Origin: Candidatus Omnitrophota bacterium
Lineage (GTDB): Bacteria > Omnitrophota > Gorgyraeia > Zapsychrales > Zapsychraceae
Assembly (NCBI GenBank): GCA_029261065.1
Contig: JAJDCB010000029.1
Span: 15,448 to 79,447 of the forward strand
DNA length: 64,000 bases
Direction of reading: 5' to 3'
Shown here: positions 1 to 64,000 of the stretch, in pieces
Numbering within the stretch: position 1 is the first letter of the stretch
Layout: the number at the start of each line of letters is the position of its first letter
Notes under the pieces: model-generated
The model's input: the letters and a program-made list of their open reading frames with translations, nothing else
Told to the model about the DNA's origin: nothing
Databases searched by the model: none
Translations under genes and position numbers: made by a program

Positions 1-257
1 TGCCTTCAAAAACACCAGGGCGAGAGAAAGAGGTGTTAACAGATTGGGAAGGGTTAGAAGAGCCTAAAAGAGGGATGCGAGGTTTTCTAGTGTCTCCGCC
101 AACGGTACCTCATCGTATTTATCTTAGAGAAAATTGTTTATCCTGTCATGGGCCTAAGAATCCGAATATGCGTTTAAGGACTTCGCACCCAGAGCGTAGT
201 AGATGTTTACAGTGTCATGTGCCTAATGTGGATCAAGAATTTCAAACATACCCTTAA
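1..257 (+). CDS. c-type cytochrome, C-terminal fragment (gene starts upstream of window)
   Basis: Translation contains two CXXCH heme-binding motifs (CLSCHG, CLQCHV). The ORF is open to the window edge. Confidence 0.45.
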   Translation, partial: PSKTPGREKEVLTDWEGLEEPKRGMRGFLVSPPTVPHRIYLRENCLSCHGPKNPNMRLRTSHPERSRCLQCHVPNVDQEFQTYP

Positions 258-271
258 AAACGATTAGTGAT

Positions 272-712
272 ATGAGTCAAGAATTAACGATTGATGATGC
301 CAAAAAAGCGATGGGCGTGCATGTCCTTGAAAAAGGGTACATGTTAAGAGAGAAGTATGGGACTTTTATTGATTATGGCATTTTATTGAAAATTATGACT
401 GATGACAATTTTGTTCGATTTCCAACGCGTATAGAATTTTGTTCTGCTAAAATAGAAAAAGGTTTCTTTGCTCTAGCTGAAAAGATATCTAAAGATAGCA
501 GTGATGGCTATGTTATTTATGTGCATGATCATTTTAAGAAACGATTAGGGGATGTGCCTGCATTGGTTTTGTATCATTTGGTGACAGTCAATTATGGTGA
601 TTTTGCCTCTTCAAATGATGCCGAACTTTTTGCTTCAGCAGCCTTAGGGATGAAGCAAGATGAATACTATGAGCACATTTGTCATCTAGCTGATCAAATT
701 CCGTATAAATAA
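272..712 (+). CDS. hypothetical protein
   Basis: 146-aa ORF with no recognisable motif. Sits between the cytochrome fragment and tatA. Confidence 0.3.
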   Translation: MSQELTIDDAKKAMGVHVLEKGYMLREKYGTFIDYGILLKIMTDDNFVRFPTRIEFCSAKIEKGFFALAEKISKDSSDGYVIYVHDHFKKRLGDVPALVLYHLVTVNYGDFASSNDAELFASAALGMKQDEYYEHICHLADQIPYK

Positions 713-727
713 TAGAGGGGGTCTAAT

Positions 728-1030
728 ATGTTTGGTTTAGGTTTTCCAGAGTTGCTCGTAATATTTTTTGTTATTTTTCTTCTTTTTGGAGCTAAGGCTT
801 TACCAGAGGTGGCTAAAGGTTTAGGGCAGGCCATGCAAATTTTTAAAAAACAAGCTCGAGAGATAAGTGACGATATCGAAATAAGTTCCAATAAACCCCG
901 TTTAGCGCCAGATTCAAAAGAGGAATCAACTAAAGCCTCAGATGTGGTTGGTGAAAGTAACGACTTTGACAGCTCTAAACGTAAAGACAATTGGCGAGAT
1001 CAGACAAAAACAAAAGATACTAACGCTTAA
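728..1030 (+). CDS. tatA: twin-arginine translocase subunit TatA/E
   Basis: N-terminus MFGLGFPELLVIFFVIFLLFGAKALPE is the canonical TatA TM helix plus hinge, followed by a charged amphipathic C-terminal tail. Confidence 0.7.
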   Translation: MFGLGFPELLVIFFVIFLLFGAKALPEVAKGLGQAMQIFKKQAREISDDIEISSNKPRLAPDSKEESTKASDVVGESNDFDSSKRKDNWRDQTKTKDTNA

Positions 1031-1074
1031 ATAATATTATTTGTTAATATGGAAAAATCCCGAAAGGATAAATC

Positions 1075-1578
1075 ATGCTTCCTATAGATAATTTTGATAT
1101 TCGACATTTGTTAAAAGATGTCAAAGTCAAAGATGTTATGACAGCGCCATGCGCAACAATTAATAAAGAGGAAAATTTGAGTCTTGTAGAGGAGATGTTT
1201 ATTGAAAAACGCATACGGCATTTACCCGTTGTCGATTCAGCGCATAGATTGGTTGGCCTGATCACCAAAAGAGATTTATTTAGAACGGTTTCTCCAAGAA
1301 AATCAATAGATGGGAAAGTTTCTTATTCAAGTGACAAATTGATTGAAAAAAGTGGCGTTTTTTACGAAAAAGAAACTTTGGATAATTTTATTTTAAGCAA
1401 GATCATGATTCAAAGTGTTTTAACTCTTAAAGAAAGCAGTTCTATTGCTGATGCTATTCATTTAATGGTCGCAAAAAAATTAGGTTGTATCCCTGTTGTT
1501 AGTGAGGAGAATAAAGTTTTAGGGATCATCACCCGTTTTGATATTTTAAAGATGGCCGATCAAATTGTGCAATCTTAA
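1075..1578 (+). CDS. CBS domain pair protein
   Basis: Two CBS-like modules (HLPVVD...LVGLITKRDL and CIPVVSEENKVLGIITRFDIL). Confidence 0.65.
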   Translation: MLPIDNFDIRHLLKDVKVKDVMTAPCATINKEENLSLVEEMFIEKRIRHLPVVDSAHRLVGLITKRDLFRTVSPRKSIDGKVSYSSDKLIEKSGVFYEKETLDNFILSKIMIQSVLTLKESSSIADAIHLMVAKKLGCIPVVSEENKVLGIITRFDILKMADQIVQS

Positions 1579-1783
1579 ACGTCATTGTTTAGTTTATGGT
1601 ACTGACGAAATTGGGCAAATAATAAAGCTGGTAATTTTTCTAGATTTTAATAAAATACAACCAGCTTTGCAGGCAAATTTTTTATAAGCATTTTTAAAGA
1701 GAGGAATGAGTTGAAAGACTCAATGTAATAATTATTTTAAAGTAAGGGGTGGCTTAGACTCTTTAAGTCCCCCTTTTTTCATT

Positions 1784-2422
1784 ATGAATAAGATAAAAAT
1801 TGCGATATTTATCAATTTAGTTTTTAATGGCATTCTCGTTTATTCGTGCACCTTAGCCGGTATTAATAAAGGGGATGCCTTTTTTTTATTTGAAGAAAAA
1901 CAAGCCGTAACTTTTTTCTCAGCATTATTTTTGGGTTCAACTTCTTTGAGTGCTGCTTATAGATCATACGTTCACTATAAATATGAGGAAGGCAAAAAGT
2001 TCTTTAACTTTTGGGGACTTTCATCTCTTGGTTTTTTCTATCTATGTATGGATGAATATTTTATGGCTCATGAAGGGATTGCTGCTGGTCTTGTGGAGAT
2101 GGTTGGGGGAAATGCACGAGGAACACATTTTGATGGTCTGACGTTAGCTTTTTTTGGTTTAATTGCCTTAGGTGTCTGTATCTATTTTCGTAAACAAATA
2201 TTATTTAATAAAAATTTTATCATTTTATGTGTGCTGGGAGCGTGTGGTTTATGCGGAACGGTTGTTTTCGATCAACTGGAATATCGAGGGGCCGTGATTT
2301 ATAAACTGATTGAAGAAACTTTTAAAATTGTTGGAGTGACGTTTTTTCTTAGTGCCTACATTATCGCTTTGACAGATTTTCTTGCTACCTTAAAAGGGAG
2401 GGTGACAGATGTTTCGATTTAA
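1784..2422 (+). CDS. hypothetical polytopic membrane protein
   Basis: About 6 hydrophobic segments. Overlaps the next gene by 14 nt (operon). Confidence 0.4.
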   Translation: MNKIKIAIFINLVFNGILVYSCTLAGINKGDAFFLFEEKQAVTFFSALFLGSTSLSAAYRSYVHYKYEEGKKFFNFWGLSSLGFFYLCMDEYFMAHEGIAAGLVEMVGGNARGTHFDGLTLAFFGLIALGVCIYFRKQILFNKNFIILCVLGACGLCGTVVFDQLEYRGAVIYKLIEETFKIVGVTFFLSAYIIALTDFLATLKGRVTDVSI

Positions 2423-3161
2423 TAATCACAATACAATTCCTCAAGTAAATGACGCTTATAGTTATTCCTCGTATTCAAAGAAACCTCCACTAGAAGATGT
2501 TGTTTTGGACTGGAATGTTGCTGTCATTCAACCAACAAAACAAATGCTTGGATCCGTAGTTGCTTATATACCAGATTTGATTGCCGCTGTTTATACTTTA
2601 GTCTTTGGATGGATATTTGCAAAAATAGCGATGATAATCGTTAAGAAGTTTTTAACAGCAATTCAATTTGACAAAATTGCTGATAAAGTTGGCATCAAAG
2701 CGATGTTTGATGATGCTGGTATATCGGTTACGGCTACACAGTGGTTAAGTAACCTTATGTTTTGGATTATCATTTTTATCGCAGGCGTTTTGTGTCTCGA
2801 TAAATTAAGGTTGGACACCGCTTCTTACCATTTAAATTTCTTTTTCTCTTATAGTATTTCTATTACGCTTGCGTTTGTTATTTTTATACTAGGATTATTT
2901 TTAAGCACGATTTTATCAAAAATTGTCCTAACAACAGCCAAGGCCTTAAAATTGAGCAAGCCCAATGTTTATGCTGGGATTATGCGGTATGGGATTATCG
3001 GATTTACAACAATGCTGGCCTTAAGTCAGTTTGCAATTCCTGGTGAGGCTATTTTGATCATAATTGGAGTTACTTTTATTACTCTATGCCTTACGTTTAT
3101 CGTAGCTTTTGGGATTGGGGGAAGGCAGTGGGCAGGAAAAATTTTGGATAAAATTGCCTAA
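2409..3161 (+). CDS. membrane protein with repeated 'conserved TM helix' (MscS-N-terminal-like) modules
   Basis: Two about 45-aa repeats of the form hydrophobic helix plus KKxL (e.g. AAVYTLVFGWIFAKIAMIIVKKFL), resembling PF05552-type repeats. No MscS beta domain. Confidence 0.4.
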   Translation: MFRFNNHNTIPQVNDAYSYSSYSKKPPLEDVVLDWNVAVIQPTKQMLGSVVAYIPDLIAAVYTLVFGWIFAKIAMIIVKKFLTAIQFDKIADKVGIKAMFDDAGISVTATQWLSNLMFWIIIFIAGVLCLDKLRLDTASYHLNFFFSYSISITLAFVIFILGLFLSTILSKIVLTTAKALKLSKPNVYAGIMRYGIIGFTTMLALSQFAIPGEAILIIIGVTFITLCLTFIVAFGIGGRQWAGKILDKIA

Positions 3162-3301
3162 AATTGTCATTTGATTAGTTTCGAAAAAATAGGCTCGAAT
3201 TATCGAATATTTCTGGACAGCCTATAAAAACTCTGTTATAAATGAACCCAGCTTTCGTAGAATTTCTTCAACTTTGATTTTTTTCTTTACCATTTCTTTG
3301 G

Positions 3302-3676
3302 ATGACCATAATTTCAAAAGATAATGATGTTTTTACAGTGATTGTCCGCATGAGCGTAGGGCCGCAGCATATGGCTGAATTACTCAAAGCGCACACAAAG
3401 ACAATTCCTGTTATGCAAAAACTCCCAGGATTCCTATCACTTTCATCACATAAAACTCATGACGATACTCAACTCATTGTATATTTCCAATGGCAATCTC
3501 AAAAAGATCATGAGAACTGTATGTCAAACCCAGTTTGGCAAGAACCTGGGAATAATGATGTGATGCGTATGAAAGAAGAAGGGATTATAAATATGGATAT
3601 CTCGACGTGTGATGTTTTTGTAGCGGTGGGAGACTCGTCATCTCAGGATGCTGAGGTAATAAATGATCATGCTTGA
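3302..3676 (+). CDS. ABM (antibiotic-biosynthesis-monooxygenase-like) domain protein
   Basis: Size about 120 aa. Pattern FTVIVRMSV...LPGFLSLSSHKTHDDTQLIVYFQWQSQKDHEN is typical of the ABM ferredoxin-like fold. Confidence 0.45.
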   Translation: MTIISKDNDVFTVIVRMSVGPQHMAELLKAHTKTIPVMQKLPGFLSLSSHKTHDDTQLIVYFQWQSQKDHENCMSNPVWQEPGNNDVMRMKEEGIINMDISTCDVFVAVGDSSSQDAEVINDHA

Positions 3677-3702
3677 GATTCTATTTTGGCGGGTAATAAA
3701 AA

Positions 3703-3775
3703 TGGGCCATGCAAGACTCGAACTTGCTACCCACTGATTAAGAGTCAGTTGCTCTACCAGATGAGCTAATGGCCC
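3703..3775 (-). tRNA. tRNA-Lys (anticodon CTT)
   Basis: Reverse complement GGGCCATTAGCTCATCTGGTAGAGCAACTGACTCTTAATCAGTGGGTAGCAAGTTCGAGTCTTGCATGGCCC-A folds as a cloverleaf: 7-bp acceptor stem, D-arm AGCTCA/TGGTAGAGC, anticodon stem ACTGA/TCAGT with loop CTCTTAA, T-arm GTTCGAGTC. The 3' CCA is not encoded. Confidence 0.8.
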
Positions 3776-3909
3776 AGATGAAAAATTTAATTTTTCAAAG
3801 AGCACCTTTATATCAAAGTTTTTTAACGCTGTAAAGCAATTAATTAAGTGAATTCCTTGGATCTCCTCATAGCTTGGCTGTAAGGATATTCACACTTGAA
3901 AGACGAAAA

Positions 3910-4731
3910 ATGACAATTCAAACATTTGAAAAAGAAGCTTTAAAGAAAAAGGCTGTTTTATTTCGTAAAGAAATTCTTCAAGTTACGAATGCCGCCGGAT
4001 CTGGTCATCCAGGTGGATCTTTATCTGCTGTTGAGATATTAATCGCATTATATGATTATAAAATGAATCATAAACCCGATGACCCGCAATGGGAGGATCG
4101 TGATCGATTAATCATCTCAAAAGGCCATGTGACGCCTGTGACTTATGTGACTTTGGCGAATTATGGTTACTTTCCCAAGGAAGAGTTAAAAGGATTTAGA
4201 AAGTTTGATAGTATTCTGCAAGGACACGTGCATCGCAAAGTTCCTGGGGTTGAATTTAATACAGGCTCCTTGGGGCATGGATTGTCAGTGGTAAATGGTA
4301 TCGCGCTTGGAGCAAAACTCCAAAAGAAGAGTTTTCGTAGCTATTGTGTTATGGGGGATGGTGAGATCCAAGAGGGTTCAGTTTGGGAAGCTGCGATGAG
4401 TGCTGCTCATTTTAAGTTGGATAATGTTTGCGCTATTGTTGATTATAATAAAGTTCAAGAGAATGGTCCTACAAATGAAATCAAAAATTTAGAACCTTTA
4501 GCTGAGAAATGGCGTAGTTTCGGGTGGCATGCCATTGAGGTGATTGGTCATAATTTTGATCAATTGATAGCCGCCTTAGATCAGATAGATACGATAAAAG
4601 ATAAACCTTGTGTCATTATTGCTCATACCATAAAAGGAAAAGGTATTTCTTTTATGGAAGGAGAGCGTGGTTGGCATGGAAAAGCTCCTAATGATGAGCA
4701 ATTAGCAGAAGCCTTAAAAGAACTGGAATAA
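3910..4731 (+). CDS. tktA: transketolase, N-terminal (TPP-binding) subunit
   Basis: GHPGGSLSAVEIL TPP-binding motif and GHG...GDGE motifs; about 270 aa split-type transketolase. The ORF opens at TTG 3874; ATG 3910 (MTIQTF...) is the likelier start. Confidence 0.8.
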   Translation: MTIQTFEKEALKKKAVLFRKEILQVTNAAGSGHPGGSLSAVEILIALYDYKMNHKPDDPQWEDRDRLIISKGHVTPVTYVTLANYGYFPKEELKGFRKFDSILQGHVHRKVPGVEFNTGSLGHGLSVVNGIALGAKLQKKSFRSYCVMGDGEIQEGSVWEAAMSAAHFKLDNVCAIVDYNKVQENGPTNEIKNLEPLAEKWRSFGWHAIEVIGHNFDQLIAALDQIDTIKDKPCVIIAHTIKGKGISFMEGERGWHGKAPNDEQLAEALKELE

Positions 4732-4761
4732 TTAATACATTTACCTTTGGAGTGCTTAAAT

Positions 4762-5718
4762 ATGTCAGAAAAAATGGTTCCTACGCGTGATGGATTTGGT
4801 AAAGAGTTGGTTGAAATAGGAAAGGCGAATGAAAAGGTCTTAGTTGTTTCAGCTGATTTAGAAGATGCCACAAGAGCAGAATATTTTAAAAACGAATTTC
4901 CTCAACGTTTCTTTTCGGTTGGAATCGCTGAACAAGATATGGTTGGAACAGCGGCTGGTTTAAGTCTTCAAGGTTTTGTTCCCTTTGTTAATTCTTTCGC
5001 CGTATTTATGACAAATCGTGCTTATGATATGATTCGTATCGATGTTTGTTACAATGATTGTAATGTCAAAATTATTTGTTCGCATGCTGGTGTTACTGTA
5101 GGACCTGACGGTGCGACAGCGCAATGTTTAGAGGATTTTGCTTTAATGAGAGTGTTGCCTAATTTAAAAGTTGTTTGTCCGGTTGATGAATTGGAAGCTC
5201 GAAAAGCAACACAGGTATTTGCAAAAGAGATAGGTCCTATGTATATGCGCACAAGTCGTTGTGCTTTTCCTGTACTCACAAAACCAGAGGATCCTTTTGT
5301 GATAGGAAAAGCGAATATTATGAGAGAAGGAAAAGATGCAACGATTATTGCTTGTGGGGTGCATGTGAGTGAAGGGTTAAAGGCCGCTGATATTTTGGCT
5401 CAAGAGGGTGTTGAGGTAAGGGTCGTGAATATGCATACGATCAAACCTATTGATGAAGAGATGATTATTTCATGTGCCAAGGAAACAGGCGCCATCATTA
5501 CAGCTGAAGAACATCAAAAGCATGGTGGATTAGGCAGTGCAGTTGCTGAGGTGGTTGTTAAACAATGTCCCGTTCCAATGGAGATGGTTGCTGTTGATGA
5601 TAGTTTTGGAAGGTCTGGTTCCCCTGAGGAATTACTTAAAGCTTATCATCTAAAAGATGTTGATATCGTTGAATCCATTAAGAAAGCTATCAAACGTAAA
5701 ACATTACAATCCGTTTAA
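4762..5718 (+). CDS. tktB: transketolase, C-terminal (pyrimidine-binding) subunit
   Basis: Homology pattern of the transketolase Pyr and C-terminal domains (AEQDMVGTAAGLS, FMTNRAYDMIR). The ORF opens at TTG 4747; ATG 4762 is preceded by GGAG. Confidence 0.8.
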   Translation: MSEKMVPTRDGFGKELVEIGKANEKVLVVSADLEDATRAEYFKNEFPQRFFSVGIAEQDMVGTAAGLSLQGFVPFVNSFAVFMTNRAYDMIRIDVCYNDCNVKIICSHAGVTVGPDGATAQCLEDFALMRVLPNLKVVCPVDELEARKATQVFAKEIGPMYMRTSRCAFPVLTKPEDPFVIGKANIMREGKDATIIACGVHVSEGLKAADILAQEGVEVRVVNMHTIKPIDEEMIISCAKETGAIITAEEHQKHGGLGSAVAEVVVKQCPVPMEMVAVDDSFGRSGSPEELLKAYHLKDVDIVESIKKAIKRKTLQSV

Positions 5719-5784
5719 GTGTCATTTTACCTCTCGAATAAATTCTAAAATAAAAGTGTTAAATTATTGTAAAGGGGAAGCTAG

Positions 5785-6912
5785 ATGTCAAAGAGTACCA
5801 TTGAACAATTAGCAGAATTTGGGCAAAGTGCCTGGTTGGATTATATTAGTCGTTCGTTATTGGAATCTGATAAATTTAAAAATTTGATGGATCAAGGATT
5901 GCGTGGCATGACATCGAATCCTTCTATTTTTCAAAATGCGATTGGTGACTCTTCTGAATATGATCATGAAATTGTTCAATTAAAACAAAGTGGTAAAAGT
6001 TCTTTTGAGATCTATGATGCGTTAAGCATAGAGGATATTCAAAGAGCGGCAGATCAATTTAAAGGTGTGTACGAGGTGACAAATAAATTAGATGGTTATG
6101 TGAGTTTAGAGATAAATCCTTTATTAGCTAATAAAGTGGATGAGCAGATTGCTGAAGGCAAACGTTTATTTGAGAAAGTTGATCGAAAAAATGTCATGAT
6201 TAAAGTGCCTTCCACAGAAGAGGGCTTTGAGGTTATTGAAGAGTTGATTGCCAGTGGCATTAACGTTAATGTCACATTAATTTTTTCTTTAGAACAATAT
6301 ATTAAAACGGTTGAAGCTTACTTAAAAGGTTTAGAACGTTTGTCTCAAACCGATTTTGATTTAAATGATATCCGATCCGTGGCTAGTGTCTTTGTAAGTC
6401 GAGTTGACTCTACTGTTGATAAGCTATTAGATGATAAAATTGCAAAAACAACGGAAGAGACAAAAAAGACAGAGCTTTCTTGTTTAAAGGGAAAGACGGC
6501 CGTTTCTAACTCGCGCATTATTTTTGAAAAATACAAGGAGTTGTTTAACTCTGATCGATTTAAAGAGTTGGCCGCAAAAGGCGCGCAAGTTCAACGTGTC
6601 CTTTGGGGATCAACAAGTACAAAGAACCCTGCTTATAGTGATGTAAAATATGTAACAGAATTAATTGCACAACCTACTGTGAATACCATTCCAGAAAAAA
6701 CTCTTATTGCCTTTCTTGACCATGGTGAGGTAAAAGATGCCTTTACTTGGGATGCTGATAAAGCTTTTGAGACGATAGAGGCTCTTAAGAAAAACGGTAT
6801 TGACTGTGATGAGGTTTGTTCAAAATTATTGAATGATGGTTGTGTGGCCTTTAACCAAGCTTTTGAATCCTTGTTGGATTCTATTGAGAAGAAGGCCGCT
6901 CAATTAGTATAA
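5785..6912 (+). CDS. tal: transaldolase (long form)
   Basis: 375-aa ORF with transaldolase-family N-terminus (AEFGQSAWLDYISRSLL...GMTSNPSIF). Follows tktAB. Confidence 0.75.
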   Translation: MSKSTIEQLAEFGQSAWLDYISRSLLESDKFKNLMDQGLRGMTSNPSIFQNAIGDSSEYDHEIVQLKQSGKSSFEIYDALSIEDIQRAADQFKGVYEVTNKLDGYVSLEINPLLANKVDEQIAEGKRLFEKVDRKNVMIKVPSTEEGFEVIEELIASGINVNVTLIFSLEQYIKTVEAYLKGLERLSQTDFDLNDIRSVASVFVSRVDSTVDKLLDDKIAKTTEETKKTELSCLKGKTAVSNSRIIFEKYKELFNSDRFKELAAKGAQVQRVLWGSTSTKNPAYSDVKYVTELIAQPTVNTIPEKTLIAFLDHGEVKDAFTWDADKAFETIEALKKNGIDCDEVCSKLLNDGCVAFNQAFESLLDSIEKKAAQLV

Positions 6913-6960
6913 AAGTGTCTCTATCATGAGCTCATTTATAGAGATACTTTGGATAAGCTT

Positions 6961-7887
6961 ATGATAAATTCATCTTCCCACCACATACAAGATGCCAATT
7001 GGCTCAATACCCCTACCCAAGATAAACGTGGATACATTGAACCCCAAACATTAAAAGAACTCTGGTTTCATACAGGAACGATTTGTAATTTAAGTTGTCC
7101 CTTTTGTCTAGAGGGATCAAAGCCTGGAGATGATCGTCTGAATAAGATTACATTAGATGATGTAAAACCTTTGGTTGAAGAAGCTCTTGAGGTGGGAGTG
7201 GAACGATTTTCTTTTACAGGTGGCGAGCCGTTTGTAATTAAGGATATGGTTAAGATACTAGACTATTGTTTGGATTTTCGTCCTTGTTTAGTTCTTACCA
7301 ATGCCACAGCCCCGCTGCAGAAGAGATTGGATGATATTAAACCTCTTCTTGATAAAAAGCATGATCTTAATTTTAGAGTGAGTTTCGATTATCATGATTC
7401 CAAAAAACACGATCAAGGCCGAGGAGAAGGTAATTTTGAGGTGGCTTTACAAACGCTTGGCAAATTAAATGCCTTAGGCTTTAATGTCTCCATTGCAAGA
7501 CAACGTGAGAAAGAAGAGCAGGTTGATGAAGTTGAAGCTGCCTATCATAATCATTTTAAGCGTGTGGGTGTGGCTGATAATACGCGTATTGTCAGCTTTC
7601 CTGACTTTTTAACGCCGGGTTCCATTCCCCATGTTCCTCATATTACAGAAAATTGTATGACAACATATCACAGTCAAGAATCTCGAGATAATTTTATGTG
7701 TAATTTTAGTAAGATGATTGTCAAAAAAAATGGTAAAATGCGTGTCTATGCTTGTACATTGGTGGATGATGATGAAAATTATGATTTAGGCTCAACATTA
7801 AAAGACTCTATGAAATATCGTGTGATGATGAAACATCACAGATGTTATTCTTGTTTTGCGCAAGGGGCGAGTTGTAGTGAAATTTAA
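6961..7887 (+). CDS. radical SAM protein with C-terminal Cys-rich tail, candidate ArsS-like (TIGR04167-type) enzyme
   Basis: CNLSCPFC is a CX3CX2C radical-SAM cluster motif near the N-terminus. GGEPF glycine-rich SAM motif is present. C-terminus CYSCFAQGASCSEI is Cys-rich. The ORF opens at TTG 6949; first ATG is at 6961. Confidence 0.5.
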   Translation: MINSSSHHIQDANWLNTPTQDKRGYIEPQTLKELWFHTGTICNLSCPFCLEGSKPGDDRLNKITLDDVKPLVEEALEVGVERFSFTGGEPFVIKDMVKILDYCLDFRPCLVLTNATAPLQKRLDDIKPLLDKKHDLNFRVSFDYHDSKKHDQGRGEGNFEVALQTLGKLNALGFNVSIARQREKEEQVDEVEAAYHNHFKRVGVADNTRIVSFPDFLTPGSIPHVPHITENCMTTYHSQESRDNFMCNFSKMIVKKNGKMRVYACTLVDDDENYDLGSTLKDSMKYRVMMKHHRCYSCFAQGASCSEI

Positions 7888-7907
7888 TTTTTAATATTTA
7901 TGAAGTG

Positions 7908-8693
7908 ATGATTATGAATCTAAAACAAAAAGTTCTTATCTTTGAAACACCTTACGACATTTCAAACTATTTGTTAAAGCAATGGTCTTTGATCGCGGAA
8001 AAAACGTTAGAAAATCAAGATCATTTTCGAGTGGCCTTAGCAGGTGGGAAGACACCACAGGAGTTTTACAGTCGTCTTTCAGCTTTTCGTGCTTATGATC
8101 AATGGCATCGGACGCACGTGTGTTTAACAGATGAACGGTATTGTCAAGAAGATGATCCAAACAATAACTATCGAATGATAAAAGAAAAGCTTCTTAATTA
8201 TGTATCTATACCAGAGGAAAATAGTTATTCCATATCTCAGGATCAGAAAGACGCGCAACAAGCGGCTGACAATTATCAAACGTTTTTAAAGGGAATGTTT
8301 CAAACAGAAAATCAAGAATTTCCTTCTTTTGATTTTATGCTATTAGGAATGGGGAGTGATGGGCATACAGCTTCTTTATTTCCTGGGGACTCAGCGATAA
8401 GTGAAGATACGTCATGGACACTAGCTGTTAAGCAGCACGCGCTTACTTATGAAAGAATTAGTTTAAGTTTACCTGTCCTTAATCATGCCAAAAATATATT
8501 TTTTTTAATTTGTGGTCAAGATAAAGCGGAGATGGCTGAGAAAATTTTTATCCAAAAATTAAGGTTTCCTGCTGGATGTATTAATCCTGTTGATGGTATG
8601 TGTCATTATTTATTGGATCGCCAAGCAGCGGCTCGTTTACCCTATTTGGATTCATTCGTGGAAGAAGAAGGTGGGCTTGTTGTTGAGCTTTGA
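7908..8693 (+). CDS. pgl: 6-phosphogluconolactonase
   Basis: NagB/Pgl family motifs ALAGGKTPQEFY and LGMGSDGHTASLFPG. Completes the tkt-tal-pgl block. GTG 7905 is an alternative start. Confidence 0.75.
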   Translation: MIMNLKQKVLIFETPYDISNYLLKQWSLIAEKTLENQDHFRVALAGGKTPQEFYSRLSAFRAYDQWHRTHVCLTDERYCQEDDPNNNYRMIKEKLLNYVSIPEENSYSISQDQKDAQQAADNYQTFLKGMFQTENQEFPSFDFMLLGMGSDGHTASLFPGDSAISEDTSWTLAVKQHALTYERISLSLPVLNHAKNIFFLICGQDKAEMAEKIFIQKLRFPAGCINPVDGMCHYLLDRQAAARLPYLDSFVEEEGGLVVEL

Positions 8694-8735
8694 TGAATAT
8701 AAAAGGGGGATGATTTGATTCGCCGGCATGGCCAA

Positions 8736-8933
8736 ATGGCTCCAGAAGAAGTTTTCACACGATGTGTCTTTGCTTTTATCATGATATTTGCCGCTTTTTT
8801 TAGTTGGGGGCGATGGGTGACTTTAGTATTGGGTTTACTCTTTTTGCTTTCCGCTTTTCAAGGGATATGTGTGACATGTATTATTTATAAGAAGTATTTT
8901 CAGAAAGAAAACCCTTCCAATAACCCTTCTTAG
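8736..8933 (+). CDS. small membrane protein, DUF2892 (YgaP-like) family
   Basis: Two hydrophobic helices and a C-terminal FQGICVTCIIYKKYF motif typical of DUF2892. The ORF opens at TTG 8715; ATG 8736 is likelier. Confidence 0.35.
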   Translation: MAPEEVFTRCVFAFIMIFAAFFSWGRWVTLVLGLLFLLSAFQGICVTCIIYKKYFQKENPSNNPS

Positions 8934-9003
8934 ATATCCATAAATTATTGTAATTTTAATTGTCTGCTGATGCCTTTCAGGTATACTTAATAGTAGTGCA
9001 TTT

Positions 9004-9059
9004 GTCATTCCGGCTTAAAGAGCCGGAATCTCATAGATTCCCGATGCCTCGGGAATGAC
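9004..9059. repeat. pair of GC-rich hairpins sharing ATTCC...GGAAT arms (REP-like or terminator-like element)
   Basis: First hairpin attccggct-taaag-agccggaat (9-bp stem). Second hairpin attcccga-tgcc-tcgggaat (8-bp stem). Both are enclosed by gtcattcc...ggaatgac. GC-rich island in an AT-rich intergenic region. Confidence 0.4.
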
Positions 9060-9101
9060 AAGCTCAAAACAAAAGCAATAAGAAGTTGAGCGAAGGAACT
9101 C

Positions 9102-10571
9102 ATGGATCCGTGGAAAAGTATTTCAGGTTTGTCTCAAGAAGAATGTCGAGCTTCTCAAAGTAAAAAATTACACACCTTTTTAAATCAATATATCTATCCT
9201 TTTAGCCCGCATTACAGAGCACTTTTTGATAAGCATAAAATTAATCCTAAGAAAATTAAAACCATCTCAGATTTAAAGCATATTCCCTTTACATCAAAAG
9301 CAGATTTTGTGGAATCGGATCCAAAAGACTTTGTCTTGCAACCGGATGCCGATAAGATAAAAAAAGCTTGGCCGCTTCCGAAGATATCCCAAATGGCTTT
9401 CCAGAAAATATTTCGTGGTGAGAAATACTTGCAGCATAATCTTTCAAAAGAATTTCGCCCTGTCTTTATGACATTTACAACAGGGACAACGAATAAGCCC
9501 GTGCCATTTTTTTACAGCAACTATGATATTAAAAATTTAGAAACCTCCGGTGCTCGTTTGTTGGGTCTGTTTGATGTGGATCAAAATCAAAAATTCGTTA
9601 ACATGTTTCCCTATGCGCCACATTTGGCTTTTTGGCAAGTTGTTTTAGGTGGGTTTGCTTCTTGTAATTTGATACTCAGTACAGGTGGGGGGAAGGTTAT
9701 GGGGACAGATGGTAATATTGCGGCCATTGAAAAGATGCGACCGACACTTATTTTGGGTGTTCCAAGTTATGTCTATCATGTGCTGCGAACAGCGAAAGAG
9801 CGTGGCATTAACATGGATTATATGAAAAAGATTGTATTAGGGGCTTCAAAGGTAACAACAGCATTTAAGATAAAGCTTGCGCAATTATTAGAGTCTATGG
9901 GAGCGCGTGATGTGTCTGTATTTGGAACTTACGGATTTACAGAGTCGCGAGCAGCATGGGGCGAATGCCCGACAGCGTTAGACATCTCAAGTGGATACCA
10001 TCTTTATTCAGATAAAGAAATTTTTGAGGTTATTGATCCAAAGACAGGGGAAGTTAAAGGAGAAGGTGAAGATGGTGAGTTGGTATATACCTCCCTTGAT
10101 TCGCGCGCGAGCAGTGTTATACGTTATCGCACGGGTGATTTTGTAAAGGGCGGCATTGTTTTTGGTGAATGTCCGCATTGCAAACGTATTACTCTTCGTA
10201 TCTCAAGTGACATTACACGGCTTTCCGATGTGAAAGGTTTAAATCTTTCAAAGGTTAAAGGGTCTTTAGTCAATCTTGGAAATTTTGCAGCGATTTTTTC
10301 TGAACTTGATTTAATTGAAGAATGGCAAATTGAATTGCGTAAAAAAAATAATGATGCTTTTGATATGGATGAGTTAGTTATGTATGTGTGTGCGAAGGAT
10401 AATTGTGTGGAAGAGGAGTTAAGAAACGAAATTGTTAAAGTTATGTCATTAGCAACGGAGGTGTCTCCTAATGAAATTATTTTTGTATCAATGAAAGAGA
10501 TGGTGGCTCGTTTGGAGATTGAAACCGCAAATAAAGAAAAAAGGATTATCGATAATAGGCCAAAGGCTTAG
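9102..10571 (+). CDS. adenylate-forming enzyme, PaaK/F390-synthetase-like acyl-CoA ligase
   Basis: TTGTTNKP matches the PaaK-family P-loop-like motif (SSGTTGKP). About 490 aa. First gene of a beta-oxidation block. Confidence 0.5.
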   Translation: MDPWKSISGLSQEECRASQSKKLHTFLNQYIYPFSPHYRALFDKHKINPKKIKTISDLKHIPFTSKADFVESDPKDFVLQPDADKIKKAWPLPKISQMAFQKIFRGEKYLQHNLSKEFRPVFMTFTTGTTNKPVPFFYSNYDIKNLETSGARLLGLFDVDQNQKFVNMFPYAPHLAFWQVVLGGFASCNLILSTGGGKVMGTDGNIAAIEKMRPTLILGVPSYVYHVLRTAKERGINMDYMKKIVLGASKVTTAFKIKLAQLLESMGARDVSVFGTYGFTESRAAWGECPTALDISSGYHLYSDKEIFEVIDPKTGEVKGEGEDGELVYTSLDSRASSVIRYRTGDFVKGGIVFGECPHCKRITLRISSDITRLSDVKGLNLSKVKGSLVNLGNFAAIFSELDLIEEWQIELRKKNNDAFDMDELVMYVCAKDNCVEEELRNEIVKVMSLATEVSPNEIIFVSMKEMVARLEIETANKEKRIIDNRPKA

Positions 10572-10585
10572 AAGAGGATCACACT

Positions 10586-11872
10586 ATGGAAAAAATAGTT
10601 GTCGTTAATGGAATTCGCACGCCGTTTTGTAAGATGGGAACAGATTTTAATAATCTTTCGGCCCAAGAGTTAGGACGCATTGCCTTAAGAGAGTTGATTG
10701 AACGAACCCCTTTTGAATTGTCTGAATTAGATGAAGTAATCATCGGCTGTGTAGGACAGCCAGCTGATGCTGCTAATTTGGCTCGCGTTGTGGCCCTTTT
10801 AGCAGGGATACCAAACGAAATTCCTGCTTTTACTGTTCATCGTAATTGTGCCTCGGGTATTGAAGCTGCCGTTCAAGCTGCGATAAAAATTAGAGCGAAT
10901 GAGGGGACTTGTTATTATGTCGGTGGAACAGAGTCGATGTCGAACATTCCTTTTTATTTAAAGAAATCTCTGCAAGATCAATTGGCTCTCCTTCAACGGG
11001 CCAAGACAATGGGGCAGCGTCTTAAAATTATGGTGCCTTTTTTTAAGAGATATTTAAATCCGATGGCTTCATTAGAAATTGGTTTGAAACTTGGGTTAAC
11101 TGATCCTGTCTGTGGATTAAATATGGGCCAGACGGCAGAGGTCTTAGCTAAAGAATTTGGAATTACAAGAGAAGAACAGGATGATTTTGCCCTTTTAAGT
11201 CATCAAAGAGCGATTGAGGGACGTGAAGTTTTAAAAGAAGAAATTGTCCCTGTGATTCCTGCTCCCAAATTTAAAAAAGGTGTTGAGTTTGATAATGGAC
11301 CACGTGAAGGACAATCAATGGAAGCGTTACAAAAGTTGCGCCCCTTTTTTGATAGACGCAGTGGGTCGGTGACAGCCGGAAATTCAAGTCAAATTACAGA
11401 TGGTGCAGCGATGTTATTAATCATGACAGAATCCAAGGCGCGCGATCTTAATTTGGAAATTCTTGGAACGATTAAGGAGTTTGCCTTCTCAGGGGTAGAA
11501 CCCAATCGTATGGGCATAGGTCCAGCCCATGCCATTCCAAAAGTTCTAAAAAAAGCTAATATGAAATTATCGGATATTGAAGCTGTCGAAATCAACGAAG
11601 CCTTTGCCGCTCAAGTTCTCGCTTGTCTGCGCGCCCTTGAATCTGATCAATTTACAAAAGATTTTGGTTGCGAGGGATACACAGGTGTCATTGATCCATC
11701 TATTTTAAATGTCAATGGTGGCGCGATTGCATTAGGACATCCCGTTGGAACAACAGGAGCGCGATTGATTTTAACAATGTTGAAACATTTAGAACGTAAA
11801 AATCTTAACACCGGTTTAGTATCGTTGTGTATTGGTGGCGGTCAAGGGGCTGCTGTCATTCTTGAGCGTTAG
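10586..11872 (+). CDS. fadA: acetyl-CoA C-acyltransferase (thiolase)
   Basis: Thiolase signatures: NRNCASGIEA (active-site Cys) and C-terminal CIGGGQGAAVILE. Confidence 0.85.
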   Translation: MEKIVVVNGIRTPFCKMGTDFNNLSAQELGRIALRELIERTPFELSELDEVIIGCVGQPADAANLARVVALLAGIPNEIPAFTVHRNCASGIEAAVQAAIKIRANEGTCYYVGGTESMSNIPFYLKKSLQDQLALLQRAKTMGQRLKIMVPFFKRYLNPMASLEIGLKLGLTDPVCGLNMGQTAEVLAKEFGITREEQDDFALLSHQRAIEGREVLKEEIVPVIPAPKFKKGVEFDNGPREGQSMEALQKLRPFFDRRSGSVTAGNSSQITDGAAMLLIMTESKARDLNLEILGTIKEFAFSGVEPNRMGIGPAHAIPKVLKKANMKLSDIEAVEINEAFAAQVLACLRALESDQFTKDFGCEGYTGVIDPSILNVNGGAIALGHPVGTTGARLILTMLKHLERKNLNTGLVSLCIGGGQGAAVILER

Positions 11873-11887
11873 GGTAAGAATAACCAA

Positions 11888-12083
11888 GGTACAAGATACA
11901 AGAAATCCCACCTATGGGTGGGATCCCGCTTTTAGCGGGGCAAAAAAGAGACAATAACCAATAAACAAAAATAAAATGTTTGGTTATTTAATTATTGGGT
12001 TTTGATTATTTTTTGCCCGGCATCTAGAGATGCCGAGGTCCCGCCAACGGCGGGATATCTTGTAACTTGTTTCTTGTATCTTT
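11888..12083. repeat. structured intergenic element: imperfect inverted repeats flanking four GC-rich hairpins
   Basis: Outer arms ggtacaagatacaagaaatccc and gggatatcttgtaacttgtttcttgtatcttt are mutual reverse complements (imperfect). Inner hairpins: cccacc-tatg-ggtggg, cccgc-tttta-gcggg, cggcatc-taga-gatgccg, cccgcc-aac-ggcggg. Confidence 0.4.
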
Positions 12084-12117
12084 GTTAAACTATTAAAAGT
12101 ATAAAAAGGATTCGATT

Positions 12118-14253
12118 ATGGGTTTAACGTATAACGAGAAAAATAATGTTGGTGTTATTGTTTTTGATCATGACGATTCAAAGGTGAATATACTTAGTTC
12201 AGATGTGATTAAACAGTTATCAGCTGCACTTGATCAGTTAAAGGATAGAGAAGATCTTACGGCGTTGTTAATTGTGAGTATGAAAAAAGATGTTTTTATT
12301 GCTGGGGCAGATATTAAAGAAATTGAAAAGATTGTGGAGCCGGATGATGGTGCAAAGAAAGCCAAGGCCGGACAAGATGTCTTAAACAAAATTGAAGAAT
12401 TACATTTTCCAACGATTGCAGTGATCGACGGTGTTGCTTTAGGGGGCGGCTGTGAGTTAGCCTTAGCGTGTGATTATCGCTTGGCCACATTTAATCCAAA
12501 AGTGCGTATTGGTTTGCCGGAAGTTAACCTTGGTTTTATTCCTGGTTTTGGTGGGACGTATCGATTACCGCGCATTGTTGGATTGCAAGAAGCGCTAAAG
12601 ATGATTTTAGCTGGTCGTCCCATTGACGGTGCTAAAGCGTTAAAGATTGGATTATTTGATAAAATTGTTACCCAAAAAGGATTGGATCAGCATATTGAAG
12701 AGTTTGTAAAAGATATCACAGAGGGGAAGTTAAAAAAATCAAAATATGAACGACGCAAAAAGAAAAAAGGGTTTCCCGGGTTTTTAGATCATAACCCCAT
12801 AGGTAATAGGATCGTTTTTGATCAATCCCGAAAAAATGTCTTAAAGCTAACGAAAGGCTTTTATCCAGCCCCCTTAAAAGCTGTTGATGTTGTTGCCTCT
12901 AATTTTTATATGGATCGTAAACGTGGACTTGCCTTAGAGGCTCGTGGGTTTGGCGAGTTGGCTGTTACGGACATTTCAAAAAATTTGGTTTACATTTTTT
13001 ATTTATCCGAAAAATATCGTAAACTTTCCATTAAGGGAACAGAGTCTATCAAACCAGCTAACATTACGAAATGTGGCGTTCTTGGGGCCGGTGTTATGGG
13101 GGGCGGAATAGCGCAGTTATTAAGTTCAAAAGGAATATGGACACGTATGAAAGATATTAGTCTTGATGCGATTGCAAAAGGTTTTCAGGCCGCTGGAAAA
13201 GTTTATACTCAAGCTGTGAAAAAAAGAAAATTGACTAAGGCGGTTGCTGCCGAACGAATGGCCCATATAACAGGCTCTCTTGATTACTCTGGGTTTGCAA
13301 ATGCTGATTATGTGATTGAAGCTGTTGTGGAGAATATGGATATTAAAAAAAGTGTTTTTAAGGAGTTAAGTGAGAAGTGTTCAGAGCATACGATACTTGC
13401 GAGTAATACCTCCGCATTAAGTGTTACCGAAATGTCTTTAGAAGTTAAAGACCCCTCCAAGGTCATTGGATTTCATTTTTTTAATCCCGTGCATCGTATG
13501 CCGTTAGTTGAAATTATTACAACAGCTCAAACATCCAATGAAACTTTGGTGACTAGTTTAGCTTTAGTGAAACGGTTGGGTAAAACGCCTATTGTTGTTA
13601 AAGATTCCCCTGGATTTATTGTTAATCGTATTTTGTTAGGTTATATCTGCGAAGCTGGACACATTTTAGAGGAGACAGGAGAGTTAGAAGAGGTGGACCT
13701 TGTTATGACAGATTTTGGTATGCCCATGGGGCCTTTTCTTCTTTCAGATGAGGTTGGTTTAGATGTAGGGCTTAAGGTTATGCATATTTTGGAAGAAAGT
13801 TTTGGTAAGCGTTTTAAAGCAGCTTCAATATTTGAGAAGATTTTGGAGACTGGTAAATTGGGAAAAAAATCTGGTAAGGGGTTTTATGATCACACCATAA
13901 AAGATCGACAGGTTAATACAGAGGTTTGGGATTTAATGGATTCACAGTTCACAAGATTGGATAAGCAGGAGTGTTTGGATCGTTTGGTACTAACTATGAT
14001 TAATGAGGCAGCTAAGTGTCTTGAAGAAAAGATTGTCGAAGATCCTGGTGCTATCGATGTAGGTATGATTTTTGGGACAGGCTTTCCTCCTTTTAAGGGT
14101 GGCTTACTTAAATATGCCGATTCCTTAGGAATTGCGCATGTTGTAGATCAATTAGAGAAACTTCAAAAAGAATTAGAGGCTGAACGTTTTGCTCCTTGCC
14201 AATATCTTCTTAATTTAAAAAATCAAAATAAGACTTTTTTTGCAAAAGATTAA
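12118..14253 (+). CDS. fadB: fatty-acid oxidation complex alpha subunit (enoyl-CoA hydratase / 3-hydroxyacyl-CoA dehydrogenase)
   Basis: N-terminal crotonase fold (AGADIKE, DGVALGGGCELALACD). Central NAD-binding GVLGAGVMGGGIA. 711 aa. Confidence 0.85.
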   Translation: MGLTYNEKNNVGVIVFDHDDSKVNILSSDVIKQLSAALDQLKDREDLTALLIVSMKKDVFIAGADIKEIEKIVEPDDGAKKAKAGQDVLNKIEELHFPTIAVIDGVALGGGCELALACDYRLATFNPKVRIGLPEVNLGFIPGFGGTYRLPRIVGLQEALKMILAGRPIDGAKALKIGLFDKIVTQKGLDQHIEEFVKDITEGKLKKSKYERRKKKKGFPGFLDHNPIGNRIVFDQSRKNVLKLTKGFYPAPLKAVDVVASNFYMDRKRGLALEARGFGELAVTDISKNLVYIFYLSEKYRKLSIKGTESIKPANITKCGVLGAGVMGGGIAQLLSSKGIWTRMKDISLDAIAKGFQAAGKVYTQAVKKRKLTKAVAAERMAHITGSLDYSGFANADYVIEAVVENMDIKKSVFKELSEKCSEHTILASNTSALSVTEMSLEVKDPSKVIGFHFFNPVHRMPLVEIITTAQTSNETLVTSLALVKRLGKTPIVVKDSPGFIVNRILLGYICEAGHILEETGELEEVDLVMTDFGMPMGPFLLSDEVGLDVGLKVMHILEESFGKRFKAASIFEKILETGKLGKKSGKGFYDHTIKDRQVNTEVWDLMDSQFTRLDKQECLDRLVLTMINEAAKCLEEKIVEDPGAIDVGMIFGTGFPPFKGGLLKYADSLGIAHVVDQLEKLQKELEAERFAPCQYLLNLKNQNKTFFAKD

Positions 14254-14332
14254 ATATTACAAAAATTTGCAAAAATGATGAATTGTATTAGAATATTGTA
14301 ATCAAAAAATTATGAATAAGGAATCTTTCTAA

Positions 14333-14914
14333 ATGGGAATATCAAAACATAAACGTTTAACTCTGCTTTATTATCTTGTGACTTCTTTGGCTGTGCTTGT
14401 TTCTGCCTTGACGATTTATATGCATATCACAAAAGATGATGAGGATTATTCCGTTTTTGTTAATGAGGATGTTGGTGTAAGTATTAAATATCCAACAGAT
14501 TGGGATATTCAAGAATATATTCAAAATACAGTTGTTACTTTTATTTCACCTTATGATAGTGAAATTGATACTGTTTTAGAAAATTGTAATGTTGTTGTAG
14601 AACCTATACCACCAAGAACGACGAACTTAGATGAATATACCGAGCTGATTAAAAATCAAATGAATTCTGTGTTTAAGCATTATATTGAAGTAAAAGAATC
14701 TAAAAGTATCCGCTTTGGAGGGCGCCGTGGTCATCGTTATATATATGCAGGCCGGTCACCTGAAGAAGGGGCCCAACAATATCAGTATATTCTTAACTGG
14801 ACCGTTTATGATGGGCTAGGTTATCAATTCACATGTGTTACTATCGAAGAAGATTTTCCTCTTTTCGAGAGAACATTTAATTCCATGCGAAAGTCGTTTA
14901 AAATTTTAAAATAA
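14333..14914 (+). CDS. hypothetical membrane-anchored protein
   Basis: N-terminal signal-anchor helix, then a soluble domain with no recognisable motif. Confidence 0.3.
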   Translation: MGISKHKRLTLLYYLVTSLAVLVSALTIYMHITKDDEDYSVFVNEDVGVSIKYPTDWDIQEYIQNTVVTFISPYDSEIDTVLENCNVVVEPIPPRTTNLDEYTELIKNQMNSVFKHYIEVKESKSIRFGGRRGHRYIYAGRSPEEGAQQYQYILNWTVYDGLGYQFTCVTIEEDFPLFERTFNSMRKSFKILK

Positions 14915-15967
14915 ATGGTTAGTTTTACTCAAAATATAGATAAACCATCCGAGATACCTTTGTGCCCAGTGTTTGGTGAGTGTGGGGGGTGTAAGTATCA
15001 GGATGTTTTGTACGAAGAAGAGTTGAAAATTAAAGAAACTCAACTTAAAGAGCTATTTAAATCTGATTTCGCTTGTGATGAAAAATTATTTGAACCTATC
15101 GTTGGATCGGTTGATCATTATTGGTATCGTAATCGTTTAGATTTAAAGCTTATTAAAACAAAGGATGATCGTGTATTGATAGGTTTTACACCTTTGTCTG
15201 GACGAGGAATTATCCCTGTAGACGCCTGTCCTATTGCAATGAAACCTATCAGTGAATTTATTCCTGAATTAAAGGTTGAGGCAATTAAGAAATTGGGTCT
15301 TAAATATCGAAGAGCTAATTTAGTCGTAAGGACTGGCGAAGAATTAAAGGTTCGTTGGGGTGGTGTGGGGCGGCGCTCTTGTCAGCTATCCGAAGATGAA
15401 TATTTTTATATAAAAATTAATAATCGGAAAATCTTTTATTCTTTAGATACTTTTTTTCAAGCCAACCTTTCCATTCTTCCTAAATTATTTGAATACTTAA
15501 AAACGCTTCCCTTTATATCAAAGGAGTCGATATTTTTTGATCTTTATGGTGGAGTAGGTTTGTTTTCCGTTGGATTATATGATTTTTTTCAACATGTTGT
15601 CCTCATAGAAGATAGTTCGCAATCGGTAACTCTGGCTAATTATAATAAAACTTACCATCAACTTAATAATTTGACGATTATTGAAGGTCGGGTGGAGGAT
15701 GTATTAAGCCGGCAATTAGACAAATGCTCTCATAATTCATTAGTTGCGATGATTGATCCTCCACGTGCTGGCTTATCAAAAGAGGCAAAGAGTGTTTTAA
15801 CAGAAAAAAAAGCGTTTAAACATTTGCTATATCTATCATGCAATCCTGAGTCATTGGTTCGTGATTTAAAAGAGTTGGGTGAGGCGGGTTGGGCAATGAA
15901 GAAGATTATTCCTTTTGATTTTTTTCCGCGAACGAAACATCTAGAAACGTTGGTTATCTTAGAGTAG
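14915..15967 (+). CDS. RNA (uracil-C5)-methyltransferase, RlmD/RumA/TrmA family (no TRAM domain)
   Basis: N-terminal Fe-S Cys cluster CPVFGECGGCKYQD. SAM motif I DLYGGVGLF. Motif IV region IDPPRAGL. Confidence 0.55.
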   Translation: MVSFTQNIDKPSEIPLCPVFGECGGCKYQDVLYEEELKIKETQLKELFKSDFACDEKLFEPIVGSVDHYWYRNRLDLKLIKTKDDRVLIGFTPLSGRGIIPVDACPIAMKPISEFIPELKVEAIKKLGLKYRRANLVVRTGEELKVRWGGVGRRSCQLSEDEYFYIKINNRKIFYSLDTFFQANLSILPKLFEYLKTLPFISKESIFFDLYGGVGLFSVGLYDFFQHVVLIEDSSQSVTLANYNKTYHQLNNLTIIEGRVEDVLSRQLDKCSHNSLVAMIDPPRAGLSKEAKSVLTEKKAFKHLLYLSCNPESLVRDLKELGEAGWAMKKIIPFDFFPRTKHLETLVILE

Positions 15968-15973
15968 GTTTAT

Positions 15974-16261
15974 ATGAAAGAGGAAAAAATTCCTTATGAT
16001 AAACAAATTTTTGTTTGCACGCATGATTTAAAAGGTGAGAAACCGAGCTGTGGTGACCACCAAGGCGCTGCGATATTCAAAGAATTAAGGCGCGTGGCTA
16101 AGGAGAAAGGATTGCATCCTAGGATACGTGTTGCGCAAGCCACATGCCTTGGGCAATGTGATAGTGGTACCTCTATTATGGTCTATCCCGATGACATTTG
16201 GTTTAAAAACGTTCAATTAAAGGATGTGGATGAGCTTATTAAAAAATTTTTTCCTGAGTGA
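15974..16261 (+). CDS. thioredoxin-like [2Fe-2S] ferredoxin
   Basis: Four Cys in a CX8C...CX3C arrangement (CTHDLKGEKPSC...CLGQCDSG), typical of NuoE-like 2Fe-2S ferredoxins. Confidence 0.45.
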   Translation: MKEEKIPYDKQIFVCTHDLKGEKPSCGDHQGAAIFKELRRVAKEKGLHPRIRVAQATCLGQCDSGTSIMVYPDDIWFKNVQLKDVDELIKKFFPE

Positions 16262-16394
16262 AATGTTCCTCGTCAGATTATCCTTCATTTGCCCCTTCCT
16301 AAAGTTATAAAATAATCCATTTGTTGATTCTAAAAGTATATATTCTGTAATAAAATACTATCATTATTAATATCTCTCACAAGGAGAAAGACTT

Positions 16395-18236
16395 ATGAGC
16401 ATGTATGACAAAAATATCAGTAAAGAAAAATTAGCATCGTTAGAATTTGCAGAAGAACAACGCCAAGCCGAATGGACCCATCCTAGCTTTGCTTTACAGT
16501 TATTTCATGGAAATCCGGATTGGTCTTTAATACATCCATTTCCCAGACAATCGGAGGCTGAGAAAAAAGAGGGTGATGAATTATTAAAAAAATTTGAAGA
16601 TTTCTTGCGCCAAAATTTAGATCCTAATGAGGTGGATAAGACAGGGATTATTCCAGAACATGTGATGAAGGGGCTTGGAGAGTTGGGTGGTTTTGCTATT
16701 AAGATTCCAAAAGAATACGGAGGTTTAGGTCAGGGGCAGACAAATTATAATCGTATCATGCATTTGGTATCTAGTTATTGTGGTTCAACGGCCGTGTTAA
16801 TGAGTGCTCATCAAAGTATTGGAGTTCCTCAACCTTTAAAATTGTTTGGGACAGATGAACAAAAGAAAAAATATTTTCCTATGTTTGCTAAGGGTGCTGT
16901 TTCTGCTTTTGCTCTCACAGAACCTACGGCAGGTTCTGATCCAAGACAGATGTTAACAACCGCAACTCCTATTGAGGATGGAAAGTTTTTTCTTATCAAT
17001 GGAGAAAAATTGTGGTGTACTAATGGTCCAGCGGCTGATGTTATTGTTGTTATGGCGGTAACACCTCCGAAGATTAAAAAGGGCAAAGAGATTAAGCAAA
17101 TTACGGCGTTTATAGTTGACACCAACTCTCCAGGTTTTGAAGTGGTTCAACGTTGTAGATTTATGGGGTTAAATGGTATTCAAAATGGTTTGTTACGTTT
17201 TAAAGATTTAAAAGTTCCACGTGAAAATATAATTTTAGGTGAGGGAGAAGGTTTAAAGTTAGCTTTAACAACACTAAACACAGGGCGATTAACATTGCCT
17301 GCGGCATCCGTTGGGATTAGTAAATGGTGTTTGTATGTATCGCGTGAGTGGTCATCGCAAAGAAAGCAATGGGGGGCGAATATTGGTGAACATGAAAGTG
17401 TTGCTTTGAAGTTAGGTTATATGGCGAGTCATACCTTTGCTATGGATGCGATGACATGGATCACCGCTGCGATGGCTGATGATAAATCCAAAGATATTCG
17501 TATTGAAGCTGCGATTGCAAAATATTTTTGCACCTTTCATGCATGGATCATTGTTGATGAAACCCTTCAAATCAGAGGGGGCCAAGGTTATGAAACGCAT
17601 GATTCTTTAAAATCGCGCGGCATGGAAAGTTGGCCGGTAGAGCGCGTTTTAAGGGATGTTCGTATCAATTTAATTATTGAAGGAACAACAGAAATTATGC
17701 ATCTGTTTATTGCGCGAGAAGCGTTGGATCCTTATTTAAGTAAAGTTATTCCTTTAATGAGTCCGAAAACAAATATCTTTAAGAAATTGGGAATTGTCTT
17801 TGGAATGGGCTTAGGTTATTTTAAGTTATGGTTACCTAATTTAACGCAAGTCGATGAGATCGATGAAACCTTAACAGAACATATGGTCTATGTGCAGGAT
17901 GTCAGTAAACGTTTAGGTCGAGAAATTTTCCACAATATGACACGTTATCAAAAGAAACTCGAATCTCATCAAGCGATCCTAAATCGTATTGTTGATATTG
18001 GAACTGAGTTATTTGCGATGGCGACAACCTGCTCGTATGCCGATATGCTTATGAAAGAGGATAAGGATAAAGAAGGCGCTCTTGAACTTGCTGATCTTTT
18101 TTGTAAAGCAGCAAGAAAACGCATTGATGCAGCCTTTGATGAAAATTCTAATAATTTTGATAAAGAAAGTATTGCCGTTTCAAAACAAGTTTTGTCTGGA
18201 AAATTGAAGTGGATGGAAACAGAAATAATGACATAA
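16395..18236 (+). CDS. acyl-CoA dehydrogenase (long-chain type, about 610 aa)
   Basis: ACAD N, middle and C domains (YGGLGQ, FALTEPTAGSDP, TNGPAADV, IRGGQGY) plus a C-terminal extension. Confidence 0.8.
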   Translation: MSMYDKNISKEKLASLEFAEEQRQAEWTHPSFALQLFHGNPDWSLIHPFPRQSEAEKKEGDELLKKFEDFLRQNLDPNEVDKTGIIPEHVMKGLGELGGFAIKIPKEYGGLGQGQTNYNRIMHLVSSYCGSTAVLMSAHQSIGVPQPLKLFGTDEQKKKYFPMFAKGAVSAFALTEPTAGSDPRQMLTTATPIEDGKFFLINGEKLWCTNGPAADVIVVMAVTPPKIKKGKEIKQITAFIVDTNSPGFEVVQRCRFMGLNGIQNGLLRFKDLKVPRENIILGEGEGLKLALTTLNTGRLTLPAASVGISKWCLYVSREWSSQRKQWGANIGEHESVALKLGYMASHTFAMDAMTWITAAMADDKSKDIRIEAAIAKYFCTFHAWIIVDETLQIRGGQGYETHDSLKSRGMESWPVERVLRDVRINLIIEGTTEIMHLFIAREALDPYLSKVIPLMSPKTNIFKKLGIVFGMGLGYFKLWLPNLTQVDEIDETLTEHMVYVQDVSKRLGREIFHNMTRYQKKLESHQAILNRIVDIGTELFAMATTCSYADMLMKEDKDKEGALELADLFCKAARKRIDAAFDENSNNFDKESIAVSKQVLSGKLKWMETEIMT

Positions 18237-18315
18237 TTTTCACCCGGCGTCTTTTTGACGTTGAGGTGTTATCTCTGCCTTTTTAGCGGCGGTGAGTTAT
18301 AAGGCTTTAGTGACC

Positions 18316-20403
18316 ATGTCTGGAATAACCTCTTTTCTACATAGTTTAAATCTTATCAAACAAATTCCAATTTTTGCTAAACTCAATTGGTTTGAACAGC
18401 AAAAGATTGCGCGTAAGTCTGTCATTGTTGAGTATAAAAAGGGAGAGACTGTTCGTCGTGTGGGGGATCCCGCGGATTATTTTTATTGTTTGATAACGGG
18501 CCGTTTACAAGCGTTCACGTTAAACAATGAAAGAATCAAAGAGAATGTAGAATTTATTCATCGGGGCATGCATTTTGGAATTATTTCTGTATTTACGGGA
18601 GAAACACACTCCTTAACATTTGAGGCGATTAATGACTCCATTATTTTAAAAATTGCTAAAGCAGATTTCCATTCTATCCTCAAATCGATTCCTACCCTTG
18701 GATTAGAATTTAGTCAAAGTTTATCACAGCGTGTTCGAAGTCATCGGGAGGGTCAGAAATCTATTTTCGAAAGTACGATTATCTCGATCTACAGCCCTGT
18801 CATAGGAACGGGAAGTTCCACTTATGCGATGAATTTTGCATTAAGTTTACAAATTGAAACCAATAAAAAAGTTATGCTTCTTAATATCCATACGGCTCAG
18901 AATTTGGACGATAAATCAGAGTCTACTAAGGATAAGCCTGTTCCTAAATGGAAGAAGCCACCTATTGAGTTAAAAGACATTGTTGGCGATCATGATAAAA
19001 TTTTTGATAGCATTATTAAAGAAGAGTTAGCCATAGATTTGCTTAATGTGATGTTTGATGCCTCAGACAGCGATTTAAAGAAACAAATTAGTCCTTTGGT
19101 AAGTACTTTGGTTGGAGATTATCATTATGTTATTGTTGATTTGCCGAATGATATGGATGATTTTGTTTTGCAAACGCTGACACAGTCGGATTATGTTCAT
19201 CTGTTATCTTTAGATCGGAAAAAAGATTTAGAGCAAATGCGTTCGGTCATTGATCGTTTAGAATTGACATTTAAAGAAAGGTTTAATGAAGATAGGCTTC
19301 GTGTAATTATCCGAGGGATTCATGATCAGGTTTATTTGTCCTTTGAGGATATTAGTAAAGTTATCGATTTTAAAGTCGATCATGTTATTCCGCATATTCA
19401 TGCTGATCAGCTCAAGGAAGATATTCATTCCTCTAGTGTTACGGTTTATCGAAGTGATGAAAATAGCGAATATAATAAAGTCCTTAGACGTATTGCCCGT
19501 CAAGTTGGCGGCGTTATGGTGGGTGTTGTCTTAGGCGGTGGCGCGGCTTTAGGCATTGCTCATGTGGGAGTTATTCGAGTTTTAGAAGAAGAGAACATCC
19601 CTGTTGATATGGTTGTGGGTAGTAGTATGGGGGCTTTAATTGGAGCGTTATGGGCGACGGGAAAAAATGCGAAAGAATTAGAGGAGATTGCTCGTGAATT
19701 TGAGAAGAAAGGTAATATGTTAAAATTGTTCGACCCGCCATTATTTCCCATCTCAGGACTAATTAAAGGTAATGCGATTAAGCGATGGTTAGCTAAACAT
19801 TTAGGAACTAAAACATTTTATAGTTGCGATATTCCTTTTAAAGTTGTTTCATATGATTTAATACGAAGAGAAGAGTTGATCCTTGAGCGAGGTTCCTTGG
19901 TGGATGCTGTTCGTGAAAGTATTGCCATTCCAGGTGTCCTTAAGCCTGTCTTGACTCAAGATCGTGTGATTATTGATGGGGGCGTGCTCAATCCTTTACC
20001 GACGAATGTTCTTGCTGGTCGTGGCATTAAAAAAATTATTGCTATCAATGTTCTTCAATCTCCAGATGAAGTTTCTCAAGGTCATGACCTCCATCAACGT
20101 CGAGAAGAAGAGAAGTTGTCGCGTTCATTTCTAAAGGCACCATTAAGTTATATATCTCATCGTATTATGAGAACGTTAGCCAAACCTTTCAAACCAAATA
20201 TTTCTGACATTTTAGTACGAACCCTTCAAGCTTCCGAATACGTCATCGCCGAACAGAGCGCCCAACAAGCCGATGTCTTAATCCATCCCGATCTTGTAGG
20301 CATCGACTGGTTCGAACTCTATCGTGTTGATGATCTCATCCGCAAAGGTGAGGAGGCGACCCGCGCTTTAATTCCCGATATTAAAGCTTTAGTGAAGAAA
20401 TAA
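18316..20403 (+). CDS. cNMP-binding domain / degenerate ParA-MinD-like domain / patatin-like phospholipase (NTE-like)
   Basis: N-terminal CAP-family cNMP-binding fold (IPIFAKL...YKKGETVRRVGDPADYFYCLITGRLQ). Middle IISIYSPVIGTGSSTYAMNFALSL resembles the Walker A region of MinD/CpaE but lacks GKT. C-terminal patatin motifs GGGAALGIAHVG, GSSMGA (GXSXG), DGGVLNPLP (DGG). The ORF opens at GTG 18292. Confidence 0.7.
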   Translation: MSGITSFLHSLNLIKQIPIFAKLNWFEQQKIARKSVIVEYKKGETVRRVGDPADYFYCLITGRLQAFTLNNERIKENVEFIHRGMHFGIISVFTGETHSLTFEAINDSIILKIAKADFHSILKSIPTLGLEFSQSLSQRVRSHREGQKSIFESTIISIYSPVIGTGSSTYAMNFALSLQIETNKKVMLLNIHTAQNLDDKSESTKDKPVPKWKKPPIELKDIVGDHDKIFDSIIKEELAIDLLNVMFDASDSDLKKQISPLVSTLVGDYHYVIVDLPNDMDDFVLQTLTQSDYVHLLSLDRKKDLEQMRSVIDRLELTFKERFNEDRLRVIIRGIHDQVYLSFEDISKVIDFKVDHVIPHIHADQLKEDIHSSSVTVYRSDENSEYNKVLRRIARQVGGVMVGVVLGGGAALGIAHVGVIRVLEEENIPVDMVVGSSMGALIGALWATGKNAKELEEIAREFEKKGNMLKLFDPPLFPISGLIKGNAIKRWLAKHLGTKTFYSCDIPFKVVSYDLIRREELILERGSLVDAVRESIAIPGVLKPVLTQDRVIIDGGVLNPLPTNVLAGRGIKKIIAINVLQSPDEVSQGHDLHQRREEEKLSRSFLKAPLSYISHRIMRTLAKPFKPNISDILVRTLQASEYVIAEQSAQQADVLIHPDLVGIDWFELYRVDDLIRKGEEATRALIPDIKALVKK

Positions 20404-20526
20404 GAATAATTTTCTTCAAAGTCTCGTTTGTTCCCTCATACTTCTATCAAACTTGACGTGCATAGAAATTAAATGATATGATAAAAATCATGCATTAGTA
20501 TGAAACCAAATGAGTTTAATATTTAG

Positions 20527-21156
20527 GTGTTTATTTTGAAAAAATTTCATTTCAAAACGTCAGAAGTTCTCCAAGGTGATTATGAACTCAAGCGTATAAA
20601 TTTGATGATCGTCTTTCAAGTCAATTGTCCGGGATGCTTTTTGTATTCTTTGCCGCTAGTTAATCGTGTGAATGAGAAATATGCAGAGAAGGGGCTTCAG
20701 GTTTTGGGGTTATCAACAGCGTTTGAGGATTTTGAATTTAATACTGTTGATAATACGCGTTTGTTACTTAATGAAGGTGAGGTTGTAGGGGAAACGAAGA
20801 AGGCGTTGAGTCAAATGGGGCATGAAAAGTTTCCCCTTCAAATGGATTTTCCTGTTGCTTTTGATTTATTAGGAAAAGGAAGCGAAATTTTTGATCAAGA
20901 GGATGCCTTGATTGTTTCCGAACTTGTGCCAGATTTTCAAGCTCGAACAGAGGAAGAGCAAAAAAAGATTGTTACAGAAATTGATAAGCATTTAAAAGGG
21001 AGAAAATTAGCCTCTTATAGTTTTACCGTTAACGATATGCGAGGTACACCCTCCTGGTTTCTTTTTCGTGAAGATCTAAGTATTGATGAACTGTGGTTTG
21101 GACATAAAACGGAAGAGGATGTAATGGCGTTATTGGATTCTTGTATTACCCGTTAG
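20527..21156 (+). CDS. thioredoxin-fold protein (CPGC motif)
   Basis: VNCPGCF CXXC motif in a redoxin-like context. GTG start. Confidence 0.35.
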   Translation: MFILKKFHFKTSEVLQGDYELKRINLMIVFQVNCPGCFLYSLPLVNRVNEKYAEKGLQVLGLSTAFEDFEFNTVDNTRLLLNEGEVVGETKKALSQMGHEKFPLQMDFPVAFDLLGKGSEIFDQEDALIVSELVPDFQARTEEEQKKIVTEIDKHLKGRKLASYSFTVNDMRGTPSWFLFREDLSIDELWFGHKTEEDVMALLDSCITR

Positions 21157-21175
21157 GAAAGTTAGGAGAGTCATT

Positions 21176-22576
21176 ATGAAAGTTACATTTTTAGGAGCCA
21201 GTCAGAATGTCACGGGTTCAAGGTTTCTTTTGGAAACAGAATTTTCTCGTATTCTTATAGATTGCGGACTTTTTCAAGAACGAGATTTACGTGATCGTAA
21301 CTGGGAAAAATTTCCTGTCGATCCAAAAAGTATTTCTCATCTCCTCTTAACACATGCTCACATTGATCATTGTGGGTATTTACCACGTTTTGTCAAAGAT
21401 GGGTTTCAAGGAAAAATTATTTGTACGCCTCCCACCGCTGATATAGCCAAAATTAGTTTGATTGATACCGCACACATTCAAGAATCAGATGCCGCTTACA
21501 AAAAGAAACGGCATAAAAAAGAAAAACGTAAGGGACGTCATCCTGAGGTTCCTTTATTTACAGAAGTTGATACATTTCGCGTGTTTTCTCATTTTAGAAC
21601 CCATGATTATGAAGTGACCTTTGATGTGACTAAAGATATTAAAGCCACTTATTATGATTCTGGTCATATTTTAGGTGCCGCATCGATTGAATTAAAGATT
21701 AAAGAGGGGGGCAAAGAAATTATTTGTATTTTTTCTGGAGACATAGGCCGTTGGGATCGTCCGATTCTTAATGACCCTCATCTTTTTAAACAAGCAGATT
21801 ATGTGTTTATGGAAGCCACTTATGGTAATCGTGTTCATGAAGATGCCATCGCTTCTATTGATAAATTGGAGCAAGTCATCAACGCTACTGATAAATCAGG
21901 TGGCAATGTGGTTGTCCCAACATTTTCTATTGGACGAGCGCAGGAGCTTTTGTATGATTTAAACATCCTTGTTAAAGAAAAACGTATTCCTCAATTAATG
22001 ACTTTTGTTGATAGCCCGATGGCAATGAAGATAACAGAGGTCTTTCGTCGTTATTCTCAATATTTTGATGAAGAAGCGCAAGAGTTCCTAGACCAATATG
22101 AATCTTTATTTGATTTTCCTTTATTAAAATTTACAAAGACCTCAGATGAGTCAAAGGCCATTAATCATATTAAGGGAACCGCTGTTATTTTGGCTGGATC
22201 TGGAATGTGTACAGGCGGCCGGGTTAAACATCATTTGCTTAATAATATTTCAAGGCCCGAGAGTACGGTTTTATTTGTTGGTTATCAGGCTCAAGGAACA
22301 TTAGGACGTCAGATTCTGGAACGCCCTGAAAAGGTACGGATTTTGGGTAAAAGGGTGGATGTTTTATCTAAAATTGAAAAAATTAATGGTTTATCTGCTC
22401 ATGCCGATAAAAATGAACTTGCCCAGTGGCTCAAATCTTTCAAGCCACCAGCCAAGAAAGTATTTATCATTCATTCTGAAAAAGAAGCCGCGGAAGGGTT
22501 TGTAAATGCCGTAAAAGAGGAGATTAGCACAGATTTTCATATTCCAAAATATTTAGAAGAAGTTGAAATTGGTTAG
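21176..22576 (+). CDS. MBL-fold beta-CASP ribonuclease (CPSF/RNase J-like)
   Basis: HAHIDHCG metallo-beta-lactamase motif plus beta-CASP-like region. About 465 aa. Confidence 0.65.
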   Translation: MKVTFLGASQNVTGSRFLLETEFSRILIDCGLFQERDLRDRNWEKFPVDPKSISHLLLTHAHIDHCGYLPRFVKDGFQGKIICTPPTADIAKISLIDTAHIQESDAAYKKKRHKKEKRKGRHPEVPLFTEVDTFRVFSHFRTHDYEVTFDVTKDIKATYYDSGHILGAASIELKIKEGGKEIICIFSGDIGRWDRPILNDPHLFKQADYVFMEATYGNRVHEDAIASIDKLEQVINATDKSGGNVVVPTFSIGRAQELLYDLNILVKEKRIPQLMTFVDSPMAMKITEVFRRYSQYFDEEAQEFLDQYESLFDFPLLKFTKTSDESKAINHIKGTAVILAGSGMCTGGRVKHHLLNNISRPESTVLFVGYQAQGTLGRQILERPEKVRILGKRVDVLSKIEKINGLSAHADKNELAQWLKSFKPPAKKVFIIHSEKEAAEGFVNAVKEEISTDFHIPKYLEEVEIG

Positions 22577-22657
22577 CTTATTTTCTAATTGACAATATAG
22601 TTTTCCAAGGTAAAATGACTCAATCAATTCAATATCAATCATTTATGAGGGGGCGTC

Positions 22658-22809
22658 ATGAAAGCAAAGAAATTATTATCGTTATTTGTAGGCCTAATTG
22701 TGCTAGTTGCTTTAGCAAGTGGATGTGAAAAAAAGAGTGATTTAGAGAAAAGTGCTGATAAAGCGGGAAAAGATGCTAGTAAAGCTATTGATGGTGCTTT
22801 AAACAACTA
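22658..22809 (+). CDS. small secreted lipoprotein (50 aa), not in the ORF track
   Basis: ATG 22658 preceded by GAGGGGG. Signal peptide with lipobox LASGC. Lys-rich mature part. Followed by a strong terminator. Confidence 0.4.
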
Positions 22810-22837
22810 AGAATTTCCAGATTTTGTTATAGAATTA

Positions 22838-22897
22838 GAGGTGATGGTCGATTTTAACGTTATTTTTAAGGTTAAAACGATCATCACCTTTTTTTAA
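22838..22897 (+). terminator. rho-independent terminator
   Basis: aggtgatggtcg ... cgatcatcacct forms an about 12-bp stem with an inner ttttaac/gttaaaa stem, followed by TTTTTTT. Confidence 0.6.
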
Positions 22898-22961
22898 TTT
22901 TTTTATAAAATGATGGTATAATTAACCTTCCATAAATTACGAATTTTAAAAAGAAATACAG

Positions 22962-23615
22962 ATGAATAAAAAAGACAATAAATTTAAATATGTCCTAGTC
23001 GAATTAGCCCATCATTTGCCTTATTCGATTTTTGGGGTAACGGTTGGGATCATTGCTATGGGGGTGTTGACGTTTTTTGCAACGCTGATGAAGGCTGAAG
23101 ATATGCTTCCGCATGCCTCTGAGGAACTCTTTCATGTGTTTCATCCTGCTCACGTTTTATTTAGTGCCGTTGCCACCACAGCGATGTTTTGGAAGCATGA
23201 GAAGAATATGATTAAAGCGATCATTATTGGATTTTTGGGATCCATTACGATATGCGGTATTAGCGATGTTTTTTTTCCATTTGCTGGTGGGCTCATTCTT
23301 GGTCAAGAGATGCATTTGCATGTTTGTATTCTAGAGGAGCCAGGGCTTGTGTTACCATTTGCCGTAGTCGGTGTGATCGCGGGACTTGCTGTGACCAAAA
23401 GTTTTGAGAAATCGACGGAATATTCCCATTCGGCGCATGTTTTTATTAGTAGTGCGGCATCCATTTTATATTTGTTAAGTTACGGTCTTCAAGATTGGAC
23501 TCATGCGGTAGGTGGCGTTTTTCTTGTCACTATCTTTGCTGTTATGATTCCTTGTTGCGCGAGTGATATTGCCCTTCCCATCTGCTGTGCGCACGTCAAT
23601 TGTGATCATGAATAA
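22962..23615 (+). CDS. His/Cys-rich polytopic membrane protein
   Basis: About 6 TM segments, several conserved-looking His (HHLPYS, HVFHPAH, HLHVC). C-terminus CCASDIALPICCAHVNCDHE. Its stop overlaps the hemC-fusion start (ATGAATAA). Confidence 0.35.
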   Translation: MNKKDNKFKYVLVELAHHLPYSIFGVTVGIIAMGVLTFFATLMKAEDMLPHASEELFHVFHPAHVLFSAVATTAMFWKHEKNMIKAIIIGFLGSITICGISDVFFPFAGGLILGQEMHLHVCILEEPGLVLPFAVVGVIAGLAVTKSFEKSTEYSHSAHVFISSAASILYLLSYGLQDWTHAVGGVFLVTIFAVMIPCCASDIALPICCAHVNCDHE

Positions 23616-25656
23616 ACCTCTCAAACAAATCAAGGTCGGTACCAGAGGCAGTCCGCTTGCCCTTGTGCAGATTCAAGAGATTAAAAATCTTATAGACAAT
23701 GAAGGATTTTCTCTTGATTGGCAGTCCATCACTTTTCAAACAGCAGGTGACCAAGATAAAGTAACACCCCTTGTTGATCAACTACCTGATGATTTTTTTA
23801 CCAATACCATTGATCAAGCTCTCCTCGATAAAAAAATTAATTTGGCCATCCATAGTGCCAAAGATCTAGCAGAATGCCTTACTCAGGGATTAAAGATATT
23901 TGCACTTACCGAAAGTAAAGATAATAGCGATTGTTATGTTGGGAAAACAAAAATTAAAGATTTAGCTCAAGGGGCTAAGATTGGAACAAGTAGTCATCTA
24001 AGACAAGAAGCTTTAAAAAATTTAAATCCTAGAATTGAAATTGTGAACATTCGTGGAACCATTCAAGAGCGGTTAGAGTTGCTTGAGCAGGGAGAGGTTG
24101 ATGGGATTATTGTGGCAACCATTGCTTTAAAGCGATTAGGATTAGAGGATCGTATTAGCGAAATCATGCCATGGGAGACCACAGCTCTACAAGGTCAGTT
24201 GGCTGTTGTCGGACGAGCTGACGATCTTGAATTAGAAAAAATATTTTCCACAATCGATGTTCGCGAAGATTATGGAACCGTCACCCTCCTTGGCGCAGGT
24301 CCAGGGGATCCTGAATTGATTACGGTTAAGGCTATTAAAGCATTGGGGCGTTCTGATTGTGTTTTTTATGATTATCTGATTCATCCATCTCTATTAGATT
24401 ACTGTCCGCAAGCTAATAAAACTTATGTGGGAAAAAGAAAAGGCAAGCACTCCATGCCGCAGGCTGAACTTTCACGCCTTCTAAGAGATGCCGCTTTTTT
24501 AGGAAAAAATATCGTCAGGCTTAAAGGAGGCGATCCTTTTATTTTTGGACGAGGCGCTGAGGAGTTTGACTATTTAAGATCTTATCACATTCCAATCGAG
24601 GTGATACCTGGGATTAGTTCAGCTACAGGTATTCCTGCAAGTTTAACGTTGCCTCTGACATCACGTGACGAATCGAATTCCGTGGCTTTCATTAGTGGGC
24701 ATAAAAAAGATGAAGCCCAGGATGCGAATTCTTTATTAGAGATTCCTTGTGTGGATACGATAGTCTTTTTAATGGGATTAACAAAACTAGATATCATCTT
24801 AAAATCACTTCTTAAGGCGAATTGGAAAGAGGAGACATCAATCGTTATCATTTCCAAAGGGACATGTATCGATGAAGATATTCTCATTGGAACACTAAAA
24901 GAGATTAAAAATACATTAGACTCTCATCCCGTTATGCCACCTGCTCTTATTATTGTTGGAAAAAGTGTGGGGCATTGGAAAACATATTATCAACAGAAAC
25001 AAAAAATCCTTTTTACAGGGACGAATCCAGACAAATATCGCTCAAAAGGACAAATCATTCATTGGCCTATGATTGAAATAAAAGAACATGTTTTAGATCA
25101 GAAAGAAGCAGCAAGGATCAAGAATAAAATGGATCAATATCATGTTTTAATACTGACGAGTCGATTTGCCGTTCGTTATTTTTTCAAATGGCTAAAAGAA
25201 CAGAATGTGGGGGTTGATCAGATAAAGAAAATGACGATTTGCGTTATTGGTCAAGTAACGCAGAGAAGTTTAAAAGAATTTAATCTTGATGCTGGTATTT
25301 TACCTTCTGTTGAAACAAGTGAAGGTTTATTTGAGAGCCTCGATGAGGCTATTGATCTTAAGGGAGTAGAAATTTTGTTTCCGCGTTCCTCTTTATCAAA
25401 TCCATATCTAAAAGAAAAGTTAACGAAAAGTGGTGCTTTAGTTGATGAAATGACGATATATGAAAATTTAAAGCCAGAGAAGAAAGATTTGCCTCAAATG
25501 ACGATGGATGCGATTTTTATGACTAGTCCTTCACAAGTAAAGAATTTCTTAGAAGATTATGGTACAATCCCTAAAACTTGGAAAATTTACAGCAAAGGTC
25601 CACACACAGCTAAGTCATTAAAAGAGCAGGGTTATGAAAGTGAGTTATTAAATTGA
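23608..25656 (+). CDS. tri-domain fusion: HemC-like (domains 1-2 only) / uroporphyrinogen-III C-methyltransferase (CobA) / uroporphyrinogen-III synthase (HemD)
   Basis: HemC motifs GTRGSPLALVQ and IGTSSHLRQ, ending near ...AVVGRADDLELE. Then CobA motifs LLGAGPGDPELITVKA and VVRLKGGDPFIFGRG. Then a HemD-like C-terminus (VLILTSRFAVRYF). Confidence 0.7.
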   Translation: MNKPLKQIKVGTRGSPLALVQIQEIKNLIDNEGFSLDWQSITFQTAGDQDKVTPLVDQLPDDFFTNTIDQALLDKKINLAIHSAKDLAECLTQGLKIFALTESKDNSDCYVGKTKIKDLAQGAKIGTSSHLRQEALKNLNPRIEIVNIRGTIQERLELLEQGEVDGIIVATIALKRLGLEDRISEIMPWETTALQGQLAVVGRADDLELEKIFSTIDVREDYGTVTLLGAGPGDPELITVKAIKALGRSDCVFYDYLIHPSLLDYCPQANKTYVGKRKGKHSMPQAELSRLLRDAAFLGKNIVRLKGGDPFIFGRGAEEFDYLRSYHIPIEVIPGISSATGIPASLTLPLTSRDESNSVAFISGHKKDEAQDANSLLEIPCVDTIVFLMGLTKLDIILKSLLKANWKEETSIVIISKGTCIDEDILIGTLKEIKNTLDSHPVMPPALIIVGKSVGHWKTYYQQKQKILFTGTNPDKYRSKGQIIHWPMIEIKEHVLDQKEAARIKNKMDQYHVLILTSRFAVRYFFKWLKEQNVGVDQIKKMTICVIGQVTQRSLKEFNLDAGILPSVETSEGLFESLDEAIDLKGVEILFPRSSLSNPYLKEKLTKSGALVDEMTIYENLKPEKKDLPQMTMDAIFMTSPSQVKNFLEDYGTIPKTWKIYSKGPHTAKSLKEQGYESELLN

Positions 25657-26615
25657 AGCGATTTCGCCGATTAAGACAAAGTGCAGCCATTCGTAATTTG
25701 GTGCAAGAAACGACACTTACAAAGCACGATCTCATTCAACCATTTTTTGTGATTGAAGGAAATAATAAAAGAGAAGAGATTGAATCCATGCCTGGTATAG
25801 CTCGTTATAGTGTTGATCTTCTGCTTAAAGAGGTTGAAGCCTATATAAAACAAGGTGCACAAGCGGGATTATTTTTTGGTCTTCCTAAGAAAAAAAATGA
25901 AACAGCGATGGGGAGTTATGCGAGTAATGGTATCATTCAAAAAGCGGTAAAAGCTTTAAAGAAGGAGTTTCCCGAATTCTGTGTCATTACGGATGTGTGT
26001 TTGTGCGCCTATACAAGTCATGGGCATTGTGGCATTGTGAAAAATAAAAGCGTTGATAATGATAAGACTGTTTCAATTTTAGCCAAAGCAGCTTTATCGC
26101 ATGCAACAGCAGGTGCTGATATTGTTGCTCCCTCAGATATGATGGATTTTCGTGTTAAAGCGATACGTGAGTCTCTTGATAGCAATTCTTATGAAAATGT
26201 TCCTATTATGTCATATGCCGTTAAATACAATTCTGCTTTTTATGGCCCTTTTAGAGAAGCTGCTGATTCTGCTCCTCAATTTGGTGATCGTAAAACCTAT
26301 CAAATGGATCCAGCTAATAGTGATGAAGCCCTCAGAGAAGCCAAGCAAGACCTTAAAGAGGGTGCTGATTTTATTATGGTGAAACCAGCTTTGGCTTATT
26401 TGGATATTGTTGCACGTTTAAAACAAGAATTGGCAGCACCTCTTGTGGCTTACAATGTGAGTGGGGAATATGCCATGGTTAAGGCGGCGGCAATCAAGAA
26501 ATGGGTTGATGAAGAATCTGTTGTATTAGAAAGTTTATTGGCGATGAAAAGGGCTGGGGCCAATATGATTATTTCTTATCATGCCAGTGAGGCGTTGGGG
26601 TGGCTGACCCCTTAG
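25653..26615 (+). CDS. hemB: porphobilinogen synthase (delta-aminolevulinate dehydratase)
   Basis: N-terminus RFRRLRQSAAIRNLVQETTL aligns with the HemB RPRRLR motif. Active-site region with Cys cluster CLCAYTSHGHCG. TTG start overlapping the upstream stop. Confidence 0.85.
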   Translation: MKRFRRLRQSAAIRNLVQETTLTKHDLIQPFFVIEGNNKREEIESMPGIARYSVDLLLKEVEAYIKQGAQAGLFFGLPKKKNETAMGSYASNGIIQKAVKALKKEFPEFCVITDVCLCAYTSHGHCGIVKNKSVDNDKTVSILAKAALSHATAGADIVAPSDMMDFRVKAIRESLDSNSYENVPIMSYAVKYNSAFYGPFREAADSAPQFGDRKTYQMDPANSDEALREAKQDLKEGADFIMVKPALAYLDIVARLKQELAAPLVAYNVSGEYAMVKAAAIKKWVDEESVVLESLLAMKRAGANMIISYHASEALGWLTP

Positions 26616-27928
26616 CTGTCATTCCTGGGGATGACATGATTACTTTAATGAAAACTTCCAAATCGCAAATACATTTCGATAAAGCAAAAAAAGTTCTAGT
26701 CGGCGGCGTTAACAGCCCCGTCCGCTCCTTTAACGGTGTTGGTGGTCAAGCGTTGGTCATGAAGTATGGCCAACGAGAGAAGATGTTTGATGAAGATGGT
26801 CAAGGGTATACGGATTATTGTCTTTCCTGGGGATCATTGATTCTAGGACATGCTCATCGAAATGTTGTTTTAGCTGCCAAAAAAACACTGGAGCGTGGAA
26901 TAAGTTTTGGGACAACGACGCGTGCTGAAATTGATATTGCATCTTTAATTGTAGAACGCGTGCCTTCCATCGATTTAATTCGTTTTGTCAATTCTGGAAC
27001 AGAAGCCACTATGAGTGCTATTCGTTTAGCGCGCGGCTATACACAACGTGATTGTCTAGTCAAATTTGATGGTTGTTATCACGGTCATTTTGATGATTTG
27101 TTAACGACAGCCGGTAGTGGTGTTGCTCAACTTAAGGAATCTTCTTCTGATGGCATTCCTGCCTCGCATATTGAAAATACAATAAGCCTTCCCTATAACA
27201 ATATCGAAACCTTAACGAAAACATTAACTCAACATAAGAATCGTATTGCTTGTGTCATTTTAGAACCTGTTGCGGGTAATATGGGTGTTATTCCCGCGAG
27301 CCAAGAGTTTTTACAAACGCTTCGCGATTTAACAAAGAAGTTTAATATTGTTCTTATTTTTGATGAAATCATGACGGGTTTTCGTACCGCTGTGGGTTGT
27401 GTTCAATCAGAATATAATATTATTCCTGATATGACATGTTTGGGTAAGATTATTGGGGGTGGTTTTCCCATGGGGGCGTATGGGGGACGTGAAGATATTA
27501 TGAAGTGTTTAGCGCCGCTTGGCGGGGTTTATCAGGCTGGAACGTTTTCTGGTAATCCAGCCGTGATGAGGGCTGGATATGCAACGCTTAAGCTTTTAAA
27601 TCAAGATTTTTATTGCAGTTTAAATAAAAGATGCGAAGATTTTAGTAATAAGATAAATGCCTTTTTTAACGATAAAAATTGTGGCGTGCATCTTTCGAGT
27701 TATAAATCTATGATGAGCCTTCGTTTTAGAAAGGAGCCTGTTCTTAACTATAAAGATGCAGGGCAGGCTTCAGGTGGGGAGCGCTACAGCGCGTTATTTC
27801 ATCATTTGTTAAAAGCGGGAATCTATTGGCCTCCAGCTGATCTTGAAGCTTTTTTTGTCAGCGGGGCGCATCGAGAGAAAGATTTGAAATTATTATTTGA
27901 TCAATTGCAGTTATTTTTTAATCCGTAA
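26600..27928 (+). CDS. hemL: glutamate-1-semialdehyde 2,1-aminomutase
   Basis: GGVNSPVRSF, class-III aminotransferase fold, PLP-Lys region. Overlaps hemB by 16 nt. Confidence 0.85.
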   Translation: MADPLAVIPGDDMITLMKTSKSQIHFDKAKKVLVGGVNSPVRSFNGVGGQALVMKYGQREKMFDEDGQGYTDYCLSWGSLILGHAHRNVVLAAKKTLERGISFGTTTRAEIDIASLIVERVPSIDLIRFVNSGTEATMSAIRLARGYTQRDCLVKFDGCYHGHFDDLLTTAGSGVAQLKESSSDGIPASHIENTISLPYNNIETLTKTLTQHKNRIACVILEPVAGNMGVIPASQEFLQTLRDLTKKFNIVLIFDEIMTGFRTAVGCVQSEYNIIPDMTCLGKIIGGGFPMGAYGGREDIMKCLAPLGGVYQAGTFSGNPAVMRAGYATLKLLNQDFYCSLNKRCEDFSNKINAFFNDKNCGVHLSSYKSMMSLRFRKEPVLNYKDAGQASGGERYSALFHHLLKAGIYWPPADLEAFFVSGAHREKDLKLLFDQLQLFFNP

Positions 27929-27957
27929 GAAGTATATTCATTAGGAAAGGGGAGAAC

Positions 27958-28353
27958 ATGATGAGGAAGTTAAAAAGTTGTTTGATGGCGTTAATATTGT
28001 CATTAGCCGTATTTACCAATTCTGGTTGTTATGCGGTTGTTCTGGGAGCCGCAGCGGGAGCTGGTAGTGTTGCTTATGTAAAGGGACGCATTGAGAAAAA
28101 TTTTGATCGACCTGTCAAAAAAGTAAACGCGGCAACCTTGTCGGCTTTAAAAGGTCTTGATATTTTTGTCATTTCAGATGAATTAACCACGCATGAATCT
28201 GAAATTAAAGGGGAATATGATGATGGAAAAGAAGTTAAAATCAAAATTATCGCCCTTACAGAAAAAAGTTCTAAAATTACTATTCGCGTGGGTGTTTTAG
28301 GGAATGAAGAAAAATCGCTTGAAGTCCTTAACGCAGTTATAAAAAAGTTATAA
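27958..28353 (+). CDS. lipoprotein (DUF3568-like)
   Basis: Signal peptide plus lipobox NSGC, 131 aa. Confidence 0.45.
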   Translation: MMRKLKSCLMALILSLAVFTNSGCYAVVLGAAAGAGSVAYVKGRIEKNFDRPVKKVNAATLSALKGLDIFVISDELTTHESEIKGEYDDGKEVKIKIIALTEKSSKITIRVGVLGNEEKSLEVLNAVIKKL

Positions 28354-28448
28354 ACAGATACTAGTCGTTTTTGAAGGTTAGCTAGAAATTGATTTTAATA
28401 AAAAAGATCCAGTTCTAGTTAACCTCTAGAGCGTTGTGATTCTCAAAT

Positions 28449-29159
28449 ATGAATGAGCTTTCTGAAAATTCTTATATTTCAGTTATAATTCCTGCCTTCA
28501 ACGAAGAAGTCTCCTTACCCAAAGTCATCAATGACATTCCCAAAAATATTGTTAAAGATATTATTGTCGTTAACAATGCCAGTACAGATAATACTCCTGA
28601 AGTGGCTCGTAACATGGGATGTATTGTCGTTGAGGAGCTTAAAAAGGGTTATGGACAAGCGTGTCTTGCTGGAATTGCTGCCTTAAACCCTAAAACAGAC
28701 ATTGTTGTTTTTTTAGATGGTGATCATAGTGATCATCCTGAGCAAATGCAAAAACTCATTGATCCTATGGGTCGAGACGGTATTGATTTTGTTATTGGAT
28801 CACGTGCTTTAGGAGAAAGAGAGCGGGGAGCAATGGCTCCTCAGGCTTTTTATGGCAATAAGCTTGCGTGTTTCTTAATGAAATTGTTTTGGGGCTACAC
28901 GTACACAGATCTCGGACCATTTAGAGCCATTAATTATCAAGCCCTTAAGCGTTTAAATATGATCGATCAGGATTTTGGCTGGACAATCGAAATGCAGATT
29001 AAAGCGATTGAATGTGGTTTAAAAATTAAAGAAGTCCCTGTCGATTATCGTAGACGTATAGGTAAATCTAAGATTTCAGGTACATTTAAAGGAACGCTTT
29101 TAGCAGGTGAGAAGATATTGCGTACTATTTTTAAGTATAAATTTTTCGTAAAAAAGTAA
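28449..29159 (+). CDS. GT2 polyprenyl-phosphate sugar synthase (Dpm1/Ppm1-like)
   Basis: SVIIPAFNEE, DGDHSD (DXD), 236 aa. Soluble GT-A. Confidence 0.65.
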   Translation: MNELSENSYISVIIPAFNEEVSLPKVINDIPKNIVKDIIVVNNASTDNTPEVARNMGCIVVEELKKGYGQACLAGIAALNPKTDIVVFLDGDHSDHPEQMQKLIDPMGRDGIDFVIGSRALGERERGAMAPQAFYGNKLACFLMKLFWGYTYTDLGPFRAINYQALKRLNMIDQDFGWTIEMQIKAIECGLKIKEVPVDYRRRIGKSKISGTFKGTLLAGEKILRTIFKYKFFVKK

Positions 29160-29165
29160 TCTAAA

Positions 29166-30725
29166 ATGACAGACCACTTGAATAAAAAGATTGTCTTACT
29201 GGGAACCCTCTCAACCCTAATTTGGGTTTTTGTGATGATGATGTCTAAGGGATTGCCTGTGTTTTTTTGTCAGTGGTTAGATGCTATTTCCTTTCAGATG
29301 TTGACCAAAGAAATTATGCAAATGACTCATGGTTTTTATTATCAGGTCAACAACAATGATATGCCTACCGTTATTTATATCGGTTTTTTTATGATATGCT
29401 TTTTAATTATGCTTTATTTAGTGCGACGTCTTGAGAAGAATAAAAGACAAGATTTTGTTTTGGGTTGGATTGTATTGTTTTCCATACTCTTTCGCTGTGT
29501 CTTACTTCCTGCAGAACCTATCCATGAAAATGATTTTTACCGGTATCTGTGGGATGGAAAATCAGCCAATCACGGTATAAACCCTTTTAAATATGCTCCG
29601 GCTGATTTATCAATCTATGAAGCTCAGCTTAATGAAGATTTCTTAGATTTTGACAGCGAGGAGGTTCAAGAAATAAAAGAATTTAGAGAAGATGATTTTA
29701 AAAAACTGGATCATCTTATTGAATTACGCGATCAGAATTACCTTTTTTATGAGCGTATCGGGCATCAAGAAGTACCAACCATTTATCCACCTGTAGCCCA
29801 AGGAATCTTTGCAGGCATCACATTCTTATGGGAAGATCACTTTGTTTTTATGAAGATAATTTTTATGCTTTTTGATATAGGTGTGATATTTCTTATCATC
29901 GCTTTATTGTCGCATCTTAAATTAAATCCCTGCATGGTTATTATTTATGGTTGGTCGCCATTAGTTTTAAAGGAATTTGCTATCTCCGGACATTATGATT
30001 CTATCCCGATATTTTTTACCACTTTAAGTTTGTTTTTATTAGTAAAAGGCAAACAGTTAGGAGGCTCTGTGTTTTTGGCCATGGCTGCGTTATCAAAGTT
30101 TTTCTCAGGGTTATTGTTGCCCTTGTACTTTCGAAAAATGAAGTTTATTTATCTTTTTTGTTTTGCTCTTATTTGTGTGGTGTTTTATGTGCCCTATGTG
30201 CTTTGGAATGATACAGGTCTTCATGGCGTTTTTAAAGGGTTACATGTTTATAATCAAGAATGGAATTATAACTCTAGTGTTTTCGCGGGCGTTTATCTAT
30301 TGTTAGATAAGTTCATGCCGCAACTAACAAATGAGCTATTAAACGTTAAATTAATTGTAGCGGGGATATATGGCTTGATTGTCTTAACAATGGCTGCTAT
30401 CGCGCATCGAAACGATTTAGACTTTTTACATAAGTGCTTCCTTGCTATAGCTTTACTGTTTATTTTTAACCCAGTAGGAGATCCATGGTATTTTTGCTGG
30501 GCGATTCCATTGTTGTGCCTTTTTCCTTATAGATCTTGGATTTGGTTGTCTGGTTTATTAATTTTGAGTTATTTGAATTTTCATAGTGATTTGGGTGTTA
30601 TTAATGATAGATGGTTAGATATTCCAATAATCAGTTGGGTCATATACATACCTTTTTTCTTATATGTATTATTTGAGTTAGTGACAAAAAAATGTAAGGT
30701 TAATGATATTTTGACGACTAAATGA
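29166..30725 (+). CDS. GT-C-type integral membrane glycosyltransferase (DUF2029/PimE-like)
   Basis: 519 aa, more than 10 TM segments. Immediately downstream (7-nt gap) of the Dpm1-like GT2. Confidence 0.4.
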   Translation: MTDHLNKKIVLLGTLSTLIWVFVMMMSKGLPVFFCQWLDAISFQMLTKEIMQMTHGFYYQVNNNDMPTVIYIGFFMICFLIMLYLVRRLEKNKRQDFVLGWIVLFSILFRCVLLPAEPIHENDFYRYLWDGKSANHGINPFKYAPADLSIYEAQLNEDFLDFDSEEVQEIKEFREDDFKKLDHLIELRDQNYLFYERIGHQEVPTIYPPVAQGIFAGITFLWEDHFVFMKIIFMLFDIGVIFLIIALLSHLKLNPCMVIIYGWSPLVLKEFAISGHYDSIPIFFTTLSLFLLVKGKQLGGSVFLAMAALSKFFSGLLLPLYFRKMKFIYLFCFALICVVFYVPYVLWNDTGLHGVFKGLHVYNQEWNYNSSVFAGVYLLLDKFMPQLTNELLNVKLIVAGIYGLIVLTMAAIAHRNDLDFLHKCFLAIALLFIFNPVGDPWYFCWAIPLLCLFPYRSWIWLSGLLILSYLNFHSDLGVINDRWLDIPIISWVIYIPFFLYVLFELVTKKCKVNDILTTK

Positions 30726-30778
30726 CAGTATTTTTAGAAAACGGAAAATCATAACAATATTTAGCTCAGGAGAAAGTA

Positions 30779-31570
30779 ATGAAAAATTGGCATGTCGTTG
30801 TTATTTGTTCATTGGGTCTTTTTTTGATATCTTGTAATCAGCCGACTAAAGTGTCTTCTCAGGAAAAGGTTGTTAGCTCATCAAAAATACTCGTTGACTA
30901 TAATATTTGGAATAATGTCTTAAGGACATACGTTAATGATGAAGGGCTGGTGAATTATGATGGTCTTAAGGCGAATCGTGGGAAGCTCGATCAATTCGTT
31001 GCTCAAGTGAAAACGGCAAATATAGACTCATTAAGCTCAAATGAAAAAAAGACGTTTTGGATTAACGCCTATAATGCTTTAACCTTAAATCTTATTGTTG
31101 ATAATTATCCTCTAAAATTTGGTGGGATTCGAACGATTAATTGGGGTAGGCCATGGAGTATTAAGATGAAGGTGGCTAACCAAGATTTGACATTAGGCGA
31201 GATTGAGCATGAGATTTTAAGAAAATGGGATCCCATTGATCCTCGTATTCATTTTGCCATCAATTGCGCCTCTATTGGATGTCCTAAATTACCCAATAAA
31301 CCCTTCTACCCTGAAACCTTGGATGAACAGTTAGAGTTTGAAGCCAAACGTTTTATCAATGATAAAGAAAAAATTCGGTTAGATAAAACTACAAATATCC
31401 TTCATTTCTCGGCTATTCTCGATTGGTTTAAGGATGATTTCTTGGTTGTGGAAGAGGACATCTTAAGTTATATTAAGAGATATCTTAACGAGGAAGATGT
31501 GAACTATTTAGAGAGCCATGAGGTAACATTAAAGGCGTCAAAGTATGATTGGGGTTTAAATAAAAAATAG
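30779..31570 (+). CDS. DUF547 domain lipoprotein
   Basis: Lipobox LISCNQ. YNALTLNLIVDNYPL and IHFAINCASIGCP match DUF547. Confidence 0.5.
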   Translation: MKNWHVVVICSLGLFLISCNQPTKVSSQEKVVSSSKILVDYNIWNNVLRTYVNDEGLVNYDGLKANRGKLDQFVAQVKTANIDSLSSNEKKTFWINAYNALTLNLIVDNYPLKFGGIRTINWGRPWSIKMKVANQDLTLGEIEHEILRKWDPIDPRIHFAINCASIGCPKLPNKPFYPETLDEQLEFEAKRFINDKEKIRLDKTTNILHFSAILDWFKDDFLVVEEDILSYIKRYLNEEDVNYLESHEVTLKASKYDWGLNKK

Positions 31571-31595
31571 TACGGATAAGATGAAGGAGAGGGAT

Positions 31596-32648
31596 ATGGA
31601 AACGTTTACACATCAAAAAGTATCAGAATATTACGGGAAGGTATTAAAGACAAAAAATGATTTAAAAACAAGTGCGTGTTGCACGTTAGATAAATTGCCG
31701 GTATATGTCAGAGAGCCTTTAAAGCTTATAGAAGATGAAATTCAAACAAAATTTTATGGGTGTGGATCGCCTTTTCCATTAGTGCTGGATGGTATGAAAG
31801 TTCTTGATTTAGGTTGTGGGACGGGGCGTGATTGTTTTGTCCTAAGTTATTTTGTAGGTGAAAAAGGTGAGGTTGTTGGGGTTGATATGACAAAGGAGCA
31901 GCTTGAGGTTGCCCATCGATATACGTCCATTCAGATGGAGAAGTTTGGATATAAGAAACCGAATGTTAAATTTTTTCATGGGTATATTGAAAATCTTCAA
32001 GAAATTGAGCTGCCAGATAATTATTTTGATATTGTTATTTCTAATTGTGTTGTGAACTTATCACCGGATAAACCTTCTGTTTTAAAAGAAGTTTTTCGTG
32101 TTTTAAAAGAGGGGGGCGAGTTCTTTTTTTCTGATGTCTATGCCGATCGTCGTTTGCCTCAGTGGGCGCGTGAAGATCAAGTTCTTTTGGGAGAGTGTTT
32201 GGGAGGGGCTTTGTATTGGAAAGATTTTGAACGGTTGGCTAAGAATACAGGCTTTAATGATCCGCGCGTCTTTGCCTGCTCTAAAATTGATTTACATGAT
32301 CAAGAAACTATTGATAAAATTGGATTTGCACATTTTAATTCTATTACATATCGCCTTTTTAAATTAAAAAATCTTGAAGATGCCTGTGAAGATTTTGGTC
32401 AGGTCGCAACATACAAGGGAACAATTAAAGAAAGCAAGCATCAGTTTATGTTAGATAATCATCACCTCTTTGAAGAGGGAAAGCCGATGCTTGTCTGTTC
32501 GAACACAGCCAGTATGCTAGAAGATACGCGTCTTAATAAACATTTTGATATTGAAGGAGATCTTTCTACACATTACGGGTTATTTGAAGGGTGTGGTGAA
32601 TCTCCTATTGAAAGTGATTCTGATAAACCAGCTGGAGGGTGTTGTTAG
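31596..32648 (+). CDS. arsM: arsenite S-adenosylmethionine methyltransferase (ArsM/AS3MT family)
   Basis: SAM motif I VLDLGCGTGRDCF. ArsM-conserved Cys contexts TSACCTLD (N-terminal Cys pair), ISNCVVNLSPDK and LLGECLGGALYW. ATG 31596 preceded by AAGGAGAG; the ORF opens at 31581. Confidence 0.65.
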   Translation: METFTHQKVSEYYGKVLKTKNDLKTSACCTLDKLPVYVREPLKLIEDEIQTKFYGCGSPFPLVLDGMKVLDLGCGTGRDCFVLSYFVGEKGEVVGVDMTKEQLEVAHRYTSIQMEKFGYKKPNVKFFHGYIENLQEIELPDNYFDIVISNCVVNLSPDKPSVLKEVFRVLKEGGEFFFSDVYADRRLPQWAREDQVLLGECLGGALYWKDFERLAKNTGFNDPRVFACSKIDLHDQETIDKIGFAHFNSITYRLFKLKNLEDACEDFGQVATYKGTIKESKHQFMLDNHHLFEEGKPMLVCSNTASMLEDTRLNKHFDIEGDLSTHYGLFEGCGESPIESDSDKPAGGCC

Positions 32649-32666
32649 CTTTAGATCATATATCAC

Positions 32667-33317
32667 ATGCCCATTGATATCATCATCCCCATTCTCAACG
32701 AAGAAAAAATTCTTACCGAAAAAAAAGACTACTATTCCAAACTACAGAAATTTTCCAATGTTGTCTTTGTTGATGGCGGTAGTTCTGATCGTTCTATAGC
32801 AGTGGCAGCCCAGTATGGAGAGGTTATTGAATCAAAGAAGGGACGAGCCTTTCAGAAAAACTTTGGTGCCAAACATACCCAATCCGAATTCCTCCTATTT
32901 TTACATGTTGATTCTTTTATAAATACAAAAAGTCTTAAAAAAATTGTTTCTCTATTAGAAAAGAAGAGTGTGGCTGGATGTTTTCAAATGAAAATTTTAG
33001 ATACGAGATTGATTTTTCGGTTATATGAATGGGCAGTCAATACAAGAGCGAAAACTTTAAAAGTCCTTGATGGCGATTTAGGCTTGTTTATCAGGCGTGA
33101 CGTTTTTGAAGGTTTAAATGGCTATGATCAATTGCCAGTGATGGATGACATTGTCTTTTCTAAACGTTTGCGAGATAAAGGAGAAGTTGCCATATTAGAT
33201 GACGCGATTTATGTCTCTAGCCGTAAATGGCATGAAAGTGGTTTTTATATCACGTTATTTCAATATTCTTGGGCGTATTTGAAACTGTGGTTTGGCATTC
33301 TAAGGCCTTCAAAATAA
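32667..33317 (+). CDS. glycosyltransferase, TIGR04283-like (rSAM/selenodomain-associated transferase 2 type)
   Basis: IIIPILNEE...FVDGGSSD GT-A signature. 216 aa. 19 nt downstream of arsM. Confidence 0.5.
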   Translation: MPIDIIIPILNEEKILTEKKDYYSKLQKFSNVVFVDGGSSDRSIAVAAQYGEVIESKKGRAFQKNFGAKHTQSEFLLFLHVDSFINTKSLKKIVSLLEKKSVAGCFQMKILDTRLIFRLYEWAVNTRAKTLKVLDGDLGLFIRRDVFEGLNGYDQLPVMDDIVFSKRLRDKGEVAILDDAIYVSSRKWHESGFYITLFQYSWAYLKLWFGILRPSK

Positions 33318-33423
33318 AGAGTAAAGCACAAAAAATTGATTATTTCTTGCCTTTTGCTGATATCATTTTATATTATTAATAAGAGATAAATCTTAGATTA
33401 ATCTATCATGATTGGATAAAACA

Positions 33424-34077
33424 ATGAAACTAGAAGACGTAACACAAATTTTATCATTAGCATTTACGAATGCTATACTAGAAATTTTTCAAACAACGGT
33501 TCAAATACCAGTGAAAGAAACGGAAGATGATTGCCTTCCATCTGGAGATATGTCTCTGGTTAGTTCTATTGGGATAACAGGAGGCATTTCTGGGAATGTG
33601 AGTGTCTGTTGTTCAAAAGAGTCAGTAGCTAAGGTTATTTCTAAAATGCTTGGTACGGAGGTTACGGCGGATTCTGAAGATTTGAAAGATGGGCTTGCAG
33701 AGATTGTCAATATGGTTGCAGGCTCAACAAAGAATAAATTGGAAGTCACACGTTTTCTTATAAATTTAAGTATTCCAACAACCTTGATGGGGAATCAAAT
33801 TTGTATAGAAAAGTCTAAGAATACAGAGCTTATTGAGAAAGATTTTGTTAATGATTTAGAAGGTGTTGCAATAAAAACATATTTTGCTTTTAAAATAGTT
33901 CCTGATGAAGAAGCTAAAAAAGCACAAGAGGCTATAGCTAATGCGGGGAATGCTGAGCTTAATGAGATGGAAAGTTTAATGAAATTATCGGAAGGAGCGG
34001 CTTTAGCAGAACTGGCTGAAGAGACTCCGAAAGACGATACACCGCCACCACCAACACAACCACCTCCTGCGAGTTAA
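33424..34077 (+). CDS. CheX/CheC-family protein with Pro/Ala/Glu-rich C-terminal extension
   Basis: CheX-like core (LSLAFTNAILEIFQTTVQIPV...GISGNVSVCCSKE...EIVNMVAGSTKNKL). Tail ...DDTPPPPTQPPPAS. The ORF opens at TTG 33412. Confidence 0.5.
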   Translation: MKLEDVTQILSLAFTNAILEIFQTTVQIPVKETEDDCLPSGDMSLVSSIGITGGISGNVSVCCSKESVAKVISKMLGTEVTADSEDLKDGLAEIVNMVAGSTKNKLEVTRFLINLSIPTTLMGNQICIEKSKNTELIEKDFVNDLEGVAIKTYFAFKIVPDEEAKKAQEAIANAGNAELNEMESLMKLSEGAALAELAEETPKDDTPPPPTQPPPAS

Positions 34078-34119
34078 ATATTATATCACCTTTAGATATG
34101 TTCCATTTTTTCTTTGATT

Positions 34120-34527
34120 ATGTCTGCTGAGAGCGAGAATAAAATAAATTCTGTGCGAGTTGACAAATGGTTGTGGTCTGTGCGCATTTGTAAGACGCGT
34201 AGAATTGCTTTGGATTTGTGCAAGAAGGGAAAAGTGTTTATCAATGATCAGCCAGTTAAGCCATCGCGAGATGTTAGAGTAGGAGATATTCTGTCAGTGA
34301 GACGCGACGGGATTTTATTTACTTTTGAGGTCTTAAAATGCATTGATAAGAGGGTTGGCGCACCGATTGCTGAAACTTGCAGAAAAGATAAGACTACTAA
34401 AGAAGAACTCGAAAAAATTGTCATGATTAAAAAGGGGTGGGTTCCGCGTAGAGAAAAAGGTGCTGGTCGCCCTACTAAGAAAGATCGAAGAGATATGGAA
34501 GCTTTTTTGGATCCAGATCGAGAGTAG
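34120..34527 (+). CDS. S4 RNA-binding domain protein (Hsp15/HslR-like)
   Basis: VRVDKWLWSVRICKTRRIA...GKVFINDQPVKPSRDVRVGDIL S4 motif. Basic C-terminal tail. The ORF opens at TTG 34114. Confidence 0.55.
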   Translation: MSAESENKINSVRVDKWLWSVRICKTRRIALDLCKKGKVFINDQPVKPSRDVRVGDILSVRRDGILFTFEVLKCIDKRVGAPIAETCRKDKTTKEELEKIVMIKKGWVPRREKGAGRPTKKDRRDMEAFLDPDRE

Positions 34528-34535
34528 AATAAATT

Positions 34536-35378
34536 ATGAATAGAACATCAGAACCGGTTAGAGCCCATGATACCCCTTGGCGGGCGAGTCTTTACAAAGT
34601 CATATTTGAAGCTGAAACACCAGCAGGAAAAAATTTTGATGTCGTTTTGTTGTGGGCGATTTTGATAAGTGTGATAGCTGTACTTTTAGAAAGCGTGCAG
34701 TCTATTGGCGCCCAGTATGGGGCTACTTTACGTGCCATAGAATGGATATTAACCATTCTGTTTTCAATTGAGTATTTGGTGCGATGTCTATGTGTTAAAA
34801 AGCCATTTCAATACATGAAGAGTTTTTTAGGCGTCATCGATTTTTTCGCCATTATCCCAACATTTCTCAGTTTAATTATGATAGGAGCGCAATCACTATT
34901 GGTGATTCGAGCGCTTCGTTTGTTGCGTGTTTTTCGTGTGCTTAAATTGGGGCGTTATTTAAAAGAATTTAATATCTTAATCAAAGCCCTAAAGAGTAGT
35001 TACGACAAGATTATGGTTTTTTTGTTTTCAATCCTTACCTTAACTCTCATTGCCGGAACCGTGATGTATCTCGTTGAAGGTGAGTCTAGTGGTTTTACGA
35101 GTATTCCTCGTAGCATTTATTGGGCGATTGTAACGATGACCACGGTCGGTTATGGTGATATTGCCCCAAAAACGGTTCTTGGTCAATGTATAGCCTCGAT
35201 AATTATGATTTTGGGTTATGCTATTATCGTTGTTCCCACCGGTATCTTCTCTGTTGCTCTTACGCGTGCGACATTAGAGGAGGGTTCCAAAAAATATTGC
35301 CCTCATTGTAAGATTTCCGCTTATGGTCACGACGCATATTATTGTCGCATTTGCGGGACAGCCCTGGATCTTGGTTAA
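34536..35378 (+). CDS. voltage-gated K+ channel (6TM, Kv-like) with C-terminal zinc-ribbon
   Basis: S4 voltage sensor RALRLLRVFRVLKLGRYLK. Selectivity filter TTVGYGD. C-terminus CPHCK...CRICG (CXXC...CXXC). Confidence 0.75.
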   Translation: MNRTSEPVRAHDTPWRASLYKVIFEAETPAGKNFDVVLLWAILISVIAVLLESVQSIGAQYGATLRAIEWILTILFSIEYLVRCLCVKKPFQYMKSFLGVIDFFAIIPTFLSLIMIGAQSLLVIRALRLLRVFRVLKLGRYLKEFNILIKALKSSYDKIMVFLFSILTLTLIAGTVMYLVEGESSGFTSIPRSIYWAIVTMTTVGYGDIAPKTVLGQCIASIIMILGYAIIVVPTGIFSVALTRATLEEGSKKYCPHCKISAYGHDAYYCRICGTALDLG

Positions 35379-35433
35379 CTCATTTTCCACATCCTAAGTA
35401 GAATCGATTTATTATTGTGCTATAATATGCGCT

Positions 35434-37842
35434 ATGCATAAACGGATACCTAAGTTTCTTTTTGTTTTTTTCTTTCTATCTGGGGCTAGTGCGTTGATGT
35501 TTGAGATCGTCTGGCAACGCTTAATGGTTCTTATATTTGGGTCGAGTGCTCCGGCAACTACGGCTATTCTGACGGCTATTTTCTGTGGTTTTGCCTTAGG
35601 CAGTTGGGTGGGAGGAAAACTTTTACGGAAGATTAAACGTGTTTATCTTTTTTACGCGGCCATTGAGATTTGGATTTGCCTTTGGGGTATTTCGGTTCCG
35701 CATCTTCTTAAAGGGGCTGATGCCCTACAATTGATTATGTTTAAAAGTGCTTCGATGGGGAGTTTGTCATTCTTTTTTGGTCGTTTTGCGTTGGCAATTT
35801 TGGCTGTTCTTCCCGCGACATTTGGGATGGGGGCTACCATCCCAGTCATGAACAAAATTTTAACACAATTTCGATCCATTGGACCTGGAATTGCTTTGGC
35901 TTATGGAGTCAATACGATTGGCTCAGTGGGGGGCTGCCTCTTAACAGGGATCGTATTGATACCAACGTTGGGCATCAACCATTCTTTGATGGTCGCTGGA
36001 AGCATGAACTTAATTGTTGGATTTGGGTTATGGATTTATTCCGTGGCAGGCCAAGAACGCGTTCTGGCTATTGCTAGCGAGGATAAGATTTCTGAGCAGA
36101 AAACACAGCCTAAGCTTAAATCTTCTCTTACATCGCAGTTAATGTTTTTTTATTTTATTTCTGGCTTTTTAGCCCTTGGTTACGAAATTGTTTGGTTTCG
36201 TTTGATGGGGATGTTGACCACAAACTCTATGATCACCTTTACCGTAGGTCTCGCGGTTTACCTTTTGGGTTTTTCTTCCGGAAGCCTTCTTCTTTATCCA
36301 GCGCTTTCAAAACGTTTATCAGCAGGGTGGATTTTTTTCTATTCCAATGTTGGTGCTGGTCTGATGACGTTATGTTTGATTCCTCTCTATTATTATTTTT
36401 CTGATATTAACCATTTACGCTTTTTAGATCAATGGTTTGATGCGTGGCAGTTAACACCTTATTTACGTATAGTCCTAGAGGAAGGTTTTTTTGCCTTCAT
36501 CATTATGTTGATTCCACCTGTTTTTATGGGGCTCGCCTATCCATCCATTTGTGCCTTAACGATTTCTGATGTAAGTCAAACACCCAATCGAAGTGGTTGG
36601 ATTTATTCTCTTGGCACCTTTGGCGCGGCTTGCGGTGCGATTTTGGTGGGGTTAGGTATTGTGCCGATTTTTGACATTATGATGAGTTTAGCTCTTTTGT
36701 GTTTAATGAGTTTTATATTATCTTTTGCCACAATGATGAGTATTGATTCTGATTTTCGAAAAGTAAAAGGGTCTTTATCAACAGTTCTGATTTTTTTGAT
36801 CATCATCGCATTAAGTTACGGTTTTTTAGCTCATCCCATTATTAGGGGAGGAGGTCGTTTGACTAAGAGCGGGGATCACTGGTTATTTAAAGATCCTCAT
36901 CCGGAATTCCCTAACGCTAAACGAAGTTTGCATCGCTATAAATCGGGTGGTGTTGGAAATGTTAGTGTGGATCAATTTGAAACGAGAAAAGAAACATTTC
37001 GACGGTTGTTAATAGACGGACAGAGAGTTGCTTCAACAAGGTTTGGGCCAAAGGTCGATGCCAAGATGCTCGCGCATGTTCCGTTAGCCATTCATCCCCA
37101 ACCAGAACGTGCTTTAAGTGTGGGTTTTGGTAGTGGAGGTACATCTTGGTCGATGACACGTTACGGCATTGAAGTGGATTGTGCAGAGATCGAACCAGAG
37201 GTTGTCCGTTCCGCTCATCTATTTTCTGATCAAAATTATAATATTTTAGAGGAGCCTAACTACCGTGTTATCATGAATGATGTTCGTAATTATCTTCATT
37301 TAACGGAGCAACGTTATGATGTCGTTTCAACGGATGTCACAAATTTGCAGTATAAACAAAATGGGAGTTTATATACTAGAGAATACTTTCAATTAATAAA
37401 AGATCATTTGACTAGTGATGGTGTGGCTGCCGTATGGATGCCGATGCTTTGGAGTAATGTTTATGATTTTCAAATATTACTTAAGACCTTTCAAACAGTC
37501 TTTCCACATAGTTCTGTTTGGTATTTTGACAGTTATTATGTGATCCTCATTGGCACCCCTGAGCCATTAGAAGTTGATGAAAAACGTTTAGCCTCTCTTT
37601 TCCGTGATCCTAAAATTGCTGCTGATCTAAAGGAAATCAATGTTACAACTCCTGAGCAATTTCTTGAATTTTTGATTATGGATGAAGAGGGGGTGAGTAA
37701 AATTTCAGAAGGGATGCCGATACATACCGATGATTATCCCATTTTAGAATTTAGAAATATTCCTCATCTCTATTATGGACAAATGGTGACACTTAAGGAT
37801 ATTGCCCCTTTTCTCATCGATTCTACATCAATTGCGGAATAA
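35434..37842 (+). CDS. fused polytopic membrane domain / spermidine-synthase-like aminopropyltransferase
   Basis: About 14 N-terminal TM helices. C-terminal SpeE-like fold (ALSVGFGSGGTSWSM, VIMNDVRNYL, YDVVSTDV). Confidence 0.55.
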   Translation: MHKRIPKFLFVFFFLSGASALMFEIVWQRLMVLIFGSSAPATTAILTAIFCGFALGSWVGGKLLRKIKRVYLFYAAIEIWICLWGISVPHLLKGADALQLIMFKSASMGSLSFFFGRFALAILAVLPATFGMGATIPVMNKILTQFRSIGPGIALAYGVNTIGSVGGCLLTGIVLIPTLGINHSLMVAGSMNLIVGFGLWIYSVAGQERVLAIASEDKISEQKTQPKLKSSLTSQLMFFYFISGFLALGYEIVWFRLMGMLTTNSMITFTVGLAVYLLGFSSGSLLLYPALSKRLSAGWIFFYSNVGAGLMTLCLIPLYYYFSDINHLRFLDQWFDAWQLTPYLRIVLEEGFFAFIIMLIPPVFMGLAYPSICALTISDVSQTPNRSGWIYSLGTFGAACGAILVGLGIVPIFDIMMSLALLCLMSFILSFATMMSIDSDFRKVKGSLSTVLIFLIIIALSYGFLAHPIIRGGGRLTKSGDHWLFKDPHPEFPNAKRSLHRYKSGGVGNVSVDQFETRKETFRRLLIDGQRVASTRFGPKVDAKMLAHVPLAIHPQPERALSVGFGSGGTSWSMTRYGIEVDCAEIEPEVVRSAHLFSDQNYNILEEPNYRVIMNDVRNYLHLTEQRYDVVSTDVTNLQYKQNGSLYTREYFQLIKDHLTSDGVAAVWMPMLWSNVYDFQILLKTFQTVFPHSSVWYFDSYYVILIGTPEPLEVDEKRLASLFRDPKIAADLKEINVTTPEQFLEFLIMDEEGVSKISEGMPIHTDDYPILEFRNIPHLYYGQMVTLKDIAPFLIDSTSIAE

Positions 37843-37902
37843 TTCGTTTAAGCTTAGGAAGAGAAAATGCATGAGTTTGGCATGGCGTCTAAGAGTCTCA
37901 AA

Positions 37903-37911
37903 TGTTATAAT
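37903..37911 (+). promoter_or_regulatory. extended -10 promoter element (TGtTATAAT) upstream of the GGDEF gene
   Basis: tgttataat at 37903-37911, 42 nt upstream of ATG 37953. Confidence 0.3.
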
Positions 37912-37952
37912 CCTTCCAGAAAACCGACCAATCTTTTTCAAATTTTGATCCT

Positions 37953-39401
37953 ATGGGTAGTTTTAATAAAAAGAAAAAATTTTCAGAAGTTTTAGCAAAA
38001 GAATCAACGGGTAAATATGTACGGCCTGAAGATTCTAAAATGTATAAACGTTTGATGGATCGCGCGCATAGCGGGGTTTATATTGCTGATGAGCGTGGTT
38101 TAATATTTTATGTCAATGATGCCTTGGTCCGTATGTTGGGCTATAGTTCGCAAAAGGAAATATTGGAACGAAGTCTGATCGAAGTCTTATATGGTAGTCC
38201 TGAGGCTGGTTTTGAATTTTATGATGCCATGGAGGAGCTGGGATTTATTAATGATTATGAAATAGCTAACAAAAAGGCTGATGGTTATGAAATTGTGTTG
38301 TCTGTCACTAGTCATTTTATTCGAGAGGGTGCTGGAAAGGTTAAAGGGGTTGAGGGGATCGTGTATGACAGGACAGAGACAAAGAAGATAGAGAAATCTT
38401 TAACAAAAGAAAAACAAAAATTAGAGGAAATATTAAACCTTGGTGATAAGGTTACAACAATAAGAGAGTTTCAGGAGTTGATTGATTTTGTTGTAGATCG
38501 TATAGCCGTTATTTTAGAGGCGAGGGTTTGTTCGATCCTATTGGTTGATGAGAACAGCGGAACCCTTAAGATTGCAGGGGCATTTGGTCTTGATAAGGAA
38601 ATTATTGAGAAAACAGAAATTAGTGTGGGCGATCCGATAGCCGGTGTTGTCGCTAAAGATTTAATTCCTATCTTAGTTAAAAATATTGAATACGACGAAC
38701 GTTTTAAACGCGCCAATCGTGAAGGTTACACCAATCAATCTTTTATGATTGTCCCCATTTTAGTAGGTGATGAGTTATTAGGGGTGATTGATGTAGCTGA
38801 TAAGATTTCGGATGTCTCGATCGGTGCATCATTTGATGAGATCGATCTCAAAATTCTTGCCTCTTTAGCCCGCGAAACAGCTGTTGCCATTGATAATTTA
38901 AAGGTCATCACAGATCTAAATTTACAAACGGTAACAGATCCTTTAACGCGAATATACAATTACAGAAAGTTTTCTGATAGTTTGGAACATGAAATTAAGC
39001 GTCTAGGACGGACCAAGGGCAATTTGTGTGTGATGATGCTCGATCTTGATAATTTTAAATCTTATAACGATAGTTTTGGTCATTTAGAAGGCGATACTCT
39101 TCTAAGAGGTATTGGCGAAATCTTAAGAAAAAATTTACGTGACACAGATATTGTATGTCGTTATGCTGGTGATGAGTTTGTCATAGTCTTACCTGATACT
39201 AACATCGAAGGTCTAAAAGAATCTGCCACTAAAGTTATTCGTGAAGTTTCGGCTCACCCTTTTAAACGTCAGGTTACTGTAAGTTTAGGAGCTGCTCGTT
39301 ATCAAGAGGGAATGACGTCCAATGAGTTGATGCTTAAAGCGGATAAATCACTTTATGAGGCAAAGGAAAAAGGTAAGAATCAGTTTTATATATTAGAGTA
39401 A
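37953..39401 (+). CDS. PAS-GAF-GGDEF signalling protein (diguanylate cyclase, AGDEF variant)
   Basis: PAS region (SGVYIADERGLIFYVNDAL). GAF region. GGDEF domain with RYAGDEF active-site variant and LDLDNFKSYND. Confidence 0.65.
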   Translation: MGSFNKKKKFSEVLAKESTGKYVRPEDSKMYKRLMDRAHSGVYIADERGLIFYVNDALVRMLGYSSQKEILERSLIEVLYGSPEAGFEFYDAMEELGFINDYEIANKKADGYEIVLSVTSHFIREGAGKVKGVEGIVYDRTETKKIEKSLTKEKQKLEEILNLGDKVTTIREFQELIDFVVDRIAVILEARVCSILLVDENSGTLKIAGAFGLDKEIIEKTEISVGDPIAGVVAKDLIPILVKNIEYDERFKRANREGYTNQSFMIVPILVGDELLGVIDVADKISDVSIGASFDEIDLKILASLARETAVAIDNLKVITDLNLQTVTDPLTRIYNYRKFSDSLEHEIKRLGRTKGNLCVMMLDLDNFKSYNDSFGHLEGDTLLRGIGEILRKNLRDTDIVCRYAGDEFVIVLPDTNIEGLKESATKVIREVSAHPFKRQVTVSLGAARYQEGMTSNELMLKADKSLYEAKEKGKNQFYILE

Positions 39402-39493
39402 TGCTACGAGTTAAATGAAACACCACTTTTAATTATCAAATACCCCACCCTTGTAAAATGTCTGAGATCTCCAATAAAGCGAATAAGAATAAT

Positions 39494-40951
39494 TTATTGT
39501 TCTTGGTATAAACTATAATTGTAAAATGTCGCTACCTTTTTAGTTTGTAGAAATAATTCTCTAGGTAAATCATAGATGTTGTCATCGTTGATCGCAAAGA
39601 AATCTTTTTTGTTGTCTTTAAGATAAGGAAAATAATATTTATGCTCAATGATAGGGGTGTCTACGGCACTACCTTGAGCATAAAAATCTGCTGAGTAAGG
39701 CATGTGATCCACATACACAAGTTGACTAGCTACATCGGGTCGCAGTTCTTTATATTTATTAACGATATCGACTTGAGAAGATTGACGGCCTACTGAGGGT
39801 AAAATGGTTATGGCCGCAATAATTAAGGCTAGTGGAGCAAGGAGTGATGTTATGAGAAATGTGTTTGGTTTAGCGGGCCAAGATAATGGCTTTGATTGCT
39901 GTTTTTCTAATAATAAGATGAGACGTGCCGTAATTAATGCAAAGGCCGGTAAAGCGGGTATCAGATAAGTCATTAAGATGTTACTAGCAATAGTAAATAA
40001 AATAAGAGGGGAAAGTAACCATAAGAGTATTAAAATCCAGATTTCATTTTCAAAAATGGCTTTAAATTTTACTTTTGCTTTCTTTAAATACATCAAAGCG
40101 CCAACCATAATAATGGTCCAGGGCATGGTGACGGGAATGGCAAATAACCAAATCATTCCTTTAGGTTGTGAATGTCCTTTACCATATAAATCCCCTTCCC
40201 AACCGCTTACCGTAAAACGTTTGAAATGTTCGCCCACAATAAAATAATTAAGAAATCCGGGAGTTTTCATCTCAGCTAAGACGTACCAAGGAATTGCGAT
40301 TAAGGCTGTTAAGAGAAGGCCTGTAATCCAAGGTAGGGAAAGCCAGAGTCGTTTCCATTGGCGATATATGATAAGCCATAAAACAATCGGGATAAAAATT
40401 AAAACAGCGCCAACGGGACCTTTGGCTAATAAACTTAAAGCCAGTCCGATAAAAAAAAGATAACCCCAATATTTCGAAGGGTGTGGCGATTGTAAACAAA
40501 AAATTAAAGAGATCATACTTAGTGTAATGGCTGTTGAAAGGGCCGGATCTGTCATAACACTACCGGCATTAACAAAAAACATACCTGTTGTTGCCAGAAT
40601 ACAACCAGCCATTAGCCCATATTTAGGGTTGATTAAGTGTTTACCAAGTAGATATGTAAAATATAGCATCAGGATGGCTAGAAGAAAGGAAGGAAGACGG
40701 GCTGAGAATTCACCTTCACCTAAAAGTTGAAAGCTGATCGCTGTTAACCAAAAAGAAAGTGGGGGTTTCCCCCAAAAGGGTAATCCTTGTTCTAGCTGAG
40801 GGGTGACCCAGTTTTGGGTGGCAACCATTTCTCGGCCTATTTCGGCATAACGAGCCTCAGTTTTATCCATTAAGGGATAGGTGCCTAAAGATATGAGGCG
40901 TGCGATGCAGGCAAGCAATATGAGTGTAATGAAAAGTTTTGGTTGATTCAT
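39494..40951 (-). CDS. GT-C membrane glycosyltransferase, ArnT/PMT (GT39/GT83) family
   Basis: N-terminus ...DKTEARYAEIGREMVATQNWVTPQL matches the ArnT/PMT first periplasmic loop. About 12 TM segments. Confidence 0.6.
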   Translation of the reverse strand: MNQPKLFITLILLACIARLISLGTYPLMDKTEARYAEIGREMVATQNWVTPQLEQGLPFWGKPPLSFWLTAISFQLLGEGEFSARLPSFLLAILMLYFTYLLGKHLINPKYGLMAGCILATTGMFFVNAGSVMTDPALSTAITLSMISLIFCLQSPHPSKYWGYLFFIGLALSLLAKGPVGAVLIFIPIVLWLIIYRQWKRLWLSLPWITGLLLTALIAIPWYVLAEMKTPGFLNYFIVGEHFKRFTVSGWEGDLYGKGHSQPKGMIWLFAIPVTMPWTIIMVGALMYLKKAKVKFKAIFENEIWILILLWLLSPLILFTIASNILMTYLIPALPAFALITARLILLLEKQQSKPLSWPAKPNTFLITSLLAPLALIIAAITILPSVGRQSSQVDIVNKYKELRPDVASQLVYVDHMPYSADFYAQGSAVDTPIIEHKYYFPYLKDNKKDFFAINDDNIYDLPRELFLQTKKVATFYNYSLYQEQ

Positions 40952-40957
40952 GGACTG

Positions 40958-41683
40958 TTAAATGTTTTTCTTCATGTTGCGTTTTATTGAAATAATTTCT
41001 CGAAGAACGCCAAGGGCATTGTGATGCGGTAAAACGCGACTGTCAGGATCGCTTTTCCAAGTGACAGGAAACTCTAAAACGCGATATCCATGTTTAAAGG
41101 CTAAAAGTAAGATTTCAATATCAAACATAAATTCATGACTTTGACAGAGAGAAAATAATTGATGAGCCGTTTTTTTCGTATAGATTTTAAATCCACATTG
41201 AGTGTCTGTAAAAGATTGCGGTAGGCCGATGTAAAGATTAATAAAGGTTCGAAAGGCTTTTGAAAGGAATTGTCTAGACGGAGATTGTTGGTGTTTGATA
41301 ACACTATTTTTGTGTCGGCGGGTTCCTATGGCAATATCACATTCCTTATTATTAATGAGACTTAATCCTTTAAGCGCATAATCGTAGGGAATACACAGAC
41401 CACTATCAGCAAACATAATGATATTACCTACAGCTGCTAGCATGCCTGTTTTCACAGCAAAACCTTTGCCTTTATTGTTTTCGTAGCGAATGACTTGAAT
41501 TTTGACTTGGTTTGAGGTTTCAACTTCGCGAGCCTTTTTCGCAGTATCATCCTGACTGCCATCATCAACAACGATGATTTCACCTTTTAGCCCCTGTTTG
41601 GTGAGAAAATGGTTGGCTGCATTTACATCATCTTTTATTTTGTGAGCTTCATTATAAGCTGGAATAACAATTGAAAAATCCAT
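40958..41683 (-). CDS. GT2 polyprenyl-phosphate sugar synthase (ArnC/Dpm1-like)
   Basis: FSIVIPAYNE, VVDDGSQD. 241 aa. 6 nt upstream of the ArnT-like gene on the same strand. Confidence 0.65.
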   Translation of the reverse strand: MDFSIVIPAYNEAHKIKDDVNAANHFLTKQGLKGEIIVVDDGSQDDTAKKAREVETSNQVKIQVIRYENNKGKGFAVKTGMLAAVGNIIMFADSGLCIPYDYALKGLSLINNKECDIAIGTRRHKNSVIKHQQSPSRQFLSKAFRTFINLYIGLPQSFTDTQCGFKIYTKKTAHQLFSLCQSHEFMFDIEILLLAFKHGYRVLEFPVTWKSDPDSRVLPHHNALGVLREIISIKRNMKKNI

Positions 41684-41829
41684 GTATTCTTTCGTTTTGT
41701 CTCAAAAATGTGAGTTTGATACTCATTATAGGGAAAAATTCTTAATATGAAACATAATTATTGACCTTTTATCTTAAGAATAAGAAGCATTTTTATATTT
41801 TGGGGTCTTTGTGTTATACTTAGTACCCT

Positions 41830-43059
41830 ATGGGGAAATTCTGCACTAGACCATTTGAATGGATTGAGATCCAGAATAAAGACGCTTATCTGTGTTGTCC
41901 GGGTTGGATGAAGGACATAAAGGGGGTAAGTATTGAGGGTAAGAGTGTCAATGAGATATGGAATGACCCTCATTTTCAGGATATCCGAGCATCCATTTTA
42001 GATGGTTCCTTTCGATACTGTGATTCTCAGTTTTGTCCGTTTATGAAGCAGCCAGATATGCCTCATTGGGAGGAGAGTGGTTCGCCTTTCAAAGATAAGG
42101 ATGGTATAAAAGATCCAGCCTTGCGTCATATTATTGAGCAGAAAATCACTCATTTAGAATCTCCCCCATTGATTTGGAATTGTGGTCATGATAGGACGTG
42201 TAATTTGTCATGTCCTTCTTGTCGCAGCAAGATTTTTGCGTTAGCCCAGCAATATGTTCAAAAAGAAATAGCCTTTAGTGATTTCGTTTTATCGGAAATT
42301 GGTCAAGACTTGAAATATCTTTATATCACCGGAACAGGTGATCCTTTCGCCAGTCAAGTTTATCGAGAACTTTTATCACAGTTATCATCAGAACAATATC
42401 CAAAATTAGAGGTGCATCTGCATACCAATGCTGTTTTATGGACGAAAAAGAATTGGGAGACCATGAGTGGCATTAATCAACGTATCACATCAACACATAT
42501 CTCTATGGATGCGGTAACGGCACAGACGTATGGCATTGTTCGTCGAGGAGGCGACTTTGGTATCTTGATGGAAAATCTTAAGTTTGTGGCACAGTTAAGA
42601 AAAGAAGGGCCGTTGAAATACGTTATGATTAGTTTTGTTGTTCAAGATGCTAATTTTCGTGAGATGCCTCGCTTTATTGAAATTTGTGAAGAGTTTGGTT
42701 TTGATTTGGTTTTGTTTACGAGGGTAAGAAATTGGAATCTTTTTACACCCTATGAGTTTGATCAACTAGCTGTTGATCAACCCATTCATCCCGATCATAA
42801 TGCATTTTTAGATATCTTAAAGCAGCCCTGTTTTGACAAACCTCATGTTGGTATTGGAAATTTTTCAGGATTAAGAAAGAAAGCTTTGGCTCAATCTTCG
42901 CAAAAGAAAATCGTTTCGGTTACAGAGAATATGGTTTATCGATATCAGTGGTATGTTAGACGATTGAAACAATGGTTCATTGAGCACTTTCCAATTCTTG
43001 CCAAACAATTGATTCATTTGAAACAACGGATTTTAAGAAAGGGAAAGCTCGCAGCGTGA
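41830..43059 (+). CDS. radical SAM protein with N-terminal Cys-rich extension
   Basis: CNLSCPSC (CX3CX2C) at about aa 120. N-terminal extension with 5 Cys (CTRPFEW...YLCCPGW...RYCDSQFCPF). Stop overlaps the next gene's start (GTGA). Confidence 0.5.
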   Translation: MGKFCTRPFEWIEIQNKDAYLCCPGWMKDIKGVSIEGKSVNEIWNDPHFQDIRASILDGSFRYCDSQFCPFMKQPDMPHWEESGSPFKDKDGIKDPALRHIIEQKITHLESPPLIWNCGHDRTCNLSCPSCRSKIFALAQQYVQKEIAFSDFVLSEIGQDLKYLYITGTGDPFASQVYRELLSQLSSEQYPKLEVHLHTNAVLWTKKNWETMSGINQRITSTHISMDAVTAQTYGIVRRGGDFGILMENLKFVAQLRKEGPLKYVMISFVVQDANFREMPRFIEICEEFGFDLVLFTRVRNWNLFTPYEFDQLAVDQPIHPDHNAFLDILKQPCFDKPHVGIGNFSGLRKKALAQSSQKKIVSVTENMVYRYQWYVRRLKQWFIEHFPILAKQLIHLKQRILRKGKLAA

Positions 43060-43727
43060 AGAAGGTTCATTCTCTCATTATTTTTGCAAGGGAACCGCGA
43101 GAGGGGAAAGTTAAAACGCGATTAGCCAAAGATTTATCAAAGCCAGTTGTTTTAAGTTTGTATAAAAATTTTATTAAAGATGTTCTAATTGTTGCCAAAA
43201 AAGTCTCCTCTCAGAGGCGCTATATTTTTTATGTGGGATTAAGCCGCTCCATTCCATTTTTAAGATCTTATCAAAAGTCATTTATATTAAAACGTCAATT
43301 TGGTAAAGACTTAGGAGAGAGGATGTTAAGAGCCTTTCTTTGTGCTGCCCGGGAAGGGGCCCATTCGACCATTATTATCGGAACGGACTGTTTGACGATC
43401 ACAGCGAAAGATATTGAAGCGGCTTTTGCCAAACTAAAAACGCATGATTGTGTCTTAGGCCCAAGCATTGATGGTGGGTATTACCTAATAGGTCTAAATA
43501 AACCCTGTCCCAGCTTATTTAATGATATAGTTTGGAGCACGGAAAAGGTTCTTGATCAAACGTTAAAACGGGCAAAGAGCAATAATATGAAGGTGGCTTT
43601 ATTATCCAAAAAAGAGGATATCGATACGATTTCTTCTTTTAGGAAATATGCTAAAAAGGTTGTCAATTCTTCTGAGGATTCGTATACTAGGAGACTAATT
43701 AAGACTCGTTTATTGAGCGAAATTTAG
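43056..43727 (+). CDS. DUF2064 / TIGR04282-like nucleotidyl-transferase-fold protein (rSAM/selenodomain-associated transferase 1 type)
   Basis: N-terminus SLIIFAREPREGKVKTRLA is the hallmark DUF2064 motif. GTG start overlapping the upstream TGA. Confidence 0.5.
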   Translation: MKKVHSLIIFAREPREGKVKTRLAKDLSKPVVLSLYKNFIKDVLIVAKKVSSQRRYIFYVGLSRSIPFLRSYQKSFILKRQFGKDLGERMLRAFLCAAREGAHSTIIIGTDCLTITAKDIEAAFAKLKTHDCVLGPSIDGGYYLIGLNKPCPSLFNDIVWSTEKVLDQTLKRAKSNNMKVALLSKKEDIDTISSFRKYAKKVVNSSEDSYTRRLIKTRLLSEI

Positions 43728-43795
43728 TTGTATAGTATTAAAGTGATTCTTAATTACTCTTCTAGAGTTATGAATGAGGCCATTAAATATCTATT

Positions 43796-44794
43796 ATGAA
43801 AATTTTACATCTGTATTCTCAAAAAAGTGAACATCTATCCGCGTTTATTGACGATTTATCGCAAAAACTGTTTGCCAGTGATGTTGTTGTTGAACAAATG
43901 TGTTTGAAAAAAGCAAATGGTTTAAAAGCGATTTGGGATTTGTCTCGGAAAATTAAAAAAGAGAAGATCGATTGTGTGCACAGCCATGATCGATCTTCTT
44001 TAATTATAGGAACATTAGCCGCACGTCTGGCCGCTTCTTTGGCGATAAGTACGGTTCATCAGGTTTATCCAAAGAAGGTTTCTTCTTTTATTTGGAATTT
44101 AAATAAAAACGTTGTTTTTGCCACACGCTACATTAAGACGAGAATGTTAAGAAGAAATCGTATGGCTGCTCATCGTATTTCTGTTATTTATCGAGGAATA
44201 GAGATAGAGACAAATGGCGTGTTTGATAAAAATCAGGAACGAGCACAGTGGGGGGTAAATCCTGAGAGTTTTATTATTGGCAGTGCTGGGCCGTTAGAAT
44301 TTAATGAGGATCAAACAACCTTGTTAAAGGCTTTTCGTAAATTACGCAAAAAGAATTTAGATTCTCAATTGGTTTTTGCAACAAAGGGTTCTTTAAAAGA
44401 TCATTTAAAGACAAAGGCCAAAGAATTTGATGTTTTAGATCGTGTTGTATTTTTAGATGGAAAATCAGATCTTAATCAATTTTTACAATCCATCGATTTA
44501 CTAGTTGTTTCCGCTATTGATGGGCCAAGACCTGAGATGTTGTTGCAGTCGATGAGGGCAGGAACGGCTGTGATTGCGACTAATATTTTTGGGCATGATG
44601 AATATGTTGAGCATAATAAAACAGGCTATTTGGTTCCTTGTGGATATCCTGAGAAAATTGATACATCCATTATGCGTTTGAATGCGATTAAAACATTGCC
44701 AGCTCAAATGGGCGAGGCCGCTCGAGAAAGAGGTCAAGAAACTTTTAATTTAGGTCATATGTCTGAATCTTATTTAAAGCTGTATACGCAATAG
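43796..44794 (+). CDS. glycosyltransferase family 4 (GT-B)
   Basis: C-terminal GT1/GT4 motif region (LLVVSAIDGPRPEMLLQSMRAGTAVIATNIFGHDEYV...GYLV). Confidence 0.55.
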   Translation: MKILHLYSQKSEHLSAFIDDLSQKLFASDVVVEQMCLKKANGLKAIWDLSRKIKKEKIDCVHSHDRSSLIIGTLAARLAASLAISTVHQVYPKKVSSFIWNLNKNVVFATRYIKTRMLRRNRMAAHRISVIYRGIEIETNGVFDKNQERAQWGVNPESFIIGSAGPLEFNEDQTTLLKAFRKLRKKNLDSQLVFATKGSLKDHLKTKAKEFDVLDRVVFLDGKSDLNQFLQSIDLLVVSAIDGPRPEMLLQSMRAGTAVIATNIFGHDEYVEHNKTGYLVPCGYPEKIDTSIMRLNAIKTLPAQMGEAARERGQETFNLGHMSESYLKLYTQ

Positions 44795-44887
44795 GTATGG
44801 TTAGAACATTTGGGTTTCTGGTGCTTTTGTTATTTTGTGATATACTTATCCAAAAATATCAGATTTAAGAAAGAAAGGAATTAGGGA

Positions 44888-45247
44888 ATGGATATTCAAA
44901 TTAATACGTCAGAACGCCCTTGGGGGTATTACATAAAATTTTTACAAGAAGAAGGTGTTTGGGTTAAACGTGTGGAAGTTAAGCCTGGATGCCGGTTAAG
45001 CCTACAAAAACATGCTCATCGATCAGAAAAGTGGAATATTGTCACAGGCGTTGGTGTTGTCACCTTAGATGATCAAGAAATCCCAGTCAAAGCGGGATCC
45101 ATCATAGATGTCCCCTTAGGCGCTGTACACCGGATTGCCAATACAGGAGATTCAAAACTTGTATTTATTGAAGTCGCTTGCGGTGATGAATTATCCGAAG
45201 ATGACATTATTCGCATTCAGGACGATTATAATCGCGAAGATGCTTAA
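44888..45247 (+). CDS. cupin domain protein (mannose-6-phosphate isomerase type II C-terminal-like)
   Basis: Cupin motifs RLSLQKHAHRSEKWNIVTG and GAVHRIANTGDSKLVFIEV. Confidence 0.5.
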   Translation: MDIQINTSERPWGYYIKFLQEEGVWVKRVEVKPGCRLSLQKHAHRSEKWNIVTGVGVVTLDDQEIPVKAGSIIDVPLGAVHRIANTGDSKLVFIEVACGDELSEDDIIRIQDDYNREDA

Positions 45248-45372
45248 TCAGTAAGCATATTTAACAATTTTCTCCTTCCTCAATCAAGAATTAAGCTCAA
45301 AAGTTGCCTCATATCAAAAGTTTAGCATCTTTCCAAGATTAGGGTATAATAGTCTAACCTTAGGAAGATACT

Positions 45373-47007
45373 ATGATTTATCAAATTTCTATATCATTTG
45401 TAATGGCTTTTTTGTTCTTTGTGCTCTTTTTTGCTGTTTTTACAAAAGGGGCGCATAGTGCTACATCTAGAACGTTTAATGTGCTGATCTTAAATATGGC
45501 TTTGTGGTCGTTGGCCATCGCGATGTTTTATTTTAGTGAAACGCCTTCCTCTGAGATGTTTTGGACGAATGTCTTATATGTTACAGGTAGTATGATTCCC
45601 TCCTCATTTTATCAATTTTCTTTTATTTTTCCTTTTGGTTCTGTCGCCATTTCTCGCTTTAAACGATTTATGATATTTGTTCCAAATATTATATTGTTTG
45701 GGCTGTTCTTTTTTACACCTTGGATGGTCAAAGATATTGTTGTCATTGATGGTGTTAAAAATTTTATATATGGGCCCGCGGGTTTTTTATTTAATATTCA
45801 ATTTATTGTTACTTTTTTTCTCGCCTATTTAAGATTGTTTCCTTTAATGAATACTTCTTCTGGTGTTTTAACCAGCCGACTGCGTTATATTATTTTTGCA
45901 TCTCTCTCAGGTGTTATTCTTGCCGGAACCACCAACGTGATTATGCCAGCATTAGGACGTTTTGAAATGGTGTGGTTGGGACCACCATTAACGATTACGT
46001 GGTTAGTGGGTGTTGTGTATGCGATTCTTAAATATAAAATTATTGATATGCGTTTTATTATTCGACGTAGTCTTATTTATTCGTTTTCAGTAACAATTAT
46101 TTCCGTAACGTTTTTAATTTGTGTTATGACATTTGAGAGGGTGTTTCAAGGCATTGTGGGCTATGAGAACTTTATTGGTTCAACGATTGCAGCTACAATT
46201 ATTGCTTTAATGTTTACGCCTATTAAGAATAAGGTTCAATATTGGATTGATCGCTTGTTTTTTAAGGGATCACAAGTAGAAATTGCTGAACAAAATGTGC
46301 GTCTGCGTGAAGAGATAGCACGGGCTGAGAAATACAAGTCTTTGGCTAACATCGCAAGCGGGGTTGCTCATGAAATCAAAAATCCACTAACAGCCATATA
46401 TACTTTTTCTGAATATTTGCCGCATAAATTACATGATGAGCAGTTTTTGAATAAGTTTTCAAAAATTGTTCATAAAGAGGTTCATCGGATTAATGATTTA
46501 GTTCATCAACTTCTTGAATATGGAAAACCAGCGCCTCTTTGTGAGAAGCAATGCGATGTCAATAAACTCATCGCTGATACGTTGTTGATGTTAAAAAGTA
46601 AGTTTTATGATCGAAATATCCATCTTAAGACAATTTACTCTCATGAAGATTTGTCTATTCAAGTAGATCCCAATCAAATTCGTCAGGCGTTATTAAATGT
46701 TTTACTTAATGCGATAGATGCGATGCCTGAGGGGGGGTATCTTTGGGTTGAAACCAACGTCAATCGTTTACATTTTTGTATATCTATTCGTGATTCTGGT
46801 ATTGGGATTGCTCAAAATCGTTTAACACATATTTTCGAACCTTTTTATACTAAAAAGGATGAGGGGACAGGATTGGGGTTATCTATTACACAGTCCATTA
46901 TAGAAAACCATGAAGGCCGTATAAAAGTTAAAAGCGCCCCAAATGCGGGTGCGGAATTTATCATAGAATTACCACTAGATTTAGATGTTTATAAAGTAGG
47001 TATTTAG
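45373..47007 (+). CDS. sensor histidine kinase with polytopic N-terminal membrane domain
   Basis: About 8-10 TM segments. H-box GVAHEIKNPLTAI. N-box LLNVLLNAIDA. G-boxes RDSGIGI and GTGLGLSI. Confidence 0.7.
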   Translation: MIYQISISFVMAFLFFVLFFAVFTKGAHSATSRTFNVLILNMALWSLAIAMFYFSETPSSEMFWTNVLYVTGSMIPSSFYQFSFIFPFGSVAISRFKRFMIFVPNIILFGLFFFTPWMVKDIVVIDGVKNFIYGPAGFLFNIQFIVTFFLAYLRLFPLMNTSSGVLTSRLRYIIFASLSGVILAGTTNVIMPALGRFEMVWLGPPLTITWLVGVVYAILKYKIIDMRFIIRRSLIYSFSVTIISVTFLICVMTFERVFQGIVGYENFIGSTIAATIIALMFTPIKNKVQYWIDRLFFKGSQVEIAEQNVRLREEIARAEKYKSLANIASGVAHEIKNPLTAIYTFSEYLPHKLHDEQFLNKFSKIVHKEVHRINDLVHQLLEYGKPAPLCEKQCDVNKLIADTLLMLKSKFYDRNIHLKTIYSHEDLSIQVDPNQIRQALLNVLLNAIDAMPEGGYLWVETNVNRLHFCISIRDSGIGIAQNRLTHIFEPFYTKKDEGTGLGLSITQSIIENHEGRIKVKSAPNAGAEFIIELPLDLDVYKVGI

Positions 47008-48668
47008 AGTTGATTATTTTGATGGAGCCATTGTTTGGCCTTGTTATGACCAAGAGAAGCCGCCATATTGGCATCCTTTAGGGCTTCGGCGTGTTTATTG
47101 AGGTGATGATAAATCTTGGCCCTATTATAGTAGATGGTCGCATCTTTAGAGTTAAGTTTTAGAGATGATTGATAATCTTTAAGCGCTTGTTCAAAGTTAT
47201 TTAGAAGAGCAAAGGTATTCGCACGATTCATATAAGCACTTTCATAATCAGGGTCTAGTTTGATAGCTAAACTATAATCCGTAACGGCCTTTTTGTACTG
47301 TTTTAAGGCTGCAAACGCGTTAGCTCGATTATTGTAAGCTCGTGCATGATCCAGTTTTAGTCTTATAGCGTTATCGTAGTCTCCAATCGCTTCTTTAAGT
47401 TGTTTGCGTTTTTTATATTCAATTCCCCGATTGTTATAAGCCATCCAACATTCAGGATTCTTTTTTAGGACATCTGTAAATAAAACAAGATTATTTTTAT
47501 AGACTAATGTTTGTTGCCAAGATAAAAAAGAAAAACTTGTAATGAGGAATGAAAAAACAACGATTCTTGCCTCTAAGTTAAATCGTTTAGTTATGTATTG
47601 ATAGATAAAACTTATCAATCCTACTAATACGCCAATACTGGCTACATATTGAAGATGGTCGGCAACAAAGGTATAGCGCATTAAATAAAAATTGATAAAT
47701 CCGAGTGCTGGTAACAATAAAACGATAAAGAATAAAATAGCAACAATTGGACCCTTGCCTAGTTTGTTTCTCTTCCAGAAAAACCACGAGATAACAGCAG
47801 CTGTAGCCAATATAAAAAGATATCCACGGAAATCCGCAACATCAACATTCCATTTAGTGTAAACAAAGCTGATCGGATAAGGGAAAAGAATCTTTCCACC
47901 ATAAAACCAAAGCGCTTTGCTCGCTATCAAACAACGTTGGATCCACGATAAATCCCAATCTGCTCCTTGAGCACCCACATGATTTTTTTCCATCCAGATC
48001 GTAAATAACCCTAATACTAAAGAAATGAGGAAATAGGGAGCTAGTAGTAAACAATCTTTAAATTTAATTTTTTCTTTTTTCCACCACAAAATTCCAAGCA
48101 AAGCAATTGGAAAGGTGCAAAAAGCGGTTTTGCTAAATAAACATAGGATAAATAAGAGAAGAGATAGAAAATAGTATTTTTTCTTTTGAAGATTACAGAA
48201 GTTAGTGGCGTAAGCTTTAAGATAGCTTAGGAGAGAGGCTAATAAAAAGACAGCTGATAAAACATTTTTTCTTTCTGCAACCCAAGCAACAGATTCTACA
48301 TATACAGGGTGGACGGTAAATAAAGCAGCGCAGACCCAGGCTCCGTGTATATTTAAGTGCAGGAGAATCAAGTACAGCAAAATAGCACTGATACTATGAA
48401 TCAAAATATTTATAAGGTGCGAATAAAAGGGGGTGTGATCAAAAAAATAATTTTCCAGCCAAAAAGAACTGTGTGTTAAGGGGTAATAGGGGTGTTCTGT
48501 TATTGTTGGCTGTAGCCATATGTTTTTAAGGCCATCAACAGTTGTTAGATGGGCATCTGTTAGATAAACATCGTCATCCCAAACATAATCGTTAAATGGG
48601 GCTTTTGAATAGGTGAGGAGTGTGAGAAAGATGATGATAAATATTTTAAAAGCGATTTTCATATTCAC
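47004..48668 (-). CDS. TMTC/PMT-like membrane protein with C-terminal TPR repeats (putative protein O-glycosyltransferase)
   Basis: N-terminal about 11 TM segments. C-terminal tandem TPRs (AYNNRGIEYKKRKQLKEAIGDYDNAIRL..., AYNNRANAFAAL..., AYMNRANTFALL..., YYNRAKIYHHL...). Confidence 0.5.
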   Translation of the reverse strand: MNMKIAFKIFIIIFLTLLTYSKAPFNDYVWDDDVYLTDAHLTTVDGLKNIWLQPTITEHPYYPLTHSSFWLENYFFDHTPFYSHLINILIHSISAILLYLILLHLNIHGAWVCAALFTVHPVYVESVAWVAERKNVLSAVFLLASLLSYLKAYATNFCNLQKKKYYFLSLLLFILCLFSKTAFCTFPIALLGILWWKKEKIKFKDCLLLAPYFLISLVLGLFTIWMEKNHVGAQGADWDLSWIQRCLIASKALWFYGGKILFPYPISFVYTKWNVDVADFRGYLFILATAAVISWFFWKRNKLGKGPIVAILFFIVLLLPALGFINFYLMRYTFVADHLQYVASIGVLVGLISFIYQYITKRFNLEARIVVFSFLITSFSFLSWQQTLVYKNNLVLFTDVLKKNPECWMAYNNRGIEYKKRKQLKEAIGDYDNAIRLKLDHARAYNNRANAFAALKQYKKAVTDYSLAIKLDPDYESAYMNRANTFALLNNFEQALKDYQSSLKLNSKDATIYYNRAKIYHHLNKHAEALKDANMAASLGHNKAKQWLHQNNQL

Positions 48669-48670
48669 TA

Positions 48671-49426
48671 TTATGCAGACTTAGCAATGATTTTTGGTTC
48701 TTGTGAATTTTTCAAATGATGTCTATTTCTCCAAAGGGAGTAGATGCTTTTAGCATAGTGGCTACCTAATTCTTTAAATTTAAAACGTGTTTGACCAAAT
48801 TTTCGAGCATACCACTGGGTTGGAATAACACAATAGCGATATCCGCGTAATATAGATTTCAGTGGCATCTCAACGGTAATATTAAATTTTTCAGCCTCAA
48901 GTGGCTGTATGTCTGTAATCACTTCCCGAGAATAGCATTTAAAAGCGTTTGATAAGTCCCGATAAGGCAATCGAAAAATCAGAGCAAGCCATTCATTAAC
49001 GAAGCGATTTAATAGAAATTTTAGTACAGGGTAACCCTTAGGGGATGTTTCTTTGCTCCAGCGCATCCCAAAGCAACAATCATATCCTTCTTCTGCCTTT
49101 TGAATATAGTGAATGATGTCTTTAGGGTCATCAGAGGCATCGGCCATTGCAATGATACAATAATCACCATTGAAATGTTTAAGGCCTGTTTTAATAGCAT
49201 GACCAAAACCGAAAGGTGGGGGATTTACAATTAAGTGGATGCGGGTGTCTTTTTGGGATAGTTGTTTAACAGCGGAAGATGTTAAATCTGTTGAACCATC
49301 ATCAATAACAAGAATTTCAAATGACGTTTGATTATTGTGAAGTTCATTAATTATGTTTTTAATGGTTGTTGAAATGTTATTGGCTTCGTTTTTCGCTGGG
49401 ATGATTATTGAAAAATGATGTGACAT
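48671..49426 (-). CDS. GT2 polyprenyl-phosphate sugar synthase (Dpm1-like)
   Basis: FSIIIPAKNE, VIDDGSTD. 251 aa. 2 nt upstream of the TMTC-like gene. Confidence 0.6.
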   Translation of the reverse strand: MSHHFSIIIPAKNEANNISTTIKNIINELHNNQTSFEILVIDDGSTDLTSSAVKQLSQKDTRIHLIVNPPPFGFGHAIKTGLKHFNGDYCIIAMADASDDPKDIIHYIQKAEEGYDCCFGMRWSKETSPKGYPVLKFLLNRFVNEWLALIFRLPYRDLSNAFKCYSREVITDIQPLEAEKFNITVEMPLKSILRGYRYCVIPTQWYARKFGQTRFKFKELGSHYAKSIYSLWRNRHHLKNSQEPKIIAKSA

Positions 49427-49499
49427 GAATTTAAGGGGGGTGTTAAAAATAAATTGAAATTATGACTTATCTTATAACCACATGAGGTAAAGTTCAAAC

Positions 49500-50888
49500 T
49501 TATTCTTTGCGTAAATGGGAGGGGAGGATATTTAGGTTTTGACGATATTTGCTAATGGTACGCCGGGCAATTTTCATGTCCTTCGATTCAAAATAATTTT
49601 GAATTTCTTGGTCAGAAAGAGGTTTGGATTTATTTTCATTCATGATTAAATCCTTTAATTCTTCTTTCATGCTTCTTGAAGAAATATCGCTATTAGCGCA
49701 TTTTGAGAGACCTTGTGAGAAGAAAAATTTTATGGGGAGTAGTCCGTGTGGGGTATCGATATATTTATTGTTTATTGCACGGCTGACGGTTGATTCATTG
49801 CGATCGATGGATTGGGCCACATCTCGAAGAACCATGGGTTTGATGGCAGTTGATCCTTGAAAAAAGAAGTCTCTTTGGTGCTCTAAGATGTAGTTTGCAA
49901 TGTTCTCGATAGTTTGATGACGTTGTTCAATGCTGCGTATAAACAATATTGCATTTTTAATTTTTTCTCTAATAAATTCTTGTTCTTCTTGAGTGCTATT
50001 GGGATTGTGAAGCATTCTTTGATAAATTTTGTTGATACGTAGTTGAGGAACATGTTTTTTGTTAATAGTGACAGTAAAGTTTTTGTTGTCTTCATTTTTT
50101 GTAATAATGATGTCTGGTTTAATGTAAATATTTTCCGTGATGGGACGAAAATTCCTCGCAGGTTTAGGTTCGAGGGAAGCAATAATCTCTGTGAGTTGTT
50201 TGACTTTTTCGATGGAGAGTTTTGTTTTTCTGGCAATATCAGCGTATTTTTTTTTGCTAATTTCAGTTAAAAATTCGGTAATAAGTTTGCTTAGCAAGAT
50301 GCTATTACCATTATATCGATAGAGAACTTGGTTAAGCAAACACTCTTGAAGATTGCGCGAGGCAATGCCTGGTGGATCGAAATTTTGAACTTTACTAAGA
50401 ATTTTCTCAACTAGTGTTATGTTATTGATGTGCAGGGTTTCATTAATCTCTTCACAACTCAATAATAAGTATCCTTCTTCGTTGAGGTTTCCGATTATAA
50501 ATTCTCCTATTTCTAATTCAATGGGATCATCACATTCAAATCGTAACTGCTCGAGCAAATAGTCTTCTAGGGGGGCGCTGCGTGTAATTGGCTTTTGTTC
50601 CATGATTTCATCATCAATGGTGCCATCATAAAAATTTTCAAAAGGGGACTCTTTGATCTGAGATATTCTTTGTTCTATGAGGGCATCAAGAGATTCTTTT
50701 TCAGATAACGTTTTTTCATCGTCAACTTCAAGAAGGGGGTTTTCTTGTAATTCTTGCTCTATGGCAGAGTTTAACTCCGTAATGGGTAGCAACAATATCT
50801 CTATAGATTGCTGCATAATAGGGGCAAGCGTTTGCTTTTGTATTTGTGAGGGCGATAATTTAATTCTCATATGCAAGAAGTATACCAT
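49500..50888 (-). CDS. rpoN: RNA polymerase sigma-54 factor
   Basis: Region I (LSPSQIQKQTLAPIMQQSIEILLLPITEL). Core binding region. C-terminal RpoN box ARRTISKYRQ. Alternative start at 50870 (MRIKL...). Confidence 0.8.
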   Translation of the reverse strand: MVYFLHMRIKLSPSQIQKQTLAPIMQQSIEILLLPITELNSAIEQELQENPLLEVDDEKTLSEKESLDALIEQRISQIKESPFENFYDGTIDDEIMEQKPITRSAPLEDYLLEQLRFECDDPIELEIGEFIIGNLNEEGYLLLSCEEINETLHINNITLVEKILSKVQNFDPPGIASRNLQECLLNQVLYRYNGNSILLSKLITEFLTEISKKKYADIARKTKLSIEKVKQLTEIIASLEPKPARNFRPITENIYIKPDIIITKNEDNKNFTVTINKKHVPQLRINKIYQRMLHNPNSTQEEQEFIREKIKNAILFIRSIEQRHQTIENIANYILEHQRDFFFQGSTAIKPMVLRDVAQSIDRNESTVSRAINNKYIDTPHGLLPIKFFFSQGLSKCANSDISSRSMKEELKDLIMNENKSKPLSDQEIQNYFESKDMKIARRTISKYRQNLNILPSHLRKE

Positions 50889-51104
50889 ATGATATAAAAT
50901 GTAACAAATAATTCTTAGTTCGTAAATTATTCAAATAAAATAAGTTATGTTTAATTTGTGAATTATTATGTTTTAATGTCATATAGCGTTACTGTGACAT
51001 GCTTAGAAAGACTAGGACAACGCAGAAATAGGAGGCTACGCAGGATACTTCTCTATATACTTCTGAATTTAAGTGTAAAAACGCAATTTGGGATGGTGAT
51101 AAAA

Positions 51105-51134
51105 TTGGACAAAGCAGTAAATCATTGCTATAAT
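51105..51134 (+). promoter_or_regulatory. sigma-70-like promoter (TTGGAC-18-TATAAT)
   Basis: ttggac at 51105-51110, 18-nt spacer, tataat at 51129-51134. About 315 nt upstream of the first gene of the EPS locus. Confidence 0.4.
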
Positions 51135-51308
51135 ACGCGTTTCCATGAATGTCCGGGTGTGTCTAGGACAGAGATGTTCAATCTTTTAAACATTGTTACA
51201 AAGCCTGAAAGTCTATGCTTTTTTGTCTCCATAACGCTTAATCTTATAAGTCGTTGCAAATAAAAGCTTTATAATCTTATAAAAAATGAAAATATATCTC
51301 ATCGAATC

Positions 51309-51324
51309 TGGCATGGTATTTGCT
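51309..51324 (+). promoter_or_regulatory. sigma-54 (-24/-12) promoter
   Basis: TGGCATG-GTAT-TTGCT versus consensus TGGCACG-N4-TTGCW. GG at 51310-11 and GC at 51322-23 with exact 10-nt spacing. Points toward the EPS locus; rpoN is the divergent neighbour. Confidence 0.6.
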
Positions 51325-51449
51325 TCATGTAAGGGTATAGATTGTCCTACAGGCTCATAGCCAGTGTTCATCGTAACAATACAGAGTAGCAAAGGATGGA
51401 CATCAGTTAGGAGTAAATATTTCAAAGAGTAAACATAGGAGGAATTAAG

Positions 51450-51635
51450 GTGAAAAAGCGAATGACGATTACCGAAGTAGCAGAAATCGTTGGGATTAGT
51501 CCTAAAACGATTGTACGCTGGGAGAAGGTCGGAAAGGTCAAAAAGGCTAAGCGGGATTGGAGAGGCTGGCGAGTTTATGACGAAGAAGATCTACATGGAA
51601 TTAAATTGTTTCATGAAACAGTGTTTGAAATTTAA
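51450..51635 (+). CDS. small MerR/excisionase-type HTH protein (61 aa)
   Basis: MTITEVAEIVGISPKTIVRWEKVGKV HTH. GTG start 8 nt after AGGAGG. Confidence 0.5.
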   Translation: MKKRMTITEVAEIVGISPKTIVRWEKVGKVKKAKRDWRGWRVYDEEDLHGIKLFHETVFEI

Positions 51636-51668
51636 TTTGGGAGAAAAATTTTTTTTGGAGGATGTATC

Positions 51669-52487
51669 ATGAAAATACTTATAAATAGTATTAAAAATGT
51701 AAGAGTTCTTGTTTTAGCGGGTATGTTTGTAGCCCTTTCAACACATGTGACGAATGCTCAAAATTTTTCTAATTTGAAACCAACGGAAGATCAAGCTGCG
51801 TTGGATGAGCAAATCACACAACAAGAAATTGAACGGATTTTAGCAAATGAAATCTATAGCTCACCTAATACAGGTGAAGTTGGCATAGATTTTAGCGCGA
51901 TGAGCAACTACACGTTGGGAACTAATGATGTGATTGAAATAGCTGTATTAAGACATCCCGAAGTGAGTGGTCAGTATGTTTTAAATTCTGAAGGAAAAAT
52001 ACAATATGATTTTGTTGGAGATGTATCTTTGTCTGGATTAACAAAATCAAAATCAAAAGAAATTATAGCTGAGAAATTATCTTCTTATATTATTTCGCCA
52101 GAGGTGACAGTAAAGATTGTAGGGTATAACAGTAAAGTTGTTTATGTGATTGGTGAGGTTGGACGTCCAGGTAAGGTTTTTATGCGTGGAGATACGATTA
52201 CCGTCAAAGAAGCTCTTATGCAAGCAGGCCTTCCTTTATTATCTGCCAAGATGAAGAAAAGTTCGGTTGTGACACCTTCCGATTCTGGAAAAATGGAAGT
52301 TAAGCCTGTTAATGTACATAAATTGCTTGTAAAGGGTGACTTAAGAGAAAACTTAGTTATGAAGCCAGGTGATACTTTATATTTACCACCAACGGTTATG
52401 ACTAAAGTCATGAGAACGATATCACCTGTTGCTGCTCCTATTGGAACGGCTGCTGGGACTGGACGAACGCTTACGACTGGTTTTTAA
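51669..52487 (+). CDS. polysaccharide export protein (Wza/PEP-CTERM-locus exporter type)
   Basis: Signal peptide. Poly_export motif GTNDVIEIAVLRHPEVSGQYVLNSEGKIQYDFVGDVSLSGLT. SLBB-like region. Confidence 0.7.
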   Translation: MKILINSIKNVRVLVLAGMFVALSTHVTNAQNFSNLKPTEDQAALDEQITQQEIERILANEIYSSPNTGEVGIDFSAMSNYTLGTNDVIEIAVLRHPEVSGQYVLNSEGKIQYDFVGDVSLSGLTKSKSKEIIAEKLSSYIISPEVTVKIVGYNSKVVYVIGEVGRPGKVFMRGDTITVKEALMQAGLPLLSAKMKKSSVVTPSDSGKMEVKPVNVHKLLVKGDLRENLVMKPGDTLYLPPTVMTKVMRTISPVAAPIGTAAGTGRTLTTGF

Positions 52488-52534
52488 TGGTCGTGTTTTT
52501 GAAGTTTAAATATTATTTTTAGAAAGGAAAGATT

Positions 52535-53818
52535 ATGCAATCTTCAGTTGAGAATACAGCAACACCAATGACTTATTTAAAAGTCTTTTTTAGGCGCAAA
52601 GAACTCGTTGTTATTCCTATGTTTGTTGGATTGGTTCTAGGTGTGTGTACAGGAATGACGTTACAAAAGAAATATCGTTCTTCCACTGTTATTTTGGTAG
52701 AAGAAGGAAAAAGTGATAATCCTCTTTTTGACAGGTTGGCTGTATCTACAACTGTTGGCCAAAGGCTTTCTACAATTCGTGAGTCTATGTTGGGTTGGAA
52801 TAGTTTGTTAAAGCTTGTTAAGAGATTAGATATGGATCGAGAAGTTGAAACGGCGCGTGATTTGGAAAATTTAGTTTTAGGGATTAGAAGTAATATCGAC
52901 ATTAAACTTCGTGGGCGTAATATTATCGATTTAGCCTATATGGGAGAAGATCCAGAGCTCACACAGGCTGTTGTTCAAAATATTACAGATATTTTCGTAG
53001 AACGAAATCGTGAGATTCAAGATGAAGAAACTAGTGACGCTATTACATTTATAGAAGAGCAATTAAAGGTGTATCGAGGTAAAGTTAAATCCGGAGAAAT
53101 TGCTGGATTAAAAGATCAGTTAAAGGTTCTTCTGGTTGATTCAACAGACAGTCATCCTCGTGTAAGGCAACTTCGAGAGCAAATAACGGCTAAAGAAAAA
53201 GAATTAAGAGAGCAAAATCTTGATTATACAGAAACGATTGCAGCAGAGTCTCAAAAGTCCAATCCTATTATAAGTGAAATCAAAAATGCTTTAGAAAATA
53301 TAGAAAGCAATTCTTCTTTAGGGAGCCAAGAAGATTCGGAAAAAGAATATTATAAGTTTATGTTAATCAATAAATTAGATAATGTTATGGCTCGTGATGC
53401 GAATGTTAATAATCAGATTTATAACATGCTTTTACAGCGATTGGAGACAGCAAAGATTACGCAACGTTTGCAGGCTTCAAAAGAAGGAACAAAATACACT
53501 GTCCTTGACCCACCCCGAATTCCACTACATCCTGTTAAGCCAAACAAAATATTAGTAGCTCTTTCAGGATTATTTCTTGGAGGCTTATTAGGATTTGGAT
53601 TAGTTTTTGCTACTGAATTTTTAGATAAGTCATTTCTAGATGTAGAAGAAGCCAATGAATATTTAGGTGCTCCACTGTTAGGTGCTATTTCAAAAATTAA
53701 TACAGACACAAGTCTAAAGGAAGCACGTGAGAAAGCTGGTTGGTTTTATGGGTTAACAGCAGTTGTAGGTGTTGTTGTAGTTGTTTTAACCAAGGCTATA
53801 TCAAATTTTATGCAATAA
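52535..53818 (+). CDS. polysaccharide chain-length determinant (Wzz/GumC-like)
   Basis: N-terminal TM, long coiled-coil periplasmic region, C-terminal TM. Proline-containing motif DPPRIPLHPVKPNK preceding TM2. Confidence 0.65.
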   Translation: MQSSVENTATPMTYLKVFFRRKELVVIPMFVGLVLGVCTGMTLQKKYRSSTVILVEEGKSDNPLFDRLAVSTTVGQRLSTIRESMLGWNSLLKLVKRLDMDREVETARDLENLVLGIRSNIDIKLRGRNIIDLAYMGEDPELTQAVVQNITDIFVERNREIQDEETSDAITFIEEQLKVYRGKVKSGEIAGLKDQLKVLLVDSTDSHPRVRQLREQITAKEKELREQNLDYTETIAAESQKSNPIISEIKNALENIESNSSLGSQEDSEKEYYKFMLINKLDNVMARDANVNNQIYNMLLQRLETAKITQRLQASKEGTKYTVLDPPRIPLHPVKPNKILVALSGLFLGGLLGFGLVFATEFLDKSFLDVEEANEYLGAPLLGAISKINTDTSLKEAREKAGWFYGLTAVVGVVVVVLTKAISNFMQ

Positions 53819-53857
53819 AAGATTAAGTCGTTATTATTATCAGGAACAGGTGATTAT

Positions 53858-54709
53858 ATGTATCAAAACTTTTACGGATTTAAAGAGCCTCCATTTAACT
53901 TAACACCAAACTCAAAGTTTTTCTTTTCAAGCGAAAAACATACAGAGGCGTTAAGTACCTTATTATATGCTATTAACCAGAGAAAAGGTTTTGTAGTTAT
54001 AACAGGTCACATTGGTTCTGGAAAAACGACAGTATGTCGTGCGTTGATAAATCAACTTGATAAGAATACACAAACAGCGCTTATCACAAATACGCATATG
54101 AGCGGAAAAGATTTGTTGATGGCAATTTTGGAAGATTTGGAAGTTGATTTTGTTCCTGGCTCTAAATCGAAATTGCATTCTCAGCTAAATACTTATCTTA
54201 TTGAACAACTTCGTAGAAATAACAACGTGGTTCTTATCATTGATGAAGCTCAAAATTTGACGCCATCCGTATTAGAAGAGGTGCGAATGTTATCCAATTT
54301 AGAAACGGAGAATGAAAAGCTGATACAAATTCTTTTTATAGGACAACCTGAGCTAAAGAAAAAGTTGGCTCTTCCAAGGTTAGAACAGTTGCGTCAACGT
54401 ATAGCTGTTTATTTCCAGTTAACGCCTTTGGATTTCAAAGATGCTAAAAATTACATTTTGCATCGTCTTAAAGTAGCCAGTGGCAGCAATAAAGTTTTTT
54501 TTACGGATACGGCTATTGAAATGATTTATCAATTTTCAAAAGGGATTCCTCGTTTGATAAATCAAATATGCGACAGCGCATTTTTAACAGGGTATATCGC
54601 TGAGGTTAAGTTGATTGATGAGAAAATAATGGAAGAAGTTATTAATGAATCGCCTATGAAACAAATAGGTGGTAGAGAATTAGAGAACACAAACGAAATT
54701 TCCGTATAA
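53858..54709 (+). CDS. AAA ATPase, ExeA-like (TIGR03015 PEP-CTERM-locus secretion ATPase type)
   Basis: Walker A ITGHIGSGKTT. Walker B VVLIIDEAQNL. Confidence 0.65.
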   Translation: MYQNFYGFKEPPFNLTPNSKFFFSSEKHTEALSTLLYAINQRKGFVVITGHIGSGKTTVCRALINQLDKNTQTALITNTHMSGKDLLMAILEDLEVDFVPGSKSKLHSQLNTYLIEQLRRNNNVVLIIDEAQNLTPSVLEEVRMLSNLETENEKLIQILFIGQPELKKKLALPRLEQLRQRIAVYFQLTPLDFKDAKNYILHRLKVASGSNKVFFTDTAIEMIYQFSKGIPRLINQICDSAFLTGYIAEVKLIDEKIMEEVINESPMKQIGGRELENTNEISV

Positions 54710-54725
54710 ACGAAGAAGGTGAATA

Positions 54726-55133
54726 ATGATGAAAAATTTTCCTATTGATAATCAGATGTTTTGGACAGATGAGTTAAGAGATGACGTATTTGAGTTATGG
54801 AGAACGTCCTTGATGTTTTTTAATAAAGCTTGTGAATTGACTAAACAATTTCCAAAAAACGTTCCTTTTGATATTGATATTCAAGTTCGGGAGGCGTCAT
54901 TTACAATTTCTGAAAAGATTGCTAAAGCATCAAAGGCCGATGACATTGAGATTTATCAGGATTACTTAATGGACTCTGTAGATGCTATTCATAATGCCTT
55001 AGCAAAAATGTATATTGCTAATAAATGGGGATACATGAGGCTTGACAATTATATTGAAACCCATAGTCAAGCAAGACGTTTGGCCGCTCAAATTAAAGAG
55101 TTGATGTGGTTTCATGGGTTACAAGTTGCTTAA
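54726..55133 (+). CDS. hypothetical protein (possible four-helix-bundle family)
   Basis: 135 aa, helical, no clear motif. Confidence 0.25.
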   Translation: MMKNFPIDNQMFWTDELRDDVFELWRTSLMFFNKACELTKQFPKNVPFDIDIQVREASFTISEKIAKASKADDIEIYQDYLMDSVDAIHNALAKMYIANKWGYMRLDNYIETHSQARRLAAQIKELMWFHGLQVA

Positions 55134-55158
55134 ATAATAGGGAAAGAAGGTATAAAAA

Positions 55159-55761
55159 ATGAGTAAGATGTTGAAGTTATTACTAAAGACAAACAAAGAG
55201 ACGCAGATAGAGAAGAAAGATGCTCTTGTTTTAAATGAGGGTGCCGTGACTATCGCTCAGGCATCGTTGCAATCTAAAGGGTATTCTATAAATCATATTT
55301 CTTTTGTTTTTAATATTTTTATTGCGCTCATTGTTTTGCTGACATTTAAATCTAATTATCGCATTTTAGAACAATTATCTTCAAATCAGATTTCAGCATC
55401 ACAGATGCATGAAAACATTGCTTATCAAAAATCACAAATATTAAAAATGGAATCGAATCTTTTGGGGTTTGAAAATGAGAAAAAGACTAGTCAAAGAAGT
55501 ACAAATTTACGAATATCAGCTTTGAATGAAAAAGAAAAGATAATTGAAAATAATTTGAAAAATTTATCAAAGGACCAACGATTGACTAAAGATACAGCCA
55601 TGAATTTGAAATTATCCAATCAATTGCTGGTTACTAAGCTAACATCTGTAAATCAAGAACTTAAAGCATTAAGTCAAACATATGATGAGCAACAGGGAAG
55701 CCTTGAGCAATTGCATAAAAGGTTAACTCGATTGAGTGAGTCTAAGGAGGAGTTAGAATAA
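55159..55761 (+). CDS. coiled-coil protein with N-terminal TM anchor
   Basis: One hydrophobic helix (FVFNIFIALIVLLTF), then heptad-rich sequence. Confidence 0.3.
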   Translation: MSKMLKLLLKTNKETQIEKKDALVLNEGAVTIAQASLQSKGYSINHISFVFNIFIALIVLLTFKSNYRILEQLSSNQISASQMHENIAYQKSQILKMESNLLGFENEKKTSQRSTNLRISALNEKEKIIENNLKNLSKDQRLTKDTAMNLKLSNQLLVTKLTSVNQELKALSQTYDEQQGSLEQLHKRLTRLSESKEELE

Positions 55762-56549
55762 TGGGTAAAATAACTAAGGCACTAAAAAAGGCAACAGAAG
55801 ATAGGCTAGGGCGAATTGAAAAAATTACAAAAATAAAAGAAAGAGATCAACTCATTGTTAAAAAGATTGGTGAATCCGAAATTGATCCTAATATTGTTTC
55901 TTATTTTGATCCTAAAGCGCTAATATCAGAGCAATATAAAATATTAAGAACAAACATTCTTTCGATGAATAAGGGTAGACCTCCTAGAACTCTTGTTATC
56001 ACAAGTTCGATTCACTCTGAAGGAAAAACGGTGACATCGTTAAATTTGGCTTTCTCACTTGCTCAAGCGGTTCATAAACCTCGTGTCCTTTTGGTAGATG
56101 CGGATATGAGAAAGGGAAAGGTGTCAAGGTACTTAGGTGTAGATAATAAAGAAGGTTTATCTGAAGTCTTAAGTGGACAGCGTAAAGCGAGTGAAACATT
56201 ATTTCATATAGCAGATCAACCAAACTTAACATTTATGGATTCGGGATCAGTTCCTGAAAATCCATCAGAGTTACTTTCTTCAAATGAAATGAAAGAATTT
56301 ATCACAGAGATGGAATCAAACTATGATCATATACTTATAGATACACCACCCATTATTTCTGTAACTGACTCAGGCATTGTTGGAGCGATGGTTGATGGTG
56401 TCATTATGGTCATTCAAGCGGGACGTACTCAACGCGGTATTGTTAAACGAGCTGAAGAGCTTTTGTTTCAAGCGCATTCAAAAGTATTGGGACATGTATT
56501 AACAAACATTGAGTATCATTTACCTGAATATATATACAGGTACCTATAA
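55761..56549 (+). CDS. BY-kinase (exopolysaccharide tyrosine autokinase, cytoplasmic catalytic subunit)
   Basis: Walker A SSIHSEGKT. Walker A' VLLVDADMRKG. Walker B ILIDTPP. C-terminal Tyr cluster EYHLPEYIYRYL. Confidence 0.7.
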   Translation: MGKITKALKKATEDRLGRIEKITKIKERDQLIVKKIGESEIDPNIVSYFDPKALISEQYKILRTNILSMNKGRPPRTLVITSSIHSEGKTVTSLNLAFSLAQAVHKPRVLLVDADMRKGKVSRYLGVDNKEGLSEVLSGQRKASETLFHIADQPNLTFMDSGSVPENPSELLSSNEMKEFITEMESNYDHILIDTPPIISVTDSGIVGAMVDGVIMVIQAGRTQRGIVKRAEELLFQAHSKVLGHVLTNIEYHLPEYIYRYL

Positions 56550-56713
56550 TATTGGAATTGCTGGTCATAATTTTAGATATTATGATCAAAAAGCTCCCAG
56601 AGTTTATAGGAACTGACATTTTGCTCAACTAAGAGATTTTACTAGAGCCTTAATGTTGGGGACAAAAACTCTGGGATTTTTGTAAATACAAGTAAAAGAA
56701 AGGAAGAGGAAAA

Positions 56714-57667
56714 ATGAAGAAGTTTTTAATTGCAGGTGGAGCAGGATTTATTGGGTCAAATATTGCAGAGTATCTTATAAAGGAAGGACATTATGTTAGA
56801 GTCTTAGATAATTTCTTTTCAGGTAAAGAAGAGAATCTTGATTTTGCTAAAGGTCTAGGAAAAGATAAATTTGAGCTTATTCGAGGTGACATTCGGGATA
56901 TAGATGCTTGTGAGAAAGCGTGTGAAGGTATTGATTATATTTCTCTTCAAGCTGCGTTACGTTCAGTACCTCAATCAATGGTTAATCCAGAAGATTATAA
57001 TGATGTGAACATCAATGGTGTTTTAACGATGTTAAAAGCAGCCTCTAAGAAGAAGGTGAAACGTCTTGTGTTTGCCTCTTCAAGTTCTGTTTATGGAGAT
57101 ACAGATAAGTTTCCACAAGTCGAATCTCATTATCCTCTTTTGATTTCTCCTTATGCGTTAAGTAAATTAGCAGGCGAGTACTATTGCCGTATTTTTTCAG
57201 AGCATTTTAATGTGGAAACAGTCTGTTTAAGATATTTTAACGTTTTTGGTCCTAAACAAGCATTAGATGATGAATATGCCGTTGTTGTGCCAAAGTTTAC
57301 ACACAGTATTTTAAACGATGAAAAACCACCCGTATTTGGAAATGGTGAACAATCACGGGATTTTACTTTTATTGAGAATGTTGTGTCAGCTAATGTTCTC
57401 GCAGCAACAACTCCCGGCATTAAACATGAAGTGTTTAATGTGGCAAATGGAAAAGACACATCAATTTTAGAACTCATCGCATCTTTAAATAAAATTATTG
57501 GAAAAAATATAGAGCCAAATTTGTTGCCGGTTCGTGCAGGTGATGTTTTTAAAACGCATGCTGATATTTCCAAGATTCAAGAAAAGCTTGGGTTTAAGGT
57601 TTTGTTTAATTTTGAGGAAGGCTTAGAGAAGACAGTAGCTTATTTTAAAGAAGCATTTGGAAAATAA
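56714..57667 (+). CDS. NAD-dependent sugar-nucleotide 4-epimerase (SDR; WbpP/GalE-like)
   Basis: GGAGFIGSN Rossmann motif. Catalytic YALSKLAGE. Confidence 0.75.
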   Translation: MKKFLIAGGAGFIGSNIAEYLIKEGHYVRVLDNFFSGKEENLDFAKGLGKDKFELIRGDIRDIDACEKACEGIDYISLQAALRSVPQSMVNPEDYNDVNINGVLTMLKAASKKKVKRLVFASSSSVYGDTDKFPQVESHYPLLISPYALSKLAGEYYCRIFSEHFNVETVCLRYFNVFGPKQALDDEYAVVVPKFTHSILNDEKPPVFGNGEQSRDFTFIENVVSANVLAATTPGIKHEVFNVANGKDTSILELIASLNKIIGKNIEPNLLPVRAGDVFKTHADISKIQEKLGFKVLFNFEEGLEKTVAYFKEAFGK

Positions 57668-58715
57668 AAAGCTATTGATTCATAAAACAAAAATGCAAGG
57701 CATGAAATCATTTATCAAATTGTGTGTTTGTTATGTGCTTTTTTATTCAGGAGCCATGCATTTATATATAAAAGGTGTCCTGTTAAAAAGAAATCGGTTT
57801 CCTGCTCTTATCATAAACTATCATAGCTTTGTAAAGAGTTTAGAGAACGTGATGGAGACACATCCAACAGTCACACATTTGATAGATGACTTTGAAAAAG
57901 AAGTCATCTTTCTTAAAAAATATTTTGATATTGTGTCTTTAAGTGAAGTTGTAGATACATTAAAAGAAGAAAAAGTGTTTTTAAAACCGACCATTGTCAT
58001 TACGGTTGATGACGGCTTTAAAGATAACTTTGATTTGCTTTTTCCTGTTTTAGAAAAACACAATATTTCTGTAACGATCTTTCTCTCAACTGGGGTTATT
58101 AATACGAATAAGCGATTGTGGGTTAATCGATTAGATCAAATGATTGGGCAAGCCAAAGGGGGAGAGCTTAATCTTAATAATTTGTTTAATAATCAGAGAT
58201 TTACGTTGCAGTCAGTAGATGAGAAACGAGAGGCCTATAAGCAAATAGTGGGTGCTTTAAAAGATGTCAAGATAGAACAGCGAGATGAAAGCCTTAAGGA
58301 CATTGAAAAACAGTTAGGTTCGCCTAATGAGAATAAGCCTTTAATGTTAAGTTGGGATGAGATAAAGCTGATGAATGAATCGCTTGTTGAGTTTGGAGCG
58401 CATACTGTTAACCATCCCATTTTAACAAGTGTATCTTTATCTGAAGCTCAGCAAGAAATATTTGATTCGAAGTTGGAAATTGAAAAACATCTTAAAAAAG
58501 AAGTTAAACATTTTGCCTTTCCAAATGGCCGGCCTCAGGATTTTTCGGAAGAATTAAGAGATTATTGCAAGGAAATAGGTTTTCAAAGTGTGAGTAGTTG
58601 TGATTTTGGAGTTAATATAAAAAAAGTTGATAATTTCAATCTTAAAAGAGTAGGATCTGAAGTTCCTATGAGTTTGTACGCGTTTAATGTTGTTCGTGTA
58701 TTTTCTAAAATTTGA
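57657..58715 (+). CDS. polysaccharide deacetylase (NodB-homology; PEP-CTERM-locus subfamily-like)
   Basis: TVDDGFKDNFD (NodB motif 1). HTVNHPIL (His motif). N-terminal signal-anchor. TTG start; alternative ATG at 57693. Confidence 0.6.
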   Translation: MENKKLLIHKTKMQGMKSFIKLCVCYVLFYSGAMHLYIKGVLLKRNRFPALIINYHSFVKSLENVMETHPTVTHLIDDFEKEVIFLKKYFDIVSLSEVVDTLKEEKVFLKPTIVITVDDGFKDNFDLLFPVLEKHNISVTIFLSTGVINTNKRLWVNRLDQMIGQAKGGELNLNNLFNNQRFTLQSVDEKREAYKQIVGALKDVKIEQRDESLKDIEKQLGSPNENKPLMLSWDEIKLMNESLVEFGAHTVNHPILTSVSLSEAQQEIFDSKLEIEKHLKKEVKHFAFPNGRPQDFSEELRDYCKEIGFQSVSSCDFGVNIKKVDNFNLKRVGSEVPMSLYAFNVVRVFSKI

Positions 58716-58731
58716 GTTTTAGGTTTTTACA

Positions 58732-61053
58732 ATGAATATAAAAAGTCAAAAAAATAATGTTAGTGCTGTTGTTTTAGGAATGGGTGTGAATGGTCTTGGA
58801 GTGGTGCGCAGTTTATCGAAGGAAGGGGTTAAAGTCTATGCCTTTGATGAAGATAGAAATCAACCAGCCATGGCCACTTCTTTAGCTGTCGTTAAAGAAT
58901 GTCCTGATGTTAAACATCAAGCTAAGGCATTATTAACGTTTTTGATAGAGTTTTCAAAATCAGAAGGTAACTGTCCTGTCCTATTTCCATGCACTGATGC
59001 TCATAATGAGTTTCTTCATCGTTATCGTGATCAACTCAAAGAATATTTTCGATTTATTAACTCTGAGGATGAGGTGATGAAGAAATTGTTAGATAAAAAT
59101 GGTCAATATCAATTAGCACAAGAACATAATGTCGCAACAGCTAAAACTTTTAGTCCAAAGTCCATTGAAGAGATAGATGCCATTTCAAAAAAAATACAAT
59201 TTCCTGTGATTATTAAGGGTTTAAATCCTATGCCATGGAGAGCCGTTTTTGGAGATCAAAAGGTAATTGTTATTAAAAACGCAAAAGAGTTAACAGATGA
59301 ATATCTAAAATTATTTAAAACAAATTTACATACGGTTATACAAGAGATAATTGTTGGAGATGATACGCGGCATTATAAATTTTGTGCCTACATTAATAAA
59401 GATGGAAAGGCTCTTTTAACTTTTACTCTTCAAAAAGTAAGACAATTTCCGTGTCATTTTGGAATCGGTTCCTGTGTCGTAAGTGTATTTGAACCTGAGG
59501 TTGCTGAGAAAGGATTGCAGTTTATGCGTGATATGGGCTATCGAGGCATCGGTTCCATTGAGTTTAAGCGAGATAAGAGGGATGAAAAATTAAAGATGAT
59601 TGAGCTCAATGCTCGATTATGGGCTCAAAATAGTTTAGCGACGGCCTGTGGTCAAAATTATCCATGGGTTGCTTATCGTGATTTAATCGGAGAAGAAGTG
59701 CCTTTGAGTTCAAAGTTTAAAGAAGGCATTAAATGGATTGCCTCTAAAGAAGATCGGGCTTCCTTTTATGGTTATTTTAGGGAAGGGTCGATGAGTTTTA
59801 AAACATGGTTTAAAAGTTTTTGTACAGGGAGGAGAGTTTGGTCCTTATTTAATTGGGATGATCCAATGCCATTTTTAAAAGAGACTAAATTTGGATTTAT
59901 TGTGTTTATAAAGGTATTTAAAAAATTTATTGGGGTCTTTAACCAAAAGCAAACGAACAAAATAAATCAATTTGGAAATCTACATTTGCATGTGATTCAA
60001 GGTTGGGATGAGTTTTTTAGTTTACGTAAAGAATGGAATGATATTTTAGACAACAATCACATCTCAAATCCTTTTATAAGACATGAATGGTTATGTTCAT
60101 GGTGGAAAGGTTATGGGGCAGAGAAAAAAATGTACATTGTTAAATTTAGCGAAAATGGTCGAACTTTAGGTTTTGCGCCATTGATGAGATATAAAACAAA
60201 ATTATGCTCTTTTCCAACAGAAGCACTTGGATTTATTTCGAATCATTGGACTAGGATGGACTTTGTTATTGCTGATAAAGCTAAAGAATGCATGGAAAGT
60301 TTAGCTGAGCACATTAAATCTGAAAAATATATATGTATATTAGCTCAAATGGATTGCGAGGGTGAAAATGTTAATGTTTTGGAAAAGCAGCTAAAGAAAA
60401 ATAGAATTTCTTTTACTAAAGATGAAAAATTGCATGCTTATATTCCTGTAAAAGGGGCTTGGCGTGAATACTTTCAAAGTCAATCATCTAATTTTAGGAT
60501 GGATTCCAATAGGAAAATTAAACGATTAGAAAAGCAGGGTGAGATTGTTTTCTCAAGAGGGTTATCAAAAAATGGAACTTCTGTAGATAAAATAAGAGAA
60601 GTTGCTCAAAATTCTTGGCAATCAAGAGATAACGTGAATATCGTAACGACACCAGAAGGGCGCGTTTTTTATGATGAGATTATTAAGCAGTGGAAAGGCG
60701 AAGGTAGGCTTGATTTTTCTATTCTTGAAGTTGATGGAAAACCAATTTCCTATTTAGTAGGTGTGGAAAATGAAGGTTGCTACTATGCATTTGATACCGC
60801 GTATGATAAAGAGTTTCAGAAATTTTCTCCAGGACTAATTATGCATAATCATATTCTTAAGAATACATTTGATAAGGGCTTGAAAAAATTTGATTTTGGC
60901 TATAACGCTAGTTATAAAAAGCGTTGGTCAGAAGAACAAATAGAGATGTTAGACATAACTGTTTTTCCTAAGACATTGGGAGGACAGTTTTTTTTAATTT
61001 TGAATACAATAAAAAGATTTATTAAACGAAGAAAGGAAGAACGTATATGTTAA
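58732..61053 (+). CDS. fusion: ATP-grasp ligase domain / FemAB-CelD-like (TIGR03019-type) acyltransferase domain
   Basis: N-terminal about 380 aa with ATP-grasp pattern (FPVIIKGLNP, IQEIIVGDD, ELNARLW). C-terminal about 370 aa with FemAB/CelD-like motifs (WDEFFSLRKEWNDIL...NPFIRHEWL, FDFGYN). Confidence 0.55.
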   Translation: MNIKSQKNNVSAVVLGMGVNGLGVVRSLSKEGVKVYAFDEDRNQPAMATSLAVVKECPDVKHQAKALLTFLIEFSKSEGNCPVLFPCTDAHNEFLHRYRDQLKEYFRFINSEDEVMKKLLDKNGQYQLAQEHNVATAKTFSPKSIEEIDAISKKIQFPVIIKGLNPMPWRAVFGDQKVIVIKNAKELTDEYLKLFKTNLHTVIQEIIVGDDTRHYKFCAYINKDGKALLTFTLQKVRQFPCHFGIGSCVVSVFEPEVAEKGLQFMRDMGYRGIGSIEFKRDKRDEKLKMIELNARLWAQNSLATACGQNYPWVAYRDLIGEEVPLSSKFKEGIKWIASKEDRASFYGYFREGSMSFKTWFKSFCTGRRVWSLFNWDDPMPFLKETKFGFIVFIKVFKKFIGVFNQKQTNKINQFGNLHLHVIQGWDEFFSLRKEWNDILDNNHISNPFIRHEWLCSWWKGYGAEKKMYIVKFSENGRTLGFAPLMRYKTKLCSFPTEALGFISNHWTRMDFVIADKAKECMESLAEHIKSEKYICILAQMDCEGENVNVLEKQLKKNRISFTKDEKLHAYIPVKGAWREYFQSQSSNFRMDSNRKIKRLEKQGEIVFSRGLSKNGTSVDKIREVAQNSWQSRDNVNIVTTPEGRVFYDEIIKQWKGEGRLDFSILEVDGKPISYLVGVENEGCYYAFDTAYDKEFQKFSPGLIMHNHILKNTFDKGLKKFDFGYNASYKKRWSEEQIEMLDITVFPKTLGGQFFLILNTIKRFIKRRKEERIC

Positions 61054-61823
61054 TGCCATTATTTAAATATCGAGATTTATTAGCAATGCTTGTGGTGCGT
61101 GATATACGCGTGAGATATAAGCAGGCGGCGATGGGGTTTATGTGGGCCATTTTTATGCCTATGGTTGCTGTGTTAGCAGGTATTATCGTAAAAAAGGCAA
61201 TGGCCGTTATCTCGGGAGGTGATTTAGAACTTTTAGGAATTGTTTCTATGTCGGTTAAGATATTGCCATGGACATTTTTCTCAAGTGCTATTCGTTTTTC
61301 AGTTTCAAGTTTGGTGTCTAACAGTAATCTTGTTACCAAAATATATTTTCCAAGAGAGGTTCTTCCCTTAGGAGCGATCTTGGCTTGTACGTTTGATTTT
61401 CTAGTAGCTATTTTAGTTCTTTGTGTCCTTTTAACGATGGCACAGGTTGGTGTGAGTATACAGCTCTTGTGGTTGCCTTTTATCTTTCTTATGCTGTTTT
61501 GTTTAACAGCGGGATTAGGGTTTTTGTTGGCCGCGGCTAACTTGTTTTTTAGGGATGTAAAATATATTGTTGAGATCATTTTAACGTTTGGTATCTTTTT
61601 TACTCCTGTATTTTATAGCTCGGATGAATTAGGGCAATACGGTATATTTATGTTACTCAATCCCATTGGAAGTATATTAGAATCAATTAGTCAAGTTGTT
61701 GTCCTTAAGCAAGCTCCAGATATGTTGTGGCTTTTATATTCTTCTGTTTGTTCGATAGCCATATTTATTTTTGGGTTTATTATTTTTAAAAAGAAAGAAT
61801 CTGTATTCGCTGAGAATATTTAA
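61047..61823 (+). CDS. ABC-2 type polysaccharide exporter permease (Wzm-like)
   Basis: 6 TM segments, ABC-2 pattern. Overlaps the upstream gene by 7 nt. Confidence 0.7.
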   Translation: MLMPLFKYRDLLAMLVVRDIRVRYKQAAMGFMWAIFMPMVAVLAGIIVKKAMAVISGGDLELLGIVSMSVKILPWTFFSSAIRFSVSSLVSNSNLVTKIYFPREVLPLGAILACTFDFLVAILVLCVLLTMAQVGVSIQLLWLPFIFLMLFCLTAGLGFLLAAANLFFRDVKYIVEIILTFGIFFTPVFYSSDELGQYGIFMLLNPIGSILESISQVVVLKQAPDMLWLLYSSVCSIAIFIFGFIIFKKKESVFAENI

Positions 61824-61864
61824 ATACAACTATTTTGTAAATAAGAAAGAATGGAGTCGATTAT

Positions 61865-63109
61865 ATGAAATATGCAATAGAATTTAATCATGCATGGAAG
61901 AAGTTTAAAAAAGGGGAGAAATTTGATTCTCTTCGAGATGCCGTGCCGAACTTTTTTAAAAATATTATTAAACCAAAAAAATCTACTGAGGATTTAACTG
62001 ATCGTGAATTCTGGGCTGTGCGCGATGTCGATTTTCAGGTCAAAAAGGGAGAGGTTGTTGGGATTATTGGTCCAAATGGTGCTGGTAAAAGTACAATCTT
62101 AAAGATGCTCTCAGGGATCCTTATTCCTAATAAAGGTGACATGAAAATACACGGTCGGCTTTCTGCCCTTATTGAGGTAACAGCGGGATTTCACCCAGAA
62201 TTAACGGGTCGGGAAAATGTTTATCTCAATGGAACTATTTTGGGTATGAAGAAAAAGGAATTAGATGCCAAGTTTGAAGATATTGTTGAGTTCTCAGGCA
62301 TAAGAGAATTTATCGACACACCTGTTAAACGTTATTCTTCGGGGATGTATTCCCGTTTAGGTTTTTCCGTTGCGGCTCATGTTAATCCTGATGTATTGCT
62401 TGTTGATGAAGTTTTAGCCGTTGGTGACATCTCCTTTCAGGCGAAATGCGCACAAAAAATGCGTGAGATGTTAAAAAGTGGCGTCACAATTGCGATTGTT
62501 TCTCATAGCTTACCGCTGATTCAAAGTTTATGCGAACGTGTTATTTTAATTGATAAGGGGCAAGTGCTCAAGGAAGGAAGTCCAGAGGAAGTAATTCCGT
62601 TTTATGAAAAGATTGTTTTTAATCAACAAGAAGAAGAGCTTAAGAATAAACTAAAAAAATCGACCTTTAAGGTTGCACCAACAGACAATAAGCCTTTAAT
62701 TACCATTAATAAAGTTGATATAATTGATGGAAAAGGTGAATCAAAAGATGACTTTCCTTTTGGCTCAAATTTAACAATAAATGTGGAATATAATGCCGAT
62801 AAGAAAATTGAAAAACCAGTATTCTCTTTAGTCCTTTTTCGCTCAGATGGCGTTGTATGTTTTGAATCTGATACAAAACGCAGAGGGGTGTCTGTTGAAA
62901 GTATTGAAGGAAAGGGTAAATATATTGCCCAATTAGGTGAGCTTAAGTTGTCACCTGGAATTTATATTCTTCAGCTATCTATTCTTGATAGAGATTTGGT
63001 CCATCCGTATGTCATTAGGAAAGAAGATGTTTTTAAAATTGAAACAGACAGTGTTCACAAACAAACATCCTCCGTGTTTTGGAAGGATGTTGAGTGGAGA
63101 ATGAATTAA
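61865..63109 (+). CDS. ABC transporter ATP-binding protein (Wzt-like, with C-terminal substrate-binding extension)
   Basis: Walker A GPNGAGKST. Signature YSSGMYSRLGFS. Walker B LLVDEVLAVGD. About 170-aa C-terminal beta-rich extension. Confidence 0.75.
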   Translation: MKYAIEFNHAWKKFKKGEKFDSLRDAVPNFFKNIIKPKKSTEDLTDREFWAVRDVDFQVKKGEVVGIIGPNGAGKSTILKMLSGILIPNKGDMKIHGRLSALIEVTAGFHPELTGRENVYLNGTILGMKKKELDAKFEDIVEFSGIREFIDTPVKRYSSGMYSRLGFSVAAHVNPDVLLVDEVLAVGDISFQAKCAQKMREMLKSGVTIAIVSHSLPLIQSLCERVILIDKGQVLKEGSPEEVIPFYEKIVFNQQEEELKNKLKKSTFKVAPTDNKPLITINKVDIIDGKGESKDDFPFGSNLTINVEYNADKKIEKPVFSLVLFRSDGVVCFESDTKRRGVSVESIEGKGKYIAQLGELKLSPGIYILQLSILDRDLVHPYVIRKEDVFKIETDSVHKQTSSVFWKDVEWRMN

Positions 63110-63122
63110 GAAAGTAAGTCTT

Positions 63123-64000
63123 ATGCATAAAGTTAAATATATTCATCATCATATCAAGCATCATTCAAATCATTCGGGTTACAATCGAATTTTGGATTAT
63201 GTGGATAATGATTTTAAAAGAGATGGTTTTGTTGAGAAAATATATCGAAAAATTCCCTACAAGGTTAAAGATATATTTTTAAAGAAATCGCAGGTGAAAT
63301 GGTATAACGTTGAGCGATTATTAAATGAAACAATAGTAATGAGTAAGGGACTAGGTTTATCAAAAGAGGTATACCATTTTCTTTATGGTGATGATTCTTA
63401 TTGTTTTTCAGGTATGACACCTCGACTTTCAAATAAGAAGTTGGTTGCCACTTTTCATCAGCCACCAAAGTTGTTTGATGAATTTATAAAGCGTAAAAAT
63501 CATATTCAAGCTCTAGATGCTGTCATTGTAGTTGGTTCGAACTTAAAGGAACATCTTCAAAAGATTACGGGTAAAGATAATGTCTATGTTGTTCCTCATG
63601 GTATAGATTTAGAGTTTTTTAAACCTCTAGAAGATGAAAATCGTTTTAAGGAAAAGAGATGTTTGTTTGTTGGACAATGGCTAAGGGATTTTGAGACGTT
63701 AGTTAGGGTTATTGAGATTGTTAACAAGAATTCTTTAGATGTTCATTTTGATGTTGTTAGCTTTGAAGATAAAAAATCACATTTTGAAAATTTTAACAAT
63801 GTCACATTTTATTCATCTACTGAAGAGTCAAAACTATTAGAACTTTATCAGAAAGCCTCTTTACTCGTATTGCCATTAACCGATTGTACGGCCAATAATT
63901 CTGTTTTAGAAGCCATGGCTTGTGGATTGCCCATTTTGACAACAAGAGTGGGTGGGGTTATGGATTATGTGGATGAACATTGTGCAGCCCTTACTGATCC
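63123..64000 (+). CDS. glycosyltransferase family 4 (GT-B), truncated at window end
   Basis: ORF open to the window edge. C-terminal ...EAMACGLPILTTRVGGVMDYVDE matches the GT4 E-X7-E region. Confidence 0.5.
   Translation, partial: MHKVKYIHHHIKHHSNHSGYNRILDYVDNDFKRDGFVEKIYRKIPYKVKDIFLKKSQVKWYNVERLLNETIVMSKGLGLSKEVYHFLYGDDSYCFSGMTPRLSNKKLVATFHQPPKLFDEFIKRKNHIQALDAVIVVGSNLKEHLQKITGKDNVYVVPHGIDLEFFKPLEDENRFKEKRCLFVGQWLRDFETLVRVIEIVNKNSLDVHFDVVSFEDKKSHFENFNNVTFYSSTEESKLLELYQKASLLVLPLTDCTANNSVLEAMACGLPILTTRVGGVMDYVDEHCAALTD

Follow-up and report, generated by a model that had tools for sequence, protein, structure and literature searches.

The window, the whole 64-kb stretch of DNA analyzed here, carries a radical-SAM (rSAM) gene within an operon of pentose-phosphate enzymes, which raises the question of what such an enzyme does in this place. 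The first-pass annotation called the location unusual and proposed that the protein matches ArsS (TIGR04167). ArsS was characterized from Synechocystis sp. PCC 6803, where its gene is co-transcribed with arsM, and it forms the arsenic-carbon bond with which arsenosugar synthesis begins.

Results

The rSAM open reading frame starts with ATG, ends with a TAA stop codon at 7885-7887 and encodes a protein of 308 amino acids (Table 1), the form also given by the public gene call (P0001). A TTG codon at position 6949, four codons 5′ of the ATG, is an alternative start. The reading frame proposed initially thus holds, but its length of 309 amino acids had been obtained by counting in the stop codon. 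The Pfam profile PF04055 matched the protein at 59.6 bits (cutoff of 29.5), and its AlphaFold model has a pLDDT of 94. In an alignment of 43 family sequences with 27 to 75% identity (A2), residues C42, C46 and C49 of the CX3CX2C motif are invariant, and this motif is expected to be the ligand set for the SAM-cleaving [4Fe-4S] cluster. The C-terminal domain is twitch/SPASM-like and holds five conserved cysteines: C247, C265, C295 and C298 are invariant and C305 is conserved in at least 90% of the sequences. The Cys-rich tail CYSCFAQGASC reported previously was found at residues 295 to 305 (nt 7843-7875), and the ORF contains no in-frame TGA, as had also been stated. The gene is real, and its GC content (0.375) and GC3 (0.285) equal those of the adjoining genes; since, in addition, the arrangement is kept in relatives, a recent insertion was ruled out. 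Homologues with E ≤ 1e-3 numbered 3,408, and each of the best 120 of these is at least 61% identical to the protein. Public annotation calls family members merely 'radical SAM protein'.

Table 1. Positions of the features discussed in the text, numbered from the first letter of the window
Feature	Position	Strand	Evidence
Transketolase, N-terminal (TPP-binding) half; opens the conserved tkt-tkt-tal-rSAM block	3874..4731	+	PF00456, NF004559, synteny
Transketolase, C-terminal half	4747..5718	+	PF02779, PF02780
Transaldolase (tal), adjoins rSAM on the 5′ side	5785..6912	+	NF002881, 450.5 bits, above cutoff of 367
Radical-SAM enzyme, 308 aa, assigned to an unnamed ArsS sister family	6961..7887	+	ORF, PF04055, homologues, hhalign
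CX3CX2C motif CNLSCPFC, residues 42-49	7084..7107	+	Alignment A2, codon positions
C-terminal Cys constellation C247, C265, C295, C298, C305	7699..7875	+	Alignment A2, hhalign
6-Phosphogluconolactonase (pgl), adjoins rSAM on the 3′ side	7905..8693	+	TIGR01198, 171 bits, above cutoff of 124
GT2 glycosyltransferase (AglJ/dolichyl-phosphate-hexose-transferase-like)	28449..29159	+	HMM; orthologues near DUF547/ArsM-like/rSAM genes in loci L036, L068, L095
Membrane protein, 519 aa, about 9 predicted TM segments, adjoins GT2	29166..30725	+	Hydropathy; homologues in L036, L068
DUF547 protein	30779..31570	+	PF04784
ArsM-like SAM methyltransferase; ArsM Cys motifs SACC, YGCG, SNCVVN and GECLGG all four present	31581..32648	+	NF008823, motifs
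TIGR04283-family 'arsenosugar biosynthesis glycosyltransferase'	32667..33317	+	192.6 bits, above cutoff of 182
TIGR04282-family (DUF2064, CofC-like) 'arsenosugar biosynthesis glycosyltransferase'	43056..43727	+	191.7 bits, above cutoff of 134

The neighbors proposed initially were confirmed by HMM searches, and the gene indeed lies between tal and pgl; the presumed tktA and tktB paralogs, however, turned out to be the two halves of one split transketolase. The gaps measure 48 nt between tal and rSAM and 17 nt between rSAM and pgl, no terminator-like site was found in either of them, and rSAM is probably co-transcribed with the transketolase, transaldolase and pgl genes. The synteny comparison suggested in the first-pass annotation revealed the tkt-tkt-tal-rSAM order, with gaps of 2 to 48 nt and with tal directly beside rSAM, in eight of the nine close homologues sampled (63 to 75% identity). 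The order persists even where pgl and the genes beyond it vary, and pgl is missing 3′ of rSAM in L086/L087 and L093/L094. Shared synteny extends over more than 12 kb and takes in genes for acyl-CoA synthetase, thiolase, ECH/3HCDH, a PsbP-like protein and a tRNA methyltransferase; with such unrelated genes included, the pattern suggests that the lineage keeps its gene order in general. Neither tal nor pgl was ever found beside a family member in about 80 loci of other phyla. The odd placement is therefore genuine but constitutes the conserved order of a single lineage: it is a trait of the Omnitrophota-type lineage and no pointer to new sugar chemistry. As the family elsewhere resides in arsenic-type clusters, the operon says little about function.

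The proposed match to ArsS was upheld in its architecture, an rSAM core followed by a Cys-rich C-terminal domain, and failed at the level of the TIGR04167 model itself. This NCBIfam equivalog model scored 55.8 bits (E = 4e-15) against a curated cutoff of 300, and 20 relatives with 28 to 61% identity likewise fell below the cutoff, reaching about 72 bits at most. The alignment to the model nevertheless runs the full length, from residues 27 to 305 of the protein and 3 to 299 of the 303 model positions. Comparison of the family alignment with three PGAP-annotated ArsS proteins by hhalign gave a probability of 99.2% (E = 6e-20) over 271 columns. The C-terminal region reads HHRCYSCFAQGASC in our protein and DHCYGCTAGQGSSC in the three annotated ArsS, and all five cysteines align (C247 with C250, C265 with C265, C295 with C302, C298 with C305 and C305 with C313 of ArsS). 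GxxU is the Sec motif of ArsS, in which this position is selenocysteine in some members (PMC13188914). Its counterpart here is G302-A-S-C305, so that C305 occupies the position of the ArsS selenocysteine. Global identity to true ArsS was only 18 to 20% in a MAFFT alignment, which misaligned part of the C-terminal domain; C265 appeared family specific in that alignment, a reading rejected because hhalign pairs it with C265 of ArsS. Blocks conserved in the family, e.g., ELWFHTGT, FSFTGGEPF and ACTLVDDD, differ from those of ArsS. Both proteins comprise about 300 to 350 amino acids with a single CX3CX2C motif and, judged by this profile homology, the protein is a member of a large, deep and unnamed sister family of ArsS.

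The highest-scoring NCBIfam model was not TIGR04167 but that of the Rv1681 family (NF049973; Rv1681 is 'MoeX' of Mycobacterium tuberculosis), with 103.1 bits against a membership cutoff of 380. This likeness covers the rSAM core (residues 32 to 211 against positions 72 to 246 of 326) and ends before the C-terminal Cys domain, and no common gene context was seen. The first-pass annotation had named a better match to another rSAM subfamily, together with loss of the C-terminal Cys motif, as evidence against ArsS; another subfamily does score best, albeit below its own cutoff, whereas the Cys motif is kept. Models for SPASM/twitch peptide maturases (e.g., SkfB, SuiB and the mycofactocin MftC) all scored far below their cutoffs, as did MoaA models (40 to 42 bits against 231 to 325), and no small-ORF or RiPP context recurred in about 80 loci. 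Foldseek against the PDB returned generic twitch/SPASM rSAM enzymes (SkfB, BlsE, SuiB and MoaA) with TM-scores of 0.5 to 0.6 and no ArsS structure, and the PDB sequence search yielded no informative relative, its top match being a spurious one to a designed repeat protein.

Two known systems offer partial parallels. Adenosyl-hopene transferase, HpnH, is an rSAM enzyme that adds 5′-deoxyadenosyl to its substrate, a lipid, rather than abstracting hydrogen, and a nucleoside phosphorylase/nucleosidase (HpnG) then removes the adenine. The HpnH model matched our protein weakly (42.5 bits against 225); the HpnH-HpnG pair parallels the pairing of the family with MTAP. ArsL of arsinothricin biosynthesis also forms an As-C bond and works with ArsM, but it moves a 3-amino-3-carboxypropyl group and not 5′-deoxyadenosyl, and its tail motif (RCCLKC) differs. 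In ArsL, As(III) is bound by the Cys-rich C-terminal tail and not by an auxiliary cluster (bioRxiv 10.1101/2024.02.01.577332). No ArsL model was among the best 25 NCBIfam matches listed for our protein.

We surveyed the gene context of the family in 65 genome loci, counting ArsM-like genes within 6 kb. A DedA-FAD reductase gene was found in 33 of these loci, TIGR04283 in 22, an ArsM-like gene in 21 (mostly directly upstream of rSAM), TIGR04282 in 20, MTAP in 14 and ArsC in 3. In support of a functional link, ArsM-like and rSAM domains are fused in either order (ArsM-rSAM in P0122 and P0141, rSAM-ArsM in P0123 and P0258), with all Cys motifs of both parts retained in P0122 and P0123, and P0179 is a TIGR04282-rSAM fusion. 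The annotated arsS clusters on plasmids of Acinetobacter, Burkholderia and Hymenobacter hold DedA::FAD-reductase, DUF547, TIGR04283, TIGR04282, ArsM-like methyltransferase, phosphate transporter and mtnP genes, and DUF547 recurs in L035, L036, L038 and L068 as well as in the arsS clusters of Acinetobacter and Hymenobacter. ArsS and the family thus share ArsM-like, TIGR04282, TIGR04283, MTAP, DedA::FAD-reductase, DUF547 and phosphate transporter neighbors, and the link to arsM drawn initially is true at the family level. No canonical ArsS accompanied a family member in the 65 loci or in the window. Collectively, these data revealed that, within this conserved gene cluster, the family takes the place of ArsS.

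In the window itself, the ArsM-like gene lies 23.7 kb downstream of rSAM, as the 24 kb given in the first-pass annotation had indicated, and the presumed partners at 28.4-33.3 kb are 21 to 24 kb away from rSAM, with a further one at 43.1-43.7 kb. This distance and the sugar-phosphate operon set the locus apart from arsS, and no MTAP or DedA-reductase gene was found in the 64 kb. The ArsM-like methyltransferase scored 176.6 bits with NF008823, below the arsenite-methyltransferase cutoff of 263, and is 50.6% identical to the methyltransferase of the Acinetobacter arsS cluster; it is the probable supplier of a methylated As(III) substrate. The GT2 gene probably belongs to the displaced partner cluster, and the adjoining 519-aa membrane protein matched no Pfam or NCBIfam model. 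The order unk519-GT2-DUF547-ArsM-rSAM-ArsC-MTAP occurs in L036 and L068, and a single cluster in L095 unites rSAM (68% identical), the methyltransferase (70.7%) and GT2 (66.7%). In the Omnitrophota-type lineage, the rSAM gene is separated from its presumed partner cluster. The names of the two 'arsenosugar biosynthesis glycosyltransferase' families rest on co-occurrence rather than on assays. The window also encodes a second rSAM protein (41830-43059) of an N-terminal-SPASM family that is at times fused to GT2; it was considered as a counterpart of the 459-aa rSAM of a Roseomonas cluster and rejected, the similarity being undetectable.

Discussion

We regard it as reasonably likely, from homology and gene context, that the protein is an ArsS-like adenosylating enzyme of a sister family that acts on methylated As(III). 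Canonical ArsS, for which alone this activity is known, adenosylates DMAs(III) to DDMAA (PMC13598754). By analogy, As(III) would be methylated by the ArsM-like methyltransferase, and the rSAM enzyme would reductively cleave SAM and join the 5′-deoxyadenosyl group to the trivalent methylarsenical, giving a 5′-deoxy-5′-(dimethylarsinoyl)adenosine-type compound. In the tail, C305 corresponds to the Sec of ArsS and is likely to position the arsenical; the likely ligands of an auxiliary cluster are C247, C265, C295 and C298. An MTAP-type phosphorylase may then remove adenine, and the nucleotidyltransferase-like TIGR04282 protein and the GT2-type TIGR04283 protein would activate and transfer the arseno-ribosyl unit. 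Several observations argue against ArsS-like adenosylation. The TIGR04167 score is far below the cutoff, and with 18 to 20% identity to true ArsS the enzyme may catalyze another reaction or accept another substrate; the score of the partner methyltransferase is likewise subthreshold. An ArsM-like gene is missing within 6 kb in many loci, among them all those of Marinobacter, and a Roseomonas plasmid relative (34% identical) lies beside a phosphonate-type ABC transporter without ArsM. Finally, the partners in the window are distant and lack MTAP and the DedA-reductase.

Much of this would also suit a rather unlikely alternative, namely, that the enzyme serves the same pathway and cluster with another chemistry or substrate: adenosylation of monomethyl-As(III), action on another soft metalloid or chalcogen (Sb, Se or Te), or a different radical step on the ribosyl intermediate. 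In that case, the protein would be no ArsS isoenzyme but a paralogue that has a function of its own. The deep divergence from ArsS, the first rank of the Rv1681 model and the subthreshold score of the methyltransferase are compatible with this, as are the Roseomonas variant, whose cluster combines the phosphonate-type transporter with a Tes/TrsS-like second rSAM and lacks ArsM, and the selenoprotein link of many NCBIfam ArsM- and ArsS-family models. Yet the whole Cys constellation is common to ArsS, and the family and ArsS are mutually exclusive in otherwise equivalent clusters. Moreover, the same methyltransferase family partners canonical ArsS, an ArsC-like gene immediately follows rSAM in L002, L036 and L068, and transporters of the phosphate/arsenate type are present in both cluster types.

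A role in the pentose-phosphate pathway, with a radical step on a sugar phosphate or a 5-deoxy-pentose product passed on to transketolase and transaldolase, and with a secondary arsenic link, appears very unlikely. The block kept in eight of nine close homologues, even where pgl varies, and the terminator-free gaps fit such a role, and transketolase can use 5-deoxyribose derived from 5′-deoxyadenosine (PMC8102628). However, the synteny embraces unrelated genes over more than 12 kb, tal and pgl were never adjacent in the loci of other phyla, and the equally similar P0023 (68% identity) resides in an arsenic-type cluster. We consider it extremely unlikely that the protein matures peptides as a generic SPASM/twitch enzyme or acts as a cofactor enzyme of the MoaA/Rv1681 type. 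Leading NCBIfam matches do include Rv1681, WgkB, StsB and the mycofactocin maturase, and SkfB, SuiB, EpeE and MoaA are fold neighbors. These matches, though, are far below cutoffs and confined to the N-terminal rSAM core (residues ~30 to 210), in contrast to the full-length ArsS match; no precursor-peptide or molybdopterin genes recur beside the family, and TM-scores to solved maturases reach just 0.5 to 0.6.

ArsS is the sole enzyme family known to start arsenosugar synthesis and has been discussed mostly for cyanobacteria and algae. The family described here is a second one, with thousands of members, within ArsS-type arsenic clusters, and its carriers span marine heterotrophs (Marinobacter, Neptuniibacter, Colwellia and Alcanivorax), nitrifiers (Nitrosomonas), methylotrophs (Methylotenera) and Omnitrophota. 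The literature outside subscription journals yielded work on ArsS and ArsL and no description of a second, non-ArsS family. If the family is a functional equivalent of ArsS, surveys for arsS based on TIGR04167 miss much of the potential for organoarsenical synthesis. The partner set of MTAP, TIGR04282 and TIGR04283 suggests a testable route for the steps beyond the first As-C bond. In a highly unlikely extension, the enzyme would be deliberately co-expressed with transketolase and transaldolase in this lineage: these two might take the 5-deoxy-5-arsinoyl-ribose (or its 1-phosphate) that remains once adenine has been removed and form from it C7 arseno-sugars or, by way of cleavage, C2/C3 arsenicals (dimethylarsinoyl-ethanol or -acetate, for example), in parallel to the conversion of 5-deoxyribose to 7-deoxysedoheptulose by transketolase. 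If true, this would make the path that leads from arsenosugars to arsenobetaine, long unknown, accessible to genetics. Dimethylarsinoyl-ethanol and -acetate are proposed precursors of arsenocholine and arsenobetaine.

Position of the rSAM gene

The open reading frame of the radical-SAM (rSAM) protein runs from ATG to TAA, and a search for an in-frame TGA found none, which bears out the first-pass annotation of a real rSAM gene with a Cys tail; its 309 aa shrank to 308, as the stop codon had been counted. Residues 42-49 of the protein are CNLSCPFC, and its C terminus reads HHRCYSCFAQGASCSEI. HMM searches upheld the described order, with the gene lying between transaldolase (tal) and 6-phosphogluconolactonase (pgl), but the supposed tktA-tktB pair is one split transketolase (3874-5718, +), whose two genes, 15 nt apart, are halves (tktN, tktC) rather than paralogs. 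The bordering gaps measure 48 nt (tal side) and 17 nt (pgl side), no terminator-like site was found in either, and GC and GC3 of the rSAM gene are those of the adjoining genes.

Coordinates of the rSAM gene, its flanking genes, the candidate partner genes and a second rSAM gene
Feature	Position	Strand	Remarks
Transketolase, N-terminal TPP-binding half	3874-4731	+	HMM
Transketolase, C-terminal half	4747-5718	+	HMM
Transaldolase	5785-6912	+	HMM; upstream of rSAM
rSAM	6961-7887	+	ATG to TAA, 308 aa
6-Phosphogluconolactonase	7905-8693	+	HMM; downstream of rSAM
GT2, AglJ/dolichyl-phosphate-hexose-transferase-like	28449-29159	+
Nine-TM protein	29166-30725	+	519 aa, ~9 predicted TM segments; no family match
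DUF547 protein	30779-31570	+
ArsM-like methyltransferase	31581-32648	+	SACC, YGCG, SNCVVN, GECLGG
TIGR04283 protein	32667-33317	+	192.6 bits (cutoff 182)
Second rSAM	41830-43059	+	409 aa, CNLSCPSC
TIGR04282 protein	43056-43727	+	191.7 bits (cutoff 134)

Nine close homologues (63-75% identity) were sampled, several of them named Candidatus Omnitrophota or Omnitrophica in public records. In eight, tktN-tktC-tal lies directly upstream of the rSAM gene (gaps 2-48 nt), and two of these eight contexts lack pgl. Most keep the order for more than 12 kb, via acyl-CoA synthetase, thiolase, ECH/3HCDH, a PsbP-like gene and a tRNA methyltransferase. The synteny holding the rSAM gene therefore reaches far past the pentose-phosphate genes, which points to general gene-order conservation in the lineage rather than a specific functional operon. 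Thus, the noted placement inside a sugar-phosphate operon stands, as a lineage trait. One can conceive of a biochemical tie to the pentose-phosphate enzymes, since transketolase turns 5-deoxyribose (from 5'-deoxyadenosine via MTAP) into 7-deoxysedoheptulose (PMC8102628); we give it a low probability. The ninth homologue (P0023) lies in an arsenic-type cluster (locus L095).

The window region 9102-15967 (+) has the order of contigs L082, L084, L086, L096 and L097: a beta-oxidation set 3' of pgl (acyl-CoA synthetase, thiolase, fused ECH/3-hydroxyacyl-CoA dehydrogenase), then the PsbP-like gene. A tRNA U5-methyltransferase gene follows the latter in several Omnitrophota-type contigs.

Relationship to ArsS

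In an NCBIfam scan, the ArsS model TIGR04167, the family initially proposed, aligned with the whole protein at 55.8 bits against a cutoff of 300, and none of 20 scanned relatives reached the cutoff of ArsS or of Rv1681, the top-matching family (103 bits against 380, rSAM core only). The protein is therefore not ArsS by the curated test. PF04055 was the sole Pfam match. Judged by sequence, it is a member of a large family without any naming NCBIfam model: a 5.8-billion-protein collection yielded 3,408 homologues, the top 120 of which (61-75% identity, ~310 aa) bear names no better than "radical SAM protein", and among 1.84 billion cluster representatives, searched exhaustively, full-length relatives formed a gradient from 61% down to ~28% identity. 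No description of this ArsS-sister family was found in the literature accessible without subscription.

As ArsS references we used three PGAP-annotated plasmid genes, from Acinetobacter portensis, Hymenobacter volaticus and Burkholderia glumae. Global identity to them was just 18-20%. Profile-profile comparison with 43 family sequences gave a probability of 99.2% (E=6e-20, 271 columns) and paired all five C-terminal cysteines (window-ArsS: C247-C250, C265-C265, C295-C302, C298-C305, C305-C313). Family members at 27-75% identity all share C42, C46, C49, C247, C265, C295 and C298, and at least 90% conserve C305. G302-A-S-C305 is the counterpart of ArsS GxxU, the selenocysteine motif listed for TIGR04167 (PMC13188914), and the earlier statement that this position is Cys is therefore right. 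AlphaFold modelled the structure with confidence (pLDDT 94); the nearest solved folds are the twitch/SPASM-type rSAM enzymes SkfB, BlsE, SuiB, EpeE and MoaA (TM 0.5-0.6), and no ArsS structure was seen among the PDB sequence and fold search matches. Collectively, full-length homology, the five cysteines and an equivalent gene neighbourhood are common to both families, whereas their sequences are strongly diverged; the window protein is a deep sister of ArsS outside TIGR04167.

Gene neighbourhoods and partner genes

We counted genes within 6 kb of the rSAM gene at 65 reference-genome loci with a callable rSAM ORF, all beyond the Omnitrophota-type lineage, from taxa including Marinobacter, Neptuniibacter, Motiliproteus, Alcanivorax, Colwellia, Psychrobium, Nitrosomonas, Methylotenera, Desulfovibrionaceae and Zixibacteria. 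Neither tal nor pgl adjoined the gene at any of the 65. Its neighbours were a DedA::FAD-disulfide-reductase fusion (33/65), TIGR04283-like GT2 (22/65), an ArsM-like methyltransferase (21/65, mostly directly 5'), TIGR04282-like DUF2064 (20/65), MTAP (TIGR01694 above cutoff, 14/65), DUF547 (4/65) and, directly downstream, a thioredoxin-type ArsC-like gene (3/65). Annotated canonical arsS clusters have an equal partner set (bifunctional TVP38/FAD oxidoreductase, DUF547, TIGR04283, TIGR04282, methyltransferase, phosphate transporter, mtnP), and gene fusions point the same way: ArsM-rSAM (proteins P0122, P0141), rSAM-ArsM (P0123, P0258) and TIGR04282-rSAM (P0179), with P0122 and P0123 retaining four ArsM cysteine motifs and both rSAM motifs. 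The Acinetobacter arsS-cluster methyltransferase is 50.6% identical to the window ArsM-like protein, and this partner falls below the arsenite-methyltransferase cutoff in ArsS-sister and canonical Acinetobacter clusters alike. TIGR04282 and TIGR04283 owe their "arsenosugar" names to co-occurrence. Canonical ArsS stood beside the ArsS-sister rSAM in no examined locus, nor in the window.

The window ArsM-like gene lies 23.7 kb downstream of the rSAM gene, in agreement with the reported arsM about 24 kb away. In Psychrobium (L036) and Colwellia (L068), the equivalent genes lead directly into rSAM-ArsC-MTAP, and L095 unites in one cluster an rSAM, a methyltransferase and a GT2 that are 68%, 70.7% and 66.7% identical to their window counterparts, together with a TIGR04283-like GT2, a PHO4 transporter, a VTT/DedA protein and an FAD reductase. 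On this comparison, the most plausible reading of the gene at 6961 is an rSAM displaced from the window cluster at 28-33 kb. MTAP and DedA-reductase genes are absent from the 64-kb window.

Two further fusions occur within the rSAM superfamily, P0199 (522 aa) and P0169 (655 aa). In one, the C-terminal region weakly matches an HD-domain 5'-deoxynucleotidase; in one, the N-terminal region faintly resembles a YpdA-like flavoprotein.

Proposed function

ArsL binds As(III), not a cluster, with its Cys tail, and in Synechocystis arsS and arsM are co-transcribed. ArsS transfers a 5'-deoxyadenosyl group onto DMAs(III), yielding DDMAA (PMC13598754). By analogy, the ArsM-like partner would supply methylated As(III), on which the window rSAM would run an ArsS-type reaction; C305 and the CxxC would help hold the arsenical or, alternatively, form an auxiliary cluster with C247 and C265. 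MTAP would next remove adenine, and TIGR04282 and TIGR04283 would carry out nucleotidyl activation and transfer of the glycosyl unit.

We consider it very probable that the protein and ArsS act in one and the same arsenic pathway, and the proposed kinship, although not TIGR04167 membership, is sustained by the profile match, cysteines, neighbourhoods and fusions. An ArsS-like role is the reading we moderately favour, with the large sequence divergence as a caveat. Counting against it, the 6 kb around the Marinobacter rSAM contain no ArsM-like gene, and a relative on a Roseomonas plasmid (L089) has a Tes/TrsS-like rSAM and a phosphonate-type transporter as neighbours. That the protein serves the same pathway with a different substrate or at a different step seems to us unlikely; all other alternatives are improbable.

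At the Marinobacter loci (L035, L038, L042, L044, L045, L047, L059-L061, L078), the DedA::FAD reductase lies upstream of the rSAM gene, and a sodium:solute symporter and a 323-aa protein without NCBIfam match downstream; an ECF sigma/anti-sigma pair sits just upstream on the opposite strand. Marinobacter adhaerens HP15 plasmid pHP-187 (L088, NC_017507.1 90106-90988) bears a 55%-identical rSAM copy, found as two tblastn pieces overlying no annotated gene and, like the chromosomal loci, followed by a sodium:solute symporter; a pseudogene, or gaps in the plasmid gene table, could account for the missing annotation. The variant L089 cluster (Roseomonas haemaphysalidis plasmid NZ_CP061178.1, 6013-12973; relative 34.5% identical) reads TIGR04282, DUF547, Tes/TrsS-like rSAM (459 aa), rSAM (315 aa), PhnD/PhnE/ATPase-type ABC transporter and metallophosphoesterase. 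It contains no ArsM; VTT/DedA, FAD-oxidoreductase, DoxX and chalcone-isomerase-like genes lie nearby on the other strand.

The GT2 gene, with or without the membrane protein, recurs by DUF547/ArsM-like/rSAM genes in L036, L068 and L095, a recurrence that may reflect a polyprenyl-phosphate-linked step at the membrane within the pathway. The second rSAM gene of the window overlaps the TIGR04282 gene by 4 nt. Its family (1,651 homologues; N-terminal SPASM domain plus rSAM core) is unrelated to the ArsS-sister family, and some members, such as P0281 and P0349, are fused to GT2 glycosyltransferases.

Follow-up and report, generated by a model that had tools for sequence, protein, structure and literature searches.

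The window, i.e., the whole stretch of 64,000 nucleotides analysed here, holds a gene for a protein of three domains, which follows a set of beta-oxidation genes. The genes concerned are listed below, the beta-oxidation set upstream of the acyl-CoA dehydrogenase (ACAD) gene spanning 9102..14253 on the + strand (Pfam).

9102-10571, + strand: AMP-binding enzyme (Pfam)
10586-11872, + strand: thiolase (Pfam)
12118-14253, + strand: FadB-like hydratase/dehydrogenase (Pfam)
14333-15967: PsbP-like gene and tRNA U5-methyltransferase gene, between the FadB-like and ACAD genes (Pfam)
16395..18236, + strand: VLCAD/ACAD9-like ACAD, 613 aa (Pfam Acyl-CoA_dh_N/M/1, ACAD9-ACADV_C)
18316..20403, + strand: coding sequence of the three-domain protein, 695 aa plus stop (ORF list)

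The ORF list also offers an in-frame GTG upstream, at 18292. Because the N-termini of the 112 orthologs all align to the ATG at 18316, this ATG is the likely start and the GTG probably is not. An identical protein (P0001) is present in the public protein collection, and the window contains neither a second copy of the gene nor the gene block of clade 2, a second clade of the family that is described below.

The encoded protein is comprised, in this order, of a cyclic-nucleotide-binding (CNB) fold, a predicted ParA/MinD fold, and an RssA/PlpD-type patatin hydrolase, with the following features:

18343..18750, + strand: N-terminal CNB fold, aa ~10-145 (Pfam, PDB sequence matches, model)
18574..18627, + strand: degenerate phosphate-binding cassette FGIISVFTGETHSLTFEA (HMMER pairwise alignments to cNMP-binding domains)
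18763..19509, + strand: central, predicted ParA/MinD (CpaE/TadZ-like) fold, aa ~150-398 (AAA_31, AF2 model, Foldseek, profile matches)
18790..18840, + strand: Walker A remnant YSPVIGTGSSTYAMNFA, within aa 159-175 (profile-to-PDB column mapping, 112 orthologs)
18871..18891, + strand: switch-I/Walker A' remnant VMLLNIH (112 orthologs)
19120..19161, + strand: Walker B-like strand YHYVIVDLPNDMDD (aligned to YDYIIIDSPP of Soj)
19516..20397, + strand: C-terminal RssA/YchK/PlpD-type patatin hydrolase module, aa 401-694 (Pfam, NCBIfam, PlpD matches)
19534..19554, + strand: Gly-rich oxyanion-hole loop GGGAALG, aa 407-413 (PlpD alignment, 112 orthologs)
19618..19632, + strand: nucleophile elbow GSSMG with the catalytic Ser437, aa 435-439 (ortholog invariance)
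19975..19983, + strand: DGG motif with Asp554 of the catalytic Ser-Asp dyad, aa 554-556 (ortholog invariance)

The layout of three domains, which had been proposed in the original prediction, is real: in the domain search, cNMP_binding and Patatin pass their Pfam cut-offs and AAA_31 stays just under its own, while the middle fold is backed by an AlphaFold model and Foldseek. The full-length AlphaFold model has a pTM of 0.75. A sequence scan of the 695-aa protein detected no TM-like segment or signal peptide, the most hydrophobic 19-mer being the first patatin strand and not a TM helix. Mean pairwise identity amounts to 62% in the CNB fold and 51% in the ParA-like fold, compared with 68% in the patatin module, which argues that the two degenerate domains are still under constraint and are functional parts of the protein rather than decaying linkers.

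The patatin module is the most readily classified of the three. Pfam Patatin matches aa 404-566 (E 3.1e-29, 103 bits against a cut-off of 27.7), and the NCBIfam RssA model is covered from position 5 to 298 of 301 (E 3.6e-33, under the equivalog cut-off). The passenger domain of PlpD was matched both by sequence (5fqu, E 7e-29) and by Foldseek with the full-length model (5fya, E 6.7e-18, TMt 0.83), the other Foldseek matches of the patatin fold being patatin-17, CapV, and CapE. The motifs GGGAALG, GSSMG, and DGG were found where they had first been read, and the catalytic site has been preserved: across the 112 orthologs, G408-G413 are invariant and G407 is nearly so, G435, S436, S437, and G439 are invariant, and the same is true of DGG, while both GxSxG and DGG are kept in 120/120 clade-2 proteins. 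The predicted Ser437-Asp554 catalytic dyad is intact.

With regard to the substrate, the Arg of the PlpD loop SGGAARG is replaced by Leu in GGGAALG, and this position is occupied by L (19), F (14), R (10), or M (4) in the 51 superfamily representatives. An ATGL-like neutral-lipid substrate, which the Arg-less loop might have indicated, was considered and dropped. Clade 2 also lacks the Arg and yet adjoins a glycerophosphodiesterase gene, which points to phospholipid, so that the loop motif is uninformative on the substrate.

Relatives of the protein occur in 253 GTDB species genomes, nearly all of the named ones belonging to Omnitrophota; for the divergent members, sequence clusters yielded hardly any organism names. 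A scan of the genome collection with the ortholog alignment as query left 80 loci, a sample that is biased to the clade of the window protein. In the window, the ACAD gene ends 79 bp upstream of the three-domain gene on the same strand, and the order AMP-binding/thiolase/FadB/.../ACAD is repeated in the loci L001, L003, and L004. Of the 67 informative loci, 42 have ACAD as the gene immediately preceding the ortholog. Among the 49 loci that extend 9 kb or more upstream, 19 have all three of thiolase, FadB, and ACAD on that side, and hemCD is located within 1.8 kb downstream in 29/58 loci. In the 25 loci (of 67) where ACAD is not directly upstream, 11 have the tRNA methyltransferase gene adjacent and no beta-oxidation gene within 10 kb. 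Clade 2, which is 32% identical, sits in a different cluster in 5/5 loci, arranged as glpK-(GDPD)-gene-(thiolase)-3HCDH-ECH-(ETF)-FadD-like-alpha/beta-hydrolase.

The gene had been described as terminating a beta-oxidation block. This is accurate as regards the ACAD gene, but the block is broken by the PsbP-like and tRNA methyltransferase genes, and the arrangement does not extend to the 25 loci just mentioned. The broader link to beta-oxidation is conserved, both through the upstream ACAD and through the clade-2 cluster. The neighbours in the window comprise beta-oxidation, tRNA-modification, and heme genes, and since the block thus holds unrelated genes (tRNA methyltransferase, PsbP-like, heme synthesis), part of the adjacency may reflect an inherited arrangement rather than an operon. 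Promoter-like signals around the gene (18, against 16.0 +/- 3.4 in shuffled sequence) and terminator-like signals (2, against 3.9) are at background level, so co-transcription is not decided by them.

If the adjacency were conserved order only, the protein could be an RssA/NTE-like lysophospholipase for membrane-lipid homeostasis, which would remodel the cell's own phospholipids. Such a role is consistent with the type of the patatin module (RssA/PlpD, or 'NTE family' in KEGG), with the retention of the gene away from ACAD or beta-oxidation genes (the 11 methyltransferase-adjacent loci and 14 others), and with a syntenic block that mixes unrelated functions, hemCD included. However, inherited order alone is hard to fit to the occurrence of clade 2, at its low identity, in another beta-oxidation cluster in every locus seen, and this cluster adds glycerol kinase, glycerophosphodiesterase, a FadD-like ligase, and ETF. 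This explanation, which we regard as unlikely, also overlaps with the preferred reading given below, in that the products of phospholipid turnover could still be catabolised.

The N-terminal CNB fold was assigned by Pfam cNMP_binding (aa 38-123, E 1.9e-16, 60.2 bits against a cut-off of 27.5), by sequence matches in the PDB to PKG, PKA-R, and MlotiK1, as well as to NtcA, DNR, and PycTIR (8jsk), and by the match of the full-length model to the MlotiK1 CNBD (TMt 0.88, rmsd 1.9). In cyclic nucleotide binders, the Glu of the phosphate-binding cassette contacts the ribose 2'-OH, and the Arg pairs with the cyclic phosphate. In place of the FGE....R[ST]AT that real binders show in the alignments, the window protein has the cassette FGIISVFTGETHSLT, i.e., a pattern FGI....HSL against FGE...R[ST]A, with Ile89 at the canonical Glu and His98 at the canonical Arg; the alignments to true cNMP binders have no register ambiguity here. 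In the 112 orthologs, the Arg position is occupied by H (110) or Q (2) and the Glu position by I (91), V (19), or M (2), neither canonical residue being found at all. His also takes the Arg position in 47/51 superfamily representatives and 120/120 clade-2 proteins, and Arg was detected there in 0/112 orthologs, 0/51 representatives, and 0/120 clade-2 proteins. The Glu, on the other hand, is kept in 120/120 proteins of clade 2.

The degeneracy of the CNB pocket had been overlooked when the sequence was first read, and the domain was called a cNMP sensor, a second-messenger-gated release of fatty acids being suggested. This claim is not supported, and the face-value reading as a cNMP-binding domain was rejected on the cassette alignment to true binders together with the ortholog residue counts. 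The lack of both Arg and Glu in the cassette argues that canonical cAMP/cGMP gating is unlikely. An invariant His occupies the position of the cyclic-phosphate contact, which points to a CNB domain that is either re-specified or free of ligand. A lipase in which cAMP or cGMP on the N-terminal domain switches on the release of fatty acids is accordingly a doubtful candidate. It has in its favour the confident CNB fold (Pfam, structure match), the precedent of CBASS, in which patatin enzymes are controlled by cyclic nucleotides and whose CapV and CapE filaments are among the PDB matches, and the cassette Glu of clade 2, where weak or altered nucleotide binding is conceivable. Against it stand the missing phosphate Arg in all three sets of proteins and, in the window clade, the replacement of the ribose-binding Glu by a hydrophobic residue in 112/112. 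In addition, the scan of window genes brought up a GGDEF protein as the only second-messenger enzyme and no nucleotide cyclase, though this is weak evidence.

For the middle domain, a MinD/CpaE-like segment had been predicted, and similarity to ParA/MinD was found, although the signal from sequence alone is weak: Pfam AAA_31 matches aa 154-295 with an E of 2.7e-5 and 24.6 bits, under the cut-off of 27. Other family members pass this cut-off (best E 4.5e-17), and the signal is backed by three independent results. First, the AlphaFold2 model of aa 143-400 (pLDDT 83.5, pTM 0.85) has the ParA-family ATPase 3ea0 as its best Foldseek match (E 4e-11, TM 0.66-0.71) and also matches TadZ (3fkq) and, with TM 0.6-0.7, MinD (4v02), Soj, FlhG, FleN, and NifH. 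Second, a profile of the domain matches 3ea0 (7e-9), PF-32, and Soj among PDB sequences. Third, when 1.84 billion representatives were searched with the same profile, the matches extended to canonical proteins that have KGGVGKTT and, at the N-terminus, a Response_reg or TadZ_N domain. The model and the matches thus point to a ParA/MinD fold whose closest relatives outside the family are proteins of the CpaE/TadZ type.

The nucleotide-binding motifs of this fold are largely lost. In the column mapping, the Walker A remnant aligns to xSxKGGVGK[ST]Txx(N)LA, with G-S-S-T of the family over G-K-[ST]-T, and the window protein reads VIGTGSST, so that Ser167 takes the place of the Walker lysine and Val162 that of the signature lysine. 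The alignment bears out the absence of GK[ST] that had been noted from the single sequence: the lysine position is S in 102 of the 112 orthologs (C 3, N 3, K 2, T 1, G 1), while G166, S168, and T169 are conserved. The loss is family-wide and so not a sequencing error. At the switch-I site, where canonical relatives have VALVDLDLQ, the Asp of hhhhDxD is Asn190 (N 80, S 18, D 3 in the 112 orthologs). The Walker B strand YHYVIVD275LP, by comparison, keeps Asp275 (D in 109/112), and DLPN is nearly invariant, with P277 in 112/112. The description of the middle domain as a probable pseudo-ATPase therefore holds up, since neither of the two lysines (Walker and signature) nor the switch-I Asp is present.

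Elsewhere in the family, the full GK[ST]T with the Asp is kept in 16/51 superfamily representatives. Clade 2 retains the Walker Lys in only 34/120 proteins and has Arg for the Walker B Asp in 73/120, and in most of this clade the whole P-loop is erased while the domain fold and the catalytic dyad remain. From these alignments, the nucleotide motifs appear to have been lost separately in clade 2, and the persistence of fold and dyad after their loss argues that ATP binding is dispensable for the family.

These data also bear on a working NTP switch, in which nucleotide would be bound through non-canonical residues and nucleotide-dependent dimerisation would control the lipase. The conservation of G166, S168, T169, and the Walker B Asp275 would agree with this, as would the intact motifs in the 16/51 representatives and likewise in the 34/120 clade-2 proteins, and the best structural match, 3ea0, has KGGDGGS and itself lacks the Walker lysine. 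The intact P-loop of some members suggests that the ancestral protein was probably ATP-regulated. In the window clade, however, both lysines (Walker and signature) are missing together with the switch-I Asp, and most clade-2 proteins have kept the domain with an erased P-loop. This argues against nucleotide binding as the conserved property, and we think it improbable that the switch still works.

An anti-phage abortive-infection effector of the Pycsar/CBASS kind, with a nucleotide sensor and a membrane-destroying phospholipase, is very improbable and was rejected, because the weak PADLOC matches (PycTIR CNB part, E 1.6e-7; phospholipase effectors, E 1.4e-4) and the PDB sequence match to PycTIR 8jsk cover shared domains only, whereas the gene holds fixed syntenic positions among housekeeping genes, with relatives in 253 species genomes, unlike mobile defence islands, has no adjacent cyclase partner, and encodes a degenerate nucleotide pocket.

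The best reading, and one that we consider reasonably probable, is a regulated soluble cytoplasmic acyl hydrolase that carries two degenerate switch folds and feeds beta-oxidation. As a patatin of the RssA/PlpD type, the hydrolase is predicted to act as a lipase, phospholipase, or lysophospholipase, and the fatty acids that it frees from glycerolipids would most likely be activated and degraded through beta-oxidation by the neighbouring enzymes. In the N-terminal half, two folds that usually work as small-molecule switches would together make up a module for regulation or scaffolding, the ParA-like domain serving as a nucleotide-independent dimerisation or docking platform and the CNB-like domain as a binder of a non-cNMP ligand or as an autoinhibitory lid. 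Whereas the domain identities, motif states, family distribution, and gene neighbourhoods are observed, we infer the substrate, the direction of regulation, the dimerisation, and the physiological link to beta-oxidation.

The 'dead' sites could instead be 're-specified' ones, with the invariant His98, G166, S168, and T169 forming a ligand or phosphate site. A further and rather unlikely reading is a phylum-specific switch of lipid catabolism, in which the His-bearing CNB domain would sense a non-cNMP metabolite (an acyl-CoA, a nucleoside, or a lipid head-group product are candidates) and nucleotide-independent dimerisation of the pseudo-ParA domain would relay the signal to the patatin lipase, turning it on or off. 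If this is true, the CNB fold would gain a new class of ligands and the pseudo-ParA domain would be put to a new use, the regulation of an enzyme, and the switch might bear on the consumption of lipids by host-dependent Omnitrophota.

Patatin lipases with N-terminal sensor domains and atypical ParA proteins of the CpaE/TadZ type are already known. The architecture had been called not commonly described, and in the literature searched no account of a conserved CNB + ParA/MinD + patatin fusion was found. The family forms a natural series in which the ParA-like P-loop ranges from an intact GK[ST]T to a fully erased one without loss of the fold or the lipase dyad, and it is thus a good system for asking what the ParA/MinD fold does once it is without ATP binding. 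In Omnitrophota, an uncultured phylum, the gene likely encodes the enzyme through which a conserved route of fatty-acid degradation is entered.

Among known systems, RssA/YchK and PlpD (COG1752; KEGG K07001) are closest to the hydrolase module, as the C-terminal 295 aa of the window protein span the whole RssA model and share the Gly-rich loop, GxSxG, and DGG with it. CNB and ParA-like domains are absent from both, RssA consisting of a single domain and PlpD being a secreted type Vd autotransporter; the loop Arg of PlpD, Leu in the window protein, is a further difference.

In public annotations, the family is named either 'patatin-like phospholipase family protein' or 'NTE family protein', and the original prediction likewise called the protein NTE-like. 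The comparison made here is based on published features of NTE and on the RssA/PlpD matches. As in the window protein, CNB domains precede a patatin esterase in NTE (PNPLA6/NTE, Swiss-cheese, PNPLA7), and the two esterases probably belong to one broad subfamily. NTE deacylates phosphatidylcholine to glycerophosphocholine, is about 1300 aa long, and carries, besides an N-terminal membrane anchor, three CNB sites, the role of which in eukaryotic NTE is still largely inferred; bacterial homology to its C-terminal region has also been noted (PMC9025805). In contrast, the window protein is without a hydrophobic anchor, and its single CNB fold is separated from the patatin domain by a ParA/MinD fold. 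The term is therefore apt only loosely, for a CNB fold placed before a patatin esterase, but not for the number of CNB domains (one, not three), the lack of a TM segment, or the RssA/PlpD type of the module. A glycerophosphodiesterase gene adjoins the clade-2 genes, and glycerophosphocholine is the product of NTE.

In mycobacteria, Rv2565, Rv3239c, and Rv3728 are annotated as a CNB domain joined to an NTE-type esterase, and they were reportedly described as cNMP-binding/NTE-like esterases by McCue and colleagues in 2000 (a reference listed in PMC2447327). Rv2565 is listed as an esterase (PMC10865251). Given these annotations, CNB-patatin fusions are not new in bacteria.

The CNB fold itself also has parallels. 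In the cAMP-independent PKA regulatory subunit of Trypanosoma (6h4g), which is among the structural matches of the full-length model, substitutions in the cassette abolish cAMP binding and the domain is still regulatory. CNB folds have been re-specified for other ligands in CooA, CprK, NtcA, and the KCNH CNBHD. To our knowledge, a family-wide His-for-Arg exchange is not a signature of any of these groups, PKA-R 6h4g included.

The closest relatives of the middle domain outside the family are ParA/MinD proteins of the CpaE/TadZ type (e.g., PDB 3fkq, 3ea0); in 30/49 of the non-family relatives a Response_reg domain is present, and in 3 a TadZ_N domain. No tad/cpa pilus genes were found near the window gene. 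CpaE/TadZ proteins and the window protein have in common the hhhhDLP Walker B strand and a sensor-like N-domain followed by a ParA-like domain, and the P-loop is atypical in 3ea0 (KGGDGGS) as it is here. Most CpaE-type matches, however, keep KGGVGKTT and DLDLQ, which the window protein does not, and their N-domain is receiver-like, whereas the window protein combines a CNB fold with a C-terminal patatin fusion.

A single open reading frame at 18292/18316-20403 (+) encodes the tri-domain protein. The 695-aa product from the ATG at 18316, which is the start in all orthologs of the alignment, is identical to a protein in public collections.

Pfam domains of the 695-aa product
aa 38-123, cNMP_binding, confident (E 1.9e-16)
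aa 154-295, AAA_31, weak (E 2.7e-5; 24.6 bits, below the cut-off of 27)
aa 404-566, Patatin, confident (E 3.1e-29)

The motifs quoted in the original prediction lie where it placed them: GGGAALG at 407-413, GSSMG at 435-439, DGG at 554-556, and VIGTGSST at 162-169. Residues 401-694 span the entire RssA model (NCBIfam), and PlpD is the nearest solved protein by sequence. By every sequence and fold test the protein is a member of the patatin family, and its Ser-Asp dyad, of the RssA/PlpD type, is intact, with hydrolase activity predicted. A search for a membrane anchor in this protein found none.

Since sequence alone gave marginal evidence for the middle domain, its fold was tested: AlphaFold2, with 19 family members as input, modelled aa 143-400 at pLDDT 83.5 and pTM 0.85. 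The top Foldseek matches in the PDB were all of the ParA/MinD class, led by the ParA-family ATPase 3ea0 (E 4e-11, TM 0.66-0.71) and including MinD, Soj, PF-32, FlhG, FleN, TadZ 3fkq, and NifH. The middle-domain profile also matches 3ea0 (7e-9), PF-32, and Soj by sequence, with G-[TS]-G-S-S-T of the family sitting on G-V-G-K-[ST]-T and YHYVVVDLP on YDYIIIDSP. Among its 1958 matches at E <= 1e-3 in 1.84 billion representative proteins, the nearest relatives past the tri-domain proteins are roughly 400 aa long, have the canonical KGGVGKTT and DLDLQ motifs, and are of CpaE/TadZ type given their N-terminal domains (receiver in 30/49, TadZ_N in 3/49). The agreement of model fold, profile matches, and relatives bears out the earlier description of this segment as MinD/CpaE-like.

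The predicted loss of Walker A was confirmed by alignment of the 112 orthologs (53-66% identity; the window clade), in which the signature Lys is also out of register.

Residues at ATPase motif positions in the 112 orthologs
Walker A Lys position: S 102, C 3, N 3, K 2, T 1, G 1
Switch-I Asp position: N 80, S 18, D 3
Walker B Asp position: D 109/112

By its defining motifs, therefore, the middle domain does not appear to be a ParA/MinD ATPase. A decaying linker is a poorer description than a maintained pseudo-ATPase, because the domain is still constrained, with a mean pairwise identity of 51% vs 68% for the patatin domain. The closest solved structure, 3ea0 from Chlorobium tepidum, itself has a Walker A without lysine, SAKGGDGGSCIAANFA, and lysine-less P-loops may thus be commoner in the CpaE/TadZ-like branch than the label 'ATPase' suggests.

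With regard to the N-terminal domain, the cNMP sensor of the original prediction did not hold up: the CNB fold is present and good (MlotiK1 CNBD match, TMt 0.88), yet both the Glu and the Arg of the phosphate-binding cassette (PBC) are lost in all 112 orthologs. The cassette, FGIISVFTGETHSLT, aligns to FGE(x)9R[ST]AT of PKG, PKA-R, and Toxoplasma CNB domains (HMMER). The ribose-contacting Glu is replaced by I, V, or M in 112/112 orthologs, and the Arg partner of the cyclic phosphate by H (110/112) or Q (2/112). This pocket is thus degenerate as well, a point missed earlier, and by the defining motifs the protein would not be a cNMP sensor. In clade 2, the divergent relatives of 32% identity, the Glu is retained in 120/120 proteins. 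His occupies the Arg position in 47/51 superfamily representatives and 120/120 clade-2 proteins, and Arg was found there in none of the 112 orthologs, 51 representatives, and 120 clade-2 proteins; the His-for-Arg change marks the whole superfamily. Canonical cAMP/cGMP binding is accordingly unlikely in the window clade and doubtful in the rest of the family. The window also carries a PAS-GAF-GGDEF diguanylate cyclase at 37953-39401 (+) and a sigma-54 gene at 49500-50888 (-); a Pfam scan of 21 proteins, covering part of the window, found no adenylate/guanylate cyclase.

A whole-protein search returned 562 clusters, the best 120 of which are nearly all full-length (about 690-700 aa), with the named ones mostly Candidatus Omnitrophota. 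The middle-domain profile recovered 55 representatives with a length of 600 aa or more; 52 of them carry cNMP_binding and Patatin, and AAA_31 is additionally detected at E <= 1e-3 in 29 of those representatives (best E 4.5e-17); annotation pipelines tag some members with AAA_31 or BcsQ. When one genome was scanned for each GTDB species, 253 of them held relatives; the 80 best matches are to Omnitrophota MAGs, some of them labelled 'uncultured Planctomycetales' and one, with the gene on a 4-kb contig, 'Lysobacterales'. Omnitrophota names were also the only ones returned by a search from P0163, a divergent member that shares 32% identity with the window protein. In clade 2, the P-loop ranges from an intact GKTT (34/120 proteins) to an erased stretch (e.g., SHPHNIFQF), and the Walker B Asp is Arg in 73/120, while GxSxG and DGG are kept in 120/120. 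Loss of the nucleotide-binding motifs thus took place separately in two or more lineages, and the catalytic dyad was never lost.

The lipase gene repeatedly adjoins beta-oxidation genes. Three orthologous loci (55-61% identity) have the same upstream order as that given below.

Gene order in the window
Upstream: AMP-binding enzyme, thiolase, FadB-like hydratase/dehydrogenase, PsbP-like protein, tRNA U5-methyltransferase, VLCAD-like acyl-CoA dehydrogenase, tri-domain lipase gene
Downstream: tri-domain lipase gene, 209-aa ORF, beta-CASP nuclease, 217-aa ORF, hemC/TP_methylase/hemD fusion, hemB, hemL

Of the 67 loci whose upstream sequence extends for 2.2 kb or more, 42 have an acyl-CoA dehydrogenase immediately upstream on the same strand, 11 have the methyltransferase there with beta-oxidation genes absent within 10 kb, and 14 have neither. 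Downstream, hemCD lies within 1.8 kb of the lipase gene in 29/58 loci. Promoter and terminator scans around the lipase gene were uninformative. Taken alone, this conserved adjacency might simply reflect inherited gene order.

Clade-2 genes, however, stand in another block in 5/5 loci: lepA-lepB-...-PilZ-YajQ-PilZ-[glycerol kinase]-[glycerophosphodiesterase]-gene-[thiolase]-3-hydroxyacyl-CoA dehydrogenase-enoyl-CoA hydratase-[ETF beta/alpha]-x-FadD-like ligase-alpha/beta-hydrolase. That two unrelated arrangements both tie the lipase to the catabolism of fatty acids and the glycerol backbone is what speaks most strongly for a functional link.

Several other features of these neighbourhoods were observed. 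The 'AMP-binding' enzyme heading the beta-oxidation block (9102-10571, +) is short (489 aa) and matches, weakly, only the second half of the Pfam model (E 1.8e-11, profile positions 122-374). Across orthologous blocks the enzyme is nevertheless conserved at 56-67% identity, and it may be other than a standard FadD. The PsbP-like gene at 14333-14914 (+) (PsbP E 1.8e-7, PsbP_2 E 4e-7), in a non-photosynthetic phylum, keeps its place between the FadB-like and tRNA U5-methyltransferase genes in the window, in the orthologous loci L001, L003, and L004, and in most loci examined, and the PsbP-methyltransferase pair adjoins the lipase gene even without beta-oxidation genes (11 loci). In many orthologous loci hemCD follows within about 2.2 kb of the lipase gene, whereas the window has extra genes at 20527-23615 (+).

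Extra genes between the lipase gene and hemCD
within 20527-23615 (+), 209-aa ORF, no Pfam or PADLOC match
21176-22576 (+), beta-CASP/RMMBL nuclease
within 20527-23615 (+), 217-aa ORF, no Pfam match

About 15 other loci also have the 217-aa ORF downstream (55-71% identity). A single 697-aa protein at 23563-25656 (+), followed by hemB and hemL, fuses porphobilinogen deaminase, TP_methylase (tetrapyrrole methylase), and uroporphyrinogen-III synthase (HemD); L001 and L004 have this fusion too. Nearly all ORFs of at least 110 aa in the first 39 kb of the window are on the + strand. Every 2-kb bin has a positive GC skew, and the cumulative value climbs monotonically from 0.19 to 5.73. Both features fit a single replichore with a strong leading-strand gene bias. 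The G+C content is 33-41%. The clade-2 loci L086-L090 all carry (5/5) a PilZ - YajQ - (small ORF) - PilZ trio some 2.5-4 kb upstream of the gene, just before the glycerol kinase/glycerophosphodiesterase/lipase cluster; PilZ and YajQ are c-di-GMP or nucleotide-binding families, and the trio could be a sign that another second messenger acts here. In L087, from one Omnitrophota MAG, a gene called with a 14,954-residue product (18038-20031 and beyond) begins just downstream of the lipid cluster.

The two N-terminal switch folds lack canonical ligand contacts and yet are under selection. The full-length model (pLDDT 84.1, pTM 0.75) matches three separate PDB families, and no solved chain among the PDB matches covers more than one domain (TMq <= 0.32). 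The enzyme would deacylate glycerolipids, taking phospholipids down to glycerophosphodiesters, as the clade-2 glycerophosphodiesterase and glycerol kinase neighbours suggest; NTE acts likewise on phosphatidylcholine (PMC9025805). The ligase and beta-oxidation enzymes encoded nearby would take up the released fatty acids. The ParA-like domain probably still serves for dimerisation or docking, as in its ATP-dependent ancestors, now without nucleotide, and the CNB-like domain may serve as an autoinhibitory lid or as a sensor of a non-cyclic-nucleotide ligand.

CNB-esterase fusions have reportedly long been noted in mycobacteria, and no published description of a CNB + ParA/MinD + patatin architecture was found in the literature searched. 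The tri-domain protein is a member of none of the eukaryotic NTE, CpaE/TadZ, and Pycsar/CBASS effector families, and appears to work like a regulated RssA/NTE-type patatin hydrolase.

What the first reader, a model, noticed from the sequence alone, without database searches (positions are those of the whole stretch)
23608..25656. HemC-CobA-HemD single polypeptide in which the HemC part lacks the cofactor-binding domain 3
The HemC-like N-terminus carries GTRGSPLALVQ and GTSSHLRQ but stops at the position equivalent to about residue 212 of E. coli PBG deaminase. It runs straight into the SUMT motif LLGAGPGDPEL. Domain 3, which carries the dipyrromethane-attachment Cys, is missing. Downstream sit a complete CobA and then a HemD-like domain; hemB and hemL follow. 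Either PBG deaminase activity is supplied elsewhere and this N-domain is a substrate-channelling or binding module, or this lineage uses an unusual PBGD.
Basis: partly seen in the sequence, partly recalled or inferred. Interest (0 to 1): 0.6.

Follow-up and report, generated by a model that had tools for sequence, protein, structure and literature searches.

The report
Porphobilinogen deaminase without its cofactor domain
This is a real, intact three-enzyme fusion (HemC-CobA-HemD) whose first enzyme belongs to a large, apparently undiscussed bacterial family of porphobilinogen deaminases. That family lacks both the third domain and the cysteine that textbook versions use to hold their built-in pyrrole primer, so it probably makes the haem, sirohaem and B12 precursor by a different mechanism.

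Summary
Window 23608-25656 (+) is one uninterrupted 682-aa ORF: HemC domains 1-2 (aa 1-222), a complete CobA/SUMT (223-460) and HemD (465-682), followed by hemB and hemL. HemC domain 3 and its dipyrromethane-binding Cys are absent. No frameshift or separate ORF in the 64 kb supplies them.

The feature is not peculiar to this gene. At least 120 Omnitrophota protein clusters share the triple fusion. The two-domain HemC forms one clade in my sample. It occurs in Omnitrophota, Chlamydiota, Kiritimatiellae/Lentisphaerae, Bacteroidales, a spirochaete MAG and others. It is found alone or fused to HemD, CobA-HemD or HemA, always inside tetrapyrrole operons.

The catalytic Asp and almost all pyrrole-carboxylate-binding residues are invariant. 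No Cys is conserved anywhere, and 14 of 244 HemC modules contain no Cys at all.

Best reading: a functional hydroxymethylbilane synthase that works without a Cys-linked cofactor and feeds the fused HemD and CobA. This is a new variant of a known enzyme. I found no literature on it. It can be tested directly by complementation and mass spectrometry.

The parts
23608..25656 (+). Single ORF of 682 aa plus stop: HemC(domains 1-2)-CobA-HemD trifunctional protein
   Evidence: An identical protein, P0121, is in NCBI on a 92-kb contig. AlphaFold gives mean pLDDT 87.9 and pTM 0.72.
23608..24273 (+). HemC module (aa 1-222), equivalent to E. coli HemC residues about 3-220, i.e. domains 1 and 2 only. Domain 3 and the Cys242 equivalent are missing.
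   Evidence: PF01379 at aa 8-210. PDB alignments stop at E. coli residue 223. Foldseek aligns about 220 columns at 1.7-2.5 A to 4htg, 4mlq and 5h6o.
23746..23802 (+). Active-site lid region GDQDKVTPLVDQLPDDFFT (aa 47-65). The Gly/Lys-rich lid of canonical HemC (GGKGLF) is replaced by an acidic D-D-F-F-T motif. A new near-invariant Asp appears (window D50 = E. coli I48).
   Evidence: I48->D in 92%, G60->D in 85% and L61->F in 95% of 244 short forms. Long forms have I, G and L at these positions.
23851..23865 (+). HSAKD (aa 82-86), containing the catalytic Asp (E. coli D84), K83 and S81
   Evidence: 100% conserved in 244 short-type and 55 long-type sequences.
23986..24006 (+). TSSHLRQ (aa 127-133). 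T127, S128, S129 and R132 are kept. E. coli R131 is replaced by Leu.
   Evidence: In one search, position 131 is L/I/V in 12 of 12 closest fusion-clade sequences and R/K in 60 of 62 stand-alone short forms. Over all 244 short-type modules it is L99, R91, I21, V11.
24049..24072 (+). IRGTIQER (aa 148-155), containing the R149 and R155 equivalents
   Evidence: Invariant in all groups.
24247..24315 (+). HemC/CobA junction STIDVREDY|GTVTLLGAGPGDPE. There is no linker and no Cys. The CobA strand begins where the hinge to domain 3 begins in canonical HemC.
   Evidence: D217, R219, G223 and GAGPG are invariant in 60 fusions. Stand-alone short HemCs end at the same ID(V/S)R position.
24274..24987 (+). 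CobA / SUMT module (uroporphyrinogen-III C-methyltransferase), aa 223-460
   Evidence: TIGR01469 scores 245.4 bits against a cut-off of 185. PF00590 hit. About 240 columns align at 2.2-3 A to 1va0, 1s4d and 2ybo.
25000..25653 (+). HemD module (uroporphyrinogen-III synthase), aa 465-682
   Evidence: PF02602 scores 128.7 bits against a cut-off of 27.5. All NCBIfam HemD equivalogs are below their cut-offs.
25653..26615 (+). hemB (porphobilinogen synthase). Its start overlaps the stop of the fusion.
   Evidence: PF00490 with E 5e-147. NF006762 scores 494 bits against a cut-off of 297.
26600..27928 (+). hemL (glutamate-1-semialdehyde 2,1-aminomutase). It overlaps the end of hemB.
   Evidence: TIGR00713 scores 530.8 bits against a cut-off of 527.3.

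Best explanation
**Shown.** The ORF is a genuine trifunctional enzyme of a Candidatus Omnitrophota bacterium. Its N-terminal 222 residues belong to a large family of two-domain HemC proteins, one clade in my sample. This family has lost domain 3 and with it the Cys that carries the dipyrromethane cofactor in every characterised hydroxymethylbilane synthase (HMBS).

**Inferred.**
- The module is nevertheless the organism's working HMBS. It deaminates porphobilinogen and condenses four units head-to-tail in the conserved Asp/Arg-lined cleft, but without a thioether-anchored primer.
- The most likely mechanism is that the growing chain is held non-covalently by its carboxylates. It starts either from a first PBG that keeps its aminomethyl group (giving an aminomethylbilane that is deaminated last) or from a non-covalently bound dipyrrole.
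- A labile link to another nucleophile is the next option. Candidates are the family-specific Asp residues of the remodelled acidic lid, or the family-invariant Ser128.
- The unstable bilane is passed within the same polypeptide to HemD, which makes uroporphyrinogen III, and then to CobA, which makes precorrin-2. This commits the flux to sirohaem, B12 or sirohaem-dependent haem.
- The triple fusion most likely arose by loss of the stop codon between an adjacent short hemC and a cobA-hemD gene.
For: **Intact and conserved**
- The ORF is open and all three domains score far above Pfam thresholds.
- 119 further clusters (besides the window's own protein) of about 680 aa have the same three Pfam domains, none with PF03900, at 49-56% identity. 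Those with a taxon name are named Omnitrophota/Omnitrophica.
- The AlphaFold model is confident: pLDDT 87.9 overall and above 90 over the HemC part.

**Domain 3 truly absent**.

**No substitute Cys**
- In 120 fusions the only common Cys is C251 of CobA (105/120). Three fusions have no Cys in the HemC part, and some have a single Cys in total.
- Stand-alone members P0014, P0015, P0016, P0022, P0027, P0061 and P0065 have no Cys at all.
- 14 of 244 short modules are Cys-free.

**Catalytic machinery under selection**
- R11, Q19, D46, F62, H80, S81, K83, D84, S128, R132, R149, G150, R155, R176, Q198 and G199 are 99-100% conserved across 244 short-type sequences from several phyla; S13, D106 and S129 are 97-99% and T127 is 90%.

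**Pathway context**
- Cys-free P0014 lies in hemA-hemC(short)-cobA/hemD-hemB-hemL, next to a sirohaem-type sulfite reductase.
- A chlamydia-like contig has short hemC-hemD, with hemF and a hemY-like oxidase nearby.
- In the window the fusion is followed by overlapping hemB and hemL. It is syntenic with a relative.

**Breadth**
- In 80 genome loci, every short hemC with downstream sequence available is fused to, or closely followed (within about 2 kb, mostly overlapping) by, hemD or cobA-hemD. Some are fused to hemA.
- The best 150 representative clusters at 50% identity all lack domain 3: 53 HemC-CobA-HemD, 48 HemC-HemD, 25 alone, 15 with an N-terminal extension before HemC, 9 HemC-CobA.

**One clade in my sample**: one NJ bipartition separates 144/144 short from 55/55 long forms. 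The short forms share derived characters: I48D, G60D, L61F, loss of R101 and R105, G173A, G197L and a 3-residue deletion at 191-193.

**No domain 3 in trans nearby**: the domain-3 HMM hits only full-length HemC ORFs in 0.9 Mb of 86 loci.

**Origin of the fusion**: the operons in L001, L028, L030, L045 and L052 have short hemC overlapping or abutting cobA-hemD.

**From established knowledge (not tested here)**: HMB cyclises spontaneously to uroporphyrinogen I within minutes. A synthetic head-to-tail aminomethylbilane is converted enzymically to uroporphyrinogen III (Battersby et al. 1978, listed in the reference list read).
Against: - No biochemical data exist for any member, so activity is inferred from conservation and context only.
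- I could not scan a complete genome for a second, full-length hemC, or for a stand-alone domain 3 elsewhere on the chromosome. Only the 64-kb window and flanks of up to 10 kb around relatives were checked.
- From memory, mutation of the cofactor Cys and loss of the cofactor inactivate canonical HMBS. A cofactor-free mechanism therefore has no precedent.
- In the closest fusion clade, E. coli R131 is replaced by Leu/Ile/Val. From memory of the Jordan-laboratory mutagenesis, R131 is essential for cofactor assembly. This fits 'no cofactor' but could also signal reduced or altered activity.
- The long-form sample used for the tree is biased, because the genome scan pattern was [AS][IV]HSAKDLP. 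'One clade' is therefore provisional.
- The AlphaFold tool returns no coordinates or PAE, so I cannot say what occupies the space of domain 3.
Confidence: 0.62

Rival explanations
1. The N-terminal module is not a catalyst. It is a PBG- or bilane-binding or channelling domain. A canonical three-domain HemC elsewhere in the genome supplies HMBS activity.
For: - Domain 3 and the cofactor Cys are missing.
- R131 is lost in the fusion clade.
- Only 64 kb of this genome could be inspected. hemA and all later pathway genes lie elsewhere, so other hem genes do exist off-window.
Against: - The catalytic Asp84 and the entire Arg/Ser/Lys/Gln set are invariant in 244 sequences across phyla. A binding-only role would not need this.
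- Short hemC sits exactly in the hemC slot of otherwise complete hemA-C-D-B-L operons with no second hemC nearby.
- None of the PVC-phylum loci recovered carries a long form.
- From memory, Chlamydia genomes annotate only this short hemC.
Confidence: 0.12
2. The enzyme still uses a covalently bound dipyrromethane. The attachment residue is supplied in trans: by a separately encoded domain-3-like protein, by a Cys of another subunit or partner, or by a non-Cys nucleophile of the module itself that forms a stable link.
For: - Most cofactor-contacting residues are retained: K83, D84, T127, S129, R132, R149 and R155.
- Family-specific invariant nucleophiles exist. Ser128 is 100% conserved in short forms against 40% in long forms. 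There are also the new Asp residues at E. coli positions 48 and 60.
- In this window a Cys/His-rich membrane protein is translationally coupled upstream.
Against: - No separate domain 3 exists in the window or in 0.9 Mb of related loci.
- No Cys is invariant anywhere in 120 fusions.
- The upstream membrane protein is absent from most related loci and from the Cys-free P0014 operon. Elsewhere it accompanies hypCDE.
- R131, which contacts the Cys-proximal cofactor ring in E. coli (from memory), is dispensable in the fusion clade.
Confidence: 0.15
3. The two-domain HemC catalyses related but different chemistry. Examples are obligatory co-catalysis with HemD that yields uroporphyrinogen III without free HMB, or a product of different chain length, so it is not an HMBS in the strict sense.
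For: - Across 80 loci and 150 representative clusters it is almost always fused or adjacent to HemD.
- The lid is remodelled and acidic, and the residues flanking Q198-G199 are changed.
- Without domain 3 there is no obvious ruler to stop the chain at four units (inference).
Against: - 25 of 150 representative clusters are stand-alone proteins.
- Canonical hemC is also usually adjacent to hemD, so adjacency does not discriminate.
- The downstream enzymes (HemD, CobA) are ordinary and need the ordinary bilane and uroporphyrinogen III.
Confidence: 0.08
4. The finding is an artefact: a sequencing frameshift, a misassembly or a decaying pseudogene removed domain 3.
For: The source is a metagenome-assembled genome. 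No further evidence.
Against: - The same junction is conserved without a linker in the 120 aligned fusions from NCBI, JGI, ENA and Logan.
- The other frames are closed.
- There is no trace of domain 3 in any frame.
- The fold prediction is confident.
Confidence: 0.01

Closest known systems
Canonical hydroxymethylbilane synthase / porphobilinogen deaminase (HemC; E. coli 1PDA, B. megaterium 4MLQ, human 3ECR; TIGR00212; Pfam PF01379+PF03900)
   Same: - Domains 1-2 fold: about 220 columns at 1.7-2.5 A, with roughly 27-31% identity in the structural alignments.
- The catalytic Asp84 and nearly all residues that bind the pyrrole acetate and propionate groups are kept.
- Same operon position.
   Different: - No domain 3 and no Cys242 equivalent.
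- Acidic lid (D-D-F-F-T) instead of G-G-K-G-L-F.
- R101 and R105 are lost.
- 3-residue deletion at positions 191-193.
- R131 is Leu in this clade.
- About 24 kDa instead of the 34-44 kDa stated for all purified HmbS.
Short 'hydroxymethylbilane synthase' of NCBIfam NF002202 / PRK01066 (241-position equivalog; from memory, built on Chlamydiaceae HemC)
   Same: - Same two-domain architecture. The model spans the whole short protein, and the window module matches positions 19-235 of 241.
- Same derived sequence signature and same clade.
   Different: - The window module scores 177 bits against a cut-off of 251, so it is not that equivalog.
- It is fused to CobA-HemD rather than free-standing.
- R131 is replaced.
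Bifunctional CobA-HemD (uroporphyrinogen-III methyltransferase/synthase), as encoded next to short hemC in L001, L028, L030, L045 and L052. From memory, this type is described in Clostridium josui, Desulfovibrio vulgaris and Lactobacillus reuteri.
   Same: Residues 223-682 have the same order (CobA then HemD) and the same size of about 460 aa.
   Different: Here a HemC module is joined in frame to its N-terminus with no linker.
CysG sirohaem synthase (1PJQ)
   Same: The SUMT half is homologous. NF007922 matches profile positions 205-449, and CysG is the top Foldseek hit.
   Different: - No dehydrogenase/ferrochelatase N-domain.
- The score of 253.9 bits is below the cut-off of 400.
- CysG has no HemC or HemD.

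Membership tests
Hydroxymethylbilane synthase (HemC, EC 2.5.1.61) | Domains 1 and 2 (PF01379, periplasmic-binding-protein-like fold forming the catalytic cleft) | tested here: met
   PF01379 with E 4e-50 at aa 8-210. Foldseek aligns 220-225 columns at 1.7-2.5 A to 4htg, 4mlq and 5h6o.
Hydroxymethylbilane synthase (HemC, EC 2.5.1.61) | Catalytic Asp (E. coli D84) and the pyrrole-carboxylate-binding residues R11, S13, Q19, K83, T127, S129, R131, R132, R149, R155, R176 | tested here: met
   All are present in the window protein except R131, which is Leu. Family-wide conservation is shown.
Hydroxymethylbilane synthase (HemC, EC 2.5.1.61) | Domain 3 (PF03900) | tested here: not met
   No PF03900 hit. 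TIGR00212 is matched only at positions 1-220 of 293. The domain-3 HMM finds nothing in any frame of the window.
Hydroxymethylbilane synthase (HemC, EC 2.5.1.61) | Conserved Cys carrying the dipyrromethane cofactor (E. coli C242) | tested here: not met
   The column is absent, and no other Cys is conserved in 120 fusions or 244 short modules. 14 of the 244 are Cys-free.
Hydroxymethylbilane synthase (HemC, EC 2.5.1.61) | Score above the curated equivalog cut-off (TIGR00212, 164 bits) | tested here: met
   180.7 bits, earned on domains 1-2 alone. This explains why pipelines name such proteins HMBS.
Hydroxymethylbilane synthase (HemC, EC 2.5.1.61) | Conversion of four PBG to hydroxymethylbilane | not testable with these tools
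   Inferred only from residue conservation and operon context.
Short HemC equivalog NF002202 (PRK01066) | Two-domain length with full-length profile coverage | tested here: met
   Profile positions 19-235 of 241 are matched.
Short HemC equivalog NF002202 (PRK01066) | Score at or above the curated cut-off of 251 bits | tested here: not met
   177.1 bits. Environmental chlamydial sequences also fall just short, at 219-239 bits.
Uroporphyrinogen-III C-methyltransferase (CobA/SUMT) | TIGR01469 at or above 185 bits, and the GAGPGD / LKGGDP SAM-binding motifs | tested here: met
   245.4 bits at aa 223-454. The motifs are read. Structural match to 1va0, 1s4d and 2ybo.
Uroporphyrinogen-III synthase (HemD) | PF02602 above the gathering score | tested here: met
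   128.7 bits against a cut-off of 27.5, at aa 481-677.
Uroporphyrinogen-III synthase (HemD) | Membership of a curated NCBIfam HemD equivalog | tested here: not met
   The best hit is NF004593 at 110.9 bits against a cut-off of 275. HemD families are very divergent, so this says little about function.
Sirohaem synthase CysG | N-terminal precorrin-2 dehydrogenase/ferrochelatase plus C-terminal SUMT; NF007922 at or above 400 bits | tested here: not met
   253.9 bits, and only profile positions 205-449 are matched.

The most novel reading that the evidence does not exclude
Two-domain HemC proteins are cofactor-independent hydroxymethylbilane synthases. They assemble the tetrapyrrole without any covalent enzyme-substrate link: the chain is held by its carboxylates, and its aminomethyl head is held by the family-specific acidic lid. 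They release the product directly to a fused or adjacent HemD. If so, the dipyrromethane cofactor is not a universal requirement of tetrapyrrole biosynthesis. Chlamydiae, Omnitrophota, Kiritimatiellae/Lentisphaerae and many B12-making Bacteroidales would use a mechanistically distinct enzyme.
Probability: 0.4. Interest if true: 0.85.

Novelty: new variant of a known kind. Interest (0 to 1): 0.66.

Why it matters
Every tetrapyrrole (haem, chlorophyll, sirohaem, B12, F430) passes through hydroxymethylbilane. HMBS is taught as the enzyme that makes and keeps its own Cys-linked dipyrromethane primer. An August 2026 review still describes it as a 34-44 kDa enzyme that links the first PBG to a 'conserved cysteine residue'.

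A large family, one clade in my sample, lacks that domain and any conserved Cys but keeps the catalytic cleft and the pathway context. It would be either a second mechanistic solution for this universal step or evidence that the covalent primer is dispensable.

It also matters practically:
- The family includes Chlamydia-type HemC, a possible selective drug target that differs from the human enzyme.
- It includes the HemC of B12-producing gut Bacteroidales.
- The compact HemC-CobA-HemD fusion is a ready-made PBG-to-precorrin-2 cassette for metabolic engineering.
- Annotation pipelines currently name these proteins HMBS on domains 1-2 alone, or only 'uroporphyrinogen-III C-methyltransferase' for the fusions. 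This hides the anomaly.

Tried and rejected
- **Frameshift or hidden domain 3.** Rejected. The other frames at the junction are closed, and the domain-3 HMM finds nothing in the six-frame window.
- **Cofactor Cys in the linker or elsewhere.** Rejected. There is no conserved Cys column, and Cys-free members exist.
- **Separate domain-3 gene near short hemC in relatives.** None found in 86 loci covering 0.9 Mb, even at E <= 1.
- **The upstream Cys/His-rich membrane protein as a trans Cys donor.** Rejected as a general partner. It is present only in a subclade (L007, L009), and elsewhere it sits next to hypCDE.
- **Membership of NF002202.** The score is below the cut-off.
- **Looking up the window protein's own contig.** The look-up of encoding contigs has no record for P0121. 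The organism is therefore inferred from named relatives.
- **Whole-genome search for a second hemC.** Not possible with these tools, which return only flanks of up to 10 kb.
- **Literature.** Eight full-text searches and three papers read found nothing on a HemC lacking domain 3. The Dailey et al. 2017 review (PMC5312243) is not held. Subscription literature was not searchable.
- **Structure.** The AlphaFold job returns no coordinates, so I could not ask what fills the domain-3 space.


Full report
**1. The observation**

The window has a single open frame from 23563 to 25656 on the + strand. The ATG at 23608 gives 682 aa and agrees with the N-termini of all homologues. It overlaps the stop of the upstream gene by 8 nt, as ATGAATAA.

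Pfam places three domains:
- PF01379 (HemC domains 1-2) at aa 8-210
- PF00590 (tetrapyrrole methylase) at aa 224-433
- PF02602 (HemD) at aa 481-677

There is no hit to PF03900, the HemC C-terminal domain.

Several independent results agree that the HemC match stops at the end of domain 2:
- The hemC equivalog TIGR00212 is matched only over profile positions 1-220 of 293.
- PDB HemC sequences align only to E. coli residues 6-223.
- An AlphaFold model (alignment of 60 orthologues; mean pLDDT 87.9, pTM 0.72; HemC part above 90) superposes on HemC crystal structures over only about 220-225 columns at 1.7-2.5 A. TM-score normalised to the target is about 0.65, i.e. two of three domains.

hemB and hemL follow with overlapping start and stop codons, and both pass curated equivalog cut-offs.

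**2.

- Frameshift: the other two frames across the HemC/CobA junction are full of stops. An HMM built from domain 3 of 40 full-length HemCs finds nothing in a six-frame translation of all 64 kb (best E 2.4). The only domain 1-2 hit in the window is this ORF.
- Cys in the linker: the junction is IDVREDY|GTVTLLGAGPGD, with essentially no linker and no Cys. In an alignment of 120 orthologous fusions there is no conserved Cys column in the HemC part. Three fusions have no Cys there, and some have a single Cys in the whole protein. The only frequent Cys (105/120) is C251, inside the CobA module.

**3. It is a family trait, not a peculiarity of this gene**

Searching with the HemC part returns three tiers of hits:
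- first, HemC+CobA fusions;
- then a large set of 205-240-aa stand-alone proteins with PF01379 only, named from Omnitrophota and Chlamydiota MAGs;
- full-length PF01379+PF03900 proteins only at 41% identity or less.

Searching with the whole protein returns the window's own protein plus 119 other clusters (90% identity level) of about 680 aa with the same three domains. These share 49-56% identity with the window protein. Those with a taxon name are named Candidatus Omnitrophota/Omnitrophica. The window protein itself is in NCBI on a 92-kb contig.

A scan of one genome per GTDB species, followed by domain typing of the ORFs, shows the two-domain HemC in many groups:
- Omnitrophota
- Chlamydiota, including Chlamydiaceae and Rhabdochlamydia MAGs
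- Kiritimatiellae, Lentisphaerae and a Verrucomicrobiota MAG
- Bacteroidales (Prevotella, Paludibacter)
- a Spirochaetes MAG, Termititenax and WS1

An exhaustive HMMER search of 1.84 billion representative proteins gave 239 clusters at E <= 1e-30. All of the best 150 lack domain 3. Their architectures are:

| Architecture | Clusters |
|---|---|
| HemC-CobA-HemD | 53 |
| HemC-HemD | 48 |
| HemC alone | 25 |
| N-terminal extension before HemC | 15 |
| HemC-CobA | 9 |

For the N-terminal extensions, inspection of genome loci L022 and L030 shows a HemA-like sequence.

One neighbour-joining bipartition separates all 144 short forms from all 55 long forms. The short forms share derived characters in E. 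coli numbering:
- I48->D (92%), G60->D (85%), L61->F (95%), Y22->E (95%)
- loss of the otherwise invariant R101 and R105
- N151->T, T154->E, G173->A, G197->L, A200->Q
- a 3-residue deletion at 191-193

The long-form sample is biased by the scan pattern ([AS][IV]HSAKDLP), so the single origin is provisional.

NCBI already curates a 241-position equivalog for a short type, NF002202/PRK01066. From memory it is the chlamydial one. It spans these proteins end to end, but the window module falls below its cut-off (177 against 251 bits). All short forms tested pass the TIGR00212 cut-off on domains 1-2 alone, which explains their routine annotation as HMBS.

**4. Is the module a working enzyme?**

*Conservation.* Across 244 short-type modules, these residues are 99-100% conserved: R11, Q19, D46, F62, H80, S81, K83, D84 (the catalytic acid/base), S128, R132, R149, G150, R155, R176, Q198 and G199. 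S13, D106 and S129 are 97-99% and T127 is 90%. This is the full catalytic and pyrrole-carboxylate-binding set of canonical HMBS, apart from R131.

*Context.*
- The Cys-free stand-alone member P0014 was seen on 11 contigs from three sources. It lies in hemA-hemC(short)-cobA/hemD-hemB-hemL, next to a sirohaem-type sulfite reductase.
- A chlamydia-like contig has short hemC-hemD, with hemF and a hemY-like oxidase nearby.
- A relative of the window is syntenic: cNMP-patatin / fusion / hemB / hemL / DUF3568.
- In 80 genome loci, every short hemC with downstream sequence available is fused to, or closely followed (within about 2 kb, mostly overlapping) by, hemD or cobA-hemD.
- No separate domain 3 is encoded anywhere in 0.9 Mb of these loci.

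I conclude, by inference, that the module is the HMBS of these organisms. A purely binding or channelling role would not require an invariant Asp84.

What I could not do is scan a complete genome for a second hemC. From memory, Chlamydia genomes annotate only the short one.

**5. How it probably works**

*Shown.* No Cys is available as a conserved attachment point. 14 of 244 modules have no Cys at all.

*Inferred.* The polymerisation proceeds without a thioether-anchored dipyrromethane. My preferred version is primer-free:
- The first PBG keeps its aminomethyl group and serves as acceptor.
- Three further PBG units are deaminated at Asp84 and added to the free alpha-position.
- The resulting aminomethylbilane is deaminated last, to give HMB or its azafulvene.

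Points that fit this version:
- From memory, enzymic conversion of a synthetic head-to-tail aminomethylbilane to uroporphyrinogen III was shown by Battersby's group. The paper is listed in the reference list read.
- The remodelled lid changes from Gly/Lys-rich GGKGLF to acidic D-D-F-F-T, with a new near-invariant Asp at E. coli position 48. It could hold the cationic aminomethyl head.
- In the closest fusion clade, R131 is lost. From memory, R131 contacts the Cys-proximal cofactor ring and is needed for cofactor assembly in E. coli. Its loss fits an empty 'cofactor' site.

Alternatives that I cannot separate computationally:
- a tightly but non-covalently bound dipyrrole;
- a labile ester or ether link to a family-specific nucleophile. 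Ser128 is 100% conserved in short forms against 40% in long forms. The lid Asp residues are the other candidates.

HMB cyclises spontaneously to the useless isomer I within minutes. Fusion or tight coupling to HemD gives an obvious channelling advantage, and it may also provide the chain-length control that domain 3 otherwise contributes.

CobA then methylates uroporphyrinogen III to precorrin-2. The triple fusion therefore commits all flux to sirohaem, B12 or sirohaem-dependent haem. This agrees with where each architecture is found: Omnitrophota, Bacteroidales and Kiritimatiellae have the triple fusion, whereas the chlamydial loci examined, one of which has hemF and a hemY-like gene nearby, have HemC+HemD without CobA. 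That correlation is suggestive, not tested.

The polypeptide order HemC-CobA-HemD equals the gene order 'short hemC, then cobA-hemD'. In L001, L028, L030, L045 and L052 these genes overlap or abut. The fusion therefore most likely arose by loss of a stop codon.

**6. Comparison with what is known**

The closest known entities are:
- canonical three-domain HMBS, which has the same cleft and chemistry but also has domain 3 and the cofactor Cys;
- the short HemC model NF002202, which has the same architecture, though the window module is below its cut-off;
- bifunctional CobA-HemD, which matches residues 223-682;
- CysG, which shares only the SUMT half.

The protein fails two defining features of HMBS (domain 3 and the cofactor Cys). 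It should therefore be described as 'works like an HMBS, member of a two-domain HemC subfamily' and not as a canonical HMBS.

Eight full-text searches and three papers yielded nothing on a domain-3-less HemC. An August 2026 review of haem biosynthesis still describes HmbS as a 34-44 kDa monomer that links the first PBG to a conserved cysteine. Subscription literature could not be searched, so prior mention cannot be excluded.

**7. Verdict**

- Novelty: a new variant of a known kind. The sequences are in databases and auto-annotated, but the mechanistic anomaly appears unaddressed.
- The anomaly can be tested directly by complementation, activity assay and mass spectrometry.
- Interest 0.66.
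- Most novel reading not excluded: a cofactor-independent HMBS used by several phyla (probability about 0.4, interest about 0.85 if true).

Noticed in passing
window 22962-23615 (+): This is a 217-aa multi-pass membrane protein with no Pfam or NCBIfam hit. Its stop overlaps the start of the fusion by 8 nt. The family is more conserved than the fusion (about 58-75% identity among the 120 clusters listed, mostly Omnitrophota where named). Invariant residues are H18, H58, H61, H64, C98, H120, H156, H159, C198, C199 and C209, with C122 in 117 of 120. It lies directly upstream of the fusion in L007 and L009, and many homologues sit on contigs whose lengths match fusion-carrying contigs. Elsewhere it precedes hypC-hypD-hypE. 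It looks like an uncharacterised metal-handling membrane protein family.
   Followed up: partly
L022, L024, L030 (match at about 6001-6650 in each locus); L065: Other fusion architectures of the two-domain HemC exist. L022 and L030, inspected by eye, carry HemA (glutamyl-tRNA reductase)-like sequence fused before HemC. L024 has the same length and layout as L022 but was not inspected. L065 carries a roughly 290-residue N-terminal extension of unassigned identity followed by HemC and HemD. 15 of the best 150 representative clusters have HemC at the C-terminus of a longer protein.
   Followed up: partly
window 18292-20403 (+): A 703-aa protein combines a cyclic-nucleotide-binding domain, an AAA_31/ParA-like P-loop region and a patatin phospholipase domain. 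The cNMP-patatin gene is also the immediate upstream neighbour of the fusion in relative L005.
   Followed up: no
window 20527-22576 (+): Relative to the syntenic locus L005, three genes are inserted between the patatin gene and the fusion. They are a 209-aa protein with a CPGC motif and no family hit, a beta-CASP/metallo-beta-lactamase RNase-like protein (21176-22576), and the membrane protein above.
   Followed up: no
window 14333-14914 (+): A PsbP-like protein (PF01789/PF18933) is encoded in a presumably non-photosynthetic Omnitrophota genome. It lies between fatty-acid beta-oxidation genes and a tRNA U5-methyltransferase-like gene. Its position is conserved in L005.
   Followed up: no
window 1-64000: Apart from the fusion, hemB and hemL, none of the 41 ORFs of at least 120 aa that were scanned, from 9.1 to 63.1 kb, is a tetrapyrrole gene (no hemA, sirC/sirB, ahb, hemE or cbi). 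The ORFs before 9.1 kb and a few small ones were not scanned. All 34 ORFs of at least 120 aa from 272 to 39401 are on the + strand.
   Followed up: partly
window 35434-37842 (+): An 802-aa protein has a spermine/spermidine-synthase domain only at aa 544-695. The large N-terminal part has no Pfam match.
   Followed up: no
window 25653-26615 (+): HemB contains DVCLCAYTSHGHCG. From memory, this is the Cys-rich motif of Zn-dependent porphobilinogen synthases.
   Followed up: no
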